Source of the DNA: Candidatus Howiella sp. | Lineage (GTDB): Bacteria; Bacillota; Clostridia; Oscillospirales; Acutalibacteraceae | Assembly: GCA_050946935.1 (NCBI GenBank) | Contig: JBMNVR010000006.1 | Coordinates: forward strand, 22,691 to 86,690 | Direction of reading: 5' to 3' | Length of the DNA stretch: 64,000 nucleotides | Shown: piece by piece, positions 1-64,000 of the stretch | How the letters are laid out: the number at the start of each line of letters is the position of its first letter | How positions within the stretch are numbered: the first letter of the stretch is position 1 | Notes under the pieces: model-generated | The model's input: only the letters and a program-made list of their open reading frames with translations | The model's database searches: none | Told to the model about the DNA's origin: nothing | Translations under genes and position numbers: made by a program

Positions 1-239
1 ACCGCTTTTTCCTATGGAAAGGGTTCATATGTCTTATAACTCCTTTATATTTAAAATAGCTATCCAATCAGAGGTTAAAATAAAAATATCCATGTATCGT
101 TATCCGGTTTCCCTGTTCAAAGCCTGATAAGAGGCGTAATGGTTTCTTCCTTTTGGTTGATTCCCTTGCGAAAAATATGTCGGGAGATCCCGGCACAACC
201 GATTATGTGCCGGGATCCTCCCAGAAGAAGGGAAATGCG

Positions 240-2930
240 TCAACTGGCGGAATCTGCGTATGTACTGACTGTTTTCGCCGAACTGCACACCGTATAGGTT
301 TCGCCCTCATAGGAATAGGTCAGATAGAAAATCACCGTGCGCAGGCGGTCGGGAGCGACGTTCTTCAGCCGGAAGCCATAACGGACATAAACGTCTATAT
401 CCTCCCCGCTGTTGAAAGACACCATCCGTGCCAACGCATCCATATCTCCGGAAATCAGCTTGCTGATTTCCGCTTCCGACGTGGCGTAATACACGCCGTA
501 ATTCTTGATCTGAATCTGGCTGCTGATGTCAGCGTAGGAGGTATTTTCCCCGGCCAGAATATGAGCGTTCCAGGTAATATCATACCGGTCTTCTGTAACC
601 GAATTGGTCACCATGCCTTCAGAAATATCAAAAGACATATCTACCGTGATCTCCCGCAAAGCGGCGATGGCCGCGCGGATAGCGGCGGCAAAAGCGTCTA
701 CCTCTTCCTGTCGGCCGGCGGGAAGGTCGCGAACCACGGCGCCGACCGCGTTTTGCAGGGCAAGCGTCGTCTCCAGAGTATATATGGAGAGGTCGCTTGG
801 GATCTCAGCGATTGCAGCGTCCACATCAGTATAATCCGCCGGCTCCGGTGCGTAAAGCTGCAGCTCAGCAAACTGTGTCCGGTTGTTGGTCGCGCCATTG
901 TTCGCGGTAATCTGCAACCGGTAGAATGTATAAGCCGCCGCGCCTTCGATTTCATATTTCTTTGTGCTGGAGGTGTTGTCCTCCCGGTCGGAGAAATCCT
1001 GCTCTGTTCTCGTATCCAAAACGACCCATTCGTTTCCGTCCGTCGACCCTGCCAGAGTCCAGTCGCGCGGGTCCCGGATAAAAAAGGTCGACTGATCCTC
1101 CGCCGTACTGATCGAATAGGCGGAAAGGGTTCGTGCCTCAGTCAGGGCAAATGTAATCTCAATCGGCGCGTCAACCGACGGGGTCACCTCAAACAGGCAC
1201 TTGGTTCCAACCATACCGTCAAACAGATAGCGCGCCAGATAGGTTCCCTGCTGGGTAGCTGCGCTCTGGATCGAGTCAGGATCAATCAGCCTTCCAAGAT
1301 CGGTGGGATCGCTCTCCGGCTCGGTGAGACGACCTATCTTCATCTCGGCAATCTGGGTGCGGTTGTCCGCTCCGTTGTTGGCGGTAATATTCAGCTTGTA
1401 ATAGAGGTAGGGCGTGTCATTGGTAAAATAATAAGCCTTTTCCAAAGAGAGCTTATCACTGCGGCCGTAAAAATCCTCCTCCGTCCGGGTGTCCAGTACA
1501 ACCCAATCCTCTCCGTTCAGCGAACCCTCAAAGGTCCACGCCTTAGGATCCCGGGGGAACTGGCCGCTGCCGTCGATACCGGCGTAGAGACTGTAATAGC
1601 TGACCGCCTTGGCCTCTGACAAGCGGAAGGTGACAAAGACCGGATTATCCGTGCTTGGCGTAATGTTGAAAAGCACCTTGGTTGTGACATCATCGTCGAA
1701 CAAATTACCAATCGGCTGGGATGTGTTCTGCGGTGTAGCCGCATCAATCGAATCGCCGACGATAAAGGGCGTGTAATCCCAGTCTGCAATCTCTATGAAT
1801 TCATACCCGATCGACAATTCGGCAATATGGCTACGATTGGTTGCGCCGTTGTTTTCTGTAATGTTCAGCTTATAATATGTATAGGCCGTCTCATTGCTGA
1901 ACGTAAAGGTTTTCGCCTCATATCGGGTAGAGAAGGTCTGCCCCGCACGAGTGTCCAGCACAACCCAATCCTCTCCATTCAGCGAACCTTCGAAAGTCCA
2001 AGCCCTGGGATCCCGAGTGCTCTGATCACCGGCGGTAGTGACCGTATACCGGTTGACCACTGCCGCCTCGCTCAGGGCAAAGGAAGCCCATACCGGGCTG
2101 GCCTCCGTCGACTGGATACTCAGCAGCCACTTGGTCGCCGGCGTCCCGTCGATCAGGTGAGAAATATCGTGCGCCGCCTGCTGGGTTTCGGTCGAACCGG
2201 TCAGAGTTTCCGAATCAATCAAACCGGTCAAATCGGTATAGGTCGGCTCCGGCATTGCCACACGCTGGGTACTGACGGCTAACTCAGCCAACTGTGTACG
2301 GTTGGAAGATCCGGTATTAGACGTAATATTCAGCTTGTAGTACAAGTAAGCGACGTCGTTGTCAAACGAGTAGGTTGCATTTTGGTTTGCGCCGGCGGCC
2401 CGTCCGGTAAACTGCTGCCGGGTTCTCGTATCCAGCACGACCCAATCCTCTCCATTCAGCGACCCTTCAAAGGTCCACGCCATAGGATCCCGGTCATAGA
2501 GACTGAGATCCGTCTCGGCCGCCATGGTCAGAGTATAGGAACGGATCGCGGCCGCTTCAGACAGCCCGAACGACACCCAGACCGGACTGTCTTCCGAGGG
2601 GGCGGCATAGACCAGCCATTTGGTTGTATAATCGCCGTCAAACAGGTTTGCGACCAGGTTTTCTCCATTCCCCTCGCTGCCGTCAACCGATTCGGTCAAA
2701 ACGGTGACCGCCGCGTCATTTTCCTCACCAGAGGCAAGCACTCGCAGCGTTTCCGACGAAGACGCAGTCACTGGTTTCATCGACTGCGAAGCTTCTTTAC
2801 CGTTGTCCGCCTGCTGTGCCGCGTCAGTCGCTACTGCATAGCCCGAACTCATTCCGAAAATGCTGCAAATCAAAGCTGCGGACAGTAAAACCGAACAACA
2901 TTTTTTCCTCCATAACGCCATGATGACCAT
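240..2930 (-). CDS. Secreted multi-module glycan-binding protein: signal peptide, five tandem F5/8 type C (discoidin/CBM32-like) modules, and a conserved C-terminal module shared with three neighbouring genes
   Basis: 896-aa ORF. N-terminus MVIMALWRKKCCSVLLSAALICSIFG looks like a Sec signal peptide. Repeated ~140-aa units each contain DPRAWTFEGSLNGEDWVVLDTR and YYKLNIT motifs typical of F5/8 type C domains. The last ~130 aa (GMVTNSV..YDITWNAHIL..NYGVYYATSE..VYVRYGFRLKNV) align with the C-termini of 15673..18285, 18675..22517 and 23088..25794. Confidence 0.8.
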   Translation of the reverse strand: MVIMALWRKKCCSVLLSAALICSIFGMSSGYAVATDAAQQADNGKEASQSMKPVTASSSETLRVLASGEENDAAVTVLTESVDGSEGNGENLVANLFDGDYTTKWLVYAAPSEDSPVWVSFGLSEAAAIRSYTLTMAAETDLSLYDRDPMAWTFEGSLNGEDWVVLDTRTRQQFTGRAAGANQNATYSFDNDVAYLYYKLNITSNTGSSNRTQLAELAVSTQRVAMPEPTYTDLTGLIDSETLTGSTETQQAAHDISHLIDGTPATKWLLSIQSTEASPVWASFALSEAAVVNRYTVTTAGDQSTRDPRAWTFEGSLNGEDWVVLDTRAGQTFSTRYEAKTFTFSNETAYTYYKLNITENNGATNRSHIAELSIGYEFIEIADWDYTPFIVGDSIDAATPQNTSQPIGNLFDDDVTTKVLFNITPSTDNPVFVTFRLSEAKAVSYYSLYAGIDGSGQFPRDPKAWTFEGSLNGEDWVVLDTRTEEDFYGRSDKLSLEKAYYFTNDTPYLYYKLNITANNGADNRTQIAEMKIGRLTEPESDPTDLGRLIDPDSIQSAATQQGTYLARYLFDGMVGTKCLFEVTPSVDAPIEITFALTEARTLSAYSISTAEDQSTFFIRDPRDWTLAGSTDGNEWVVLDTRTEQDFSDREDNTSSTKKYEIEGAAAYTFYRLQITANNGATNNRTQFAELQLYAPEPADYTDVDAAIAEIPSDLSIYTLETTLALQNAVGAVVRDLPAGRQEEVDAFAAAIRAAIAALREITVDMSFDISEGMVTNSVTEDRYDITWNAHILAGENTSYADISSQIQIKNYGVYYATSEAEISKLISGDMDALARMVSFNSGEDIDVYVRYGFRLKNVAPDRLRTVIFYLTYSYEGETYTVCSSAKTVSTYADSAS

Positions 2931-3223
2931 CCTTTCCCTTGCGATTCCTCTTCTTTTTCAATCTTGCTTTGGCCGTGCGAGGATTGACGAAAGCGCCGTT
3001 CATTTTAAAGCCTTGGAATCTGATATTCATGCCAAAATATATCCAATTTAAACATCAAAATGTCCGGCTTTCCTGTTTTATTTTACACCCTTTGTCTTAA
3101 CATACCATTGCAAATAAGATCGTATTAATTGTTTTTCTGACTATTTCTAAAAATAACTTTTTGTTCAAAAAACCATGTCAACAATCCGCTGTTTCCCTTC
3201 CAATCAATATATAATGACGATAT

Positions 3224-4171
3224 ATGTTGCAAAAAGAAAACCATCATCTTATAATACAATTGTCAAAACAGATCGAACAGCATAGCGGTTTTGATTCCTG
3301 CCGCAATTTAATCGACAAAGGAAAGCCGGGTTCAGCCATGCAGATTACAATAGGACATCTCTGTACGCCTAAGATGGCGCCAGACCGTTTTGAATGGCAC
3401 ACACATGAAACCTTTGAGATTTATTATATGCTGTCGGGCGCGGGACATTTTCTGATCGGGCAGGAGGCTTATGCGATTTATCCCGGCACACTGCTGATTC
3501 TCCGACCCGACGAAATGCATAAGGCGGTGATCGAATCCGATCAGCCCTACGAGCGCATTTTCGTTCATTTTTCTCCGGACGTGTTGCGGCCGATTGATCC
3601 CGAGCTACGGCTGTTGGCCCCTTTTATCAACCGGCCGGTCGGAAAACAAAATCTCTACAACTGCAAAAACTGCGACACCACCTTTATCGAGCGGTGCCTG
3701 AATCATATCGACACCCTGGTGGACACCAACTATGATGATTCTCTCGCGCTACGATCCTGCCTGTATCCGATTCTGCTGGAAATCGGCAAGGCTTTTCGCC
3801 AGACCGGGCCGGGCACATGCAAATACCGGGAGGTCATCATCCCGCGCATCCTTGATTATATTCATCTGAATCTCGGGCAGGATCTCTCCAAACAAACCCT
3901 GTGTTCTTTGTTTTATATCAGCCCCTCCCACCTCGGCCGGGAGTTTAAAAGAGCCACCGGACAATCGGTCAGCAACTATATCCGGGAGCGGCGTTTGATT
4001 CAAGCCCGCCGGCTGATCCACTCCGGCGCCTCTGTAACAGAGGCTGCCGCGAAGGCGGGGTTCAAGGATTATTCGGCTTTTTACCGGGCCTACCGCACGC
4101 AATTTGGCACGGGTCCGCGTCAAACGGGACGACAATCTGCCGCCCCGCTTTCCCAAAAATCAGATGCGTAA
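3224..4171 (+). CDS. AraC-family transcriptional regulator (cupin-like N-terminal domain plus AraC HTH)
   Basis: C-terminal RERRLIQARRLIHSGASVTEAAAKAGFKDYSAFYRAYRTQFG is a classic AraC HTH. The N-terminal HTHETFEIYYMLSG is a cupin fold. An alternative start ATG at 3338 (MQITIGHL) is possible. Confidence 0.8.
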   Translation: MLQKENHHLIIQLSKQIEQHSGFDSCRNLIDKGKPGSAMQITIGHLCTPKMAPDRFEWHTHETFEIYYMLSGAGHFLIGQEAYAIYPGTLLILRPDEMHKAVIESDQPYERIFVHFSPDVLRPIDPELRLLAPFINRPVGKQNLYNCKNCDTTFIERCLNHIDTLVDTNYDDSLALRSCLYPILLEIGKAFRQTGPGTCKYREVIIPRILDYIHLNLGQDLSKQTLCSLFYISPSHLGREFKRATGQSVSNYIRERRLIQARRLIHSGASVTEAAAKAGFKDYSAFYRAYRTQFGTGPRQTGRQSAAPLSQKSDA

Positions 4172-4201
4172 GCCTCATTCTGCAAAGAAGGCATACCGTC
4201 G

Positions 4202-4519
4202 TCAGAAATCCGATCCGACGGTTAACAGGGCGGCGACAGCCTGTACCGCCTCTTCCCCCGGATGATTCAGGGCGTAGGTGATTTCCCGGAAATGAATTCC
4301 CTCATATTCTCCCGTTTTGGCCGCGTCAATGAGGGTGCAGATTTCCTGCTCTGCCGGTAGAGCCTCCGCATTTTGGAAGGTCACAAGAACATGATTTTCA
4401 CGCAAGGCGTCAGAAGATGGGATAAAAGTATATTCTTCATCAGCCGCTTGCACGGATAATAAAGAGAATCCCCCAATCAATAAAATAACAGATAAACACC
4501 ATGAGAGAAGCTTTCGCAT
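4202..4519 (-). CDS. Small secreted hypothetical protein (signal peptide)
   Basis: 105-aa ORF. N-terminus MRKLLSWCLSVILLIGGFSLLSVQA is a signal peptide. No recognisable domain. Confidence 0.4.
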   Translation of the reverse strand: MRKLLSWCLSVILLIGGFSLLSVQAADEEYTFIPSSDALRENHVLVTFQNAEALPAEQEICTLIDAAKTGEYEGIHFREITYALNHPGEEAVQAVAALLTVGSDF

Positions 4520-4632
4520 ACGAATTTCTCTTTTTGTTATTTTTTCAAAAATGTAAAAATGTGTATTTTATATATAAAAACAAGCAAGCCCGAGGGGAGC
4601 GCAGCGGCTTCTCTCGGGCTTGCTTTCAACCT

Positions 4633-5919
4633 TCACGGCCGGGCGATAGGAGGTGCTCCCTCTGCCGAGGCTGGGGACGGTGCGTCTTTCTCCTCCGGAG
4701 GACATCCCTCCTCCGCCATAGTGGACGGAACCACTCCCTCTGCCGAGGCGGAAGCGGCCTCTCCACGATAGCTGAGCTTGAGCAAAATCGGCGTAATAAA
4801 GGAGGAAACGATCACCAGAAGGATTACAAACGGCATGAACGCCTGATCCAAAAAGCCGAGCGAAACGCCCCGCTGCGCGGTGATGAGAATCACCTCCGCT
4901 CGGCACATCATGCCCAGGCCAACCCGGCAGGCCTCTTGTTTCGAATAACCGCAAATTCGTGCACCCACCCCCGTGCCGAGGAATTTGGACAGCAGGCCGG
5001 CCGCTACAAAGCAGATTCCAAACCAAACAAGCGCCGGACTGAAACCGGACAGCTCGGTATTGATGCCGATGGTCGCAAAAAAGACCGGCGAAAAAATCAT
5101 GTAAGAGATAATATCCATCCGGTGTTCCAAATAATTGGAGGTTTTGAGATCGGAAAAAATGATCCCGGCAAAAAAAGCGCCGGTAATGTCCGCCAAACCG
5201 AAGTATCGTTCGGCTATGTATGAGTAGCCAAGGCAAACCACCAACGCAAAAATCACCGTCCGCCGCGTACCGGAGAACCAATCCTCCAGCTTATGGTACA
5301 CCTTGCGGATGACGACGCCGCCGACCCCCGCGACAACAAAAAAAGCCAGGATGCTCAGGGTCATTTTCAGCGGATGGGCTTCCGGATTCTTCAACCCGAT
5401 AAAGACCGTCAGGATAATGATCCCGATAATATCGTCGAGCACCGCTGCCGACAAAATCGAGGTGCCCACCCGGGTGGAAAGACGACCCATCTCTTTCAGC
5501 GCAGCGACCGTGATGGTCACACTGGTCGCGGTCAGCAGCACACCGTAAAACATGTTGGAAATCATCTGCTCCCGCCCGACAGCAAAGCCGCCGTTAAACA
5601 GGCTGGCTACAACATACCCGAAAACAAAGGGTACAATTACCCCGAGGCTTGTAATCACAGCTGAAGCCTTTCCGGTTGCGCGGATCTGCTTCAAATTGGT
5701 TTCGGTTCCGGCTGTAAACATGATTAAAACAACACCGATCTCCGCAAAAACATCCAGCAGCTCGCTCCCCTGCACGAGGCCGAGTGCCGTCGGCCCCAGC
5801 AAAACGCCGGCCAACAAAGCGCCGACCACCTCCGGCACATGGATTTTGCGCATAGCAAGGCCAAAGATTTTGGTAAATACCAAAATCAGGATCAGATCGT
5901 AAAAAATTTGCAGTTTCAT
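4633..5919 (-). CDS. Cation:proton antiporter (Na+/H+ exchanger family, CPA)
   Basis: 428-aa polytopic membrane protein. The N-terminal MKLQIFYDLILILVFTKIFGLAMRKIHVPEVVGALLAGVLLGPTALG is typical of Na+/H+ exchanger family proteins. The C-terminal tail is Pro/Ala/Glu-rich and low-complexity. Confidence 0.8.
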   Translation of the reverse strand: MKLQIFYDLILILVFTKIFGLAMRKIHVPEVVGALLAGVLLGPTALGLVQGSELLDVFAEIGVVLIMFTAGTETNLKQIRATGKASAVITSLGVIVPFVFGYVVASLFNGGFAVGREQMISNMFYGVLLTATSVTITVAALKEMGRLSTRVGTSILSAAVLDDIIGIIILTVFIGLKNPEAHPLKMTLSILAFFVVAGVGGVVIRKVYHKLEDWFSGTRRTVIFALVVCLGYSYIAERYFGLADITGAFFAGIIFSDLKTSNYLEHRMDIISYMIFSPVFFATIGINTELSGFSPALVWFGICFVAAGLLSKFLGTGVGARICGYSKQEACRVGLGMMCRAEVILITAQRGVSLGFLDQAFMPFVILLVIVSSFITPILLKLSYRGEAASASAEGVVPSTMAEEGCPPEEKDAPSPASAEGAPPIARP

Positions 5920-6069
5920 ACGAGTACTCCTCCCTTTCGCCGCTACGGACGATATTTTTGCTGTTTTCCTTTATCGTCGACGCACTGAAAATAGACACCG
6001 TCCATTTTCAGAAAGCGAAAAACAGCAAGAATCCATAAAGTATACAGACCATCCGTTGCCCGGCTGTTT

Positions 6070-6504
6070 TTACAGTACCATCAACAAGGTACCCGCACTG
6101 ATCAGCACACAGCCGATCGCCGATTTCCATGTGAAATCCTCATGCAGGAAAACGAACGCCAGAACAAGCGTAATCACCACGCTCAGCTTGTCAATAGAGA
6201 CCACTCTGGACGCCGGACCCGTTTGCAAGGCCTTATAATAACACAACCATGAAGCGCCGGTGGCAAGGCCAGACAAAATCAGAAACAGCCAGCTTTTGTT
6301 ACTGATCTCACCGATGCCCTTTTGCGCGTTGGTCAGAAAAACCATCCCCCAGGACATAAGCACCACAACGCAGGTTCGGATAGCCGTCGCAAGATTTGAA
6401 TTGACCCCGTCTATACCGATCTTGGCAAGAATCGAGGTAAGGGCCGCAAAGACAGCGGAACAAACAGCGAAAAGCATCCACACAATCCAACACCACTTTA
6501 CCAT
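6070..6504 (-). CDS. Small EamA-like (DMT superfamily) 4-TM transporter
   Basis: 144 aa with four hydrophobic helices. The LAKIG..LSGLATGASWLCYYKALQ motif resembles EamA domains. Confidence 0.65.
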   Translation of the reverse strand: MVKWCWIVWMLFAVCSAVFAALTSILAKIGIDGVNSNLATAIRTCVVVLMSWGMVFLTNAQKGIGEISNKSWLFLILSGLATGASWLCYYKALQTGPASRVVSIDKLSVVITLVLAFVFLHEDFTWKSAIGCVLISAGTLLMVL

Positions 6505-6945
6505 TCATTTATCAAATTGTTCTTTCCATTTGCTTCCGTCAGCAGGCGCCGGATCGCGCGGGCCGACGAAATCTTCGTCTTTTTGCGGAAAGATGACGGC
6601 ACGCAGCCGGCATACACAGGCAAACGCCAACTTTTATCATTATACGCTTATGCACAAATACAGTCAAGAACAGCCCACCACAAACTTTTGCGTATGCGAC
6701 ACAGCCTTTTCTGTTTATTTTTGCACCGAAGCACACGCTTGCGGCGTCTTGTGTTTTTCTTTGTATTTTGTGCTGCCGCGGCATCCCCGTCCGCCGCGCA
6801 AAACGACGGCGAAAAAACAATGTTCAAAGACGGACTTTATTGCGGAGAAATCGAAAAGCAGCGTATTCTTTGCGTATTATAACAAGAAAGACGGGGGAAA
6901 CTATCAGAAAGAAGAAAGACGAGGTGAACTGCCGTGAGCGACAAT

Positions 6946-7098
6946 ATGCAAAAACGATACCTACAGGATAAACCGGAGCTTTTGCAGTATTTTGAGACTC
7001 TGCCGACTGCTCTGCAGGAGACGATTCTGATGGAGAGCCCTGATTTTTCCACCGTGGAGGAGATGCGCTGCTTTGTCGACAATATCCAGAAGCAGTAG
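6946..7098 (+). CDS. Small hypothetical protein (~50 aa)
   Basis: ATG at 6946 (MQKRYLQDKPELLQYFETLPTALQETILMESPDFSTVEEMRCFVDNIQKQ), stop at about 7098. It lies between a ~430-bp non-coding stretch and a bidirectional terminator hairpin. It is shorter than the ORF-track cutoff. Coding potential was not verified. Confidence 0.25.
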   Translation: MQKRYLQDKPELLQYFETLPTALQETILMESPDFSTVEEMRCFVDNIQKQ

Positions 7099-7170
7099 GG
7101 TGTAAACACTGCCTCTTCAAAGCTTGCGCGACTGAAAAGAGATGGGCAGCGATATAGCAAGGGAGTGGCT

Positions 7171-7210
7171 CTGCGAACATTTCGCAGAGCCACTCCCTTT
7201 TCGGTTACCC
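7171..7210. terminator. Bidirectional Rho-independent terminator between convergent genes
   Basis: Perfect hairpin GGGAGTGGCTCTGCGAA-CATT-TCGCAGAGCCACTCCC followed by TTTT, located between the small (+) ORF and the 3' end of galU (-). Confidence 0.55.
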
Positions 7211-7267
7211 CGACAGCAAGAAACGCCCGCTTTCAGGGCGGATGTTTCTTCCATCCAAGCAAAAAAT

Positions 7268-8137
7268 TTACAGCGTTTGGCCGAGCGCCTTCAGATAGCT
7301 GCGCAATTGGTCGCGAATCTCAGGATGCGAGAGACCCACCTCAATATTCGCCTGCAGAATGCCGAATTTGTTACCCATGTCGTACCGCTTTCCGGTGAAG
7401 TCCACCCCCACCATGCCGTCCCGCCGAGCCAGCGTTTTCATCGCGTCGGTGAGCTGCAGCTCGCCGCCCGCACCGGTCGGCGTCTGACGCAGAATTTCAA
7501 ATATCTCCGGCGTAAGGACGCAGCGCCCCAAAATGGAAAAGAGGGAAAGAATCTCCTCCTCCGAGGGTTTTTCCACCATGTCGGTCACGGCGTAGGTTCG
7601 CTCTTCCAAGGGGGAAACCGCCATGGAACTGTATTTTTTGATCGCCTCGCGCGAAACCTCCTTAATTCCAACCACCCCTTTGCCATAGGTCTCATACGCG
7701 CGGCAAAGCTGAGCGATCGCGGGATCCTCCCCGATAATCACGTCGTCGCCGTAGAGAACAGCAAACGGCTCGTTCCCGACAAACTGCTCGGCGCACAGCA
7801 CCGCATGGCCGAGGCCCTTTGTCTCCTTCTGGCGGAGAAAATATATGTTTGCGAGGTTGGCCGGCGCTTCAACCGCGGTCAGCAGATCGGTCTTGCCACG
7901 GGCGCGGAGCATACTTTCCAGCTCGGGCGCATGGTCAAAATGATCCTCGATAATCCCTTTGCCGCGGTTTGTGATAATCAGGATGTCGGTAATGCCGGAC
8001 GCTGCCGCCTCTTCCACGATATATTGAATAGCCGGCTTGTCCGCTATGTTCAGCATCTCCTTCGGTACCGCCTTGGAAGCCGGAAGCACCCGTGTGCCCA
8101 GGCCGGCCGCCGGAATAATCGCCTTGCGTATTTTCAT
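7268..8137 (-). CDS. galU: UTP--glucose-1-phosphate uridylyltransferase
   Basis: MKIRKAIIPAAGLGTRVLPASKAVPKEMLNIADKPAIQYIVEEA is the canonical GalU N-terminus. Start ATG at 8137 with RBS GGAAAGAGGG upstream. The upstream extension to 8254 in the ORF track is not coding. Confidence 0.9.
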   Translation of the reverse strand: MKIRKAIIPAAGLGTRVLPASKAVPKEMLNIADKPAIQYIVEEAAASGITDILIITNRGKGIIEDHFDHAPELESMLRARGKTDLLTAVEAPANLANIYFLRQKETKGLGHAVLCAEQFVGNEPFAVLYGDDVIIGEDPAIAQLCRAYETYGKGVVGIKEVSREAIKKYSSMAVSPLEERTYAVTDMVEKPSEEEILSLFSILGRCVLTPEIFEILRQTPTGAGGELQLTDAMKTLARRDGMVGVDFTGKRYDMGNKFGILQANIEVGLSHPEIRDQLRSYLKALGQTL

Positions 8138-8289
8138 AATAAAACCCTCTTTCCGCATCCGGAATGATTTTTGAAAACGCCGGTCTGATCGGGCTGGCGT
8201 TTTTATATAGGTATTTTTGTATGCGGAACACCTTACCCTCAATATACAAACCATACTGTCCTTGGTACATCGAGGGAAACATTCCGTTT

Positions 8290-9228
8290 TTATAAGAAAG
8301 AATAGACCAAAACCGGCAGCCAGTTGGAAATCAGAATCGCCGCCAACAGCAGAGCTAAGCTGACCCCTCCCGTGCGTGCCAGCAGGTCGGAGTATTCTGC
8401 CTCTCCCCGGATTTTATGAATCTGCTCAATCGCCCGGGCACGATACATCGAGTCACCAAACAAGCCGCAAACCACCCGATAGCCGAGATTGATCGCCCCA
8501 CTCAGCAGAGAGGTCACCATCGCAAAAGGAGAAATCTGTACCGCGCCCGACATCAGCATAGTATACATCTGGGTCATGGTGGCATTCTCCGGCAGGGCGG
8601 ACAAAACGGCGTTTGCAGCCGCCTGGTAAGGAAAACCGAGAACCGAGGCAATCAAAGACAGCATTAAAAACAAAATGCCCGGCCCATAGCATTTGCGGTA
8701 AAAAAGCCACCCTTCCGGCAACAGGAAAGCCGCCCAGTTCCAGGAAATCCGCTTTTTTCCGGACAGCCGGCGGAAAACCGGAATATACCGCGGCGTGTTC
8801 ACCGCCACAAACCGAGCCATATCGGTGACCGGAATATCCTCGATCTTCTCCCCCTGGCCGACGCCGCCCAGCGGGTCAATGATAAAGGGCGCGCCGCCCA
8901 GCGGACCCGGTCCGTGTGCAGAGTGCGCTCTACCATTCACCGGATTGCCGCACCGATCGCAGAACAGCGCATCCCCGGCCAGGTCGGCGCCGCAGTACGC
9001 GCATTTTTTTTCGTGAGCAGAAGACGGCTCGTCCGTTTTTTCAGAGGCCTCCGGCCGGGTGTATTGCCGATCGGTGCCGTGATCCCCCTCCAGCGCGCAG
9101 TGCCCGAGGGCGCTGTAGCAGTCCCGGTGGTGCGGCGCGCCGCAAACCGGGCAATAGACGATATCGTCGTCATCAAACAAATGCCCTTTGCATACCGGGC
9201 AATCCTGCCCCTCAACATGCAGGCTCAA
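8290..9228 (-). CDS. Membrane protein with two N-terminal zinc-ribbon (CxxC..CxxC) motifs
   Basis: CPVCKGH..CPVCGAPHH and CAYCGAD..CDRCGNP pairs, followed by several hydrophobic helices. Hypothetical function. Confidence 0.5.
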   Translation of the reverse strand: MSLHVEGQDCPVCKGHLFDDDDIVYCPVCGAPHHRDCYSALGHCALEGDHGTDRQYTRPEASEKTDEPSSAHEKKCAYCGADLAGDALFCDRCGNPVNGRAHSAHGPGPLGGAPFIIDPLGGVGQGEKIEDIPVTDMARFVAVNTPRYIPVFRRLSGKKRISWNWAAFLLPEGWLFYRKCYGPGILFLMLSLIASVLGFPYQAAANAVLSALPENATMTQMYTMLMSGAVQISPFAMVTSLLSGAINLGYRVVCGLFGDSMYRARAIEQIHKIRGEAEYSDLLARTGGVSLALLLAAILISNWLPVLVYSFL

Positions 9229-9827
9229 TCCGCCACCTCCGCCGCAGCCGACCGCACGGCCGACAGCACAATTTCAAAATAATCGTTGCCATAGTTGTGA
9301 AATTCCCCGTCGCGCACCATCTGTTCCAACGCCGCGGGGGCAATCCACCGTGCCTCAGCCACCTCCGATTTCTGGAGGATAAGCTGATCCAGCGACACGT
9401 TGGCCCGCGCCAGCCAGACGTCGACGAAAGAATTTTTGCGGGTCAGCCGCCGGATCAGCGAAATTTCCCGATCCGAGACGGGAATGCCCATCTCTTCAAA
9501 CAGCTCGCGCTTGGCCGCCTGTAAAGAGGTCTCCCCCGAAATGGCGGCACCGCCAATGGCTGCCCACTCGCCCGGCATCAGTTCCTTGTCATCCGCCCGG
9601 CGCTGGATCATCAGACGCCCGTCGGGTGTCAGCACCCAGATGTGCACAACCAGATGATATTCGCCGGGGGCAAGACGCACGTTTCCCCGGAGAACCGTTT
9701 TTCCAGTATTCTTTCCCGTTTCGTCGAGTATATCCCAGCGTTCCACCGGCCTCACATCCTTTGCAGGCAAGATTAAAACATTTCTATAAAATATATCATA
9801 CTGTATTTTACAGAAAAAGGCAACCAA
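9225..9827 (-). CDS. NUDIX hydrolase
   Basis: Nudix box GGAAISGETSLQAAKRELFEEMGI. The true start is probably internal (GTG/ATG near 9780). The stop overlaps the start of the zinc-ribbon gene (ATGA). Confidence 0.7.
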   Translation of the reverse strand: MVAFFCKIQYDIFYRNVLILPAKDVRPVERWDILDETGKNTGKTVLRGNVRLAPGEYHLVVHIWVLTPDGRLMIQRRADDKELMPGEWAAIGGAAISGETSLQAAKRELFEEMGIPVSDREISLIRRLTRKNSFVDVWLARANVSLDQLILQKSEVAEARWIAPAALEQMVRDGEFHNYGNDYFEIVLSAVRSAAAEVAD

Positions 9828-9832
9828 TCCGA

Positions 9833-10519
9833 CTATCTTTTTTCGACAATCTCACCCTGGTTTTTATAAATACAGCCGGCCGGGACAACTCCCCGGACCG
9901 AGGATAAGGGATAGATATTCGAATGCCGTCCGATCACCGTCCCGGGATTGAGGACCGAGCCGCAGCCGACCTCCACAAAATCGCCAAGGATGGCTCCCAT
10001 CTTTTTCAGGCCGGTTTCGATCCGCTCCCCCTGGCAGCAAACCGTGACCAGCGTCTTGTCCGACTTGACGTTGGAGGTAATCGACCCCGCCCCCATGTGC
10101 GAACGATAACCCAACACCGCGTCCCCGACATAATTATAGTGCGGCGCCTGCACACAGTCGAAGAGGAGGGCGTTCTTCAGTTCGGTCGAGTTGCCAACCA
10201 CGCTGCCCTTGCCGATCAGCACATTGCCGCGGATAAAGGCGCAGTGACGCACCTCAGCCTCATGGTCAATGATGCAGGGCCCGGCGATATAGGCCGAATC
10301 AAATACAACCGCGTCCCGTGCGATCCAGACATCCTCCCCCCGGCGCGCATACTCCGCCTCGGGCAGAGAGGCCCCCAGCACCCTGATGTATTCGCCAAGG
10401 CGGGGCAGTACCTCCCACACGTTGGAGACTCCGTCGAAAAGACCGGCGGCGATGGTTTTGGAAAGATCGAACAAAGCGTCCGGTGCAAAAAAGTGCATTC
10501 TGATTTTCTCCTTTTTCAT
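9833..10519 (-). CDS. Left-handed beta-helix (hexapeptide-repeat) protein, GlmU C-terminal-like acetyltransferase
   Basis: Start MKKEKIRMHFF at 10519. Hexapeptide repeats such as IGKGSVVGNSTELKNALLFD and YVGDAVLGYRSHMGAGSITSN. The upstream part of the track ORF (to 10720) overlaps the end of hisF and is not coding. Confidence 0.6.
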   Translation of the reverse strand: MKKEKIRMHFFAPDALFDLSKTIAAGLFDGVSNVWEVLPRLGEYIRVLGASLPEAEYARRGEDVWIARDAVVFDSAYIAGPCIIDHEAEVRHCAFIRGNVLIGKGSVVGNSTELKNALLFDCVQAPHYNYVGDAVLGYRSHMGAGSITSNVKSDKTLVTVCCQGERIETGLKKMGAILGDFVEVGCGSVLNPGTVIGRHSNIYPLSSVRGVVPAGCIYKNQGEIVEKR

Positions 10520-10571
10520 AAAATCGCATGAAACCACACGGCGACGGCGCTCTCCCGCACCGCGGAAAGCA

Positions 10572-11330
10572 TTATAATCGAACCGGGATTCCCTCGCCTT
10601 GCAGATAGTGTTTAAGCTCCATAATCCCAAGCTCCTTAAAATGGAACAAAGAGGCGGCCAGCGCCGCATCGGCCTTACCCCTCGTAAAGGCGTCGCGGAA
10701 ATGGGATTTGTCCCCTGCACCGCCGCTCGCGATGACCGGCACGCCGACGCTTTCGCTTACGGCGCGGGTCAGCGCAAGGTCATAGCCCTTTTTCTGTCCG
10801 TCCTCGTCCATGCTGGTGAGGAGAATCTCCCCCGCACCGCGGAGGACCCCCTCCTTCGCCCATTTGACGGCATCCAGACCGGTCGGGACGCGGCCGCCGT
10901 TCACATAAACCTCAAAACCGCCGTCCTCCCGCCGCTTCGCGTCGATGGCAAGCACCACGCACTGGCTGCCGAATTTATAGGCCGCCTCGTCGATCAGGCC
11001 GGGGTTCTTCACCGCCGCCGAATTGACCGAAACCTTGTCCGCGCCCGCCCGCAGCAGAGCGGTGAAATCCTCCACCTCGCTGATGCCGCCGCCGACCGTA
11101 AAGGGGATGAAGATCGACTCCGCCACCCCGGTCACCACGTCAAGAATGGTCTTGCGCGCCTCATGCGAGGCGGTGATGTCAAGCAGCACCAGCTCGTCCG
11201 CGCCGCTTTCGTAATACGCACGGGCGCAGGCGACCGGATCTCCCGCGTCGATCAGATTGACAAAGCTGACCCCCTTGACCACACGCCCGTTTTTGATATC
11301 CAGGCAGGGGATGATTCGTTTGGCAAGCAT
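10572..11330 (-). CDS. hisF: Imidazole glycerol phosphate synthase cyclase subunit (HisF family)
   Basis: [34 protein letters not shown] is the canonical HisF sequence. Start ATG at 11330. Confidence 0.85.
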
Positions 11331-11334
11331 GCAC

Positions 11335-11967
11335 TCAGCCCTCCCTTCCGGCGGCGCAAACCTCGGCAAACGCCTTTAAAATTTGCAGGCCGTCTTCGCC
11401 ACTTTTTTCGGGATGGAACTGACAGGCCGAGATGTTCCCCCGCTCAACTGCGGCGTCAACCGGCACGCCGTACCGGGTTGTAGCGGCCACAACCGACCTA
11501 TCCTGTGCATCCAAATAAAAGGAATGGACAAAGTAGGCGTACATATCTGCCGGCACATAGCGGAAAATCCCGTCTTTTTTCAAAATTTCCAGCCGGTTCC
11601 AGCCGATGTGCGGCACCTTAAGCCCCAGGTCGGAGGGGAACCGCCGGAAGCCGCCCCGGAAAATTCCAAGGCCGCGCACGCCGGGACTCTCCTCACTATA
11701 CTCGAACAGCAGCTGCAGACCGAGGCAGATACCCAGCAGCGGACGGCCGGCCACCGCGTGGGCGCGAAGAAGCTGGCAGAAGCCCCGCTCTTCCAACTGG
11801 TGCATAGCATCGCCGAAAGCGCCCACGCCGGGCAAAATCAGACCGTCTGCTGCCCCGTCCAACTGGCTGCCGGCGGAATACACCCTCCACGACAGGCCGA
11901 GGCGGGTCAGCGCGTTCTCCACACTTTTGAGGTTCCCAGCCCCATAATCAATAATTCCGATTTCCAT
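11335..11967 (-). CDS. hisH: Imidazole glycerol phosphate synthase glutamine amidotransferase subunit (HisH family)
   Basis: [38 protein letters not shown] is a class-I GATase triad. Start ATG at 11967. hisF follows 4 nt later. Confidence 0.85.
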
Positions 11968-12155
11968 TTTCACATTCCCCCGACGCGGTGGAGCGGCGCG
12001 GCTGTTTTGCACATGGCTGAAGCGCCCCTGCCTTTATCCGCGCACAGCGGCGAAACCGCATGGCAATAAAAAATTTAATACACATATTCTATCAAAAAAC
12101 CAACGGTTTCACAACCGTTTTGGAAAAGAAAATCGGAAAGAAACCGAAAAAACGG

Positions 12156-12184
12156 TTGCGAAGCCATATAAAATCGGTTATAAT
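12156..12184 (+). promoter_or_regulatory. Sigma-A-type promoter (TTGCGA-17-TATAAT) driving the SRP RNA
   Basis: TTGCGA at 12156-12161, a 17-nt spacer, TATAAT at 12179-12184. Confidence 0.5.
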
Positions 12185-12191
12185 AGTTCGA

Positions 12192-12395
12192 GCAACGGAG
12201 CTTTTCGCTGCAATGTGATACAGAGCCAGAACATACCTTCGGGCGTGCAAACGGGCGGGTCCTGCGCGACGGGACGCCGCGAACCATGTCAGGCGGGGAA
12301 CCGAGCAGCATTAAGGGGCACTCCCCGTGCGCCGCAGATTGCCTGTCCGTTTGCACTCCCAAGGGTATGTACCGCCGTTTGGCGGCGGCTCTGTA
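12192..12395 (+). ncRNA. ffs: Signal recognition particle RNA (long Bacillus-type scRNA/ffs)
   Basis: GGGTCCTGCGCGACGGG..GAACCATGTCAGGCGGGGAACCGAGCAGCATTAAGG..GTGCGCCGCAGATTGCCTG is near-identical to the B. subtilis scRNA domain IV region. GTGCAAACGG (12245-12254) pairs with CCGTTTGCAC (12345-12354). A terminator hairpin ACCGCCG-TTT-GGCGGCGG plus a T-run follows at ~12362-12395. The gene lies immediately upstream of dnaX, as in Bacillus. The 5' boundary is approximate. Confidence 0.75.
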
Positions 12396-12550
12396 TTTTT
12401 ATCTTTTAAAAAAAGCGACCGGATGCCGGGACGTTTTTCCACCGGAGAAAACCCCTCTTAAAGCGCCGGGGCGCTTTTCTCCGCACGATTCCGACCGGAA
12501 CAAATGCTCCGGACAACAGCCCCGTTTTTTCAGAAAGGCGGTCGATTCAT

Positions 12551-14281
12551 TTGTATCAGGCTCTTTACCGCAAATACCGGCCCCGCACCTTTTCGGACGT
12601 ATACGGGCAGGCGCATATTACCGAGACGCTGAAAAACCAGCTCAAGGCCGGCCGGATTTTCCACGCCTACCTCTTCACCGGGTCGCGCGGTACCGGAAAA
12701 ACCACCTGCGCCAAGATTTTGGCAAAGGCGGCCTGCTGCGCCCACCCGCAGGATGGGGAACCCTGCAACGCGTGCGAGTTCTGCCGCGGCGTGGATGATG
12801 GCAGCCTGCTCGACGTGCTGGAGATTGACGCCGCCTCCAATAACGGTGTGGACGACATCCGCGACCTTCGGGAGAAGGCAGTCTACACCCCCAGCGCGGC
12901 CAAATACCGGGTCTACATTATCGACGAGGTACATATGCTCTCGAGCGGAGCTTTCAACGCCCTGCTCAAAACGCTGGAGGAACCTCCGGCTCACGTCATT
13001 TTCATTCTCGCCACGACCGAGGTACACAAGCTGCCGGCTACCATTCTCTCCCGCTGCCAGCGGTTCGACTTCCACCGCATTACCCCCGAGCTGATCGCCA
13101 GGCGGGTGCGGTTCGTCTGTGAGGCGGAGGAGTTGTCGATCACCGACGGCGCCGCCCGGCTGATTGCCTCACTCGCCGATGGCGGAATGCGGGATGCCCT
13201 TTCGATCCTCGACCTGTGCATCGGCGACGGGGGAGAGATTACCGAGCAAACCGTCGCCGACATCTGCGGCCTCGCCGGACGGGAGTATTTGCTTTCTTTC
13301 GTCGAGGCGCTGCGCGCAGGCGATATATCGGCCGCACTTGAATTGATCGGCCGGCTGCACGCCGACTCGGTCGACATGCTCCGCCTGTGTGAGGAGGTCA
13401 TTGCTGAGCTGCGCAACCTGATGCTGCTCAAAACCCTCCGCGCGCCAGAGGAACTGATTGTCTGCTCGTCGGAGGAGCTGGAGGCCCTGCGCACCGCGGC
13501 CGAAGCGTGGACGCTGGACGAGGTGGTTTACGCCCTCTCGGTATTTGAGGAAGCGCTGGCCAAAATGGGAAGGGGCAGCCGGCGCACCGCCCTCGAAATG
13601 GCGGTGGTTAAATTCTGTACACCGGCGCTGAACAGCTCAGCGGCCGGGCTGACCGCCCGGCTGGCCGCTTTGGAGCGGGCGGTCAAAACTGGTCTTTTCC
13701 CGGACGGAGGCAAAGCATCCTCCCCCCGGACAGAGGCGGCCGCGTCTGAGAAACCGGTTCCGCCCACACACGGGACAGAGCATCTGTCACCCAAGCCCGT
13801 GCCCCCGGTCGCGTCGCAGACACAGCCGGCTGCGCAGAACCCGGACGATCCTGACGACCTCCCCCCGTGGGAGGATGGAGCGGCCGCGCCCCCCGCGGGG
13901 CAGACAGCGCTGCCCGGGAAGGAGGAACCCTCGCTTCCCGAACCGCCCCCCGCGGCCGAAGAAACCTCTCCCGCGCCGGTCGGCAGCCTCCCCCAATGGA
14001 GCGAGATACTCGGCATCATCGCCAAAACCTGTCCGCTCATGCACGGGGTACTGCAAGGATCGACCGCTTATCTGGAGGGGGATCTCCTCCTGATCGACTG
14101 CGAAAACAGCCAGTTCCGCGACCTTGTCAACAGCGAAAACACAATGTACAAGGATTCCATCCGCAACGCCACGCTGGAGATTCTGGGCAAGCGGTGCCGG
14201 CTCGGCCCCTATAACCGAAAAAAACAGCCGAAGGATCCGCTGGACGAGCTGCTCCACAAGGCGGAAAATCTCGGCCTGTAA
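12551..14281 (+). CDS. dnaX: DNA polymerase III subunit gamma/tau
   Basis: MYQALYRKYRPRTFSDVYGQAHITETLKNQLKAGRIFHAYLFTGSRGTGKTTCAKILA is a clamp-loader AAA+ signature. A Pro/Ala-rich linker precedes the C-terminal domain. Confidence 0.9.
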   Translation: MYQALYRKYRPRTFSDVYGQAHITETLKNQLKAGRIFHAYLFTGSRGTGKTTCAKILAKAACCAHPQDGEPCNACEFCRGVDDGSLLDVLEIDAASNNGVDDIRDLREKAVYTPSAAKYRVYIIDEVHMLSSGAFNALLKTLEEPPAHVIFILATTEVHKLPATILSRCQRFDFHRITPELIARRVRFVCEAEELSITDGAARLIASLADGGMRDALSILDLCIGDGGEITEQTVADICGLAGREYLLSFVEALRAGDISAALELIGRLHADSVDMLRLCEEVIAELRNLMLLKTLRAPEELIVCSSEELEALRTAAEAWTLDEVVYALSVFEEALAKMGRGSRRTALEMAVVKFCTPALNSSAAGLTARLAALERAVKTGLFPDGGKASSPRTEAAASEKPVPPTHGTEHLSPKPVPPVASQTQPAAQNPDDPDDLPPWEDGAAAPPAGQTALPGKEEPSLPEPPPAAEETSPAPVGSLPQWSEILGIIAKTCPLMHGVLQGSTAYLEGDLLLIDCENSQFRDLVNSENTMYKDSIRNATLEILGKRCRLGPYNRKKQPKDPLDELLHKAENLGL

Positions 14282-14313
14282 ACATAAAGAAAGAAAAAGG
14301 AGTTCGTATTGTT

Positions 14314-14658
14314 ATGAAAGCAAGATTACCCAAAGGCGTGGGCGGCGGCCCCGGCAACATGAACAGCATGCTCAAGCAGGCGCAAAAAATGCAGGCCGAT
14401 ATTGAGGCGCTGCAGGCCGAGCTGGACGAGCGGGAATACAGCGCCGTCTCAGGCGGTGGGATGGTAGAGGTTACAGTCACCGGCAAACACCAGATTAAGT
14501 CGCTCAAGATCAACCCCGACGCGGTCGATCCCGAGGATGTCGAAATGCTGGAGGACATGATCGCCGTCGCTGTGAACGAAGCCATGCGCACCGCGGACGA
14601 GACCGCTGAAAAAGAAATGAGCGGCGTTACCGGCGGCATGAACTTTCCGGGGCTTTAA
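14314..14658 (+). CDS. ybaB: YbaB/EbfC nucleoid-associated protein
   Basis: 114 aa with [21 protein letters not shown]. Conserved position between dnaX and recR. Confidence 0.9.
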
Positions 14659-14660
14659 AT

Positions 14661-15263
14661 ATGGCATCGTACAAGGTAGCGCCCTTGATGCGGCTGATCG
14701 AGCAGTTCGAGCGGCTGCCGCAGATCGGACATAAAACCGCACAGAGGCTGGCCTTCCACGTCCTCGGTATGCCGGAAGGGCAAGCCGAGCAGTTGGCCGA
14801 GGCCATCACCGATGCCCGGCAGAAAATTCACACCTGTGCCGTCTGTCAAAACCTGACCGACGGAGAGCTTTGCAACATTTGCGCCGACGAGGGACGGGAT
14901 CACAGCCTGATCTGCGTGGTCGAGGATCCCCAGGATGTCATGGCATTTGAACGCACACGGGAATACGGCGGGCTGTATCATGTACTGCACGGCGTGATCT
15001 CTCCCTTGGACGGGGTCGGGCCGGAGCAGATCCGGATCAAAGAGCTGATGAGCCGCCTTTCCTCCGACGAGGTGCAGGAGGTCATCATGGCCACCAACCC
15101 CACAGTGGAGGGGGAGGCAACCGCCAGCTACATCTCTCGCCTGCTCAAGCCGATGGGAGTCAAGGTGACCCGGCTCGCCTACGGCATCCCGGTTGGCGGC
15201 GACCTCGAATATGCGGATGAGGTCACTCTCTCCCGCGCGCTGGAAGGGCGAAACGAAATCTAA
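14661..15263 (+). CDS. recR: Recombination protein RecR
   Basis: [35 protein letters not shown], a C4 zinc finger ([16 protein letters not shown]) and a Toprim domain. Confidence 0.9.
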
Positions 15264-15351
15264 ACCCACCTTTTCCCCGGCGGTTTGCCGGCAGATACCC
15301 CTTTGCGCGCATGTCCTTGGCAGCACGAGGTTTTCTTTACCCATCCCGCAT

Positions 15352-15395
15352 TTCCTATCCGGTCGGCCGAAAGCCGACCGGATTTTTATTTTGTC
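15352..15395 (+). terminator. Rho-independent terminator after recR
   Basis: Hairpin ATCCGGTCGGC-CGAAA-GCCGACCGGAT followed by TTTTATTTT. Confidence 0.5.
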
Positions 15396-15672
15396 CGAGT
15401 CCCCGCCGTCCTCCCCCCGAGATCTATAAGAGAGGCTGCAGCACCTGCAAAAAGGCAGGGGTTCTGATGCGCCGGTCAGCGCCGATATAGGCTGCTTCGG
15501 CAATACCAATGCCCAGATGCTTCGGAAAATCCCCAGCTTTGCGAATACCCCTCGTACATAAGAACACCCCCTGACGCAGAGAATCCAGTCTGTGTCAGGG
15601 GGTGTTTTATCGTTGTTTTAATTTATGCCGTGTTACAGTTGGTTTTGCCGTTTGTTCAGTTTTGTTTTTCGA

Positions 15673-17170
15673 CTACGCCGCAATGACGGCAAGCACCTCG
15701 TCGACCGTGCTGAGCAGGATGTAGCTCTGTCCGTTCAGCTCGTACTCGATGTAGAACATGGCCGCGCGTACACGGTTCTCGGTCACGTTCTTCAGCCGGA
15801 AGCCATAGGCGGTGTAGACATCTACATCCTCGCCCTGGGCAAAGACGATCTTACGGATCTGATCGGCCGAGGCATTCTTGTAGTCGTCCAGCACATCTTT
15901 GCCGGTCGAGTAGTAGACGCCGTAGTTCTTGAACTTTACACCGGCCGCGTTGATGTCCTCAGCCAGCTTGTCGTCGGGGAGAAGAATCCGTGCGTTCCAG
16001 GTGATGTCATACTTGCCCTCGGCCGCGGCGGTCACCATGCCGGCGCCGATGGTCAGCTCCATCTCGGCCGACGCGGGTACGAGAGCGAGGATAGCCTCCT
16101 CAATCGCGGCGGCATAGCCGTCGACCGTCGCCTGCTCGCTGGCTGTGAGGTCGCGCACCACCGCGTTCACCGCGGTCTGCAGTTTCGCCCAGGAGGCTTC
16201 GGTGTAGTCTCCCTCGGTCAGAGCGGCAGCCTTGTCAAGGGCCGCGTCCACCGCGGTGTAGTCGGCGTAAATAGACGCCGCAAACGCTACAACTGTATCA
16301 TTCAGAGTAAAATCACGGAATGTGGCCGGAATTTCAGCCGTTTCGGCCTTATTGCCGCCTTTACCGGTAAACAATCCGACCTGCACCGCACCGGAGAGCC
16401 CTTCGTGTTCCTTAGTCCAAACCGTCTCCCAAGTACTGTTGTCGGTGCTCCACGATGCTTCAAAGGAAGTCCCGGTTCTTACAATTTTCAAATAGATATC
16501 TGAACCCACAGCCGTATCGGCGACTGCGTTTTCACTCGGACTGCCGGCCTGCACATCCACGCCGCAAACGCAATTGTTTCCGTGGCCGGAATGATACCGT
16601 CGCTGTACCGAGAATATTTCCTCATCGCTCGCGTATACGATCAGGCCGGCCGACTGATAATCGGTGTCCGGGGCAAAGCTCAGTTTTGTGGTAACTGAAA
16701 AATCGCCCTCGCCCGCATCGGTCAGCAGCATGTTGGTGTACACCCGCGGGGAGTCCCAGAGTTCCCCGGTTGTCGTATACATGGTAATCTGTTTTTCAGA
16801 TTCCAAATCATACAGGGTTTTGTCCTCGTTTTTAAACGTCCAGACGTCGGACAGGGTATAAGCCGACTTGGGCGCCAACTGCGAAATTGCGTTTTCAATC
16901 GCGGCGGCCATGGCATCTACTTCAGCCTGCTCAGTGGCATACTTACCGGTAACCACTGCGGCAACCGCTGCGTCCACAGCCTTACAGGAAGCTACCGTAT
17001 ACTGTGTACGGTCGATCTTTTCGGCCGCCTCGATCGCCGCATTCACGGCCGTATAGTCCGCCTTGGGATCGTTTCTCATGATAAATTTCGCATCGGAATA
17101 GGTTCCGTTCGCGCCGTTTACGCTGTCTCCGCTTTGTAGAATACGAATTTCCAGACTGCTTTTGCCCTGC
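15673..17170. repeat. Inverted-repeat arm A (near-identical blocks ~15673-16330 and ~16860-17170) matching arm B at ~24360-25794
   Basis: Identical 62-aa antisense ORFs 16868..17056(+) and 24414..24602(-). Near-identical ORF pairs 15929..16117(+)/25350..25538(-) and 16722..16916(-)/24554..24748(+). The encoded protein blocks PKADYTAVNAAIEAAEK..ITMY and EIPATFRDFTLNDTVVAFAAS..end are ~97-100% identical between the two paralogs. The intervening concanavalin-like segment is only ~60% identical. Confidence 0.8.
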
Positions 17171-18285
17171 ACATTCAGGCTGATTTTCTCCGCCTCGCTG
17201 TCGCGGGTAAAGACCACACCGGATACATTGGCAGGCGTGACATCCTCGCCGTCAAGATAAACAGCAAACGTACACTGTCCGGAAGCAGCCCCTGTAATTC
17301 CTACATAGGATTCAAAGGTAACGGCGTCCACCGGGACAGCGTAGGCGATCTTGGCTGTTGCGTTGGCTGAAACGCCCTTGACCTGATAGGTGGCCACCCC
17401 GTTCATTTGCAACGTATAGGCCTTATACTCCACAGCGGCATCCACCCACTTGCCGGCCCAGCTGAAGCTTTCAGAGGTTGGGGTCAAATCGGAAAGATAT
17501 GTGATATTCTCCGGCTTTTCACCAATCACAACAGTGAGGGAGGGCGCCAATTTATCCGGGTTGGAAACCGTCGCCGGCAGACTACCGGTCAGGACATAGG
17601 TTCCGACGATTGCCGGCGTAAATTCGGAGATATCCCAGCTAACCTCCACCTCCTCTGTGGTATTGTCGCTCATCTGCAACGACACTGACTGCGGCAGAAG
17701 ATAAGGATCTCCGTAGGTAAGATTCAGAGTATCAGGATTCGTAATGCCCACAACCGAACGGCTGTCTTTTTCGGTAAATTCAAAATAATCCACCGTAATC
17801 CGATCACCGCTCGTCGTTCCGGTAAGGGTAAAGGTGATGGTATTATCCCCTTCGTTCAGTTCAACATCCCCGACCGTCACCAGCAACATTGCATTTTTCT
17901 TGGTCGCATACGTGCTGATCGGATCGCCAATGTTCGTCCCGTTTACCGAAACCTGAACAACCCCGGGGTTTCCGTCATGCGACCGATACTGCCAAGACAT
18001 GGAGTAGCTTCCCGCGTTCATGGTCGACACCGTATAGGTCACATATTCTCCGACGCCGCCACCCGAGACCTGCAAATACCCGTCGCCCGAGATCGAATTC
18101 CCACCCGGCGAAAAAGTGCCTTTCGCGGCGGTGGCGCCATCCGAAACCACGTAGGAAGTTGTCTCTCCCTCGAATCTGGTCACGTCCCCTGCGACCGCGT
18201 TTACCGATGGAATCATCGACACGGAAAACAGAGATACCGTCAGCATCAAAGCCAGAACAAGCGCAAGACATTTTTTAATCTGCAT
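15673..18285 (-). CDS. Large secreted glycan-binding protein. Modules: CBM6/35-like, Ig-like, NPCBM-like, FIVAR helical repeats, concanavalin-like (GH43-C/DUF1349-like), and the conserved C-terminal module
   Basis: Signal peptide MQIKKCLALVLALMLTVSLFSVSMIPSVNA. An NPCBM-like segment (NITYLSDLTPTSESFSWAGKWVDAAVEYKAY..). A concanavalin-like segment (WDSPRVYTNMLLTD..DYQSAGLIVY..FSVQRRYHSGH). FIVAR-like DYTAVDAALDKAAALTEGDYTEASWAKLQTAVNAV. C-terminal module KYDITWNARILLPDD..YILLSTVDEVLAVIAA. Confidence 0.8.
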   Translation of the reverse strand: MQIKKCLALVLALMLTVSLFSVSMIPSVNAVAGDVTRFEGETTSYVVSDGATAAKGTFSPGGNSISGDGYLQVSGGGVGEYVTYTVSTMNAGSYSMSWQYRSHDGNPGVVQVSVNGTNIGDPISTYATKKNAMLLVTVGDVELNEGDNTITFTLTGTTSGDRITVDYFEFTEKDSRSVVGITNPDTLNLTYGDPYLLPQSVSLQMSDNTTEEVEVSWDISEFTPAIVGTYVLTGSLPATVSNPDKLAPSLTVVIGEKPENITYLSDLTPTSESFSWAGKWVDAAVEYKAYTLQMNGVATYQVKGVSANATAKIAYAVPVDAVTFESYVGITGAASGQCTFAVYLDGEDVTPANVSGVVFTRDSEAEKISLNVQGKSSLEIRILQSGDSVNGANGTYSDAKFIMRNDPKADYTAVNAAIEAAEKIDRTQYTVASCKAVDAAVAAVVTGKYATEQAEVDAMAAAIENAISQLAPKSAYTLSDVWTFKNEDKTLYDLESEKQITMYTTTGELWDSPRVYTNMLLTDAGEGDFSVTTKLSFAPDTDYQSAGLIVYASDEEIFSVQRRYHSGHGNNCVCGVDVQAGSPSENAVADTAVGSDIYLKIVRTGTSFEASWSTDNSTWETVWTKEHEGLSGAVQVGLFTGKGGNKAETAEIPATFRDFTLNDTVVAFAASIYADYTAVDAALDKAAALTEGDYTEASWAKLQTAVNAVVRDLTASEQATVDGYAAAIEEAILALVPASAEMELTIGAGMVTAAAEGKYDITWNARILLPDDKLAEDINAAGVKFKNYGVYYSTGKDVLDDYKNASADQIRKIVFAQGEDVDVYTAYGFRLKNVTENRVRAAMFYIEYELNGQSYILLSTVDEVLAVIAA

Positions 18286-18584
18286 AATCGTTTCCTCCTC
18301 AATTTCTTAATTTTATCGTCCGCATTTTATATAAAAAATCCACACGGCAACAATAAAATTTGTTTTTTCTTCCTATATAGAATAGCACTTTCCCATTCGA
18401 TTGTGCAATAAAAATATTGCTAAAATAAATAAAATATTTTAAATAATTAAGCCAATATCATCCTGGTTTATCATAAATATTATCAAAACAGTGTTTTTTT
18501 AAACAAGCCAGAATCATTTTTTGCAATTTTGATAAACAAGGAATGTAACCTTGTTTCCTTCTTGGATACACAGGCTAAAAAGAC

Positions 18585-18625
18585 AAAAGCAGCCTCCTGA
18601 AAAATCAGGAGGCTGCTTTTCGTTA
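18585..18625. terminator. Bidirectional Rho-independent terminator downstream of the 18675..22517 gene
   Basis: AAAAGCAGCCTCCTGA-AAAAT-CAGGAGGCTGCTTTT is a perfect palindrome with T-runs on both sides. Confidence 0.55.
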
Positions 18626-18674
18626 ACCGTTATACAAATAACCCGCGGCTGATCCGGCAAAACCCGGATGCATA

Positions 18675-21600
18675 TTACTCCGCAATCACAGCGACAACCT
18701 GATCGGTTGTGCTGAGAAGAATGTAGCTCTGCCCATCCAGTTCATATTCCAAATAGAACATAGCGGCACGAACCCTGTTTTCCAGCACGCCCTTGAGACG
18801 GAATCCGAACTGGGTATAGACCTCTATATCCGTACCCTGCTCAAAGACAATCTGCCGGATCTGCTCGGCCGAGGCATTCTTATAGTCATCCAGAACCTCG
18901 CTTCCGGTCGCGTAATACACGCCATAGGCTTTAAAGATGATGCCCGATTCATTAATCTCGCCGACCGAAGTATTCGCTCCCGGAACGATCGAACCATTCC
19001 AGGTAATATCGTACTTTCCGTCTTCGGCATTGGCGGTCACCATGCCGGTGCTGATCTGCACCGACATTTCAACCTTATCGGCGATATCCGCGATCAGTTG
19101 GAGGTCGGAAAGCGCCGCCTCAATCGCGTCGGCATAGCCGTCGACGACCGATTGCTCAGTGATCTTTTTGCCCTCGACCACCGCGTTCACCGCTTCTTCC
19201 AAAACCAACCAGCTTTCCGGCGTGTAGTTGGCCTGGGTCAGAGCGGCTGCCTTGGCCTTTGCCGTATTGACCCTCGAATAATCGGCGTCTTTTATCTCCA
19301 GCCCGGTCACTGCGCTCTCAATCGCGGAGGCATAGTCGTCCACCGTAGACTGAGCCGCAGGGGCAAGGTTGTATTCCACCGCATCCACAGCAGCAGTCAG
19401 AGCGTCCGCACTCGCGTCGGTATAGATCGAAAGATCGGCGGGGACCTTGGCCAGCGCGGCCAAAACCGCGTCATAGTTGGCTTCTTTCGTCGTGATCAGC
19501 GCCAGCTCTCCAAGCTGCATCTTGCCGACCGAGGACATGGTAAAGGCCGCCTTGAAATAGGTATAGCCTTCGGTTGCGCTGTCCAGATACATGGTAACCG
19601 GGGTATTATTGGTCGTCGGCAGGCTCAAGGCCGAGTTGATAATCTCGGTCCAGCTCTGACCCTCGTCATTGGAACCGTACAGAATCCAGGAGACCGGGTT
19701 GCGTCCGCCCGGCGTATTGTCCGCAACCGCGGTATCTCCGCCGGTGGAGAGGATATAGCCCGAGATCTTAACCGGCGTGGCCGTACTGAACACGGTATCC
19801 ACATAGCTGTCATTATTCATATACAGCTTATTGGTATAGTCGCCGTCGAACAGCTTCTCATAGCCCTCACTATCGTGCTCCCGTCCAGAGATCGGGGTGA
19901 CATACTTCGCGTTGTCATAAACTTCCAGCGCGTCGACCAGCGCGTCATAGGCCGCGCGGGCGGCAGTCAGGGTCGCATAATTGGTTACATAGACACGCGC
20001 GTCGACCAGAAGATCGGCATAAGCTGCCTCGGCCGCTTCGATGGCGGACAGCTTGTTGCCGGACGGGCCGAGGGTGGTCACCTCGCCAATCGCATCGATC
20101 AAAGCAACGACCGGCGCAGCCATCGTCTGAAGCTCTTCTTCGCTCAGCGTACTTTCAAAACCGTCGGCGGTCAATACGCCCTTGGCAAAGACCAGACGCT
20201 CAGCCGTAGACTCTGTCGCATTCAAATCGCCCGTACCCGAGAAGAAGGCAGTAGCGCCGCCCTTGGCGTCGATGACCGCCGCCATATCTCCGGTAATAAC
20301 ATAGCCGTTGCCAGCAGCAGTCTTCAACTGCGCCTCATACCCTTCGGCATCGGTGGCCAGCGCCACACTGCTGAGAATATCACCCGTGCTCAGCAAAACG
20401 GCCGAGCCATCATCGCTTTGGAAATTCTGATAATAGGTATTCTCGCCCGCGAGACCGGCGTTGGCCGTGGGATACCCGAGCGTCTTACCCGCCCACTTGT
20501 TGGTTTGCGCATAGTTGGCGTACATATACCGGAACACGTTGCCGATCGCAGCAGCATAGTCGCCGGATCCGGGGTAGGTCGCGACGGAATCTACCGTGAT
20601 GCTCTTCCCGTTTTCGCGCGGGGTGGTAACGTGCGAGATGGTTTTATCCCACATGACCTGATAGGTCCGCCCGTCGGCGGTCAGATCAAATTCCTCGCCC
20701 AGCGGCGCCTGCTTGTGATTATCGTTTACAACCATGTAGCCGCCGACATCAAAGGCCATTCCACTGAACGGCACAATCAGGTAGGACCAGTACCGTCCGT
20801 CCTGATTCCAGGGGTTCCAACAGTTGTCATTGGCGCCATTCTTGCCGATATCCACAAACTTGTTATCGAGCTGTGCGCCAAACACGCTGTCATGGTTTTC
20901 GGTTGACCCGGTGCGGCCGGAGACAACACCGATGTTAATCATCCGTTCGGAGTAGAAATATTTGACCGTATCCTCCATCGCGCGAAGGGTGGTGTTCCAC
21001 TCGTCGTCGGTCTGGAGCGCCAGCCAAGGCTGGTTGGTCGCAGTCATACGATCGCGGTTCAAAGTAAAGGTAACGCCAAAGTCGGCAATGACCTGCGCAT
21101 AGGTCGCCTTGGCATTCTTCGCGTCAGCATAGTTGACCACATAGGTCTGCACATCCGTCTCGCCCAAAGCAGAGACCGCATCGGTGTAAATTGCCTCGAT
21201 CGCATCCAGACTGGTTTTGGATTTATAGGTGATCGGCATGACCGCCTTGATCGCTTCGATCGTGTTGTAGATATAGGTATAATCCTTGCCGTCCGCTTTG
21301 GCCTGCGCGATGGCCGCCGGCGCGGTGAGATCGGCAATATTGGAGACATATGCCTGATTCTCCACGCTCAGAGCCGCATACGCATCCCGCGCGGCGTCAA
21401 CCGCTTCGAAATACGCGTCGGTGAGCGGCTCAGTGGAAGCAATCGCGGCAATCAGCGCCTCCGTCTCCTCGATCGCAGCCGTGCCCGAATACACGCTGCC
21501 ATAGGTCCGCCACTCATCGAACTGGCAATAGCCGCTGGTGATGTTTCTGAAAGCGGTAATCTCCAATTTGTAATAGGAATATTCGGCCGGGCTGTCCACC

Positions 21601-22517
21601 TTGAACATGGTGTCTACCCAGCAGCAGCGCGTCTCTGACGCAGGGGTAAAATCGGTCACCGCGTCGATCAGCGTGTAATCCTTTCCGTCAGAGGAGCCGT
21701 AGAAATTCCAGGATTTCGGATCGCGCTCGCTGCTGTCGTTGGCCGTCATATAGGTATAAGCGTACACCGTGGTCGGCACGGTCGTCGTATAGGTCAGAGT
21801 GGGCACCTCGCCCGCGTCGAAATTGATGCCCATTTTGTTGCCGAGACCGGCAAAAAGCTTAGCCGGGCCTTCCCCGCCATCGGCCCCGGTTTTGCTGCGG
21901 CTTCCCGAAACAACCTTTGCGTTATCGGCATCCACATAGGAGGTCAGATCAGTAATGGCATCCTTGTAAAAATACATCTGCCGGGCATTGGCCACGGCGG
22001 AATACCCCTCCTCGCCGATATACTCGACTGAAATGGTCTGTGTACCCGTCAGTCCCGCAAAGGAGACGATGGTCGAGAGATTGCGATTCTCCCAACTGGC
22101 ATCGGAGGACCGGGTATAGGGCGGCAGCTTCACATTGCCAAGCAACGTGCAGTTTGCAGGATCAGTCCAGTAGTTGCCAAGATAGACGTTGGCGTTGGCC
22201 GAAGCCGGGCAGCGGTTATCCGTGCTGCGCCCCGAATAGTGGATTTGCATCGATGAGTAGGTTCCTTCCCCGAATTCGATGCTGTAAACCGCGACCGAAC
22301 CGTTGATCGTACTGATGTTGCTCGTCTCATTCGCAACACCGTAGTTGCCGTTGGAATTGGTTTCGGTCTTGCTGGTTGCACCAATGGTGGTGTTGCACTC
22401 TACCGTTAGGTAGTCGGCCGATGCATACTCGGCCACGACTGTAAACATAGCCATCGGCAAAGCCGAAAGACACAGGCAGACAGCGAGCAACACAGCAAGC
22501 AGCTTCTTTGCTTTCAT
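18675..22517 (-). CDS. Giant (~1280 aa) secreted multi-module protein. Modules: CBM-like N-terminal domain, two F5/8 type C modules, several FIVAR helical repeats, a ~300-aa central domain of unknown function, and the conserved C-terminal module
   Basis: Start MKAKKLLAVLLAVCLCLSALPMAMF at 22517 with RBS AGGAGGAAAAATC. First discoidin segment DPKSWNFYGSSDGKDYTLIDAV..YYKLEITAF. Second discoidin segment YEKLFDGDYTNKLY..NPVSWILYGSNDEGQSWTEI. C-terminus KYDITWNGSIVPGANT..YILLSTTDQVVAVIAE. Confidence 0.8.
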   Translation of the reverse strand: MKAKKLLAVLLAVCLCLSALPMAMFTVVAEYASADYLTVECNTTIGATSKTETNSNGNYGVANETSNISTINGSVAVYSIEFGEGTYSSMQIHYSGRSTDNRCPASANANVYLGNYWTDPANCTLLGNVKLPPYTRSSDASWENRNLSTIVSFAGLTGTQTISVEYIGEEGYSAVANARQMYFYKDAITDLTSYVDADNAKVVSGSRSKTGADGGEGPAKLFAGLGNKMGINFDAGEVPTLTYTTTVPTTVYAYTYMTANDSSERDPKSWNFYGSSDGKDYTLIDAVTDFTPASETRCCWVDTMFKVDSPAEYSYYKLEITAFRNITSGYCQFDEWRTYGSVYSGTAAIEETEALIAAIASTEPLTDAYFEAVDAARDAYAALSVENQAYVSNIADLTAPAAIAQAKADGKDYTYIYNTIEAIKAVMPITYKSKTSLDAIEAIYTDAVSALGETDVQTYVVNYADAKNAKATYAQVIADFGVTFTLNRDRMTATNQPWLALQTDDEWNTTLRAMEDTVKYFYSERMINIGVVSGRTGSTENHDSVFGAQLDNKFVDIGKNGANDNCWNPWNQDGRYWSYLIVPFSGMAFDVGGYMVVNDNHKQAPLGEEFDLTADGRTYQVMWDKTISHVTTPRENGKSITVDSVATYPGSGDYAAAIGNVFRYMYANYAQTNKWAGKTLGYPTANAGLAGENTYYQNFQSDDGSAVLLSTGDILSSVALATDAEGYEAQLKTAAGNGYVITGDMAAVIDAKGGATAFFSGTGDLNATESTAERLVFAKGVLTADGFESTLSEEELQTMAAPVVALIDAIGEVTTLGPSGNKLSAIEAAEAAYADLLVDARVYVTNYATLTAARAAYDALVDALEVYDNAKYVTPISGREHDSEGYEKLFDGDYTNKLYMNNDSYVDTVFSTATPVKISGYILSTGGDTAVADNTPGGRNPVSWILYGSNDEGQSWTEIINSALSLPTTNNTPVTMYLDSATEGYTYFKAAFTMSSVGKMQLGELALITTKEANYDAVLAALAKVPADLSIYTDASADALTAAVDAVEYNLAPAAQSTVDDYASAIESAVTGLEIKDADYSRVNTAKAKAAALTQANYTPESWLVLEEAVNAVVEGKKITEQSVVDGYADAIEAALSDLQLIADIADKVEMSVQISTGMVTANAEDGKYDITWNGSIVPGANTSVGEINESGIIFKAYGVYYATGSEVLDDYKNASAEQIRQIVFEQGTDIEVYTQFGFRLKGVLENRVRAAMFYLEYELDGQSYILLSTTDQVVAVIAE

Positions 22518-23087
22518 GATTTTTCCTCCTTCATATATTCCGTTTTCAGAACACCGAAAGTTATTTGGCCACAAAAACAGGTGTTTTTACGACACACTTG
22601 CTCAAACTTCACTATATTTTTACAAAAATCCGGAGAAGCTTTAAGCACAATAACTATCTTCCTATTATGTATAGCACATTTTGAAAAATAATTATATAAA
22701 AATTGTGCTCTAAAATTCCAAATTTTTGTTTTAAAATGTTTCAATTGAATCCACACTGAAAGATTCTCGCCTTTTTATTCACTTGAAGGATTCAAGCGTG
22801 GTAAAATTTTGTTAAATAGTATTTTTTTGTTATAGTCTGCTCGAATTTTTCCTTTACAACCATCCATTTGATAACAAAAGAACATCTTTTCTGAAAGAAT
22901 ACTCCAAAAAAGAAGAATTCGCCTTTTTTACACAGCACCATATGTTCGGGTCAGTAAATTGTCATATTTTTTCAATTTATTTGTATTATAGTTAAAACAA
23001 CTTAACTTTTTATTGATTTTTATGGACTATATTGTATAATATTAAGCATAAAGTTTATGTTTAGTATGTTATAGGAGGTAAAAGACA

Positions 23088-25794
23088 ATGAAAAAATATA
23101 TTTTCAAAGCGTTTTTGATCATCCTTGCTCTGGCCATGGCGCTGTCATCCGTGGGGACTACGCTGGTGGTCGCTGCTATCAACGACGGGGACGAGGTGAT
23201 CTATCTCTCCTCCAACGAGGGTCAGAAGTTGCTGACCGACTCCAACACCGGATTTGGCGATCTCACCTACAACCAGAATCTGAACAAGAACGGGAAGATC
23301 ACCTACAACAAGCCGAATACGACAGGGGATTCCTATACGGCAACCGAATCTGACAACGGATTGGTCGCCCATGCCGAGGCCAACCTCTATTATAATATTG
23401 AGGGGCAGGGCTTTACTGCGTTTGAAAGCTGGATTGGCATTGATTCAGTCACCGGCAACGGAGACGGGGTAGCCAGCGTAATTTTTGAATTTTATCTTGA
23501 CGACGCCCTAATCTATACGGCGAGCGAGCAGACCCTTACCTCGGCGGCCGAGTATGTTTCCATCAACATCAGCGGCGGCAAGACCTTCCGGATCCATATT
23601 GACCCGAACGGTGTGAACAACTGCGACCACGCCGTACTGGTCGAGGCCGCTTTCTTAAAACAGAGTGCGGAGGGGAAGACCACCGTGACCTCGATCACAC
23701 CGCAGTTTATGAACATGGAGTATGCGCAACCATATGTGTTTCCCTCCACCGCCAGCGTCACCCTGAGCGATGGCACCACGCAGGAATGTGCCGTGTCGTG
23801 GGACACCTCTTCATTTTCAGCGACCACACCGGGAGAGCAGCTACTAAACGGCACAATCAGGCTTGGTGACAACATGCTGAATCCGAATGGGGTGCATGCC
23901 TCCCTCAGCGTGACGGTCGGGGAGAAGGATGAAAACATTCTCTATCTTTCCGATCTGACGGTCCAGGATGAATCCTATGACTGGGCATCCTCCTGGCTGG
24001 ACGCTGCGGTGGAGAACAAGACCTGGCAGTTGAAGATTGAGGATGTCTATACCAACATGGTAAAGGGCGTCTCGGCCAATACCTACGCCTATCTGACCTA
24101 TGAAATTCCGACCGGTGCGACGAATTTTGAGGCGTATGTCGGCACAACAGCGGCTGCGTCCGGTAAGACCGCGTATTCCATTCGGCTTGTACGATACCTA
24201 TGAAAACAAGGATTCGACGTATACGGACGCGACGCCGGATAACATCAAGAACGCGGTTTTCACCAAGGACACCAATGCACAGAAGATCAGCGTAGACGTT
24301 ACCGGATACAATTACATCATGATCCGCTTTGAAAAGGTAAACGACGACAACTCCAGCGCGCACGGCACGTATGCGGACGCCAAATTTCTGATGGAAGACG
24401 CACCTAAAGCGGACTATACGGCCGTGAATGCGGCGATCGAGGCGGCCGAAAAGATCGACCGTACACAGTATACGGTAGCTTCCTGTAAAGCTGTGGACGC
24501 AGCGGTTGCCGCAGTGGTTACCGGTAAGTATGCCACTGAGCAGGCTGAAGTAGATGCCATGGCCGCCGCGATTGAAAACGCAATTTCGCAGTTGGCGCCC
24601 AAATCGGCTCATACCCTGTCCGACGTCTGGACGTTTAAAAACGAGGACAAAACCCTGTATGATTTGGAATCTGAAAAACAGATTACCATGTATGCGACAA
24701 CCGGGGATCTCTGGGATTCCCCGCGGGTGTACACCAACATGCTGCTGACCGATGCGTCAGAAGGGAATTTCACTGCGACGGTGCAGCTGACCTTCTCGCC
24801 GGACACCGATTATCAGTCGGCCGGCCTGATCGTATACGGCAGCGATGCGGAGATCTTCTCAGTACAGAGGCGGTATCACTCTGGCCACAACGGCAACTGT
24901 ATCTGCGGCGTTTCGGTGACGTCGGGCAACCCGAGCGAATCGTCGGTCAGCGACACCGGCGCGGAAACGATCTATCTGAAGGTAGAGCGGACAGGGAACA
25001 GCCTCGCCGGATACTGGAGCACGGACAATACCGAGTGGACGACCGTTTGGACCAAGGAAAACGCCTCGCTTTCGGGCACAGTTCAGGTAGGCCTGTATAC
25101 TGGCAAGGGAGGAGATTCCCCAAAGGCAGCTGAAATTCCGGCCACATTCCGTGATTTTACTCTGAATGATACAGTTGTAGCGTTTGCGGCGTCTATTTAC
25201 GCCGACTACACCGCGGTGGACGCGGCCCTTGACAAGGCTGCCGCTCTGACCGAGGGAGACTACACCGAAGCCTCCTGGGCGAAGCTGCAGACCGCGGTGA
25301 ACGCGGTAGTGCGCGACCTCACAGCCAGCGAGCAGGCGACGGTCGACGGCTATGCCGCCGCGATCGAGGCGGCTATCCTCGCCCTCGTACCTACATCGGT
25401 TGAGATGAGTCTGACCATCGGCGCCGGCATGGTGACCGCCGCGGCCGAGGGCAAGTACGACATCACCTGGAACGCACGGATTCTTCTCCCCGACGACAAG
25501 CTGGCTGAGGACATCAACGCAGCCGGTGTGAAATTCAAGAACTACGGCGTCTACTACGCGACCGGCAAAGATGTGCTGGCCGACTACAAGAATGCCTCGG
25601 CCGATCAGATCCGTAAGATCGTCTTTGCCCAGGGCGAGGATGTGGATGTCTACACCGCCTACGGCTTCCGGCTGAAGAACGTGACCGAGAACCGTGTACG
25701 CGCGGCCATGTTCTACATCGAGTACGAGCTGAACGGACAGAGCTATATCCTGCTCAGCACGGTCAACGAGGTGGTTGCCGTCATCACGGCGTAA
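23088..25794 (+). pseudogene. Frameshifted paralog of 15673..18285 (NPCBM-like, concanavalin-like, FIVAR and C-terminal module), split into ORFs 23088..24203 and 24100..25794
   Basis: The N-terminal ORF has a signal peptide (MKKYIFKAFLIILALAMALSSVGTTLVVA) and NPCBM-like content. It stops at 24203 (..GKTAYSIRLVRYL*). The reading frame continues in the +1 frame (IPFGLYDTYENKDSTYTDA..) and aligns to the intact paralog (..CTFAVYLDGEDVTPANV..). The frame switch lies near 24175-24190. Confidence 0.7.
24360..25794. repeat. Inverted-repeat arm B (matches 15673-17170)
   Basis: See arm A. The same identical or near-identical antisense ORF pairs apply. Confidence 0.8.
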
Positions 25795-25974
25795 AGCGCA
25801 CCACGGATACATGAATTAAGCTGCAACCCAACTGTAAGGTTTTATACACTGCAAAACATCCCCGCCCTTTCCGGAAGAATCCGAAAAGGGCGGGGATTTC
25901 ATATGCAAGTCAAGCAAAAAGACGCCGCCGACAGAATCTTGTCGACGGCGTCTAACCCGAAAGTGTTTATAAAA

Positions 25975-27000
25975 TCATGCCTCTCCAATTTCCTCCCCGG
26001 TCAGCCGCGCGTCTTTCGAAGCGGCGTGCGGCTTTCCCCGGCGTTTGAGAAAAGCCAGCTTGGTCTCCGACAGCAGTACGGCGCAGAAAATCAACAGAAA
26101 GCCTGCGACAATGCGGAGGGTGAGCCTCTCTCCATACAACGCCACCGAAAAAGCAACGCCGAACACCGATTCCAGCGAAAGCAAAATCGAGGCGGTGGCG
26201 GGCGGGGTGTATTTCTGCCCGAAATTCTGCATCAGCAAAGCCGCCGCCGTACAGAATACGGCCAGATATCCAATACCAAGAAGCAGTTGCCGGTTCCAGA
26301 CAATCCCACCCCTATCCTCAAACAGCAGCGTACCGGCAAGAGCCAGCAGACCGCTGGAAGCAAACTGCACCACCGTAAGAAGAACGGGATCGCGCCCGTC
26401 ACTGAACCGACAAACAGCAATGATATGCGCGGCATAGAAAAAACCGCCGCAAAGGGTCAAAATATCTCCCCGGCCGATCGAAAAATCGCTCGTGAGGGAA
26501 ACCAAGCCGATCCCGGTGATGCACAACAAGGCGGCCGCAATGTTGTATCGATCCGGCCTCTTTTTCCCGACGATCCAGTAGAGAAACGGTACCAGCACGC
26601 AGTATACCGCCGTCAAAAAGGCGTTCTTGCCCGGCGTCGTCTCGGTAATACCCAGTGTTTGCAGAGCATAAGCGGCAAAAAGCAACAGGCCGAGGACGCC
26701 CCCCTGCCAAAGATAGCTGCGGTTCAGTCCGCGCATCCGTTTCCGGAACACGGCCGCAAGAATCAGGCTGGCCGACAAAAACCGAATCGCCAAAAGCAGA
26801 CAGGTAGGCACCGTGTCCACCACATCCTTGACGATGATAAAAGAACTGCCCCAAATCAGGGTCGCGGCCAGCAGCGCGGCACGGGCCAGTCCGTTGCGTT
26901 TCTTTTCCTTCACGTTTCTCTTGCCTTTCCAAAAAAACAGGCCCAACACGATCTCTGGGCTTGCCGTAAAATTCTCAACTGAACCAAGCCGGCAGCACAT
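25975..27000 (-). CDS. DMT-superfamily permease (two EamA domains)
   Basis: ~10 TM helices. LIWGSSFIIVK and FFYAAHIIAV are EamA-like segments. The exact start is uncertain: the ATG at 27000 or an internal GTG/ATG. Confidence 0.7.
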   Translation of the reverse strand: MCCRLGSVENFTASPEIVLGLFFWKGKRNVKEKKRNGLARAALLAATLIWGSSFIIVKDVVDTVPTCLLLAIRFLSASLILAAVFRKRMRGLNRSYLWQGGVLGLLLFAAYALQTLGITETTPGKNAFLTAVYCVLVPFLYWIVGKKRPDRYNIAAALLCITGIGLVSLTSDFSIGRGDILTLCGGFFYAAHIIAVCRFSDGRDPVLLTVVQFASSGLLALAGTLLFEDRGGIVWNRQLLLGIGYLAVFCTAAALLMQNFGQKYTPPATASILLSLESVFGVAFSVALYGERLTLRIVAGFLLIFCAVLLSETKLAFLKRRGKPHAASKDARLTGEEIGEA

Positions 27001-27005
27001 AACTG

Positions 27006-27411
27006 ATGAATGAGATAATCAAGCCGGCCACAACGACACCGGCCGCAATGGTCGGCAGTGATTTTCTGATCCGAATATCCAGCGCATCAGCCACCAGCGC
27101 GCCGGTCCAGGCGCCGGTTCCGGGCAGCGGAATGGCCACCAGAATAAACAACCCCCATATTTTATATTTATTTACGGTTGCGCTGCCTTCTCCACCTTAC
27201 GGTCAAGGAACGCCATGAATCGGTCAAAGGCCCTGATTTTTCGCAGCAGAGCAAAAATTTTCTTCAAAGACAGCAAAATAAAAGGGATCGGCAGCATATT
27301 GCCCAGAAAGCAGATCAGGAACACCTTTTCCCAGGATATGTTCAGCAGCGCCGCCGCAATCAGTCCGCCGCGCAGTTCGATCAGCGGCAACATTGAAACT
27401 ATAAATACCAC
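27006..27411 (-). pseudogene. Small multidrug export protein (COG2426-like), interrupted by a 1-nt frameshift
   Basis: N-terminal ORF 27172..27411 (..LRKIRAFDRFMAFLDRKVEKAAQP*). The C-terminal continuation lies in another frame (..NKYKIWGLFILVAIPLPGTGAWTGALVADALDIRIRK..). Together they match the family pattern EK..KYGFWGLL..AIPLPGTGAWTGA. The shift lies in CAACCGTAAATAAATAT around 27165-27175. Confidence 0.5.
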
Positions 27412-27453
27412 CAGCTCAGCCGGCAGACTGTCGCGCAGCGCACGGGTAATATT

Positions 27454-28764
27454 TTACCATGCCGTCGCTCTATCCCCCTCGATATTCGCCGTCCACACTG
27501 GCAAAGCCGCATCCCCGGCGTTTGAAGCAAAATAGCTGTATCCGGACCAAAGCGCCAGCGAAAGCAGCGCGATCACAATAACAGCAATGACAAATTTAGC
27601 CGCACGGCTGACAGGCAGCAGTTCTTCCTCCACCGGCGCCGCAGGATCGCGATCATTCGATAATTCCACCGGCTCCACCCAATCCCCCGGCTTGGGCGTA
27701 TCCACAAAATTCGGGACACGCATTTTCTCCATCTTGACCGGCGGGAGGCCTTTCTCCGCATCCGCGCAGTCTGCCGGATCATCCTGCCGAAAATCAACTA
27801 CAGGCGCTGTCTCCTGTTCTATACAAGATGAGGCAGCGGGGCGAATATCCTTCAGCTCGACATGTGCCTGAGGCAGCGGTTCAGGTGCGGCGGACGGAAA
27901 AGAGAGCTTTTCGGGCAGCCGTTCTGCCTTCCCCGCGTGGTCGGAGGATAAGCGCAGCCGGGGCAACTCCGCCAGAATTTTGCGTTCGGCGGCCGAAGGC
28001 TCTTCCACCTGCGGAATGTGCGGCAAATCTCTGCCGGCCGCCGGATCCGTACCCGGCCGCCGGGGCGTCAGAACGACCCGCTCGCTTTTAATCGGTTGGA
28101 AAGGTGCAGAAGGAATTTCTCTTTTCTCCCTCTTTATCGGAGCGGCCGCCGCTGACTGCGTTTCCACGGGCAGCGGCTTGTCCGGCGTATTCTGCGAGAG
28201 GGACCCGGTCTCTTCCCCGTCGGATAATTCACCGGCCTCCTCCGTCGGAACCGGACGGACGTCACCGCTGCCGGGCGCCGCCCCCGCCGGCTGCACGGCC
28301 GGCGGATCGGCCCACATATACCGGGCCTGAATATGCGGCAAAATTTTCTCCCGCGCCAGACGAACACGGCCAGACCGCTCTTCATCCAGGAAAAAGATCA
28401 TCTGCGGTCCGCTGCAAAGCATCGCGCCACGCAAACAGCCGTCCAATGCAAACGGAACCGCCCCAGCCGGAAAAACCAGTGTTTCTTCCGGTGCTGCGCC
28501 GGCCAATCCGACCCGCTGGCAGGAAAACCCGATCGCCGCCGCGACCGTCGCCGGCAGATATATGTTCCCGTAAAACCCGCCGACAATCAGGATGACCTCG
28601 CTCCGGCCGACGGCGCGGCTGAGGGCGTGCACCGCCTCCGTTTTGGTGGAGGCGGTTTGGGTCAGTAAGCGCAGGTCGTAACCGCCGCCATACAGCTCGG
28701 ATTCAAAGCCCCAATCGGCCGGTGTGCAAAAATAAATAATGTCTATGCGTACATCCTTGTTCAA
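27454..28764 (-). CDS. Hypothetical protein: ~150-aa N-terminal globular domain, long Pro/Glu/Ala-rich disordered region, single C-terminal TM helix
   Basis: TTG start at 28764 with RBS AAGAGGA 8 nt upstream. C-terminal ..LLPVSRAAKFVIAVIVIALLSLALWSGYSYF. It lies 36 nt downstream of the sortase-fusion ORF on the same strand. Confidence 0.5.
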   Translation of the reverse strand: MNKDVRIDIIYFCTPADWGFESELYGGGYDLRLLTQTASTKTEAVHALSRAVGRSEVILIVGGFYGNIYLPATVAAAIGFSCQRVGLAGAAPEETLVFPAGAVPFALDGCLRGAMLCSGPQMIFFLDEERSGRVRLAREKILPHIQARYMWADPPAVQPAGAAPGSGDVRPVPTEEAGELSDGEETGSLSQNTPDKPLPVETQSAAAAPIKREKREIPSAPFQPIKSERVVLTPRRPGTDPAAGRDLPHIPQVEEPSAAERKILAELPRLRLSSDHAGKAERLPEKLSFPSAAPEPLPQAHVELKDIRPAASSCIEQETAPVVDFRQDDPADCADAEKGLPPVKMEKMRVPNFVDTPKPGDWVEPVELSNDRDPAAPVEEELLPVSRAAKFVIAVIVIALLSLALWSGYSYFASNAGDAALPVWTANIEGDRATAW

Positions 28765-28800
28765 AGCTGCAATCCTCTTTCTCTGAAAGCATAAAGGCCC

Positions 28801-31638
28801 TTACTCGATATCCGGTTCCGCGTCCGCCGTCGAACCTCCGGTATCCACGTCGGCGCCGGAGCCGGCAGAGGTTTCCGACGACATGATCGCAACGGTCGAG
28901 GTTGTGCGCGAAGCCGCGCCGGCGACGGTCGAAGCCGTTCGCGACGTGGAGCCGGTCTGCCCGGCCGTGCCCGTGCGCTTGGAACTGGTCGCAGCAGCCG
29001 CCTTACTGGCCGCGGCATTCTGCGCAGCCGCGTCGGCCGTCGTGTTGAACTCTTCGGTATCTATATCCAGCGACGGCTTGGAACCGCCCTTCTTATCATA
29101 CCACGCCTGCGGATAAAGCGGCGAGGGATTCAGAACGACGGCCGACGAATCAACCTCGCTGCTCTCCCCATCCCGAACCTTGCGTGCCATCACAACCAGC
29201 CGGGCGTTGTCGAAATCATAAATGCAGGTCGACAGGGTCAAAATCTCATCATACGGCTGGACGTCGACCGGCGTATTGTAAATCGAACGGGCTTTGCAGT
29301 TCTCAATCCAGCGGAGGAATTCCGACTGGGTGGAAAAATCCGGAATCCGGTAATTAAAGATAAATCCGCCGTCATGCTTCGACTCGGTATTCGTTATGAT
29401 CACGGCAAAGATTTTATACTCGCCCAAATCATACAGCGTATCATAGTCGATACGCATATGCTCCTTGGTAAAGGCCAGATCCCGGTACTTGCGGAGGTTA
29501 TTGAACATCGTACCGTCATTCATATTGTGCCCGTAGATCACCTGATTTTGGCTGACCGTGTCGCGTGAAAAGGTCGAGCTTGAATCCAGGAACAAGGCGC
29601 CGTACATATTGTTTTCCCTGTACATGTTGTGATTGACGTAGTAGTTGTTTTTCTCCTGCTCGGTGGTACCCTTGTCGGTGTTGTGAAAAACCGGGTTATC
29701 AATGTTGGTATCGGCAATGCTCAACCAGCCGATGGTATCGGAATTCATCGCGAGCAGCGCGTCAAATTTTTTATAGATGCCGTTTTCCCCAACCTCGTTG
29801 TTGTCAGCGACTACCTTGTATAAGCCCTGCACATTGGTAAGCTGCTGCCTCTGAAAATATCCGTTGATGTAATAATTGGCGATATAAATCCCCGACCCGA
29901 TCAGCGCAATCAGCGCAACCAGGAAGATCAATTTACGCACAACCTCTCCCGGCCGGTCGCCCTTGCAGGGAAAGAGGAAGCACAAGAATCGTTTGTACCA
30001 CGGCTTTTTCTTTGCCGGCGGCAAAGGCGGCTGTTTTTCATCCGGCAGCGCTGCCTTTCGTCCCGCCAGGTCGGAAAGGCTAACGGCATCCGCATCATCC
30101 CCGGGGAAGGGAACGTTCTGCCCAATCTCCTCCGGTGTGAGGGCGCCGGTGCGTGCCGGCACATTGGCGTTGGCATCCGGGTCGGCGGCGGACGCAGGGG
30201 AGAAGCCGGAATACAGCTCCTGCACATTCTTCTCCCCTTCACCCGACGCCCCGGTCTGCTCGGCTGCCGTTTTCTCCGCATCCGCCCGGACAGCCGCTGC
30301 GCCGGAGAACACCGCAAGCTCGGCCGCTGTCGGCAGCAGATGATCGAAAATACCCGCGCTGTACAGATTGACAGTCGGAACGCTCTCTTTCTTCGGCAGG
30401 CCGCCGCAAAGATACCGCCGGGCAAGATCAAGAACCGATTTGGCTGCGACCTCACGAATTTTTTCCCGCTCGTCGCTGCGGCCGCGGCCGAGCATCAGCC
30501 GCTCGACCCAGACGGCCGTCCCGTCGCACAACGCGATATAGACAAGGCCGACCGGTTTCTCCTCTGAGGCGGCGGGTCCGGCAACTCCGGTGACCGACAC
30601 GCCAATATCTGCACCGCTGATCTCCCGCACGCCGAGGGCCATGCCCGCCGCCGTCTGCGGACTGACCGCCCCATGTTCGGCAATAACCTCGGCCGGGACG
30701 CCCAGCGCGTTGGTCTTGACCGCGTTGGCATAAGCCACAATACCCATATCGAACACAGCTGAGGAACCGGACACCTCGGTCAGCTTTTTGGAAAGCAGGC
30801 CGGCGGTGCAGGACTCTGCGGTCGCAATTTTCTTTTTCTGCTCCTGCAGCAGGGCGATCACCGCCTGCTGCAAATTCTCAGTATCCACACCGTACACATA
30901 GCCGCCCATACGAGCCGTAACCTTCTCAACCATCGGGCGGCAGAGATGGTCGGCCGCGGCCTGATCCCGGCCGGAAGCGGTCACACGGATCTCCACCTCG
31001 CCGGTTTTGGCATAGGGCGCGACGGTCGGATTCTCCGACTCGAACAGATCAGAAAGGGCTTCAGCCGCCGCAGCCTCCCCAATCCCGAACAGGCGAACCG
31101 AGTGGGAGACGATCGCCGCCCCGCTTTTTCCTGCCAGATAGGGGCGAACCTGCGTCTCAAACATCGGCCGCATCTCATCCGGCGGCCCGGGCAGCAGAAT
31201 AATCGTCTGATTTCCGGAGGAAATAGCGATTCCCGGCGCCGTGCCGTTATCATTCTGAAACACCTCCGCCCCCTGCGGAACCAAGGCCTGCTTGCGGTTA
31301 TTTTCGGTCATTTTACGCCCGCCCCGGCGGAAATATGCCTCCATCCGGCGAAGGCTCTCTCCATCCTCAACCAACGACAGGCCGAGCAGGTCGGCCACCG
31401 TCTCTTTGGTCAGGTCATCCCCCGTCGGGCCAAGTCCGCCGGTCAGCAGCACAAGATCGCTGCGGCCGAGAGCCTCACCCACCGCCTCCTTCAGACGGGC
31501 GGGATTATCCCCCACCACCGTCTGATGAAAAAGATTGATGCCCAGCGCCGCCAACTCGCGGGAGAGATACTGCGCGTTGGTATTGACGATATCACCGAGC
31601 AACAGTTCGGTTCCCACGCAGATGATTTCACCGTTCAT
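28801..31638 (-). CDS. In-frame fusion: CinA (competence/damage-inducible protein A, MoCF-binding domain plus CinA C-terminal domain), then a ~150-aa Pro/Ala-rich linker, a TM helix, and a class B sortase domain
   Basis: Start MNGEIICVGTELLLGDIVNTNAQYL at 31638. CinA domains: LLTGGLGPTGDD and KKIATAESCTAGLLS. Linker: PDANANVPARTGALTPEE..KQPPLPPAKKKPWYKRF. TM helix: VVRKLIFLVALIALIGSGIYI. Sortase B signatures: NSDTIGWLSIADTNIDNPVF, VIYGHNMNDGTMF, ILTLSTCIYDFDNARLVVMARKV. There is no stop codon between the CinA and sortase parts. A possible internal GTG with GGAG lies at about 29940. Confidence 0.7.
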   Translation of the reverse strand: MNGEIICVGTELLLGDIVNTNAQYLSRELAALGINLFHQTVVGDNPARLKEAVGEALGRSDLVLLTGGLGPTGDDLTKETVADLLGLSLVEDGESLRRMEAYFRRGGRKMTENNRKQALVPQGAEVFQNDNGTAPGIAISSGNQTIILLPGPPDEMRPMFETQVRPYLAGKSGAAIVSHSVRLFGIGEAAAAEALSDLFESENPTVAPYAKTGEVEIRVTASGRDQAAADHLCRPMVEKVTARMGGYVYGVDTENLQQAVIALLQEQKKKIATAESCTAGLLSKKLTEVSGSSAVFDMGIVAYANAVKTNALGVPAEVIAEHGAVSPQTAAGMALGVREISGADIGVSVTGVAGPAASEEKPVGLVYIALCDGTAVWVERLMLGRGRSDEREKIREVAAKSVLDLARRYLCGGLPKKESVPTVNLYSAGIFDHLLPTAAELAVFSGAAAVRADAEKTAAEQTGASGEGEKNVQELYSGFSPASAADPDANANVPARTGALTPEEIGQNVPFPGDDADAVSLSDLAGRKAALPDEKQPPLPPAKKKPWYKRFLCFLFPCKGDRPGEVVRKLIFLVALIALIGSGIYIANYYINGYFQRQQLTNVQGLYKVVADNNEVGENGIYKKFDALLAMNSDTIGWLSIADTNIDNPVFHNTDKGTTEQEKNNYYVNHNMYRENNMYGALFLDSSSTFSRDTVSQNQVIYGHNMNDGTMFNNLRKYRDLAFTKEHMRIDYDTLYDLGEYKIFAVIITNTESKHDGGFIFNYRIPDFSTQSEFLRWIENCKARSIYNTPVDVQPYDEILTLSTCIYDFDNARLVVMARKVRDGESSEVDSSAVVLNPSPLYPQAWYDKKGGSKPSLDIDTEEFNTTADAAAQNAAASKAAAATSSKRTGTAGQTGSTSRTASTVAGAASRTTSTVAIMSSETSAGSGADVDTGGSTADAEPDIE

Positions 31639-31800
31639 ATATGTCACCACGCCTTTGCGGGACAAAGGCTTCCTTTCTTTGGAAGTTTACACCGTATTTC
31701 CGCCGCTGCATTCAAACCATGCCCGCCTCTCTTTTTTACGATTGCCGGCGGGCAAAAGCCGTGTCAAATTCCGACGACGGAATAACCGGTTAAAGCTATT

Positions 31801-32970
31801 CTACCCCACATATTGCACCCTTACGCCGTCCATCGCACGGGCGATCAGGTTTTCAAGATCAAGCGCCGACTCCGCCTCGGCCACCTTTTCGAGTACCGGC
31901 CGGGTCTTGGGATGCCGCGGGGTAAAGACGGTACAGCAATCCTCAAACGGCAGGGTGGAGATCTCAAAGGTGTCAATCTTTCTGGAAATGGCAATGATCT
32001 CCTCCTTATCCATGCCGATCAGCGGCCGGAACACCGGCATACCCACCACCGCATCGGTCACGCCGAGCGCCGGCAGGGTCTGGCTTGCGACCTGCCCGAC
32101 GCTCTCCCCCGTGATGAGGGCGAGGGCGTTTCGCCGCCGCGCAAGCTGCTCGGCGATCCGCATCATAATACGCCGCATGATCAGGGTAAAATATTCCTCC
32201 GGGCAATGGCGGCCGATCTCCTCCTGAATTTCGGTAAAGGGGACGATCTCCAGCCGGATGGTGCTGCTGTATTCAGCCACTTTTTCAAGGAGATTTATGA
32301 CCTTCAGCTCGGCCCGCTGACTGGTATAGGGCGGGCTGGCGAAATGGACGGCGTTCAGCTCCAGCCCCCGCTTGGCCATCATCCAGGCTGCCACCGGGCT
32401 GTCGATGCCGCCCGAAATCAGGACGGTCGCCCGGCCGCCGCTGCTCACCGGCATACCGCCGGCGCCGGTAATCTGCCCCGCATGGACGTAGGCGCCGAAA
32501 TCCCGCACCTCCACCATCACGACCACATCGGGGTTGTGCACGTCGACCGACAGATTGCGGAATCTGGAAAGGAGATAACCGCCCACCTCCCTGCAAATCT
32601 CGGGCGACTTACAGGAGAAGGTCTTGTCGGCGCGCTTGGCCTCCACCTTAAACGTAGAGATACCGCGCAGCGTATCGGCCAAATAATCGGCGGCGGTGCG
32701 CTTGATAACCTCCAGATCCTTTTCAGTCACGGCCGCCCGGCTGAAGGCGGCGATGCCGAACACCTTTTTCACCCGCTCAACCGCCTCGTCAAAATCGTAG
32801 CATTCTGTCCCCGGCTCCAGATAGATCGTCGACTGGGCCTTACGGATTTTTACCGGGCCAAGCGGCGAAAGGCTCCGCCGCAGATTTTTAATCAAAATAT
32901 CCTCAAAGGTCGAGCGGTTCAGTCCCTTTAAAGCCAACTCTCCGTTTTTGATCAGTAAAATTTCCTTCAT
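31801..32970 (-). CDS. thiI: tRNA 4-thiouridine(8) synthase
   Basis: MKEILLIKNGELALKGLNR (THUMP domain) and ATVLISGGIDSPVAAWM (PP-loop). Start ATG at 32970. Confidence 0.85.
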   Translation of the reverse strand: MKEILLIKNGELALKGLNRSTFEDILIKNLRRSLSPLGPVKIRKAQSTIYLEPGTECYDFDEAVERVKKVFGIAAFSRAAVTEKDLEVIKRTAADYLADTLRGISTFKVEAKRADKTFSCKSPEICREVGGYLLSRFRNLSVDVHNPDVVVMVEVRDFGAYVHAGQITGAGGMPVSSGGRATVLISGGIDSPVAAWMMAKRGLELNAVHFASPPYTSQRAELKVINLLEKVAEYSSTIRLEIVPFTEIQEEIGRHCPEEYFTLIMRRIMMRIAEQLARRRNALALITGESVGQVASQTLPALGVTDAVVGMPVFRPLIGMDKEEIIAISRKIDTFEISTLPFEDCCTVFTPRHPKTRPVLEKVAEAESALDLENLIARAMDGVRVQYVG

Positions 32971-33174
32971 TCTGTAACCGTGCCTTTCCGTACCGTCAGA
33001 CTTTTTTTCAAAAACGATGCCGCGCACCGTTTGTTTTACCCTGAAAAGCCATGCGTCAAACAGCACGGCTGTTTTTTCTTTCCTCTCCGGGATTTCGGCG
33101 CCGCGCCATCCGCGCGGCAGAAGGCGGTTTGCGCCAACAAAAATTCCCGCGTAAACCGTTCGAAGAAGGGTTTT

Positions 33175-34308
33175 CTATCTTTTTTTCAACCGGGCGGCCG
33201 CCGCGCGAATGCCTTCGGCCAGGGCGGCGCATTCCTCCGCCGTGTTCTCCCTTGAGAAGCTGATGCGCACCGCGCTGTCCACCCGCTCCCGCGGCAGGCC
33301 CATGGCCGCCAGCACATGGCTGCCCTTCCCTCTGGCGCAGGCGCTCCCGCTGGAAACATAGAGACCCCGCTCCTCCAGAAAATGCAGCATGGTCTCCGAC
33401 CTTATGCCGGCTACCGACAGGTTGAGAATATAGGGCGAGCCATCGGCCGGCGAGTTGATCTCGACGCCCGGCAGACCACGAAGCCCCTCGAGCACCGCCG
33501 CTTTCAGCATGGCCGCATGAACTGCAGCAGTCTCCGCCTCCGGAAGAGATTCAACCGCCCCGAGCAGGCCGGCAATCAGCGGCGACGCCTCGGTTCCGGG
33601 GCGCAGCCTTTTCTCCTGCTCGCCGCCGAAGACGCGGGGAAGGATGCGCGCCTCCCGCCGCTTGACCAGCGCACCAACCCCCTTTGGGCCGTGGATTTTA
33701 TGGGCGCTGAGGGTAATGAGATCGGCCCCCAATCGTTCCATTTTAAACGATAGCTTGCCGAACGCCTGCACACAATCGCAGTGCAGCAACGCCGCCGGGC
33801 TGGCCTCTTTAAGAAGCCGCGCCGCCTCCCCCACCGGGTTGACACTGCCGGTCTCGTTATTCACCAGCATCAGGCTGAGGAGAATGGTCTCTCTATTCAC
33901 AGCGGCAGCCACCGTTTCGGGCAAAATCCGGCCGTCAGGCGCGGGAGAAAGACGGATTACCTCAAACCCCTGACGCTCCAGCTCGTCTGCCGCCTCCAGC
34001 ACCGAGGAATGCTCGACCGCCGAAACAACCACCCGCCTGCCCCGACGCCGCAGAGCCGCCGCCCCCCCAAGCAGGGCTAAATTGTTCGCCTCAGTTCCAC
34101 CGGAGGTAAAGTATACCTCCTCCGCCCTGGCGCCGACCCGACCGGCGACCGCGCGGCGCGCCTCCTCCAGCACCGATTCGGCGGCGACGCCCATGTCGTA
34201 TAGGGAGGAGGGATTGCCCCAGATCTCGGTCAGCATTCGTTCCATACGCGAAACCGCTGCCGCGCAGGGCTTTGTTGTCGCGCTGTTGTCAAAATAACCG
34301 CCGTACAT
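33175..34308 (-). CDS. Cysteine desulfurase (class V aminotransferase, NifS/IscS-like), paired with thiI
   Basis: FDNSATTKP.., FTSGGTEANNLAL.., SAHKIHGPKGVGAL (PLP lysine motif). Confidence 0.85.
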   Translation of the reverse strand: MYGGYFDNSATTKPCAAAVSRMERMLTEIWGNPSSLYDMGVAAESVLEEARRAVAGRVGARAEEVYFTSGGTEANNLALLGGAAALRRRGRRVVVSAVEHSSVLEAADELERQGFEVIRLSPAPDGRILPETVAAAVNRETILLSLMLVNNETGSVNPVGEAARLLKEASPAALLHCDCVQAFGKLSFKMERLGADLITLSAHKIHGPKGVGALVKRREARILPRVFGGEQEKRLRPGTEASPLIAGLLGAVESLPEAETAAVHAAMLKAAVLEGLRGLPGVEINSPADGSPYILNLSVAGIRSETMLHFLEERGLYVSSGSACARGKGSHVLAAMGLPRERVDSAVRISFSRENTAEECAALAEGIRAAAARLKKR

Positions 34309-34593
34309 GAAACCGTCAACCTCCTGAAAATACAGAGACTCCGCCCCATTATCATATTGTTTTACATTATACTACAAATGGCTTCCCTTTACAATAATCA
34401 AGTTGTAAATTTGATGTGAACGCTCTCTGTTCCGCACCGAAAAGCGGTAGGCCGGTTCAAAAAGCCCAAATACCCCCGCAAACTTTTATAAGGCAGGAAT
34501 TTTTTTGGTACAACTGGCAAAAATAAACTGTACCAAGGCTGCTTTCGGGCAAACGCAAAGCGGCAAAAATAAATCGAAATCAAGGTGAGCGAC

Positions 34594-35919
34594 ATGAAAA
34601 CAAGCACCCTGTCCAAACGGGCCTGTGTCCGGATCATCAGCTTCGCGGCGGCCTTTGTGATCGTCGCCGGCGTGGCGCTGATTACCCTTTACACCGAACG
34701 CAACAATTACCGGATGCAGGTCGAATACGCCTACGAACTGGCGCTCGAAGACCTGACCGCCTCGCTGGAGCGGATTGACACCGAGCTGAAAAAAGGGGTG
34801 TACTGCACGTCGGCCGCCGGCTGGAATGAGATCGCCTCCAACCTGTCGGCCGCGGCCGGCACGGCAAAATCGGCCATCTCCTCCCTGCCCTTCTCGGGCG
34901 GAGAGCTGACCACCGTCGGCAAATTTTTATCCCAGGTCGGTAACTACGCCGGCAGCCTTTCGCGCAAAATGGTAGAGGGCACGCCGCCGGCCGACCGGGA
35001 TACCCAAAACCTCCGACTGCTGTCCCAGACGGCCGCCTCCCTCTACACGGCGGTCAGCGACATCCGATACGGCGTTTCCGGCTTTGCCAACAGCGCCATC
35101 GGCGAAGCCGGCAGCGCTGTTGAGGAACTGTCCGCCGCCTTGATCGAAACCGACGAGGCCATCACCGATTATCCCACGCTGGTGTACGACGGCCCCTTCT
35201 CCGACCACCTGCTGAACGCCGCGCCCAAGCTGCTCTCCGGCCATGCCGAAATCACGCGGGAAGGGGCGCGGCAGGTCGCCGCCCTCTATCTTGGTGAGAG
35301 CACCTCCGACATCGCCGACGACGGGGAGGAGGAAAGCGCCATGCCGAGCTACTGCTTCTCGAGCGGAAACACCTCGATCTATATCACCAAGCAGGGCGGA
35401 TTCTGCTCCTATTTCCGCAAATACCGCGAGATCGGCGACCCGCAGAAAACCTATGACGAGGCCATCCGCATCGCAGCCGAGTATCTTGACCGGCTGGAGC
35501 TGGGCAGCTTCACCGACAGCTACTACATGACGGACGAGGGAATGTGCGTCATCAACTTTGCCTATACGAAGGACGGAGTGATCTGCTATCCCGATCTGAT
35601 TAAGGTGGGGGTGGCGCTGGACACGGGGGAGGTGCTGCTGTTCGAGGGGCGTGGGTATATTATGAACCACACCGCCCGCGAACTTCCGGCCATCACCAAA
35701 ACGGTCGAGGAGGCCGAGGCGACCCTCAGCACCTCTTTAACGGTCGAGCGTGTGGGCACGGCTCTGATCCCCACCGACGGCGGAGAAGAAAAACTCTGCT
35801 ACGAGTTTTCCTGCACCGACGGAGATCAAAGAATTCTGGTTTATGTAAACTGCAACACCCTCGAGCAAGAGAACATTCTGATTCTTCTGATGGTGGACGG
35901 CGGGATGCTGACGAGGTAG
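34594..35919 (+). CDS. YpeB-like sporulation/germination protein (N-terminal membrane anchor, C-terminal PepSY-like domains)
   Basis: ATG at 34594 (MKTSTLSKRACVRIISFAAAFVIVAGVALITLY). Architecture and the ..ERIDTEL..WNEIASNLS..LPFS motifs resemble B. subtilis YpeB. The C-terminus has PepSY-like repeats. Confidence 0.55.
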   Translation: MKTSTLSKRACVRIISFAAAFVIVAGVALITLYTERNNYRMQVEYAYELALEDLTASLERIDTELKKGVYCTSAAGWNEIASNLSAAAGTAKSAISSLPFSGGELTTVGKFLSQVGNYAGSLSRKMVEGTPPADRDTQNLRLLSQTAASLYTAVSDIRYGVSGFANSAIGEAGSAVEELSAALIETDEAITDYPTLVYDGPFSDHLLNAAPKLLSGHAEITREGARQVAALYLGESTSDIADDGEEESAMPSYCFSSGNTSIYITKQGGFCSYFRKYREIGDPQKTYDEAIRIAAEYLDRLELGSFTDSYYMTDEGMCVINFAYTKDGVICYPDLIKVGVALDTGEVLLFEGRGYIMNHTARELPAITKTVEEAEATLSTSLTVERVGTALIPTDGGEEKLCYEFSCTDGDQRILVYVNCNTLEQENILILLMVDGGMLTR

Positions 35920-35950
35920 AGGTTGTTTTTTGTACCGGGTTTGTGCGGAT

Positions 35951-36080
35951 ATAAAGCCTTTCCGCTGATACCGTGAAAAATACAAGCCCTGCGTGTTTGG
36001 CCGCAGGGCAAACACATAGGAAAGGCAGATCAAAGCTTAACGCACAGTAAAGTATAAGCCTTTCCGCTGATACCGTGGGA
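35951..36080. repeat. Two direct copies of a ~26-bp motif (A[TG]TATAAGCCTTTCCGCTGATACCGTG) spaced ~105 bp apart. The same motif forms a palindromic hairpin at 45312-45355.
   Basis: ATAAAGCCTTTCCGCTGATACCGTG at 35951-35975. AGTATAAGCCTTTCCGCTGATACCGTG at 36054-36080. AGTATAAGCCTTTCCGC-GGCATCAGC-AGAAAGGCTTATACT at 45318-45355. Confidence 0.45.
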
Positions 36081-36335
36081 CGCCCCATTTTTGTCCGGAC
36101 AGGAATGGGGGAAAGATCCGCTAAGGGGAAAAACCACAAACGCTTAGGCATGGATAAAACTTTATCCCCCCTTAGAATCCCCTTTCCAAAGCGGCCAAAG
36201 GGTTCCACCCTCCGGAATCCCGGCCGGAGTACAGAATTTGTTCTGGTTTGCAGATAATCAAAAACTTTTGTTTTGATCTTGCTATTAAAATACAATAGAT
36301 AGATTCTATTGTATTTGAACATATGAAAAAGCTGT

Positions 36336-36365
36336 CTGCTTTTTCAGACAGCTTTTTCATATGAT
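36336..36365. terminator. Bidirectional hairpin terminator
   Basis: AAAAAGCTGTCTG-CTTTTT-CAGACAGCTTTTT is a perfect palindrome inside an AT-rich region. Confidence 0.5.
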
Positions 36366-36444
36366 TTTGGAATTTGACCGTGTTCTTTTTGGTCACAACC
36401 ATCTTCTCATTTTAATAATTATGAGTATATTTTAAGTTTTAATT

Positions 36445-36747
36445 ATGAACAAACAAAAAATCTGCTGTACGATCGGGCATAATGGATGGTGTTATAGTAC
36501 GAATTTAGAATATTTCATTTTGTCTGCGGTTCATGATTGTATTTTGAAAGGGGTGGATACCTTCATCAATCTTTGGAGCGGTGATTTTGATTTGCTTTAT
36601 GCACTGGCGGTTAATCAGTTAAAAAAAGAATTTCCTAATATTAAACCATTTAAAATGGTTCCCGATGCCGGATTAAGCGACCGTTTATTTTATCTGTTTG
36701 ATGGGGATGTTTTTGTGAAAAAAGACGGCTTGCACGGAAATGGATAA
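36445..36747 (+). CDS. SLOG/YpsA-like (DUF1273-like) protein, apparently truncated (100 aa)
   Basis: KICCTIGHNGW..FINLWSGDFDLLYALAVNQLKKEFPNIKPFKMVP resembles the YpsA pattern ITGYKPFE..ILISGQLGVELWAAE..EYPDLK. It is only ~100 aa versus the ~180 aa expected. It lies within a low-GC island. A weak call. Confidence 0.3.
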   Translation: MNKQKICCTIGHNGWCYSTNLEYFILSAVHDCILKGVDTFINLWSGDFDLLYALAVNQLKKEFPNIKPFKMVPDAGLSDRLFYLFDGDVFVKKDGLHGNG

Positions 36748-37025
36748 AGTGCATTGGATGATTGAACAACACAGCATCCATGCTCTGTGCTTCGTTCAGC
36801 ACGATTTAGCCCGGCTGAAACATATTTGCAAAAAGCTGAAAACGCGGGTTTAAATATACATAAAATTATTCTTCCTGAGTATCATTATCCTGTTCATAGG
36901 GAAAAGCGATTTTTTTGATCTCATAGCCACGAAAGTTTGTTGTGCGTTTGAACAAAATGTTCAAACGCCTCGCTTATCATAAAACTTTGGGTTCCAAGAC
37001 CTTCCCTATAGCCTAAGCGCCAATT

Positions 37026-37274
37026 TCAAAAAGGCCGCTCCGCCTGCCACTCAAAATCAAATACCCGAATAGAAAAGCCCTCTTCCTCATTCCCCCACAC
37101 AAGGTCGAAGGCGCGCGCTTTCTCACCAAAGCCGTTTTGCCGTACCGCCTCATACGCGCGGGCGCTGCCGAGAAAAACGGTCGCCAGGCCCCCGAGCAAA
37201 ATCAGCGTAATCCAGAAGGCGCGGAAAAACGGCCTCTTCCATTGCTTTTGTGTCCCTGCTTTTGTTTTCGCCAT
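37026..37274 (-). CDS. Small hypothetical membrane protein
   Basis: 82 aa with one TM helix (FFRAFWITLILLGGLATVFLG). Confidence 0.3.
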   Translation of the reverse strand: MAKTKAGTQKQWKRPFFRAFWITLILLGGLATVFLGSARAYEAVRQNGFGEKARAFDLVWGNEEEGFSIRVFDFEWQAERPF

Positions 37275-37347
37275 CCTTTACCTCTCCCTCCGAACCGAGC
37301 ACCCATCTTTTTACAAATTCTCCGCGATTTTATTCGTTATGTAAACC

Positions 37348-38406
37348 TTATTGCAGTCCTTTCAGCACGCGGGAGAGAATGTCTCCAACCAGCTCGGCTG
37401 AATATTCCGCCTCGGCCAGGGTGTTGGCCTCAGTCCCGATCTCGATCAGCATCGAGCCGGAGGTCAGATTCTGATTATAGCAGCGGGGCACCAGCATAAT
37501 CGAGCGGGCCAGCCCGGGATATTTCAGCTCGGCCGCCTGCTGAAACCGCATGGCCAGCCGAAGATTCTGCCGCCAGTTGGGATGATTGGTGATACTGCCG
37601 TCCTCGCACCCCATGACCAGCATGATCTGCGCGGCGTTTTTATCTCCGATTTTCTGCACTGCCTTGACCTTCTCAGCCTCACTCCCGACTGAGTCACGGT
37701 GGAGGTCGAGCACCACCTTGATGGAGGGATATTTTTTCAGATTGGCTGAAACGGTCGCCGCCGACCGATCGTAGCTGCCGGTATAGGACTCGGCGTCGTG
37801 CTGGGTCATGTCGTGCACGACCGAGATGCCGTTGGCCCGCAAAATCTCAGCAACCTTCTCTCCGATGCGGTTCATGTTGACCGCGTCGTCGGTGCTGCGC
37901 GCCGCGTCGGAGGCGCTGTAGTAATCCCGCTCCTCCAGCATATAGCTCTCGGTGGCGTGGGTGTGCATAATCAGCACCTCCGGCTCGGCAGAGAAGGTCA
38001 TCTGAAAGCCGACCGGGCTTTGCAGTTCGGTCTCTATATCGACCGATTTCGAGGTGCTGTTTTTGATATAGATATTGCCGAACGACAGCCCGGCCGTATA
38101 GGGCGAGATGAATTTCGAGGTGATTTTGCCCAGCGCCTCCCCCGGGTCGGCGGCCGCTGCCGCCGTGTCGGAGGAAGTTGCAGCTCCGCCGGTTTCTTCC
38201 TCCGTGTCGGCCACCAGTCCGACCGTATCGTCGGACATACTTTCAGCAGGGGCGGCCGTCCCACCCTTCAGATTGCCCACCATAGCCGACAAGGCCGCAG
38301 CCTCTCCCGCCCGACCGAGCAGGGAGGTATCGGCCGCCTGTCCGGCCAGCAACACACAGAAAACGGCGAGGAAGGCGAGCAGCGCCGCTAAAAACAGCTT
38401 TTTCAT
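37348..38406 (-). CDS. spoIIP: Stage II sporulation protein P (SpoIIP) family
   Basis: Signal/anchor MKKLFLAALLAFLAVFCVLLAG. The VLIMHTHATESY motif and ..VVLDLHRD..EIGTEANT match the SpoIIP family. It is adjacent to gpr, as in Bacillus. Confidence 0.75.
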   Translation of the reverse strand: MKKLFLAALLAFLAVFCVLLAGQAADTSLLGRAGEAAALSAMVGNLKGGTAAPAESMSDDTVGLVADTEEETGGAATSSDTAAAAADPGEALGKITSKFISPYTAGLSFGNIYIKNSTSKSVDIETELQSPVGFQMTFSAEPEVLIMHTHATESYMLEERDYYSASDAARSTDDAVNMNRIGEKVAEILRANGISVVHDMTQHDAESYTGSYDRSAATVSANLKKYPSIKVVLDLHRDSVGSEAEKVKAVQKIGDKNAAQIMLVMGCEDGSITNHPNWRQNLRLAMRFQQAAELKYPGLARSIMLVPRCYNQNLTSGSMLIEIGTEANTLAEAEYSAELVGDILSRVLKGLQ

Positions 38407-38496
38407 CCTGATCGCCCCCCTCTCGCAAATCCTTTTTATCCATGCATATGAGGGTGCGACGCCGGATTATGCCGCAGGACAGGCCCGTGCGGCCCG

Positions 38497-39366
38497 CTAT
38501 TTTGTGATAGCAAGAAGAAAAGCAGGATCAAATGCCGGCTGCAGGGCGCAGTTGATCGCGTGGCCGAGCAGCGCCGCCGCCCGCTGGATGATAAGGTCAA
38601 TCTCCCGCGGGGTGACGATCATCTGCTCACCGCGGGGATTGACCCGCTCGGCGCAGCCCTCCCCGGTCAGGTCGGCAGCCAGCGTCCGGGCGTCCACAAC
38701 GGTCGGAATGCCGACCGCGATGACCGGTAAGCCGAGGGTGGCGGCGCTGATCTCCTTCCGGCGGTTGCCAACCCCCGACCCAGGCGAGATGCCGCTGTCC
38801 GAAATCTGGATGGTGCAGCCCAGCCGCGCCAGCCGGCGGGAGGCCAGCGCGTCGATGGCCAGCACAGCGGCCGGTCGGATCTTTTCGACCACCCCCTCTA
38901 AGATTTCAGAGGTTTCGATGCCGGTGCTGCCCAGCACCCCCGGAGAGAGCACCGCCACGCCCCGCAGATCCTCCAGCCCGGCCGAGCGGGCCAGTTCCCC
39001 TGTGATGTGCCGGGTAGCCAGGACCGCGCCAGCCGCCTTGGGACCCAGCGCGTCGGGCGTGATGGCCGTGTTGCCAAGGCCGGCAACCAGCACGGTTCCC
39101 TCGGCCGGCAGCAATTCGCCAAGCTCCCGTTTCAGGGACTGCACGATCGACTCGTCCATATCACCGTCGTCGGAGAGGGGCGGAATCTCCACTGTGATGT
39201 ACCGCCCCTCCGGCTTGCCGAGGGCGGCCGCTCCGGTCGCGTTTTCCACCGTAATGCGGCTGATGTGGGCGTCCCCCTCGTCGAACTCCTCTGAGCGCAC
39301 CCCCTCAGGTAAATCGGGGGAAAGCTCCCGTTGTTCCAGGGCAAGATCGGTCCGTATCTGCATCAC
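38497..39366 (-). CDS. gpr: Germination protease (GPR endopeptidase)
   Basis: MMQIRTDLALEQRE..VLVAGLGNTAITPDALGP is the characteristic Gpr N-terminus and core. Confidence 0.85.
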   Translation of the reverse strand: MMQIRTDLALEQRELSPDLPEGVRSEEFDEGDAHISRITVENATGAAALGKPEGRYITVEIPPLSDDGDMDESIVQSLKRELGELLPAEGTVLVAGLGNTAITPDALGPKAAGAVLATRHITGELARSAGLEDLRGVAVLSPGVLGSTGIETSEILEGVVEKIRPAAVLAIDALASRRLARLGCTIQISDSGISPGSGVGNRRKEISAATLGLPVIAVGIPTVVDARTLAADLTGEGCAERVNPRGEQMIVTPREIDLIIQRAAALLGHAINCALQPAFDPAFLLAITK

Positions 39367-39516
39367 GCCACTCCCTCTTTTTTAATGTTCAGATTTATCT
39401 TTTGCCGGGACGGCGGTTCTATACAGAAAAATATTGCAAAACGCGAAAAAAAGGCTTGCAATCCACGACAAGGGATGGTATTATATTAGTACTGTCAAAA
39501 TCAAGGAGGTGGAACC

Positions 39517-39783
39517 ATGCCTAACATCAAGTCCGCGAAAAAGCGCGTGATCCTGACCGAGAAGGCCAATCTCCGCAACCGGAGCCTCCGCTCTGCGCTG
39601 AGAACTTCGATCAAGAAGGCCGACACCGCGATCGACGCCAAAGCTTCCGATATGGACGCGAATGTTACCGCCGCCATCAAGAGCATTGACAAGGCTGCTG
39701 CGAAGGGCATTCTGCACAAGAACACGGCCGCCAGAAAGAAGTCTGCTCTGACCGTGAAACTCAACAAGGCCAAGGTTTCCTAA
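39517..39783 (+). CDS. rpsT: 30S ribosomal protein S20
   Basis: MPNIKSAKKRVILTEKANLRNRSLRSALRTSIKK. Confidence 0.9.
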   Translation: MPNIKSAKKRVILTEKANLRNRSLRSALRTSIKKADTAIDAKASDMDANVTAAIKSIDKAAAKGILHKNTAARKKSALTVKLNKAKVS

Positions 39784-39960
39784 GGCTGCGGGAGATTTCC
39801 AGGAAAAATGGAAGCATTTGAATCAGGCTTTTGCGAACAGCCTTCTGTACGCTAAGGCCTGTTTTTTGCACCTGTTTTAGGAAAATGAGAAGCGGCCGGA
39901 GAGGCTTCCTCATGTATACGCCGCATACACCGTGTATGCCGGATTCTTAAAAAAGAAAAT

Positions 39961-40007
39961 GAATTGCCCTGCCTGTGATTTTCCACACAGGCAGGGCAAT
40001 TTTTTAT
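39961..40007 (+). terminator. Rho-independent terminator after rpsT
   Basis: TTGCCCTGCCTGTG-ATTTTCCA-CACAGGCAGGGCAA followed by TTTTTTATT. Confidence 0.6.
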
Positions 40008-40549
40008 TGATTTTATAGACGAAAATCGTTTTATAACTTCTTGTAAGTGTTTATTAAAGCGAGAAAAAAGCCAATATTATCAACGGTTACCTCATTTTCG
40101 CTTGTATCTTCTCATATCGCCGTATAAGTTGGTTTTGTAGAGTTGGGCACCATTTTTGCACCACAAATAGGATAATATACACCAAACGCAGGGCGTTTTA
40201 TCACACCCAAAAAGGCAATTTCAGGACAACTTTTTTACGGCACTATGTTACACACTAGAGGCAAATAATCCTTGCGAAAAAGGACTTTACAGGCACTAAA
40301 ACGGATAGAGCAAGGGTTTGTACCTTGCCCCTCGAAAATGCCATTTAACTGCATAACATTTCAAAGCAAGCTACTATCTGTTTAGCTTATCCTTACCTTT
40401 CTGTTCCTTTGCAAAAAGTTCCGTAGCAAGCATAGGAAGGGGGTACCCTTTCCGTAAAAATCACTCGTTCCCATCTGCGACAATAAAAGGGATTTTTGCT
40501 TGTTGGTCAAATCCCAAACCCTTGCATAAACTGGAATTTGTAAGTTTCG

Positions 40550-41320
40550 TTATTGTTTGTTCATAGATGCGACCATCTCTGATGATTTCACAGTCATTTG
40601 AACCCAAGCGGGTTTAAATCCGCTTCTAATCGCGTTTCTGGCTGATTTTATATTTGACCATGCACAACAATAAAATGGTACCTTTCCGCAGTTAATAATT
40701 TCGATAGCCAATCTACTCGTAAGTGCTGATGCAATTCCTTGTTTGCGATACTTAAGTAACACATCTACGCCAATTTGCCACATAGTATCACAATCAGCAG
40801 AACATGCCGCTAATCCAATCAATCTTCCTTTCTCATACGCACCGACTCCAAGTACATCAAGTTCCTTTCTGTCTTCGCAAAGGGCATTACTCCATTCTGC
40901 CTTGTATAAATCCTTAAAATCCTCTGCAAAAAGAACTTTAGTTTCATACTTACATGGCAATGCTACTAAATCTTCAACATCAGGAAGAAAATATTCCGCC
41001 ATAAAACAAACTCTATAGCCGTCTTTTTGAAATGCATCATTAAGGATATGCATATTAGGTGTTTCAAAACAATGTTCTACTGCATATGTATTGATATAAT
41101 CTGAAACAGTAGCCATATACTTTTCATCTACCGTTGCAACTATATTATTTCCATATGAAGTCAAGTCACAAATATGTGGAAGTTTTAAGTATCTTCGTGC
41201 ATTAACATTTTCTTTCGATACTGTGACAACATTTTGAAACTGTTTAAAATCTTCCACCTTGCAATTTGAGTCTATAGCAGATTGTTCCATAGCAATCTGA
41301 ATAATCATTTCATTTGTCAT
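40550..41320 (-). CDS. GNAT-family N-acetyltransferase, encoded in a low-GC cassette
   Basis: C-terminal RKQGIASALTSRLAIEIINCGKVPFYCCAWSNIKSARNAIRSGF is GNAT motif A/B-like. Local GC is far below the flanking ~60%. Confidence 0.65.
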   Translation of the reverse strand: MTNEMIIQIAMEQSAIDSNCKVEDFKQFQNVVTVSKENVNARRYLKLPHICDLTSYGNNIVATVDEKYMATVSDYINTYAVEHCFETPNMHILNDAFQKDGYRVCFMAEYFLPDVEDLVALPCKYETKVLFAEDFKDLYKAEWSNALCEDRKELDVLGVGAYEKGRLIGLAACSADCDTMWQIGVDVLLKYRKQGIASALTSRLAIEIINCGKVPFYCCAWSNIKSARNAIRSGFKPAWVQMTVKSSEMVASMNKQ

Positions 41321-41717
41321 AATAATTCCTTTTTAATTATATAAATTAACCATTTGTTAATTTATCTGCTTAAATTATAGCATACATATATGAATTTTTC
41401 TATCTTAATCCTGCTCTGTACTAAATAGCAGAGCCAGCCGCCCTCGTCAACTGTCAAGAAGAACGGGCTTCGCCCGCCGTTGACAAGTGTGTCTGCCCCT
41501 GCTTATGTGGCAACCAAGAGAGCGAAAGCAACGAGTGCTTTCGCCCTCGCATAGTATGTTTTCTTATATCTGCCCGTATGGTTTTATATCTCCACAGGAA
41601 ATCAGGGCACCATTTAGGCACCAAAGCGTTATAAAACCTTGTTGCTTCAATCATTTTAAGCAGACGAAAAAGCCGGTATTTTCAAGGCTTTTCACAGTTT
41701 AAAATTTTTCAATAGCA

Positions 41718-41815
41718 GAAATTTAAATACTATTTTTTATTGCTTCGCAATAAAAACGCGATTTCTATGCCCTCCCCCTCGTCCGCTTTCGCGCGGCAAT
41801 CGGGGAAGCCGGCGG
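41718..41815 (-). repeat. Solo partial copy of the terminator-like repeat unit found 5x in tandem at 52345-53020, in inverse orientation, immediately downstream of the glycyl-radical enzyme stop
   Basis: ATTGCTTCGCAATAAAAACGCGATTTCTATGCCCTCCCCCTCG..CGGCAATCGGGGAAGCCGGCGGCAAAAAATA matches the reverse complement of the array unit ATTGCTCCGCAATAAAAAACGGGATTTCAATGCCCTCCCCCTCGCCGCC..GGCGGCAAAAAATA. It contains a hairpin plus T-run in the sense of the upstream gene. Confidence 0.6.
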
Positions 41816-41848
41816 CAAAAAATACAAGAGGCAACGTCGGACAAAACT

Positions 41849-43924
41849 CTATAGCCCCAGTTCCATCCGGCGCATAATATGAGCCTGAAACTCCGGATCC
41901 AACTCGACAAAATAGCCGCTCCACCCCCATACCCGCACGATCAGGTTGCGATAGTTCTCGGGATGGCGTTGCGCATCCTCCAGCGTCTCGCGATTGACCG
42001 TGTTGAGCTGAAGCTGATGTCCGCCCGAGTCGATAAAAAATTTGACCAGCGCGCCAACCTTGGCCACGCTCCCCTCCCCCCGGAAGACCGAATCATGCAG
42101 CTCGATGGTCAACGGCCCGCCGTTCATTGCGCGTCTCAGGTCCTGCCGCGCAAAAGAACGGATGATCGAAACCGGGCCGGGACACTCGCTGAACAGGCTG
42201 GGGGAGAAATTGGCCGCCAGCGGCTCGTCCTTCCGGCGGCCGTCGGGGGTCGCGGGCAAGCCCTCTCCATAATAAATATAATACATCGCCGTGCCTGTTC
42301 CGGCGCGGAAAATGCCGCCCCGGTCGTTGCGCCGTCCCTCCAGCGCATCGGCAAAGGCATCGAGCAGCGTGCCGGCAATCCCGTCGGTGAGATCGTCGCC
42401 CTGTCCCATCTTGGGCGCGCGGTAGCGCAGTTTGTTCAACAGGCGGTCATATCCTTCAAAATTCTTTTTCAACGCGTCGATCAGCTCCGCTTTTCCAACC
42501 GAGCCGTCGCCGAACACATACCGCCGGATGTTTCCCAGTGAGTCGGCCGCCGTCGCCAGGCCGCAGCCGTGAAAACCGTAATTGTTGTACCGTCCCCCGC
42601 GGGAGATGTCACCGTACTCTTCCGCCGGCTGCATCATCAGGGAAACAAAAGGCGCCGGCCGGATGTAGAGGCGCCGCACCTTTTCACACAGCGCATTGAC
42701 CTGCCCGGTGATCCGGCGGACGACCGCGGCGAAAAAGGCGTCGTAATCCGCCGCCCCCTCCAGCTCGGCAAAGACCGCCTCCTCTACCGCGAGGGGGAAA
42801 GAAACCGCGCCGATATTCGGCACATCCATCGCCTTTTCGGGAATGATAAACTCCCAGCAGGCGGCGACAACGTAGTTGTAAGCATCCTCTTTGGCATAGC
42901 CCCAGTCCAACAGCGCGGGGATTACCGCGTCATCGTTGGAATACTGCGGGAATCCGGTGCCGCAGCGGGTCAACTCGGACCCTAAGCTATACACCTCCGC
43001 CGGGGTGTTTTTATGCACCCGAAGATTGATCTTCGGGTCGATCAGATGCAGTTCCAGACTGGCCTTGAGACAAAGCTCACTGAGCAGATTATAGCTGTCT
43101 CTGCCGTCCGGGTGCAGCCCGCCGAGCACCATGCTCTGCCCGTTGTCTCCCTGTTGAACGCCGGGGTACAGGTCGCTGTCCCGGTTGAAAGTGAGGAAAA
43201 ATTCCTCCACCAGCTCGAGTGCTGTGTCGTAGGTATAAAGGCCGGCCGCCATATCCTTTTCAAAATACGGAGCCATGTACTGATCAAACCGGCCGACCGT
43301 ATTGTGCCAGTTGGCCGAAAGCCAGAGGGTATAATGAATAATCCGGAACATCTGCAAAGCTTCGAGAAAGCTTTCCGGAGGATATTCCGGCACCCGGGCA
43401 AGCGTTTTCGCCACCGTGTCGTTGCCGACCCGCTCAGCCTCCGCCCGGTAGCGGCCGGCCAACGCCATAACCTCCTCCAGTATCGCGATTTGAAAACCGA
43501 GATAGTCGGCCTTCTCCGCCCGGCCGTCGGCAAGATATTCTGCCTGCTTCCGGGACAGTCGCTCGCACATGCCGGCAAAGCCAACCGACATCAGAGCCGC
43601 ATAATTCGGGCTGATGTTGCTAACGTCCCCCCGCTCGTGTATATAGTGGGTTTTGCGGATTTCCTCCCACTCCTCCGGCGTGTGTAACTCGGGGATGACC
43701 GGTATTGTGCGGAGAAAGGCAATCCGCTCCTCCGGGAAAACCACCGGCTTTTCCTCCCGCAGCATAAGGCAGAGGCGCCGCGCCGCCCGCTCCTCATCCG
43801 AAAAACCCTGCGCGCAAAATTCCCGCGCGAGGGCGTACGGATCACTGATCGGCGTCCGGCGCAAGGCGCGATGGGATTGCTCCACCACAAAGAAGCGGCG
43901 TAGATTTTCAATTCGTTCGATCAT
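41849..43924 (-). CDS. Glycyl radical enzyme (PFL-like family, eliminase-type C-x-E active-site loop), 691 aa
   Basis: C-terminal glycyl radical motif LIVRVWGWSGYFVEL. Putative thiyl loop VVAACWEFIIPE (Cys-x-Glu, as in GRE dehydratases/lyases). The start overlaps the activase stop (ATGA). Confidence 0.85.
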   Translation of the reverse strand: MIERIENLRRFFVVEQSHRALRRTPISDPYALAREFCAQGFSDEERAARRLCLMLREEKPVVFPEERIAFLRTIPVIPELHTPEEWEEIRKTHYIHERGDVSNISPNYAALMSVGFAGMCERLSRKQAEYLADGRAEKADYLGFQIAILEEVMALAGRYRAEAERVGNDTVAKTLARVPEYPPESFLEALQMFRIIHYTLWLSANWHNTVGRFDQYMAPYFEKDMAAGLYTYDTALELVEEFFLTFNRDSDLYPGVQQGDNGQSMVLGGLHPDGRDSYNLLSELCLKASLELHLIDPKINLRVHKNTPAEVYSLGSELTRCGTGFPQYSNDDAVIPALLDWGYAKEDAYNYVVAACWEFIIPEKAMDVPNIGAVSFPLAVEEAVFAELEGAADYDAFFAAVVRRITGQVNALCEKVRRLYIRPAPFVSLMMQPAEEYGDISRGGRYNNYGFHGCGLATAADSLGNIRRYVFGDGSVGKAELIDALKKNFEGYDRLLNKLRYRAPKMGQGDDLTDGIAGTLLDAFADALEGRRNDRGGIFRAGTGTAMYYIYYGEGLPATPDGRRKDEPLAANFSPSLFSECPGPVSIIRSFARQDLRRAMNGGPLTIELHDSVFRGEGSVAKVGALVKFFIDSGGHQLQLNTVNRETLEDAQRHPENYRNLIVRVWGWSGYFVELDPEFQAHIMRRMELGL

Positions 43925-44775
43925 AAAACCACGCTCCTGATTGCGTATTTTGAAAAGGCGGCAAACGCCGTCCTCGGCGTCCGGGCGGTATCGAACCCCG
44001 GCGCGTATTTCCGTCCAAGCATCGGATATTTCGCCGCTGCCGCCCGATTATAGGGCAACAGCTCAACCCGGTCGAGATGTCCCATTCCTCCCTCCGCCAA
44101 AAAGGCGGCCGTATGTTCCATATTCTCCTCCGTATCGTTGACACCGGGAATCAGCGGAATACGGATGCAGTAAGGCAGTCCGCTGCGCTTCAACAACCGG
44201 ATGTTGTCGAGAATCCCCTTGTTTGTCCGGCCGGTATAGCGCTCATGCACCGCGCTGTCGAAGATTTTCAGATCGGCGAAAATATATTCAACACGGGAGA
44301 GCAGAGCCTCAAACACCTCCGGTGCCGCGCAGCAGGAGGTTTCGACCGCCCGATGGATCCCGGAAAGGCGGTCGAGCGTCTCAAACAAAAAGGCGGGCTG
44401 CATCAGCGGCTCCCCGCCCGAGAAGGTCACCCCCCCGCCCGACGCGGTATAAAAGCCGGCGTTTTTCCGCAGCCGGCCGGCCAGCTCGGCCGAGGTCAGC
44501 CGCTCTCCCACGATTTTGCGCAGACCATTCGGACAGACCTCGGTACACACGCCGCAGGCCGTGCAGCCCTCCGGACTCGGGCAGACCGCCCGGCAGCGGC
44601 CGCACCCGGTGCAGGAGGCAGTGCGCACCATCAGCTCCGGCTGTGTACGCTGTCCCTCGGGGTTGTGGCACCAGGTACAGCGCAACGGACATCCCTTCAA
44701 AAAAGCGGTCGCCCGAACACCCGGCCCGTCATGCACCGTAAATTCCGATATATTGATCAGTGTACCGGTTTCCAC
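43921..44775 (-). CDS. Glycyl-radical enzyme activating protein (radical SAM, with auxiliary ferredoxin-like cluster domain)
   Basis: CPLRCTWCHNPEG is a CxxxCxxC radical-SAM motif. Extra Cys clusters: CTGCGRCRAVCPSPEGCTACGVCTEVCP. GTG start at 44775 with RBS GGGAGAG. Confidence 0.85.
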   Translation of the reverse strand: METGTLINISEFTVHDGPGVRATAFLKGCPLRCTWCHNPEGQRTQPELMVRTASCTGCGRCRAVCPSPEGCTACGVCTEVCPNGLRKIVGERLTSAELAGRLRKNAGFYTASGGGVTFSGGEPLMQPAFLFETLDRLSGIHRAVETSCCAAPEVFEALLSRVEYIFADLKIFDSAVHERYTGRTNKGILDNIRLLKRSGLPYCIRIPLIPGVNDTEENMEHTAAFLAEGGMGHLDRVELLPYNRAAAAKYPMLGRKYAPGFDTARTPRTAFAAFSKYAIRSVVL

Positions 44776-44805
44776 TGGGCATCTCTCCCTTTTGTTGAGG
44801 CTACA

Positions 44806-44860
44806 TTATCGTTAACCTTAACGTTAATGTAATGATACTATATTTTGATAAATTTGTCAA
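44806..44860 (-). promoter_or_regulatory. Near-consensus sigma-A promoter (TTGACA-17-TATCAT) with overlapping 24-bp double-palindrome operator ATTAACGTTAAGGTTAACGATAAT, upstream of the activase/GRE operon
   Basis: Minus-strand reading: TTGACAaatttatcaaaatatagTATCATtacATTAACGTTAAGGTTAACGATAATgtagcc. An almost identical arrangement occurs at 61879-61934. Confidence 0.55.
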
Positions 44861-45311
44861 GAGGGAGGCGAAAAAAACACAGTGGACGATCTGGCAGACC
44901 TCCCGAAAGAGGGAGGATTTATATATGTTGCAGAATGTGGGCACGGCAGTTTCAGAAAAAACAGGAAGTGAATGATCTGCCGTCCACATTATTTTCCCGA
45001 CGGTACGGTACAGAATAAAACGGACGGGGAAGCACATTCCCATCATAAGGGATGTACATCACGCCGCAGAGAGCGGAGCGAAAGGAAATCGGAAAGCCGA
45101 GAGTCTAAGAGAGGGATGTCCCCCCCTGGTCGTTCCGGAGGGAATTATTAAGAGGAGCCCAGAGCCTTGCGTTAAGTAAGAAGTTTGAAGGTTTATGTTC
45201 AAACACCAAGGCTTTGTATTTCCTATAGTCCAAGGGCAAAAAATTAATCTTTATCCGGGTTTATTTTTGTTGTAACTTGAACACGCTGAATCCAAGTCAA
45301 CTTACAGCAAA

Positions 45312-45355
45312 GTATAAGCCTTTCCGCGGCATCAGCAGAAAGGCTTATACTTGAC
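45312..45355. repeat. Palindromic hairpin carrying the AGTATAAGCCTTTC(C/T)GC motif, just downstream of the GH38 gene
   Basis: AAGTATAAGCCTTTCCGCGGCATCAGCAGAAAGGCTTATACTT. The same motif occurs in direct copies at 35951 and 36054. Confidence 0.45.
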
Positions 45356-45389
45356 TACGAGTTTATTTCGGCTCCGCATATTTACCCCG

Positions 45390-47801
45390 TCAAATAGGAT
45401 TGGTAAAAGAAGCAAAGCCCAAAATGGATCCGTTCAAAGCGCGCAGCTTCCGGAAAACCTCTTCCGCAGGCCGCGGGCCGTCCAGGGTCAGAGAATAGTG
45501 ATACTCATGGAACCCGGCCAGGCTCACCTTAAAGTTGGTCTCCCAGAAATTGTTCATCACCCAAGCATAGATTTCATCCAAATTCTCCGCACCCGGTTCC
45601 CCGCACAGCCGAATCTCATGGGCGGGCAGAGGCCCCATGGTGACCAGCGGCGTATCGGGCAGGCCGATGGTCAGGGTGGCATTTGCCGAGGACAGGCAGA
45701 GGCCGTTTTGCACCGCATAAAAATCAGTACAGGTACCGGGCAACTGATCCACGCGCGGACGGAAAACGCACCCGGTCTTATCCATCCACAGGGTCTCCTC
45801 CTCCCCGGTGGTAAACGGCAGGGCGAGATATACGTTCTCCGGATCCCACACACAGTCCTTCTGAAAGCGCAGCGCCAGATCTATGCGGGGCATATGCTTA
45901 TACGCGGTCAGGATCAGATAACAGAATTGGCAGCCCTCCAGCGCATACTGTAGCTGCACGCGGGAGAAAAGAGGCCCGTCCGCCAACACCTTTGCGCCGC
46001 AGCATACGCCGGCCGAGCGTTTTGTGGCCGAAGACTTGCGATTCCGTCCCATCTCCCGCCGGACGCCGCAGGGATCACCGTTGCCCGGCGTAACCTCATA
46101 GATCGGGGTAAAGGCGGCATATTCTCCGGGTTTTATCAGTTCTTTTCCCCGCGCCTTATCCCAGAGGGAAACAATCCCCCGCTGATCGTATTGAATATGG
46201 AAAAATTCGTTCTCCAGCCGGTACGGCGTGACCACCGACCCCGTTTCCAGCCGGCGCTGGAAGGTGGAATACAGATCATATACCCCTTCAATACCCCTGT
46301 CCGCCCGGCGGCCGGAGGATATAGGTGCGGGCGTCTCAGTCTCCCGAATGCCGTATTCTCTCTGCTCGCCCGGCTCCAGCCGAACCAGAATGTTCAGCTC
46401 CACCCCCCGGGCATAAGAACTGAGCTGATACGGAACCGGGCGGCCGGTAGCCGTATCTACAATTTCAAAATGAGTATGGCCGGCCAAACTCTCGGAATTG
46501 ATCCGCATCACGTCGGTCACCGGTACATCGTGGGGATTTACAGCCCGGAAAACCGGCTCGTTCTGCATGGAATAAGGCGTGGCACCCCGGGAATAGGCGA
46601 TTTTGTCCAGCGCCCGCGAAGCCGACTCGTTGGCCTTCAGAGCATAGAGGCTCTTGCGCAGATCCAAATTATTCACACAGGTATTCCACGGCTCGGACAC
46701 TGAAGAGCAGTAGCCCCAGGTATGCTCGGCGTAAAACATCAGGTTATAGGCCGTGTCGTCCAGCAGCTCTTTTCCGCAGATTTCCCCCTCTGGATCCAGC
46801 CGGCGCGCCATCTCATACTTGCGCTCGGCCTCCCGATAGTGCTGCACCACATTGGGCGTGGAGCCCACCCCGTCGGCCCACCAGTCGGTCCAATCCCCCC
46901 GGTAGGTGGGAATATCCCCGCAAGAGTCCTCCACCGCGTCGAAAAATTCATCCAGCGTGGCCATTTGCAGCCGAATTTCCTCCCCGTGCAGCGCATTGTA
47001 CCGGTTGACAAATTCCACCGCGCCCACATAAGGCGAACCGTTGTCGGTCTGACGGCTGGAATAGGTGACGGGCGCCAAATCATAGGGATGGCCCTGCTTC
47101 TTCAGTGTGTCTACATAAGTGGCTATGCGGATTTCAGCCTTGTGGAAAGGCTCCAGGCCGGCGCCGTCCAATCCGTCCTGGATGGTATATTCAAAGGATT
47201 GTACCGGCGCGACGCCCAGCTCGTTGCCCAAATGATAGTGCTCACCCACCCAGGAAAGCAGGCGATTGCCCTTGGGGCTCTCCCAATAAAAAGGGGTCTG
47301 CTTTTGAAACAGAGGATGATAGCCGTGATGGGTATGAATGCAGGAAAGCAGGCGGGTGACGCCGTTTTCATACAGCGCGTCGGCAAAACCCCAGCCGTAG
47401 CCGTTAACGTCGGCCGTCATAGCCGAACGCATCAAAAGGCCGTGCGCCTCCATTCCGGCCGCCGAACGGCGCACGGCGTCCGACAGCACGTCGTAGGAAA
47501 TCAGGTCAGTGAGGTTCAGATAGCTGCCGGACAGGCCGATCTCACCGGATTTCACAAAACGGATAAAATCCTCCCTCTCCCGGAGATCGGCAAGCTCAAA
47601 GAACTTCTCCACACACCAGAAGCTTTCGCAGTTCCACTTAAAGCCCAGCCATTCCGGCCGATCACTGTGGGCCTGACGCAGAATCCGAATCGCCTCCTGA
47701 ATATACTGTACCTGATGCAGCTCAATCTTTTCCTGATAATCGGTATAGCCGATATCGGTGTGGCTGTGATGAATCAAATATAAAGTAAAAGGCTTGGGCA
47801 T
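45390..47801 (-). CDS. Glycoside hydrolase family 38-like (alpha-mannosidase-type) cytoplasmic enzyme
   Basis: Start ATG at 47801 with RBS GGAGGAAAACAAT. N-terminal LYLIHHSHTDIGYTD resembles the GH38 metal-binding HxHxD motif. ~800 aa with no signal peptide. Family assignment is by motif resemblance only. Confidence 0.6.
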   Translation of the reverse strand: MPKPFTLYLIHHSHTDIGYTDYQEKIELHQVQYIQEAIRILRQAHSDRPEWLGFKWNCESFWCVEKFFELADLREREDFIRFVKSGEIGLSGSYLNLTDLISYDVLSDAVRRSAAGMEAHGLLMRSAMTADVNGYGWGFADALYENGVTRLLSCIHTHHGYHPLFQKQTPFYWESPKGNRLLSWVGEHYHLGNELGVAPVQSFEYTIQDGLDGAGLEPFHKAEIRIATYVDTLKKQGHPYDLAPVTYSSRQTDNGSPYVGAVEFVNRYNALHGEEIRLQMATLDEFFDAVEDSCGDIPTYRGDWTDWWADGVGSTPNVVQHYREAERKYEMARRLDPEGEICGKELLDDTAYNLMFYAEHTWGYCSSVSEPWNTCVNNLDLRKSLYALKANESASRALDKIAYSRGATPYSMQNEPVFRAVNPHDVPVTDVMRINSESLAGHTHFEIVDTATGRPVPYQLSSYARGVELNILVRLEPGEQREYGIRETETPAPISSGRRADRGIEGVYDLYSTFQRRLETGSVVTPYRLENEFFHIQYDQRGIVSLWDKARGKELIKPGEYAAFTPIYEVTPGNGDPCGVRREMGRNRKSSATKRSAGVCCGAKVLADGPLFSRVQLQYALEGCQFCYLILTAYKHMPRIDLALRFQKDCVWDPENVYLALPFTTGEEETLWMDKTGCVFRPRVDQLPGTCTDFYAVQNGLCLSSANATLTIGLPDTPLVTMGPLPAHEIRLCGEPGAENLDEIYAWVMNNFWETNFKVSLAGFHEYHYSLTLDGPRPAEEVFRKLRALNGSILGFASFTNPI

Positions 47802-48021
47802 ATTGTTTTCCTCCTTGGCAATATATCTCTCCCGTATAAGGGCATTATAAGACACTCATCATCCTTTCGCAAGCTTTTTTGTCAAACCGCATTCCCCACC
47901 CGGACGCGCACATTACCCTGACCCCGGTTGGCGCGGGGGAACATGGCGAGAAGAATAAAATGTAATATTAATAGAAAAAAACACCCCGTGCCGGGGTGTT
48001 TCCAAAAAACAATGTCCTATT

Positions 48022-48468
48022 CTAAAATTCCGAGTGACCTTCGCAGCTCTCGCAATGCTCACACGCACAGGCCGGGCCGACAAAAGGGGTCGGATCAATT
48101 CCCTGCCGGGTGTAGTAGTCCGCAATGGCCGCTTTGACCGCCTGCTCCGCCAGCACCGAACAGTGAATCTTGTGCGCCGGCAGACCGCCGAGCGCCTCCA
48201 CCACCGCTTTGTTGGAAAGCTCCAGCGCCTTGGAAAGCGGCTGCCCCTTAATCATTTCGGTCGCGATCGAAGAGGTCGCGATGGCCGAGCCACAGCCATA
48301 GGTCTTGAATTTGACGTCCTTGATGATACCATCCTCAATTTTCAGATACATCTTCATAATATCGCCGCATTTGGCGTTGCCGACCTCCCCCACGCCGTTG
48401 GCGTCAGGCAGCTCGCCCACATTCCGCGGATTATTGAAATGGTCCATAACCTTTTCGGTGTAAATCAT
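48022..48468 (-). CDS. nifU: Fe-S cluster assembly scaffold protein (NifU/IscU N-terminal domain)
   Basis: [53 protein letters not shown] has the three conserved Cys of IscU/NifU. Confidence 0.85.
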
Positions 48469-49652
48469 TTGCTTTCACTCTCCTTGATAATTTTCTCCCA
48501 AAGCGGAGACATGGCGCGCAGCCGCTCGATGATCGGCGGCAGCACAGAAAGAATCGCATCTGCATCCTCCATCGTATTCTCATCGCTGAAGGAGAGCCGC
48601 AGACTGCCGTGCGCCACCTCATGCCTGAGGCCGATGGCCAGCAGCACATGGCTCGGATCCAGCGAGCCGGAGGTGCAGGCCGAGCCGGAGGAGGCACAGA
48701 TTCCCTTGGCGTCCAGCATCAGCAGGAGGGATTCCCCCTCCACTCCCTCAAAGCAGAGGCTGACATTGCCGGGCAGCCGCTTTTGGGGATCGCCGTTGAG
48801 CCGGCTGCGGGGAATCTTCAGGCCGCCTGCGATCACATGATCGCGGATGGCGGTCAACTTCTCCGCCCGCTGGTCAATGGTCGCGACGGCGCGGGTGATC
48901 GCCTCACCCAGACCGACGATACCGGGGGTGTTTTCGGTTCCGGCGCGGCGGCCGCGCTCCTGCGCCCCGCCGTGGATGAGGTTGTCGAGCACAATCCCCT
49001 TGCGGATATACAGGGCGCCGATTCCCTTCGGTCCGTGGAACTTGTGCCCGGAGAGGGAGAGCATGTCAATGTTCTGCGCTTTTACATCAATATGCACATT
49101 GCCGACCGCCTGCACCGCGTCGGTGTGAAAAAGAACTCCCCGCTCATGGCAGATACGACCAAGCTCCTCCACCGGCTGGATGGTGCCGATCTCATTATTC
49201 GCGTACATAATGGAGACGAGACCGGTCTCCTCCTTGATCGCGGCAGCCAGCTCCTCCGGCCGGACGAGGCCGTCCGCATGCACGTCCAGCAGGGTGATCT
49301 CAAACCCCTGTTTTTCGAGAAATTCCAGCGTGTGGAGCACGGCGTGATGCTCAAATGCAGAGGAAATGATGTGGGTCTTCCCCTTCTGTTTCAACCGATT
49401 CATCACGCCCTTGATGGCCCAGTTGTCCGCCTCGCTACCGCCGGAAGTAAAATAAATCTCCCCCGCATCGGCGCCGAGCGCAGCGGCAACCTGCTCTCTC
49501 GCCCGGTCGACAGCGGCGTGCGCCTCGCTCCCGAAGGCATATAGGCTCGACGGATTGCCGTACTGCTCGGTCAGATAGGGCATCATGCAGTCCAACACCT
49601 CAGGCGACAGCCGGGTGGTGGCGGCATTGTCAGCGTATATCAAACGTTCCAT
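48465..49652 (-). CDS. nifS: Cysteine desulfurase NifS
   Basis: [56 protein letters not shown] (PLP-Lys), SSGSACTSG (catalytic Cys loop). Overlaps nifU by 4 nt. Confidence 0.85.
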
Positions 49653-49803
49653 ATAGGATCCTCTCCCTTTTCCGGACCTGGTCCGGGTAACTTTATAATG
49701 AAGATAAAAATCTTATCTGCATCGTTATTGTATACCAAACAGGTATACTTTTCAATAGCCTGCCCGAAAATAAGACGAAAATTCGCCATTTTCTGCATTT
49801 TCA

Positions 49804-50238
49804 CTAAAACCTTGCGGATTCAGCCACGGCCAGCCGGTCACAACGCTCATTTTCCGGATGGCCGGCGTGCCCCTTCACCCAGACGACCGTAACCTTGTGG
49901 TATCCGGTAAGCTCCAGCAGACGCTCCCACAAATCGGGATTGAGGGCAGGAGACTTGTCCGCCTTGCGCCAGCCGTTGCGTTTCCAGGCGGCAGCCCACC
50001 CTTTGGAAAGACCGTTCGCCACATACTGCGAGTCGGTATACAGCGTAACCTCGCACGGTTCTTTGAGAAGCGCCAGCCCGCCGATCACGGCCGAAAGCTC
50101 CATCCGGTTGTTGGTGGTTGGATTCTCCCCGCCGGAAAGCTCCTTCTCCTGCCCTTTATAGCGCAGAATGGCGCCCCAGCCGCCCGGACCGGGGTTGCCG
50201 GAACAGGCGCCGTCGGTATAGAGATCGACATGCTTCAT
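49804..50238 (-). CDS. rnhA: Ribonuclease HI
   Basis: [58 protein letters not shown] has the DEDD catalytic residues in canonical context. Confidence 0.85.
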
Positions 50239-50433
50239 GGCCGGCGCCTCCTTTCATCAGACAAAATAGCTGTATTATTGTAACACAGCGAAAAGAAAAT
50301 AACAAGATTTTTGCGCCGATCCATTTGGCACTGCAAAAAAGCCGCAAAATGCAAGAGACACCCGCCCCAAATGGCAGATGTCCCTTGCATTTCAGGAAGG
50401 AATATGAAAATGTGGGGATAGCAATGTTGGTGC

Positions 50434-50841
50434 TCAGCCAAGCTCGGCCGAGAGGGTAAGGGTACAGTACACGCCGCCCGCCACAACCGAGATGGGCGTC
50501 TCGCCGGTGTACACGCTGAGCTTTCCGACGAAGTCCGACTCACCGGCCGGCGTTCCGGTAAAAATGTGTACCGCATGAAACTCCTTCGCGGCGGCCGCAA
50601 CGCTCTTGACAGCGTTGTCGCTGTACCGCACCGAAATTTCGATGCCTGTGCGCTGAGCCAGACTGCAAAGCAGCTTCATATCTTTGGAGCGTTTGCTCGC
50701 AGCAGCTTTCTTTGGCTGCACTGTGACGACCGTAACTTTTGTACCCATTCTGCTCGCCATTTCCTTGGCGGCTTCGATGATTCTTTCACATCCGGCCTGA
50801 GGTGTGATACAGGCCATGACAGAATTTTTCGCGGTGTACAT
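50434..50841 (-). CDS. Small alpha/beta protein, universal-stress-protein (UspA)-like fold (tentative)
   Basis: ATG at 50841 (MYTAKNSVMACITPQAGCERIIEAAKEMASRMGTKVTVVTV..) with RBS AAAGGAAG. 135 aa. Resemblance to Usp/KdpD-Usp domains is weak. The upstream part of the track ORF (to 51192) is not coding. Confidence 0.35.
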   Translation of the reverse strand: MYTAKNSVMACITPQAGCERIIEAAKEMASRMGTKVTVVTVQPKKAAASKRSKDMKLLCSLAQRTGIEISVRYSDNAVKSVAAAAKEFHAVHIFTGTPAGESDFVGKLSVYTGETPISVVAGGVYCTLTLSAELG

Positions 50842-51339
50842 GGTGTCACTTCCTTTTTGGATTGCCGTTTTAAATGGTTTCCCTTTCGGCGATTTTATAA
50901 TACTATACCCATAAGAAAAATTTGCATACTTTTTGCGTATAAACTGTAAATAAATTAAGAACAAGCAAAACCGACACCGTGCGACAATCGTAACGATGCA
51001 AAACACAGGCTTGGGTCCGTCGGCCGCGCGGGATACGCCCTCCGCCGCAGCCCGCGCGCCGTCCGACAGCAACCGAGCCAAAACCGAAAGCGTCCCGGGC
51101 TGCGTTCGGTATTTGTACAACTTTTTTAAAATATCGCAGCACACCAGTGTCAAATCATCTTTTGACGAGATATTTCGCGCCCCGCATGTCATGATTTTAC
51201 AATATTTTTAGGACAAATGCGAAAAAATTCTTTACAATTTCCTTTTGTACATGCTATAATAAAGCCATCGTCGGCAGACAAAATCATTTGCACATCTTGG
51301 CCTGTCTGCTCCCGACAGTCTATGGTAGGAGGTTTCGGT

Positions 51340-52359
51340 ATGGTATATGACCTGTACGATAAAAAGCTGCTGACCGAGCCGGGATATTACCCTGTCATTC
51401 AATCCTATTATTATAATGAGTGGAACACCTACGACATGCCGCAGCATTTCCACAGCCGGATTGAAATCATGTATATTATTAAAGGAGACTGCACCGTCCG
51501 TTCAAGGAAAGAAAAAATTCGCATGTTTTCGGGCGATTTTATCCTGATTAACGCCGGTACGCCGCACGCCCTCTCGATCAGCAATCCGCGCGGCTGCATG
51601 GTGCTGAACATCGAATTCACCTTTGAAAAGCAGGACAACGCCGCGCCGGATTTTGCAACCCTCTATCGCAACAGCGAGGAAATGCGCAATTTTCTCGAAC
51701 AGGGATCGGAATACTTTCGGATCAAGGACGATGGAGAGGTGTACCGCATCCTTTTCTCCGCGCTGGAAAACGTCGATATTACCAAACCCAACCGGTTTGC
51801 CCTCGACCTGTGGCTGTCGCTGCTGCTCCTCTCTTCCGCGAGGCTGGCCTGTGCCGATCTCAACAACGACTCGGATGATTACATACAGTGTGCGAAAGAT
51901 TTTATCTCCCGCAACTATTTCCGGGAAATCCACATCAGCGACATTGCCGAATATATCCATATTCACCCTGCGTATTTACAGCGTCTGTTTAAAAAGGAAT
52001 GCGGCATCTCGGTGATCGACTACATGACCAACTACCGGATGGAGAAGGCTTACTACCTGCTCTCCCGCACCAATATGTCGATCATCGACATTGCCAACAG
52101 CGTCGGCATCAATTCGCAGCAATATTTCACCCGCCTGTTCAAAAAGACCATGAACATCACGCCCAAGGCGCTGCGCGACAGCAAAGCGTCGGACAATCCT
52201 CTCGCGGATCCGATCGACAACGATGTCGAGTGGACCTGGCGTCCGGGTCTGAAAAACACCGAAACCATCTGCGACAATGACCTCGACTGGCTGAACATTA
52301 TCTCCAGCGGCAAGCTGCCGGGAGATGCCCGGGGCTATAAAAAGCCGTCGGAGCAATAA
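51340..52359 (+). CDS. AraC-family transcriptional regulator (cupin N-domain plus AraC HTH)
   Basis: ATG at 51340 with RBS TAGGAGG. FHSRIEIMYIIKGD (cupin). Dual HTH ..DIAEYIHIHPAYLQRLFKKECGISVIDYMTNYRMEKAYYLL..IANSVGINSQQYFTRLFKK. Confidence 0.8.
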   Translation: MVYDLYDKKLLTEPGYYPVIQSYYYNEWNTYDMPQHFHSRIEIMYIIKGDCTVRSRKEKIRMFSGDFILINAGTPHALSISNPRGCMVLNIEFTFEKQDNAAPDFATLYRNSEEMRNFLEQGSEYFRIKDDGEVYRILFSALENVDITKPNRFALDLWLSLLLLSSARLACADLNNDSDDYIQCAKDFISRNYFREIHISDIAEYIHIHPAYLQRLFKKECGISVIDYMTNYRMEKAYYLLSRTNMSIIDIANSVGINSQQYFTRLFKKTMNITPKALRDSKASDNPLADPIDNDVEWTWRPGLKNTETICDNDLDWLNIISSGKLPGDARGYKKPSEQ

Positions 52360-53020
52360 AAAATATCCGCCAAATCAGGGTCGAATAATAAAAATCCCTG
52401 GCGGCGGATATTTTTTGCCGCCCTGTCTCCCGGTTGTCATGCGAAAGCATGACGAGGGAGACGGCATTAAAATCGTATTTTTTATTGCGGAGCAATAAAA
52501 AATATCCGCCAAATCAGGGTCGAATAATAAAAATCCCGGCGGCGGATATTTTTTGCCGCCGTCTCCCCCCGGTTGCCGCGCGTAGCGGCGGCGAGGGGGA
52601 GGGCATTGAAATCCCGTTTTTTATTGCGGAGCAATAAAAAATATCCGCCAAATCAGGGTCGAATAATAAAAATCCCTGGCGGCGGATATTTTTTGCCGCC
52701 CTGTCTCCCGGTTGTCATGCGAAAGCATGACGAGGGAGACGGCATTAAAATCGTATTTTTTATTGCGGAGCAATAGAAAATATCCGCCAAATCAGGGTCG
52801 AATAATAAAAACCCCCGGCGGCGGATATTTTTTGCCGCCATCTCCCCCGGTTGCCGCGCGCAGCGACGGCGAGGGGGAGGGCATCGGAATCCCGTTTTTT
52901 ATTGCGGAGCAATAAAAAATATCCGCCAAATCAGGGTCGAATAATAAAAACCCCGGCGGCGGATATTTTTTGCCGCCATCTCCCCCGGTTGTCATGCGAA
53001 AGCATGACGAAGGGGACGAA
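52345..53020 (+). repeat. Tandem array of ~5 units (period 138-139 bp) of a structured, terminator-like repeat. It begins inside the last codons of the AraC gene and fills the convergent intergenic region
   Basis: Unit boundaries (TTATTGCGGAGCAATAAAAAATATCCGCC) at about 52348, 52486, 52624, 52762 and 52901. Each unit holds hairpin 1 (AAAAATATCCGCC-AAAT-CAGGG..CCCTG-GCGGCGGATATTTTTT) and hairpin 2. Hairpin 2 has two alternating variants: GTCTCCCGGTTGTCATGCGAAAGCATGACGAGGGAGAC versus TCTCCCCCCGGTTGCCGCGCGTAGCGGCGGCGAGGGGGAGGG. Both keep their pairing, and both are followed by a T-run. Confidence 0.8.
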
Positions 53021-53215
53021 ACTTGGAATACGAAGTGTTGCTTAGCCGCACGAAAAAGGCACGCTCCGCCTGGCAGCGTCTGTAGCCTGCCTTGCAAACG
53101 ATAAAACATCCACAGCCGGGAAAACCATGGTTCCCCGACTGTGGATGTTTTTGATCTGTGAATCCATAAACTTTTCGATCTCTCCAAGCAGGCATGCGGC
53201 GTTCATGCCCAACCT

Positions 53216-53584
53216 TTATGTATAGCGGCTGAGCAGCCGCTCGACGTCGGCCGGCGGCGTCTCCGGCTCGAAGGCGATATAGCTGTCGCCGCGAAAGGTC
53301 AGCCGCCCGGTCATATGCGGGCTGCAACGTGCAAACTCCCTTTGCGGCATCAACAGCCACCGGTTGGTTCCGTCGGTAAGCCGGAAGGTCACGCCGAAGG
53401 TCTCCCGTCGATTGGATGTATATTTCCCATAATCTCTCGTAGCGGATATATACGACCGCCGGTCGACCACTCGCACCCACTCGGTCCGTTTGAGGTAGGC
53501 CAGATTCATCAGCCGGTCGCATTTCCAGACCAGCAAAATCAGCAGAATCACCACTGCGGCAAACAGAATCCAAAAAAGCTTCAT
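53216..53584 (-). CDS. Hypothetical N-terminally anchored small protein
   Basis: 122 aa. MKLFWILFAAVVILLILLVW is a signal-anchor. No recognisable domain. Confidence 0.35.
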   Translation of the reverse strand: MKLFWILFAAVVILLILLVWKCDRLMNLAYLKRTEWVRVVDRRSYISATRDYGKYTSNRRETFGVTFRLTDGTNRWLLMPQREFARCSPHMTGRLTFRGDSYIAFEPETPPADVERLLSRYT

Positions 53585-54195
53585 CGCGGCTTTTTCTCCT
53601 CTGCATCGCGGGCGCGCCGCTCGGAGAAGAACGCTTCCTCGAAATCGGCGCGGTCTTCCTCACGCACCTCTTGCCGTCGGGCGGCCATATCGGCCTCCAG
53701 CCGGAGACGACGGGCCTCTCCCTTGATGTGGCCCTTACGATAAACAGCCAACATCAGGCAGCCGTGAAGAAGCAGCACCGGCAGCGCGGCCAAAAACGGA
53801 TTGGGAATCAGAAAATCCAGCAATCCAAACGGGCTGAGCAGCGAGCTCAGCCGCCAGCTCAGCAAACTCTCCCCCAAAGCGGCCGGCAAAAGCAAAAGCA
53901 AGAGCAGCACGTGAAGCATGAAGAGTCTTCGATAAACCCGCCCCGGCTCGACATGGGTGACCGGATCAAGCGCCGCCCGGTAAAGAAGAAGCGGATTCAG
54001 CACACAGCAGAGGACGGTCGGAAAAACCGCCAGGATACTGGCCATCGCCCGCGAGTCGCTGATCAGGTTATAAAGCGTAAAATCACTTAAAACCGGATAA
54101 ATAAAAAGATTCAACACGCCCTTGGTAAGCAGCACCCCGATATAGGAAATCAAAAAGGTGAGCGCCAGCATCTTGGGCACGGTACAATATTTCAT
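53581..54195 (-). CDS. Hypothetical polytopic membrane protein with charged C-terminal tail
   Basis: 204 aa with ~5 hydrophobic helices. C-terminal RRLRLEADMAARRQEVREEDRADFEE. Its stop overlaps the start of 53216..53584. Confidence 0.4.
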   Translation of the reverse strand: MKYCTVPKMLALTFLISYIGVLLTKGVLNLFIYPVLSDFTLYNLISDSRAMASILAVFPTVLCCVLNPLLLYRAALDPVTHVEPGRVYRRLFMLHVLLLLLLLPAALGESLLSWRLSSLLSPFGLLDFLIPNPFLAALPVLLLHGCLMLAVYRKGHIKGEARRLRLEADMAARRQEVREEDRADFEEAFFSERRARDAEEKKPR

Positions 54196-54474
54196 AAAAC
54201 CCCTCTTTTATAACACTCCACAATCCGAAAGCCCCGGATTCAATCCCCGCTATGCAGAGCACGGCGGCCGGCGGATCAATCCCGTCCACCAAACAAAATC
54301 TGCTTTTTTCTCTCCGTTTTCCGGCTTTTGTCCCCGCCGGCCTGTGGTTTTCCGCAGGTCGGCGCAAAAGCAAACCGCTTTCCGGGCGGAGACAGCCGGG
54401 CGGTTCCCGATGCCAAAGGCCGCTCCTCCGGCATCGGGAGCATGTATGCCAAAGCGCCCCGCGCGCCGGACGGT

Positions 54475-55890
54475 TTACGCTTCAGTCGTCGGAACAGGCG
54501 CCTCTTCGGCCACTGGCGCCGCTGCCGGCTCGCCCATCTTTTTGCCGAGATACTTTGGCAGCTCCATTCCCGCCATGTTAAACAAATCGCTCATAGGCGG
54601 GATCGACTTGAACATCCCCGACAGGAAGTTGGCGGTGGCCGGCGTGCCGTCCTTGCCGCCCATCCCGTCCCAGACGGTCACCTTATCGATCCTGAGCTTG
54701 CCGATCGCCTCGACCTGCGTCTTGACCAAATCCTCTAACTTATCGGCGATCATCAGCTTCATCGCGTCGTCGGCGTTGCCGCCCACCGCGTCAATGATTT
54801 TCTGAAAACCCTCGGCCTGCTTGGTGAGGATCTCCTGCACGCCGCGGGCCTCGGCTTCCATTTTGGCGAAGATGGCGTCGGCCTCGCCCTGTGCCTTGCG
54901 GCGGATCTGCTCGGCCTCGGCTTCGGCGGCCAGTTCCTTCTGGCGTTTATCGATCTCTGCCTTAACGATGATGTCGGCCTCCAGCGTGGCCTTCTCACGG
55001 GTTGAACGGGCGGCCTCAGCCTCCTGCTCGGCGGCGTAGGCCTCCTGCAGCGCGCGGGCCGCCTGGATTTTCTCGGCCGCGGTGGCGCGGCGGAGAGCGT
55101 CGGCCTGCTTTTCCTTCAGGGTCGCATCGGACTCGGCCACCTGCGCCCTGGCTTCATTCTCGCCCTTGATGGCCTCCGAATCGGCCAGAGAGACCTGAAT
55201 TCTCTGCTCCCTTTTGGCGTTGGCCTCGCCGATGTCACCGGCCCGGTCGGCCTCCGCCACCGAGATTTTGGCATCGTTGATGGCCTTGGCCGCCGCCTCC
55301 TTACCCAGGGCGACGATATAACCCGACTCGTCGGTGATGTCGGTGACGTTGACGTTGATCAGCCGCAGACCGATCTTCTTCAGCTCGCTTTCCACGTTAT
55401 TGGAGACGGCCGTGAGAAATTTGTCGCGGTCGGTGTTGATCTCTTCAATATCCATGGTCGCGATGACCAAACGAAGCTGTCCGAAGATGATGTCCTTCGC
55501 CAGTTCCTGAATCTCGGTCAGCTTGAGGCCGAGCAGCCGCTCGGCCGCGTTCTGCATGACGCCGTTCTCAACCGAGATGCCCACCGTAAATCGGGACGGC
55601 ACGTCAATCCGGATATTCTGCTTGGACAGCGCGTTTTTCAGATCCACCTGAATCGACATCGGGGTCAGATCCAGATATTCATAGGATTGCAGCACCGGCA
55701 CGATGAAAGCCGCCCCACCGTGAATGCACTTGGCGCTGCGCGCCGTGCCGTCCCGGTTGCGCCCGATCTTGCCATATACAACCAGAATTTTGTCCGAAGG
55801 ACACTTGCGGTACCTCGATAAAAGCACGATCAGGCTGGAAAAAAACAGCAGCGCAATCACAACGATCAGGACGATTACTCCAGGTTCCAT
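54475..55890 (-). CDS. floT: Flotillin-like SPFH/band-7 protein (FloT/YuaG-like)
   Basis: N-terminal TM plus SPFH domain (..RIDVPSRFTVGISVENG..ELKKIGLRLINVNVTDI). Long Ala/Glu-rich coiled coil (EAEAARSTREKATLEADIIVKAEIDKRQKELAAEAEAEQIRRKAQGEADAI) typical of flotillins. Confidence 0.85.
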   Translation of the reverse strand: MEPGVIVLIVVIALLFFSSLIVLLSRYRKCPSDKILVVYGKIGRNRDGTARSAKCIHGGAAFIVPVLQSYEYLDLTPMSIQVDLKNALSKQNIRIDVPSRFTVGISVENGVMQNAAERLLGLKLTEIQELAKDIIFGQLRLVIATMDIEEINTDRDKFLTAVSNNVESELKKIGLRLINVNVTDITDESGYIVALGKEAAAKAINDAKISVAEADRAGDIGEANAKREQRIQVSLADSEAIKGENEARAQVAESDATLKEKQADALRRATAAEKIQAARALQEAYAAEQEAEAARSTREKATLEADIIVKAEIDKRQKELAAEAEAEQIRRKAQGEADAIFAKMEAEARGVQEILTKQAEGFQKIIDAVGGNADDAMKLMIADKLEDLVKTQVEAIGKLRIDKVTVWDGMGGKDGTPATANFLSGMFKSIPPMSDLFNMAGMELPKYLGKKMGEPAAAPVAEEAPVPTTEA

Positions 55891-56516
55891 TTTGATATTC
55901 CTCCTCTTACATTCTTTTCATCATCGGTATGCAGCCGCCCGACCACAACCGTTTCCGAATCGCACAAAGCGAGGACGACCACCGACTCTCCCGTGGGAAT
56001 CGACGTTTCCTCCTCACAGACCGCCTCAATCTCACAAAGGCGGTTTTGCAAAGTCAGATTGATTTTCCCGCGGCCCTCACCCTTCGGAGGAACCGGGATA
56101 TAGACCCGTCCGGTTTTCCCGAGCGCGCCGGACAGCTCGATATTGCCGCTGTCCTGCAGCTTCATCGCCTTTTTAAACAGCAGCGCCACCACAAGAAAGG
56201 CCGCCGCGCCGGCGCTAAGCGAAATCGCGATTGAAACCGCCAGCGGCATCCGGTATGTATCCGCTACCAGCCCGGCCCAGCCGCCGACCGAAAAAAAGGC
56301 GACCAGAGCCCGCACGCTGAACATGGAAAAGCCGTCATCGCCCACATCATCCGGAATGCCGTCGCCGTCAAAATCCGCGTCGGCGCCGACGCCGAAAAAA
56401 AGCAGCAGGGTTTGAAGCAACATAATAACCGTTGCCGGAATCGCCACGGCCGAGAAAATTTTGCTGACCTCGCTTAAAGAATTCCACCATGCAAGCATTT
56501 TCATTCCTCCTTCCAA
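55875..56516 (-). CDS. NfeD-family membrane protein (YuaF-like), upstream partner of flotillin
   Basis: N-terminal TM helices plus a C-terminal OB-fold-like segment (GRVYIPVPPKGEGRGKINLTLQNRLCEIEAV). Overlaps the flotillin start. Same arrangement as yuaF-floT. Confidence 0.7.
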   Translation of the reverse strand: MEGGMKMLAWWNSLSEVSKIFSAVAIPATVIMLLQTLLLFFGVGADADFDGDGIPDDVGDDGFSMFSVRALVAFFSVGGWAGLVADTYRMPLAVSIAISLSAGAAAFLVVALLFKKAMKLQDSGNIELSGALGKTGRVYIPVPPKGEGRGKINLTLQNRLCEIEAVCEEETSIPTGESVVVLALCDSETVVVGRLHTDDEKNVRGGISKWNLE

Positions 56517-56531
56517 AAAAAGAAAAAACGC

Positions 56532-57101
56532 TTATTTTCCGATTGCATACCGCCTGATCAGCCGGTCGGCGCGCACCTTGACCAAGGCGGAGGCATAGTA
56601 GATTAAAATAATCTTCATCCCCCGCGTCAGTTTTTCCCGTGCGCCGGGAAACGGCTCGACATAATCCGCAATCGTATCGGCAATTTTTTGCTCGAGCGAT
56701 TTTTCATCGAACACCGTCTCATAGTCGATTGTATCCAACAGATCACAGGTATATATATACAGCTTTGCCTCCGGAATAATGTCATCATCGGTACAATTGG
56801 CGGTGCCGTTGATGTATTCTAAAATATTGGCGATGTTTTCAAGGCTCGTCACCTCCCGCAGCATGTTGATAAGCATGATCCGGGTCAGATGATTGACCGA
56901 GTACCGTTTCTCCACGGGGCGGCCTACCCAGCCGCGGTTGATCCAGTTCTGAATCACCGGCGTTTCCAGCCCGGTAATCTCCCGCACCTGCTGCAGCATG
57001 ATGCCGCGGGTTGCAAAAAACAGGCCGGAGAGAAATTCCTCCGCCGTGCGGCCCCTCCTTTCAAGAACAGTGCCGGGGAACTTCGGCTCCATTCCGATCA
57101 C
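56532..57101 (-). CDS. Hypothetical protein with predicted HTH segment (DUF1836-like, tentative)
   Basis: 189 aa. IMLQQVREITGLETPVIQNWINRGWV looks like an HTH. It is the first gene of the nfeD-flotillin cluster. Confidence 0.4.
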   Translation of the reverse strand: MIGMEPKFPGTVLERRGRTAEEFLSGLFFATRGIMLQQVREITGLETPVIQNWINRGWVGRPVEKRYSVNHLTRIMLINMLREVTSLENIANILEYINGTANCTDDDIIPEAKLYIYTCDLLDTIDYETVFDEKSLEQKIADTIADYVEPFPGAREKLTRGMKIILIYYASALVKVRADRLIRRYAIGK

Positions 57102-57452
57102 CCGCCTTTCCTTTTCTTGGATTCATCCTATCATACATTCACGTGAATGTCAATAGTATTTTCGAGAATGTTAATTATGTTTTTCAGATTGAATGCAAAT
57201 TCTGCAGTTTCTGTCTTGGGTGAGAACGTTCGCACAAATCTTCCGACCGTTTTTCAAAAACCAGGACGGCAAAATCTCGCCCGAACGGTGACAGCGGATA
57301 ACCCCCGTAAAAAAACAGAAAGGCCGAAAGGAAAACTCCTTTCAGCCTCTTCACCCACAACAAAACGCACCCGTGCCGCTTTCCATCCGGTGCAAGCCGT
57401 GCACTTCACCTTTACAAACGCCCTCTTATCCAACCGACCGCGCGCAAAAAAA

Positions 57453-58109
57453 CTACTCGACGCCGGGCAGACCGTAAAGCCTTCGGCCGATCAGACGACC
57501 AAGCCAGGACACGACCGGCCCGACGGTCAGGATCACCAGTACGGTCATCAGCCCGACCGGCCCGCCGATCCAAAGAGACATTACAGTAAACAGCGCGTCC
57601 CAGGCCATTCGGATAAAGCGGAAGGGAATTCCCGGCAACCGGGCGGAGAGCAGCATCGGGATCGCGTCATAGGGTGCAACGCCTGCCGACGCGGTCATAT
57701 ACAGCACGGCTCCAAGTAAAAAAATAACAACCGTAGGAATCAGAATGCCGATCCGCGCCGGCAGGGTCAAATGATCATACGCCGGCACCAGCCGCCGCAA
57801 AATCCAGGTGCATCCATCCGCAATATATCCAAGCAAAAACATATTGCAGATGGTTCCGGTGCCGATAAACCCTCGACCGAACAGCAGTACAAATATTATC
57901 ATAATCAGATTCATCAGCATCTGACATACGCCGTAATAAATACCCAGACGCGCCGCCAGACCGATACTCAGGGACGAGTTGGGATCGGTCCCGAAATCCA
58001 GCATGACAAATAAAGAGACCGCAATCGACAATAACAGCACGCCGACCAGCATACCGATCTGACGTTTACGGACATAAGGATCTCGCAGCCACCGTTTCAG
58101 TTTTGACAT
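57453..58109 (-). CDS. Polytopic membrane protein (YczE/YitT-like, tentative)
   Basis: 218 aa with ~6 TM helices. No catalytic motifs recognised. Confidence 0.45.
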   Translation of the reverse strand: MSKLKRWLRDPYVRKRQIGMLVGVLLLSIAVSLFVMLDFGTDPNSSLSIGLAARLGIYYGVCQMLMNLIMIIFVLLFGRGFIGTGTICNMFLLGYIADGCTWILRRLVPAYDHLTLPARIGILIPTVVIFLLGAVLYMTASAGVAPYDAIPMLLSARLPGIPFRFIRMAWDALFTVMSLWIGGPVGLMTVLVILTVGPVVSWLGRLIGRRLYGLPGVE

Positions 58110-58417
58110 GGTTGTGCCCCCTCTTTACACATAAAACGCCGCGGCCGAGTCTTTGACCGTCGCATATCCGGGATTGTTTAAACATGGTAGCACAAAGTCG
58201 ACGGCATTGCAACCGCCAAAAGGAAGAGAACAATATGATGCTTAAAAAGCGCATTGTGATACATAAAACGGAAGATCTCCCCTGTGCCATCCGGCTCCGG
58301 CGCCCAAACAGAAAAACTCCGGAACACCCAAAATCGGTGGTGTTCCGGAGTTTTCCGTATTCTGAAAAGGAGCGTATGGTATGTGAATCAATAATTTGTA
58401 CTGCAAAGGCAGGGAAT

Positions 58418-61400
58418 TTAACCGGCCACGATCATTTTCCGCAGATCGACCACATCGCTGACCGTCAGAAGCTTATCCTTGTTGATGTCGCCGGCCGCCA
58501 TCTGCTGCGCCGTCTGGCTGCCGCTGACAATGATCTGGCGCAGTTCCACCACATCCGAGACGGTCACCGAACCATCACCGTCCAGATCGCCCAGTTTGAC
58601 GTCGGGTGCCTTCTCCCCCCGGACGAGGGTGACAACGCTGACCGAGTAGCCTTCGGTCGCAATGACGATACCACCCGCATTCATGGTGAACGCAGAGGTC
58701 TCCGCCGCCTGCGGCACGATATTCTCCGGATTCTCCGACGTATTGGTGTCCTTCAGCCCGGCCGTGTAGGTCTGTGCCGTCCGGCTGACCGTATAACCGG
58801 CGAACTCCGGAATCGCAATGCCGAGGTTTTTCGCCTCGCCCGTGCGGTTGACAATCTTGACACAGACGGTGCCGCCGTCCTCCGATCCGGTGAGGGTTAC
58901 ATCGAAATTTTGGGTGTTCACAATATCCAGGCCCTCTGCCGTCAGCAGATAAGGCTGGTGCGCCCCGCCAAAGAGAATATCCATATACGCCGGCGCCTGA
59001 TACCACGCACTGTCGTTGTCCATGAAAATAAGGCCCTGATCCCAGCCGTTGTCGTTGTGGCCGTCTACCTGCAGGCAGTTGGCCGAGCAAACGATCGGGA
59101 TGATGTCGCTGATACGCTCGGCATTATTGATCGCAAAAGCGTTGCAAAGCGCCCGTTCAAAATCGTGAGATGCCGCGTTCAGCTCGAACACCGGGAAGGC
59201 AAATTCCGCGTCAGGACAGATCGACCGCAGCGCGTCGTAGAGACTGATCGCCGCATGGATAAAGCTATAGGGCTGGGTGCCGTTCTCCGACCAGAAGTGA
59301 ATGTCAAACCAAACCGGCATACCATGCGCAACCGCGTTGTCGAGGATGGTTTTGTGATTGGCCAGAGTGGTAAGCCCGGACGCCGATCCGGTGAAGTTGT
59401 AAGGATCGGTGATGATATCCTTGTAATCAAAGTCGCCGGCAATCAGTGTAATATCGGTATCCAGCGCCCACACGGCGTTGGCGATCGCATTGAAACGCTC
59501 GGCAAAGGCCGCGTCAATCCGCTCTTCATTGCCGATCTGGAGGTAAGGCAGGTCATACGGCTCCTCCCTGCCCATCGAAATGCGAAGCTGAACCCACTCG
59601 TTAGAGGGATCGGTGCCCGTCGCGAACTGGATGAAGTCAGCCATATCCTCCGGCGACTCATAGCTGTTGAAATCGGGAACCGCCGCTACGCCCAGCGCAT
59701 CGCAGAGATCGAGGAACTCAATAATTCCAAAGCCGAAGGAGGAGTAGGTGTACCACCAGCCTCTATAGGTCCGGCGCTCCTCAGGCGCGCCGACCATATC
59801 CTTCCACCGGTACTCACTCGCGTTAGCCATACAGCCGCCGAACCGAAGAACCGTAATGCCCTGATTTTCCAAAAGCTCACCGACATCCTTGCGAACCGAC
59901 AGACCTTTATACCGTCCCCACTCGCCCGGCTGCAAGAAGACGTAGCCGAGGTCGAGGGTTCCGGGCTGTGCAATCTCAATCACAAGCTGCCCGGCGGTGT
60001 CGCCGCCGTCCGGCGTCAGGGCGAAGCTGTATTTGCTCCAGTCGCCCGAAACCGACACTTTCTCCTTTGCATAAACGGTCGCGCCGTCCGCGCTGACAAA
60101 AGAAACATAAGCGTCTATGGCCGTATCGGACTTGGCGTAGAAATAGCCCTCATAATCCTTGCCGTCGACAATATTCATCCCCTTGCGGTTGAGGCCCTTG
60201 TTGCTGATGCCGATCGTTCCCTCGCCGCCGGTCATGGTGATGCGCTGGCTCTGCCCATCCTTGAACGCATTCTCTGAGAAGAGGTCGAGCGTCCCTTCGG
60301 CCGAACCGGTCACCACGCCTCTCCACATGCCGGAGACCTTCAGATCAGCACGATAGGTCGGGATTTCCACCGTTTGCTCCGCGCCGCTGTCAGCCGTGTA
60401 CTTGATATTTTTAAACTTGGCGGTCGAGTTCCAGGCGCGCAGACCCGAAAGGCCGGTGCTGATCGGATTGGAATCGGTATAAGAGGCCGCCTTGTTCCCG
60501 TCGACATATACGGTTATGCTGTTTTCGGTCATGTCCACCCGCAAATTGATCCAACGACCTGCCGCAACCGCCGCACAGGGCGTGTCGCCGAGGTTGTTGT
60601 AATTATACTGATGCTTGGCAATACGCACCGCGCCGCCGCTGAGGAGCGAAATCTCATACCCGTTAAAGCTGTCGGCACCCGGCTTGGCGTCGCTGGTTTT
60701 CACGATAAAGCCGGCGGCCTCCCCGTCGAACCAGACGTCGGCCGAGAAACTGCCGCTGGTGCATTCGGAATCGTTGACAGTCAGCTTCGGTCCGTCCGAT
60801 TCCCGGTTAATATATATCAATTTCTCTTCGCCGGAGTCGTCGGTCATCCACTGTCCCGCCGCAACCGTGAAGGCCGATTCAAATTCGACCTGATTCGGTT
60901 CGGCAAAGCTCTCTCCGAAAATCATCTGAGACCAGATGCCGCCGTACAGCTCGTGGTTCACGTCCTCCATACAGGCGCCATACAGCAGGTCCGAAACCTC
61001 CCCGGCCTTTTCGGACGCCGCAACCTCCAGCGCGTAGTCCACACCGTACCGTCCGCTGGCAGGCGCCGACACAGCGTTGCCTTTCGCATCCTGCACCACG
61101 GCGGTATACAAATAGTCTTTTTCTTCACTCAGCACGTCTTCAACCTCCCAAATATTCTGACCGGCCGGTCGGGCCGCTTCAAACGTATCGACAAGATTGC
61201 CGTCCAGATCGCGTTTCTCCAGCACAAGGACAAGGGGGGCGTCGCTGTCACACAAAAGGTGAGCAGCCGCCTTCTCGCCCGTTTCGGAGTAAGTCAGCGA
61301 AACCGCCGCCTCATATTCCGGCAGGAAAAGATTTTCCGCCGGCACCAGCGTTTTGTCCATGCCGGTCGTCTGCCAGTAGAGCGAAAGCCCGCCGCCGCCG

Positions 61401-61834
61401 TATCCGTTATAATATTCAATCACAAGGCTGTAAAACCGACCGGCCTCCATCTCATACCAGCCGGTCGTGTTGGTCGCCCCGTGCGGCCCGGGATCACTGA
61501 TAATCTGCTTGCCGTCGATCAAGACCTTGACCCCGTCGTCGGCACTGGTCGTAAATATGTAGGAGCCGCTTGTCGGAGCCTGAATCCGCCCGGTCCAGCG
61601 GATCGAATAATGCTCGGCCGGAACACCGGCCATGGGCGAACCGCTCCATTCAAAATGGATCTGCTCAGATACCCCGCCGGTCACATAGGTCTCAAACCCG
61701 GTGCCGCTGTAATACTCGGCCCAAAGGCCGGTCTCCACCGTTTCCTCAGCCGATACGGGAATCCACATTCCAAGCAAAAGCAGGGAAACAATCCCCAGAG
61801 AAAGAATACGGCACAATACATTCTTTTTTAGCAT
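58418..61834 (-). CDS. Secreted cellulosomal-type enzyme: signal peptide, PA14 domain, LamG/concanavalin-like domain, clan GH-A TIM-barrel glycoside hydrolase (GH51/GH39/GH79-like), C-terminal type-I dockerin
   Basis: Start MLKKNVLCRILSLGIVSLLLLGMWIPVSA at 61834 with RBS GGGAGGA. PA14: GLWAEYYSGTGF..YSIRWTGRIQAPTSGSYIF..DDGVKVLIDGKQI. GH-A motifs: VLRFGGCMANASEYRW and LQIGNEER. Dockerin: LGDLDGDGSVTVSDVVELRQIIV..AGDINKDKLLTVSDVVDLRKMIV. Confidence 0.8.
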   Translation of the reverse strand: MLKKNVLCRILSLGIVSLLLLGMWIPVSAEETVETGLWAEYYSGTGFETYVTGGVSEQIHFEWSGSPMAGVPAEHYSIRWTGRIQAPTSGSYIFTTSADDGVKVLIDGKQIISDPGPHGATNTTGWYEMEAGRFYSLVIEYYNGYGGGGLSLYWQTTGMDKTLVPAENLFLPEYEAAVSLTYSETGEKAAAHLLCDSDAPLVLVLEKRDLDGNLVDTFEAARPAGQNIWEVEDVLSEEKDYLYTAVVQDAKGNAVSAPASGRYGVDYALEVAASEKAGEVSDLLYGACMEDVNHELYGGIWSQMIFGESFAEPNQVEFESAFTVAAGQWMTDDSGEEKLIYINRESDGPKLTVNDSECTSGSFSADVWFDGEAAGFIVKTSDAKPGADSFNGYEISLLSGGAVRIAKHQYNYNNLGDTPCAAVAAGRWINLRVDMTENSITVYVDGNKAASYTDSNPISTGLSGLRAWNSTAKFKNIKYTADSGAEQTVEIPTYRADLKVSGMWRGVVTGSAEGTLDLFSENAFKDGQSQRITMTGGEGTIGISNKGLNRKGMNIVDGKDYEGYFYAKSDTAIDAYVSFVSADGATVYAKEKVSVSGDWSKYSFALTPDGGDTAGQLVIEIAQPGTLDLGYVFLQPGEWGRYKGLSVRKDVGELLENQGITVLRFGGCMANASEYRWKDMVGAPEERRTYRGWWYTYSSFGFGIIEFLDLCDALGVAAVPDFNSYESPEDMADFIQFATGTDPSNEWVQLRISMGREEPYDLPYLQIGNEERIDAAFAERFNAIANAVWALDTDITLIAGDFDYKDIITDPYNFTGSASGLTTLANHKTILDNAVAHGMPVWFDIHFWSENGTQPYSFIHAAISLYDALRSICPDAEFAFPVFELNAASHDFERALCNAFAINNAERISDIIPIVCSANCLQVDGHNDNGWDQGLIFMDNDSAWYQAPAYMDILFGGAHQPYLLTAEGLDIVNTQNFDVTLTGSEDGGTVCVKIVNRTGEAKNLGIAIPEFAGYTVSRTAQTYTAGLKDTNTSENPENIVPQAAETSAFTMNAGGIVIATEGYSVSVVTLVRGEKAPDVKLGDLDGDGSVTVSDVVELRQIIVSGSQTAQQMAAGDINKDKLLTVSDVVDLRKMIVAG

Positions 61835-61878
61835 ACAGTCCATCCTCCCGGAAGTTTTGGCCACAAACCGCAGCAAAC

Positions 61879-61934
61879 ATTAACGTTAACATTAACGTTA
61901 ATCATACTATAACATCGAATCAACAAAATGTCAA
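61879..61934 (-). promoter_or_regulatory. Near-consensus sigma-A promoter (TTGACA-17-TATAGT) followed by tandem ATTAACGTTAA(C/T) palindromes, upstream of the dockerin enzyme gene
   Basis: Minus-strand reading: TTGACAttttgttgattcgatgtTATAGTatgATTAACGTTAATGTTAACGTTAATgtttgc. Same architecture as 44806-44860. Confidence 0.55.
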
Positions 61935-61995
61935 TAGGAAAATCGTGCTTTTTTTGATGCCCTGCAATAAAAAACACGATTTAAAATTCCACATA

Positions 61996-62328
61996 TTATA
62001 TGTATCGAAAGCGATTCTCTTCATGGTCAGAAACCGTCTGCCCGGCCGAGCCTTTCAAATACAGGTACAACATTTTCAGCATGAGTTCGCTCATATCATC
62101 CTTTTTATGAATCTCCAAATCATAATAAAACCAGCGGTACAGGTCGCTCTTCTCGTCCAGGATCACGTTGCGGAAATACTCCCCCAGGGTAAAGTGGTAA
62201 AAGATCAGCTCCTCATAATCGCAGTTGGTCAGATCGCGAATGATCGTTTTAGGCAAAAGCTCCTTCAATCTGCGGGTCACAATCTCGCCGAACGAAAAAA
62301 AGGACATAATTCTCACCTCGAATTTCAT
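61996..62328 (-). CDS. Hypothetical protein (110 aa), divergent from an XRE regulator
   Basis: No recognisable domain. Lower GC than the core genome. Confidence 0.35.
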   Translation of the reverse strand: MKFEVRIMSFFSFGEIVTRRLKELLPKTIIRDLTNCDYEELIFYHFTLGEYFRNVILDEKSDLYRWFYYDLEIHKKDDMSELMLKMLYLYLKGSAGQTVSDHEENRFRYI

Positions 62329-62382
62329 TATAGGTCAATTTCACCATATTTTCAATAGGTCGAAATAACATAATTAAATCGG

Positions 62383-62616
62383 GTGATTGAAATGAACCGA
62401 TTGAAGCAACTACGAAAAGCAAAAGGTTATACGCAGATAAAAGTACAGTTTCTAACCGGAATCAATCAGAGTGATTATTCCAAAATCGAAAATGGCAAAC
62501 GCTTTATGACCTTTGAGCAATGCAAGCGCATTGCAATCGCGCTCAATACCAGCATGGATTATCTCGCCGGGTTGACAGATGTAAAGGAAGCCTATCCCCG
62601 CACAATTTCCAAATAG
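62383..62616 (+). CDS. XRE-family helix-turn-helix transcriptional regulator
   Basis: LKQLRKAKGYTQIKVQFLTGINQSDYSKIENGKRFMTFEQCKRIAIAL is a Cro/C1-type HTH. Confidence 0.7.
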   Translation: MIEMNRLKQLRKAKGYTQIKVQFLTGINQSDYSKIENGKRFMTFEQCKRIAIALNTSMDYLAGLTDVKEAYPRTISK

Positions 62617-62863
62617 GCCAATTTATCCATATATTTATTAGGTCATTAAAACCACTTCTCTCCACGCCCTTGAAAACAGCGGCTTTTCTCCTCCGCCCGT
62701 AGCAACGGCGGAGCAACGGAAAAGTTTCTGCACAGGTTCAAGGTGTTGCAAGCCGGCCTCGGAAGCTTTTTCTGTTCGCACATTGTAACAAACCCGCTCT
62801 CTGTCGAAAAAACAGAGGGCGGGTTTCATTTTCGGCCGGCGCTTGCCGTTCAAACAGATCAGG

Positions 62864-63793
62864 CTATTCCCCGTCGAGGCAGAGGCCCCGATAGGTTTTG
62901 ATGCCGACGATTCCATCGGCCGCCTTGCCCTCTCGCTTCTGCCACGCCTTAACCGCCGCGCGTGTTTTCGCGCCGTAAATAGCGTCTACACCGTCCGGTA
63001 TCAAAAGCCGCTGCACAAATACGACCAGGTGTCCTCGGCTGCCAGTCTTCAGAACATGTGCCTTGCATGCTGCCTCTGTCTTTTTACCGATGATTCCATC
63101 AACGTCCACCGGGCTGCCGTCCAGAGTTAGCGCGATCTGCATGGCCTTTACCTTGTCGCTCTCGCTGGATGCCGCAGACACGGCATAAATAAATGCTGCC
63201 GGGTCTGTTCCATATCCGGGGATCGGTTCATTTTTTGCCGGGTTTTCGTTCACCGAAAACGCCACTCCGGCCCAATCGCACACGCCCTTTGCGATTGCCG
63301 CTGCCAACGCGGTCTGATAGGCCGGGTCGCAGAGCCTCGCCCGGTCGGCGTCATTGTTGATGAATCCGGTTTCCACCAGGATGGCGGGCATATTTGTTGC
63401 TTTCAGCACATACAGTCCCGGCCGCAGCTTGACCCCGCGGTCGGTTGCGCCGGTGGTCTGAACTATGGCCGTCTGCACCGTCTGCGCAAGGCTGTATGCC
63501 TTGCTCCCGGTCGAGTAGACCAGCGTCTCGATCCCGGTGGCGGGTGTGCCGCTGTTGGAATTCAAATGGATGGAGACAAATACATCCGCGCGCGCGCCGT
63601 TGGCCGCTCCACAACGGCTTGCAAGGGTCGTGCTCACATCCTCTGTCCGGGTCAGTTCGGCCTTTACGCCGTTCGCCATCAACTGTTCAGCCAGCTTTTT
63701 GGAAATCTCCAGTGCCAGATCTTTTTCAGCCTGTCCGCCACCGGCCGCGCCGGGGTCTATGCCGCCGTGACCCGGGTCTATGTATACCAGCAT
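62864..63793 (-). CDS. N-acetylmuramoyl-L-alanine amidase (Amidase_3 catalytic domain plus C-terminal peptidoglycan-binding repeats). Endolysin-like.
   Basis: MLVYIDPGHGGIDPGA..FVSIHLNS..ILVETGFINN (Amidase_3). C-terminal tandem PG_binding_1-like repeats (..DGIIGKKTEAACKAHV.. and ..DAIYGAKTRAAVKAWQ..). RBS GAGGAGGAATAAGC. Confidence 0.8.
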   Translation of the reverse strand: MLVYIDPGHGGIDPGAAGGGQAEKDLALEISKKLAEQLMANGVKAELTRTEDVSTTLASRCGAANGARADVFVSIHLNSNSGTPATGIETLVYSTGSKAYSLAQTVQTAIVQTTGATDRGVKLRPGLYVLKATNMPAILVETGFINNDADRARLCDPAYQTALAAAIAKGVCDWAGVAFSVNENPAKNEPIPGYGTDPAAFIYAVSAASSESDKVKAMQIALTLDGSPVDVDGIIGKKTEAACKAHVLKTGSRGHLVVFVQRLLIPDGVDAIYGAKTRAAVKAWQKREGKAADGIVGIKTYRGLCLDGE

Positions 63794-63795
63794 GC

Positions 63796-63996
63796 TTATT
63801 CCTCCTCTTTCTTGGGCAGATTCATGACCGCCGCAAGGCCGGCCGCCACGGCCGACACGCCCACGCCCATCAACACGGTTTTCAGCACGTTCAGGTCGGA
63901 GAAATCGCTCCCGACATACAGTGCAATGTTGGCGGCAAAATACCCCACCGCTGCCTGGACAAAGGTTCTCACTGCTCTTTTCAATGTTTCTTTCAT
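63796..63996 (-). CDS. Phage-type holin (66 aa, two TM helices, charged C-terminus)
   Basis: MKETLKRAVRTFVQAAVGYFAANIALYV..LMGVGVSAVAAGLAAVMNLPKKEEE. It ends 3 nt before the amidase start, a classic holin-endolysin arrangement. Confidence 0.6.
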   Translation of the reverse strand: MKETLKRAVRTFVQAAVGYFAANIALYVGSDFSDLNVLKTVLMGVGVSAVAAGLAAVMNLPKKEEE

Positions 63997-64000
63997 TTTT

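What the first reader, a model, noticed from the sequence alone, without database searches (positions are those of the whole stretch)
52345..53020. Five tandem ~138-bp structured repeat units with compensatory stem changes; a solo copy terminates the glycyl-radical operon
The array starts within the last codons of the AraC gene (stop at 52357-52359 lies inside GAGCAATAAAAAA). It has period 138-139 bp, with unit starts at about 52348, 52486, 52624, 52762 and 52901.

Each unit has two parts. The first is a nested hairpin (AAAAATATCCGCC..CAGGG-loop-CCCTG..GGCGGATATTTTTT). The second is a hairpin that alternates between two variants: GTCTCCC-GGTT-GTCATGC-GAAA-GCATGAC-GAG-GGAGAC and TCTCCCCCC-GGTT-GCCGCGC-G(T/C)AG-CG(G/A)CGGC-GAG-GGGGGAGGG. 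The last unit is a hybrid of the two. Both strands of each stem changed together, so pairing is preserved. This is the signature of selection on structure (RNA, or DNA cruciform).

Both hairpins are followed by T-runs in the sense of the upstream gene. A diverged solo copy (41718-41815) sits in the equivalent orientation directly after the GRE stop codon. It has a third covariant of hairpin 2 (..CTTCCCCGATTGCCGCGCGAAAGCGGACGAGGGGGAGGG..).

This is not a CRISPR array: units are 138 bp and there are no unique spacers. Possible readings: a family of mobile or duplicating terminator modules, a tandem sRNA or attenuator array, or a protein-binding array.
Basis: seen in the sequence. Interest (0 to 1): 0.7.

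Follow-up and report, generated by a model that had tools for sequence, protein, structure and literature searches.

The report
Dispersed hairpin-repeat family, local tandem array
The 670-bp run of 139-bp hairpin-forming units after the AraC-type regulator gene is real, and it is a local expansion of an apparently undescribed non-coding repeat family scattered through gut Oscillospiraceae genomes, which most likely folds as single-stranded DNA and is not a dedicated terminator or small-RNA array.

Summary
There are 4.8 head-to-tail copies of a 139-bp unit at 52349-53018. Each unit has a junction palindrome (P), a long A/T-flanked hairpin (H1) and a bulged hairpin (H2) in two covarying variants. 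A diverged solo copy lies after the glycyl-radical enzyme gene.

The array is absent from a sister species (94% AraC identity), so it is a recent gain. It belongs to a modular family (P + H1 + H2 type A or B + linker). I found this family in many Oscillospiraceae genomes, as solos and as arrays of 83-150-bp units. It is absent from Rfam and from viral contigs, and sequence-string and keyword searches of the literature found no description.

H2 shows strong covariation. The elements sit in convergent, co-directional and divergent intergenic regions alike. Their orientation does not follow neighbouring genes. It favours the G-rich (replication leading-sequence) strand in 36 of 45 clusters.

On that strand, every hairpin is capped by a GC-GNA-GC or GC-GNNA-GC motif. 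These are the "mini-hairpin DNA" motifs, which are far more stable as DNA than as RNA.

Best reading: a REP/BIME- or BOX-like mosaic repeat that acts as single-stranded DNA hairpins and is amplified locally. The terminator/sRNA reading is weaker but not excluded. How the family spreads is unknown.

The parts
52349..53018 (+). Tandem array: 4 full 139-bp units (52349, 52488, 52627, 52766) plus a fifth unit (52905-53018) that ends after hairpin 2. A degenerate linker/P-like tail runs to about 53051.
   Evidence: TRF; the repeat finder; unit alignment; limits of the insertion relative to the sister species, 52353-53051.
52353..52363 (+). Half of the junction palindrome (GCAATAAAAAA) at the left edge of the array. 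It contains the AraC stop codon TAA (52357-52359).
   Evidence: Sequence; ORF end; codon-by-codon homology with the sister species' last codons.
52358..52416 (+). Hairpin H1 of unit 1: AAAAAATATCCGCC ... CAGGG-loop-CCCTG ... GGCGGATATTTTTT. It recurs every 139 bp. It is an A-tract/T-tract-flanked long hairpin, the only terminator-like module.
   Evidence: Folding.
52420..52465 (+). Hairpin H2 of unit 1 (type A). It has an outer GCC/GGC stem, a CT bulge, stem P1 (GTCTCCC/GGGAGAC), a GG bulge, an invariant TTG/CGA, stem P2 and a GCGAAAGC cap. Units 2 and 4 carry the variant with a C-rich P1 and a GCGTAGC or GCGCAGC cap.
   Evidence: Folding; family alignment and covariation; motif list.
52478..52502 (+). 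Junction palindrome P (TTTTTTATTGC-GGA-GCAATAAAAAA). It also occurs at 52617-52641, 52756-52780 (one A>G change) and 52895-52919. Its core GCGGAGC is a GNA mini-hairpin motif on the + strand.
   Evidence: the repeat finder family D7; loop statistics; motif scan.
41733..41826 (-). Solo module on the minus strand: T-run, H2 (type A, GA instead of GG bulge, GCGAAAGC cap), linker and a full P (GCGAAGC core). There is no H1.
   Evidence: Sequence; covariance-model hit at 65.9 bits, E about 1e-10.
51217..52359 (+). AraC-family regulator gene. Its likely true start is 51322 or 51340, judged from homologues. Its last codons and stop abut and overlap the array.
   Evidence: Pfam; homologues.
53104..53150 (.). 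Ordinary bidirectional terminator hairpin shared by the convergent genes. It is conserved in the sister species that lacks the array.
   Evidence: Terminator scan; sister-species sequence and alignment.
41849..44775 (-). Glycyl-radical enzyme (41849-43924) and its radical-SAM activase (43921-44775), upstream of the solo module.
   Evidence: Pfam PFL-like, Gly_radical, Radical_SAM.

Best explanation
The array is a locally amplified copy of a non-coding, modular, dispersed repeat family of Oscillospiraceae chromosomes. In kind it is comparable to REP/BIME, BOX or REPIN/PATE elements.

A unit consists of:
- H1, an A6-stem-loop-stem-T6 hairpin.
- H2, a bulged hairpin of interchangeable types.
- A linker of about 12 nt.
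- P, the palindrome T6ATTGC-GNA-GCAATA6, which lies between consecutive units.

The biologically relevant form is most likely single-stranded DNA of one particular strand. On that strand all three hairpins are capped by GC-GNA-GC or GC-GNNA-GC 'mini-hairpin DNA' motifs, and H2 keeps an invariant T.G wobble and a 5' GG bulge. That strand is preferentially the G-rich strand, which has the sequence of the lagging-strand template.

Shown: the anatomy, family membership, covariation, strand asymmetry, strand bias, recent gain at this locus, and absence of coding capacity, of promoters and of an Rfam match.

Inferred:
1. Copies spread between intergenic sites and expand into arrays by a replication-associated process. 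Candidates are template switching or unequal exchange at the A6/T6 tracts, or an unidentified trans-acting single-strand DNA enzyme.
2. Stem pairing is kept because hairpin formation is needed for that process, or by palindrome-templated correction.
3. At this locus the first H1 + T-run incidentally ends the AraC transcript, and the remaining units have no RNA role.
For: - Family: the P pattern found 111+ stretches, mostly in Oscillospiraceae/Ruminococcaceae genomes. Many are arrays of period 83-150 bp. The module order H1-H2-linker-P recurs, with H2 types A and B alternating in one array (L074) and inverted modules elsewhere (L026, L048, L049).
- Recent gain: the sister species (94% AraC identity, 10 contigs) has only 11 nt where the window has about 700 nt. 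Two further relatives lack it.
- Covariation: on 103 distinct modules, 95.2% of cells are paired against 82.5% in shuffles and about 50% when partners are slid. 21 of 26 pairs have changes on both sides.
- Not gene-linked: convergent: co-directional: divergent is about 10: 20: 9, and orientation against the upstream gene is 29: 19.
- Strand bias: the forward strand is the G-rich strand in 36 of 45 clusters (p = 7e-5 against 50%) and in 27 of 36 loci (p = 0.004). In Anaerofilum hominis, one contig carries nearly all '-' copies and another all '+'.
- Strand asymmetry: the forward strand folds better than its reverse complement in 91 of 103 modules. The P loop is GNA in 71 of 88 modules and TNC in 2. 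Mini-hairpin motifs number 151 on the forward strand and 25 on the reverse, at 12 per kb against 2.2 per kb background.
- Literature (PMC13037366): of the 64 possible GCNNNGC sequences, only those with a GNA loop form the DNA mini-hairpin (Tm 70-76 C). r(GCGAAAGC) melts at 39 C against 76.5 C for the DNA. IS200/IS605-type elements act on the lagging-strand template (PMC6006769).
- No Rfam family matches. No promoter-like sites lie in the units. The family is absent from viral contigs.
Against: - No transposase or other trans-acting gene was found near the elements, and whole genomes could not be searched.
- Element ends are not sharply defined and no target-site duplication was seen. The mode of spread is therefore unproven.
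- The G-rich-strand bias (75-80%) is only modestly above that of protein-coding genes in the same loci (62-65%). It does not by itself separate a replication-coupled DNA element from an independently transcribed gene.
- The window's own array lies on the C-rich strand, an exception to the rule.
- GNRA caps, G.U pairs and better forward-strand folding are equally expected for an RNA made from the forward strand.
- All loci were collected with an exact P pattern, so the apparent invariance of P is partly built in.
- Gene calls in related loci came from my own simple caller.
Confidence: 0.55

Rival explanations
1. RNA-level modules. Each unit is a transcription terminator and/or a small structured RNA (H2 - linker - P - H1-U6). 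Arrays would be stacks of terminators, or tandem sRNA genes, that protect or end neighbouring transcripts.
For: - H1 is an A-tract/stem/T-tract hairpin like a bidirectional intrinsic terminator.
- Several solos start right at a stop codon. Here the first unit directly follows, and supplies, the AraC stop.
- The forward strand folds 4 kcal/mol better with RNA parameters, and many caps are GNRA tetraloops.
- The leading-strand bias resembles that of genes.
- Covariation is compatible with an RNA.
Against: - Elements occur equally between divergent gene starts and antisense to the upstream gene.
- No sigma-70-like promoter lies in the units, and each unit's H1 + T-run would block read-through into the next unit.
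- The solo after the GRE gene lacks H1, and no terminator is scored there.
- The sister species manages with the ordinary terminator that the window also retains.
- Modules occur inverted within units.
- The P cap is a GNA triloop, which is especially stable in DNA rather than RNA.
- There is no Rfam match.
Confidence: 0.2
2. Host-beneficial single-stranded DNA signals. The hairpin clusters on the lagging-strand template would act as SSB-excluding priming or restart signals, like the G4 phage complementary-strand origin or RSF1010 ssiA, and not as selfish DNA.
For: - The mini-hairpin motifs found here (GCGAAAGC, GCGNAGC) are the class reported at primase-dependent ssDNA origins, ssiA and N4 hairpin promoters. 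They bind SSB poorly (PMC13037366).
- There are three hairpins per 100-139 nt.
- The strand bias favours the lagging-strand template sequence.
Against: - Presence or absence differs between sister species, and copy number is variable.
- About 20% of copies, including this array, are in the 'wrong' orientation.
- Nothing links the family to replication proteins. This rests on analogy only.
Confidence: 0.1
3. Duplex-DNA protein-binding array. P (TTATTGC-N3-GCAATAA) would be the operator or centromere-like site of a dimeric DNA-binding protein, and H1/H2 would be spacers.
For: P is a perfect 11+11 palindrome whose arm sequence, not only its pairing, is conserved across genera. It is regularly spaced in arrays.
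Against: - The 3-nt spacer is strongly strand-asymmetric (GNA 71, TNC 2), and its polarity is coupled to that of H2. A symmetric dimer on duplex DNA would not impose this.
- The conservation of P is partly due to how loci were collected.
- H1 and H2 show structure-preserving covariation, which is not expected for spacers.
- Dozens of sites lie next to unrelated housekeeping genes.
Confidence: 0.05
4. Neutral satellite. The array is junk produced by slippage. The 'compensatory' stem changes arise mechanically through intrastrand templated correction of quasi-palindromes, with no selection on structure.
For: - The 278-bp super-period, the identical units 1 and 3, and the hybrid unit 5 show recent duplication or conversion.
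- Templated correction of quasi-palindromes is an established mutational mechanism (general knowledge).
Against: - The same architecture persists across many genera, with diverse stem sequences. This includes an invariant bulge, a T.G wobble, asymmetric loop caps and the coupled polarity of three hairpins.
- Templated correction would erase bulges and wobbles, not conserve them.
Confidence: 0.08

Closest known systems
REP / BIME elements (and REPINs) of Proteobacteria
   Same: These are short, imperfect, extragenic palindromes present in many copies. They are clustered into mosaic arrays of variable copy number, with several hairpin subtypes in one genome, and are thought to be handled as single-stranded hairpins.
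   Different: There is no GTAG/CGTC tag. Units are head-to-tail, not alternating inverted pairs. Each unit holds three different hairpins plus a junction palindrome. No RAYT gene was found. The host phylum is Bacillota. The REP survey I checked mentions no Firmicutes or Clostridia.
BOX elements of Streptococcus pneumoniae (boxA-boxB(n)-boxC)
   Same: These are modular, non-coding, hairpin-forming intergenic repeats of Firmicutes. They have interchangeable or tandemly repeated modules and no transposase of their own.
   Different: The sequence and module set are unrelated. The present family has a strand bias, mini-hairpin caps and a palindromic junction between units. This comparison rests on my own knowledge of BOX, not on a test here.
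IS200/IS605 family and their non-autonomous derivatives (PATEs)
   Same: Function depends on imperfect hairpins with unpaired bases on one DNA strand. There are no clear terminal inverted repeats or target duplications. Orientation is linked to the lagging-strand template (PMC6006769).
   Different: No Y1 (HUH) transposase motif was found in 120+ loci. No conserved target tetranucleotide or pentanucleotide was identified. Tandem arrays are not typical of that family.
Mini-hairpin DNA motifs at single-strand origins (phage G4/St-1, RSF1010 ssiA, N4 vRNAP promoters)
   Same: The cap sequences are the same (GCGAAAGC, GCGNAGC with GGA/GAA/GCA), sitting on 5-bp stems in clusters of hairpins read on one strand (PMC13037366).
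   Different: Those are single functional sites in phages or plasmids. Here there are dozens of chromosomal copies and arrays, and no evidence of priming or transcription initiation.
Intrinsic (rho-independent) bidirectional terminators
   Same: H1 is an A-tract, GC-containing stem, T-tract hairpin. The first copy sits right after a stop codon.
   Different: The family is not restricted to gene ends or to one orientation. H2, the linker and P have no role in termination. The solo copy lacks H1.
Integron attC sites / CALIN arrays
   Same: These are arrays of 57-141-nt imperfect hairpins with extrahelical bases that fold from one DNA strand. A full site lies at one end of each unit and a partial site at the other.
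   Different: The conserved R' core GTTRRRY is absent. There are no cassette ORFs and no integrase. To my knowledge integrons are not known in this phylum.

Membership tests
CRISPR array | Short (about 23-50 bp) identical repeats separated by unique spacers of similar length | tested here: not met
   The whole 139-bp unit repeats and there is no unique sequence between units.
Any Rfam 15 RNA family | Covariance-model score at or above the family's gathering threshold | tested here: not met
   No hit in the window array, the solo, or 16 related loci. Only weak chance matches appear at E up to 10.
REP/BIME | High-copy extragenic imperfect palindromes of 20-40 nt | tested here: met
   H2 hairpins of about 35-45 nt occur in intergenic DNA.
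REP/BIME | Conserved GTAG or CGTC tag at one end of the palindrome | tested here: not met
   Sequences 5' of H2 vary (CGGCC, TGGCC, TAGCC, AGTAGCC, ATACGC, GCCGCC). No constant tetranucleotide is present.
REP/BIME | Pairs of REPs in alternating (inverted) orientation within clusters | tested here: not met
   Arrays are head-to-tail. Inverted modules are exceptions.
REP/BIME | Cognate RAYT (Y1 transposase) gene, usually flanked by REPs | tested here: inconclusive
   No HUH/Y1 motif was found in six-frame translations of the sampled loci, and genes between elements are housekeeping genes. Whole genomes could not be searched.
MITE (TIR transposon derivative) | Terminal inverted repeats flanked by a target-site duplication | tested here: inconclusive
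   The two halves of P would be 11-bp TIRs separated by 3 nt in arrays. The window's array starts exactly with GCAATAAAAAA. However, most solos have only an A-run or AATAAAAAA on the left and a full P on the right, and no duplicated flank was seen.
IS200/IS605-type single-strand elements (PATE-like) | Orientation bias placing the active strand on the lagging-strand template | tested here: met
   36 of 45 clusters (27 of 36 loci) have the forward strand on the G-rich strand, and one strand predominates per contig in A. hominis. Caveats: GC skew is a proxy, and the bias is only modestly above that of genes.
IS200/IS605-type single-strand elements (PATE-like) | Insertion 3' of a conserved short target sequence; Y1 transposase in trans | tested here: inconclusive
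   Left flanks often end in (GC)AATAAAAAA or an A-run, but they are heterogeneous. No transposase was found.
Intrinsic terminator | GC-rich hairpin immediately followed by a T-run, located downstream of a gene in sense orientation | tested here: inconclusive
   H1 has the shape of a terminator, and the first copy follows the AraC stop. The simple scan does not score it, and the family shows no preference for gene ends or sense orientation.
Mini-hairpin DNA motif | GC-GNA-GC or GC-GNNA-GC sequence on the folding strand | tested here: met
   There are 9 exact motifs on the + strand of the array (GCGGAGC x4, GCGTAGC, GCGCAGC, GCGAAAGC x3). Family-wide, 151 lie on the forward strand and 25 on the reverse. 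The definition is from PMC13037366. Actual folding was not measured.
Integron attC | Conserved R''/R' core (RYYYAAC ... GTTRRRY) and an integron integrase | tested here: not met
   By inspection, no GTTRRRY/RYYYAAC pair bounds the H2 hairpins in the family alignments. The closest string, GGTTGCC, does not fit GTTRRRY. No integrase was seen among neighbouring genes.

The most novel reading that the evidence does not exclude
The family could be a new kind of replication-coupled, single-stranded-DNA element in Bacillota. It would be either a non-autonomous mobile cassette whose circle or tandem junction is the GC-GNA-GC mini-hairpin palindrome P, processed by a still unknown enzyme, or a set of chromosomal hairpin signals that exclude SSB and recruit primase or restart proteins on the lagging-strand template. 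In either case it would be the first REP-like system described for Clostridia, and a natural genome-wide use of the 'mini-hairpin DNA' motif.
Probability: 0.2. Interest if true: 0.8.

Novelty: new variant of a known kind. Interest (0 to 1): 0.55.

Why it matters
Dispersed hairpin repeats (REP/BIME, REPIN, BOX) shape genome architecture, mRNA fate and strain typing in Proteobacteria and streptococci. The literature I could search describes nothing comparable for the Oscillospiraceae, a dominant family of the human gut.

This family is widespread, breaks short-read assemblies, can rewrite gene ends (here the last codons and the stop of a regulator), and varies between sister species. It is therefore useful for strain typing, and relevant to MAG quality.

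That makes it a natural test bed for whether such motifs act in vivo on the lagging-strand template.

Tried and rejected
- CRISPR: rejected, because there are no spacers.
- Rfam: no family at gathering thresholds or at E up to 10 in the window, or at gathering thresholds in 16 related loci.
- Coding: unit lengths of 83-150 bp are not multiples of 3, and the ORFs in the array are frame-drifting artefacts.
- Promoters: none in the units by the sigma-70 scan. By eye I also found no sigma-54, IHF, CsrA (GGA loop) or kink-turn fit. These were dropped as unsupported.
- Transposase search: Pfam on 10 genes lying between elements gave only housekeeping families. A regex for IS200/RAYT motifs in six-frame translations gave nothing.
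- Metagenome scan: the H1/H2 junction pattern was too unspecific. 119 of 120 loci were chance hits, and only L223 was relevant.
- Viral contigs: one chance hit. Plasmids: no match for the window's own two-unit query; a two-unit query from Anaerofilum hominis (L018) matched only three Subdoligranulum variabile records.
- Literature: sequence strings and keyword searches found no description.
- Type I-C CRISPR repeats: H2-P1 plus the linker (..GGGAG-GGC-ATTGAAAT) resembles the 3' end of these repeats. I judged this coincidental, because the linker varies across the family.
- G.T versus A.C counts in stems (11 vs 5) were too few to use.
- Exact look-ups for same-species contigs gave only two short contigs from one sample. 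One of them breaks inside the array, so copy-number comparison was impossible.
- Other half-P matches in the window (12063, 18405, 26837) are chance AT-rich or coding sequence.
Full report
**1. The observation**

Tandem Repeats Finder reports one array at 52349-53018. It has a period of 139 bp and 4.8 copies, and the 278-bp super-period is 95% identical. The repeat finder places copies at 52349, 52488, 52627 and 52766.

In an alignment of the units, unit 1 equals unit 3. Units 2 and 4 differ at about nine positions. Unit 5 is a hybrid that ends after the second hairpin.

The upstream ORF 51217-52359 is an AraC-family regulator (Pfam). Its TAA lies inside GAGCAATAAAAAA.

Folding gives two strong hairpins per unit. 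Each full unit has an energy of -58 to -61 kcal/mol and a z-score of -3 to -7. The whole array has z = -15.9.

The solo copy is on the minus strand, about 25-33 nt after the stop of the PFL-like/glycine-radical ORF 41849-43924. The description is therefore correct apart from a 1-4-nt drift of the unit starts.

**2. Anatomy**

Each unit, read on the + strand, has four parts.
- H1: AAAAAATATCCGCC ... GGCGGATATTTTTT, with a nested upper stem.
- H2: an outer GCC/GGC stem, a 2-nt bulge, a variable stem P1, a GG bulge, an invariant TTG/CGA (T-A, T.G, G-C), a variable stem P2 and a cap.
- A linker of about 12 nt.
- P: the palindrome TTTTTTATTGC-GGA-GCAATAAAAAA. Its A-run is also the A-run of the next H1.

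The array begins with the right half of P and ends after an H2. P therefore lies only between units.

The solo has a T-run, H2, linker and a full P, but no H1.

**3. The array is a recent gain**

The closest AraC homologue (94% identity, P0001) is carried on 21 contigs, of which the 10 retrieved show conserved gene order. In the two read at the junction (L112, L113), the gene is followed by a 200-bp spacer that holds only an ordinary bidirectional terminator, and none of the 10 contains P or a half-P. The window also keeps this terminator, at 53104-53150.

Local alignment puts the inserted material at about 52353-53051. It replaces 11 nt (CGCGTAAAGCG) of the sister sequence.

The window's last codons (CCG TCG GAG CAA TAA) line up codon by codon with the sister's (CCG CCC GAC GCG TAA).

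Two more distant relatives (87% and 80% identity) also lack the array. One of them ends its gene with AGCAATAAATAA, a half-P-like string at the same place. This suggests, but does not prove, that a pre-existing GCAATAAA favoured the insertion.

Same-species short-read contigs were found from only one sample. The one flanking the array breaks inside its last unit, so copy number could not be compared.

**4. It belongs to a large family**

I scanned one genome per species for TTTTTATTGCNNNGCAATAAAAA. Most hits are from Oscillospiraceae/Ruminococcaceae. They include Anaerofilum hominis (many loci), Gemmiger, Allofournierella, Anaerotruncus, Ruthenibacterium and many gut MAGs. Three Subdoligranulum variabile records in the plasmid collection also match.

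The same module order recurs, either as solos or as arrays of 2-5 units with periods of 83-150 bp.

H2 comes in at least two types.
- Type A is as in the window.
- Type B is GGCC-AT-GTGGGCC-loop-GGCCCAC-GGCC.

The two types can alternate in one array (L074). Some units carry inverted modules (L026, L048, L049).

Solos usually start with an A-run or (GC)AATAAAAAA before H1. They end with a full P, often followed by a partial H1. Arrays often end with an H2 unit that lacks P.

The ends are therefore heterogeneous, and no target-site duplication was seen.

A caveat: all loci were collected with an exact P, so the invariance of P is partly built in.

**5. Covariation**

I built a covariance model from 27 type-A modules. 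In the window it finds the four full modules, the solo (E about 1e-10) and the degenerate fifth module, and nothing else of note. It gives 106 hits in 84 sources.

On that alignment:
- 95.2% of pair cells are standard pairs. The figure is 82.5% in column shuffles and about 50% when partners are slid.
- 21 of 26 pairs show changes on both sides.
- 233 cells carry such double changes, against 53 expected.

The alignment is fitted to the model. However, an independent MAFFT/RNAalifold run shows the same P1 and P2 covariation, together with the invariant U-A, U.G and G-C next to the GG bulge.

**6. Not a known RNA, not coding, not obviously transcribed on its own**

Rfam 15 gives nothing at gathering thresholds, or at E up to 10, for the window. 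It gives nothing for 16 related loci.

Unit lengths are not multiples of three.

The sigma-70 scan finds no promoter-like site inside the units, in the window or in L018. It does not score H1 or the solo as terminators.

**7. Context and orientation**

I used a codon log-odds gene caller trained on the loci and checked it on the window. Across 52 oriented clusters, including those with a flanking gene missing:
- Flanking genes are convergent 10 : co-directional 20 : divergent 9.
- The upstream gene is co-oriented in 29 cases and opposite in 19.
- One divergent case (L030) was verified by hand.

The family is therefore not tied to gene ends or to the sense strand.

In contrast, the forward strand is the G-rich strand of the flanking DNA in 36 of 45 clusters in loci of at least 4 kb (p = 7e-5). 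Counting one per locus, it is 27 of 36 (p = 0.004). In A. hominis, copies on one contig are almost all '-' and on another all '+', matching the local skew.

Genes in the same loci are 62-65% on the G-rich strand. The element bias is therefore real but only modestly stronger than that of genes.

The window is uniformly C-rich on its + strand. The array is thus one of the exceptions, while the solo fits the rule.

**8. Strand asymmetry and the mini-hairpin caps**

The forward strand of the H2 region folds better than its reverse complement in 91 of 103 modules with RNA parameters (mean difference -4.0 kcal/mol). With DNA parameters the figure is 75 of 99.

Oriented by H2, the three-base loop of P is GNA in 71 of 88 modules (GGA 39, GCA 19, GAA 12, GTA 1). 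It is ANA in 11 and TNC in only 2.

The caps of H2 are mostly GTAA, GCAA, GAAA or GNA. The motifs C-GNA-G and C-GNNA-G, with a further complementary G/C closing pair outside them, occur 151 times on the forward strand and 25 times on the reverse strand of the 52 clusters. Their density is 12 per kb, against 2.2 per kb in the loci as a whole.

The window's array alone carries GCGGAGC x4, GCGTAGC, GCGCAGC and GCGAAAGC x3, all on the + strand.

A 2026 review (PMC13037366) makes these points.
- Of all 64 GCNNNGC sequences, only those with a GNA loop form the 'mini-hairpin DNA' (Tm 70-76 C).
- GCGAAAGC, GCGCAAGC and GCGTAAGC melt at 71-77 C as DNA, while r(GCGAAAGC) melts at 39 C.
- Such motifs occur at primase-dependent ssDNA origins (G4, St-1), at RSF1010 ssiA and in N4 hairpin promoters.
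- They bind SSB poorly.

A symmetric protein on duplex DNA would not impose a G..A polarity on the spacer of P.

**9. Interpretation**

The combination of features fits a REP/BIME- or BOX-like mosaic repeat whose relevant form is a set of hairpins on one DNA strand. The features are:
- high copy number and a modular mosaic build;
- variable ends;
- gain and loss between sister species;
- indifference to gene orientation;
- coupled polarity of three hairpins;
- DNA-type caps;
- a replication-strand bias.

IS200/IS605-type elements and REPs are the known systems that work on lagging-strand-template hairpins (PMC6006769). However, I found no Y1 transposase near the elements and could not search whole genomes.

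The heterogeneous ends are compatible with exchange or template switching at the A6/T6 tracts. This is inference.

At this locus, the first H1 + T-run probably ends the AraC transcript, and the other units have no evident RNA role. The solo cannot be said to terminate the GRE operon.

**10. Rivals**

An RNA reading (terminator or sRNA modules) remains possible. GNRA caps, G.U pairs and a gene-like strand bias all fit it. It is weakened by the context data, the lack of promoters, the inverted modules and the GNA triloop.

A host-beneficial priming-signal reading is an attractive analogy but is untested. A duplex protein-binding array and a purely neutral satellite are unlikely, for the reasons given under those rivals.

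**11. Novelty**

No description was found by sequence-string or keyword searches of the held literature. The family is absent from Rfam and essentially absent from viral contigs.

I class it as a new variant of a known kind, namely dispersed extragenic hairpin repeats.

Noticed in passing
window 12253-12351 (+): Bacterial small SRP RNA (Rfam RF00169, 64.9 bits), the only Rfam gathering-level hit in the window.
   Followed up: no
window 61876-61974: A 12-bp tandem AACATTAACGTT x2.2 contains the palindrome TTAACGTTAA and looks like an operator. About 50 bp further on lies a P-like palindrome with extended arms (AAAATCGTG-T7-GATGC-CCT-GCAAT-A6-CACGATTT). Its loop is CCT, not GNA, and the covariance model scores it only weakly (E about 0.2). 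It is probably not a family member.
   Followed up: partly
L245 2505-2520: In a relative with 87% AraC identity and no array, the gene ends ...AAAAAAAGCAATAAATAA and is followed by an ordinary terminator. GCAATAAA is the first 8 nt of the right arm of P, at the same position where the window's array begins. This could be a possible pre-existing target or a scar.
   Followed up: partly
L003, L015, L044, L075, L105 (Gammaproteobacteria MAG HOU_bin.0176); L024, L111 (methanotroph / mussel symbiont): In the HOU_bin.0176 MAG, the same 23-nt core TTTTTATTGC-AAA-GCAATAAAAA sits inside a longer palindrome (GGGTTAGA ... TCTAACCC). Similar longer palindromes with other flanks occur in L024 and L111. These appear to belong to a separate repeat family in unrelated bacteria.
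   Followed up: no
window 240-2930 (-): A large minus-strand ORF contains internal repeats of about 470 bp (families D2 and D6, four and three copies at 985-2493, 67-80% identity). It is presumably a repeated protein domain.
   Followed up: no
window 15673-22574 (-) and 325-713: Two adjacent large minus-strand ORFs (15673-18285, 18675-22574) share diverged paralogous segments (for example 15674-15925 vs 18676-18927, 74%). They also share shorter matches with the region 325-713.
   Followed up: no
window 41849-43924 (-): The glycyl-radical enzyme ORF is 691 aa, and its PFL-like Pfam match starts at profile position 134 of 647. It may therefore be an N-terminally short GRE, or its start may be miscalled. 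A GH38-type glycosidase gene (45390-47855) lies next to the operon.
   Followed up: no
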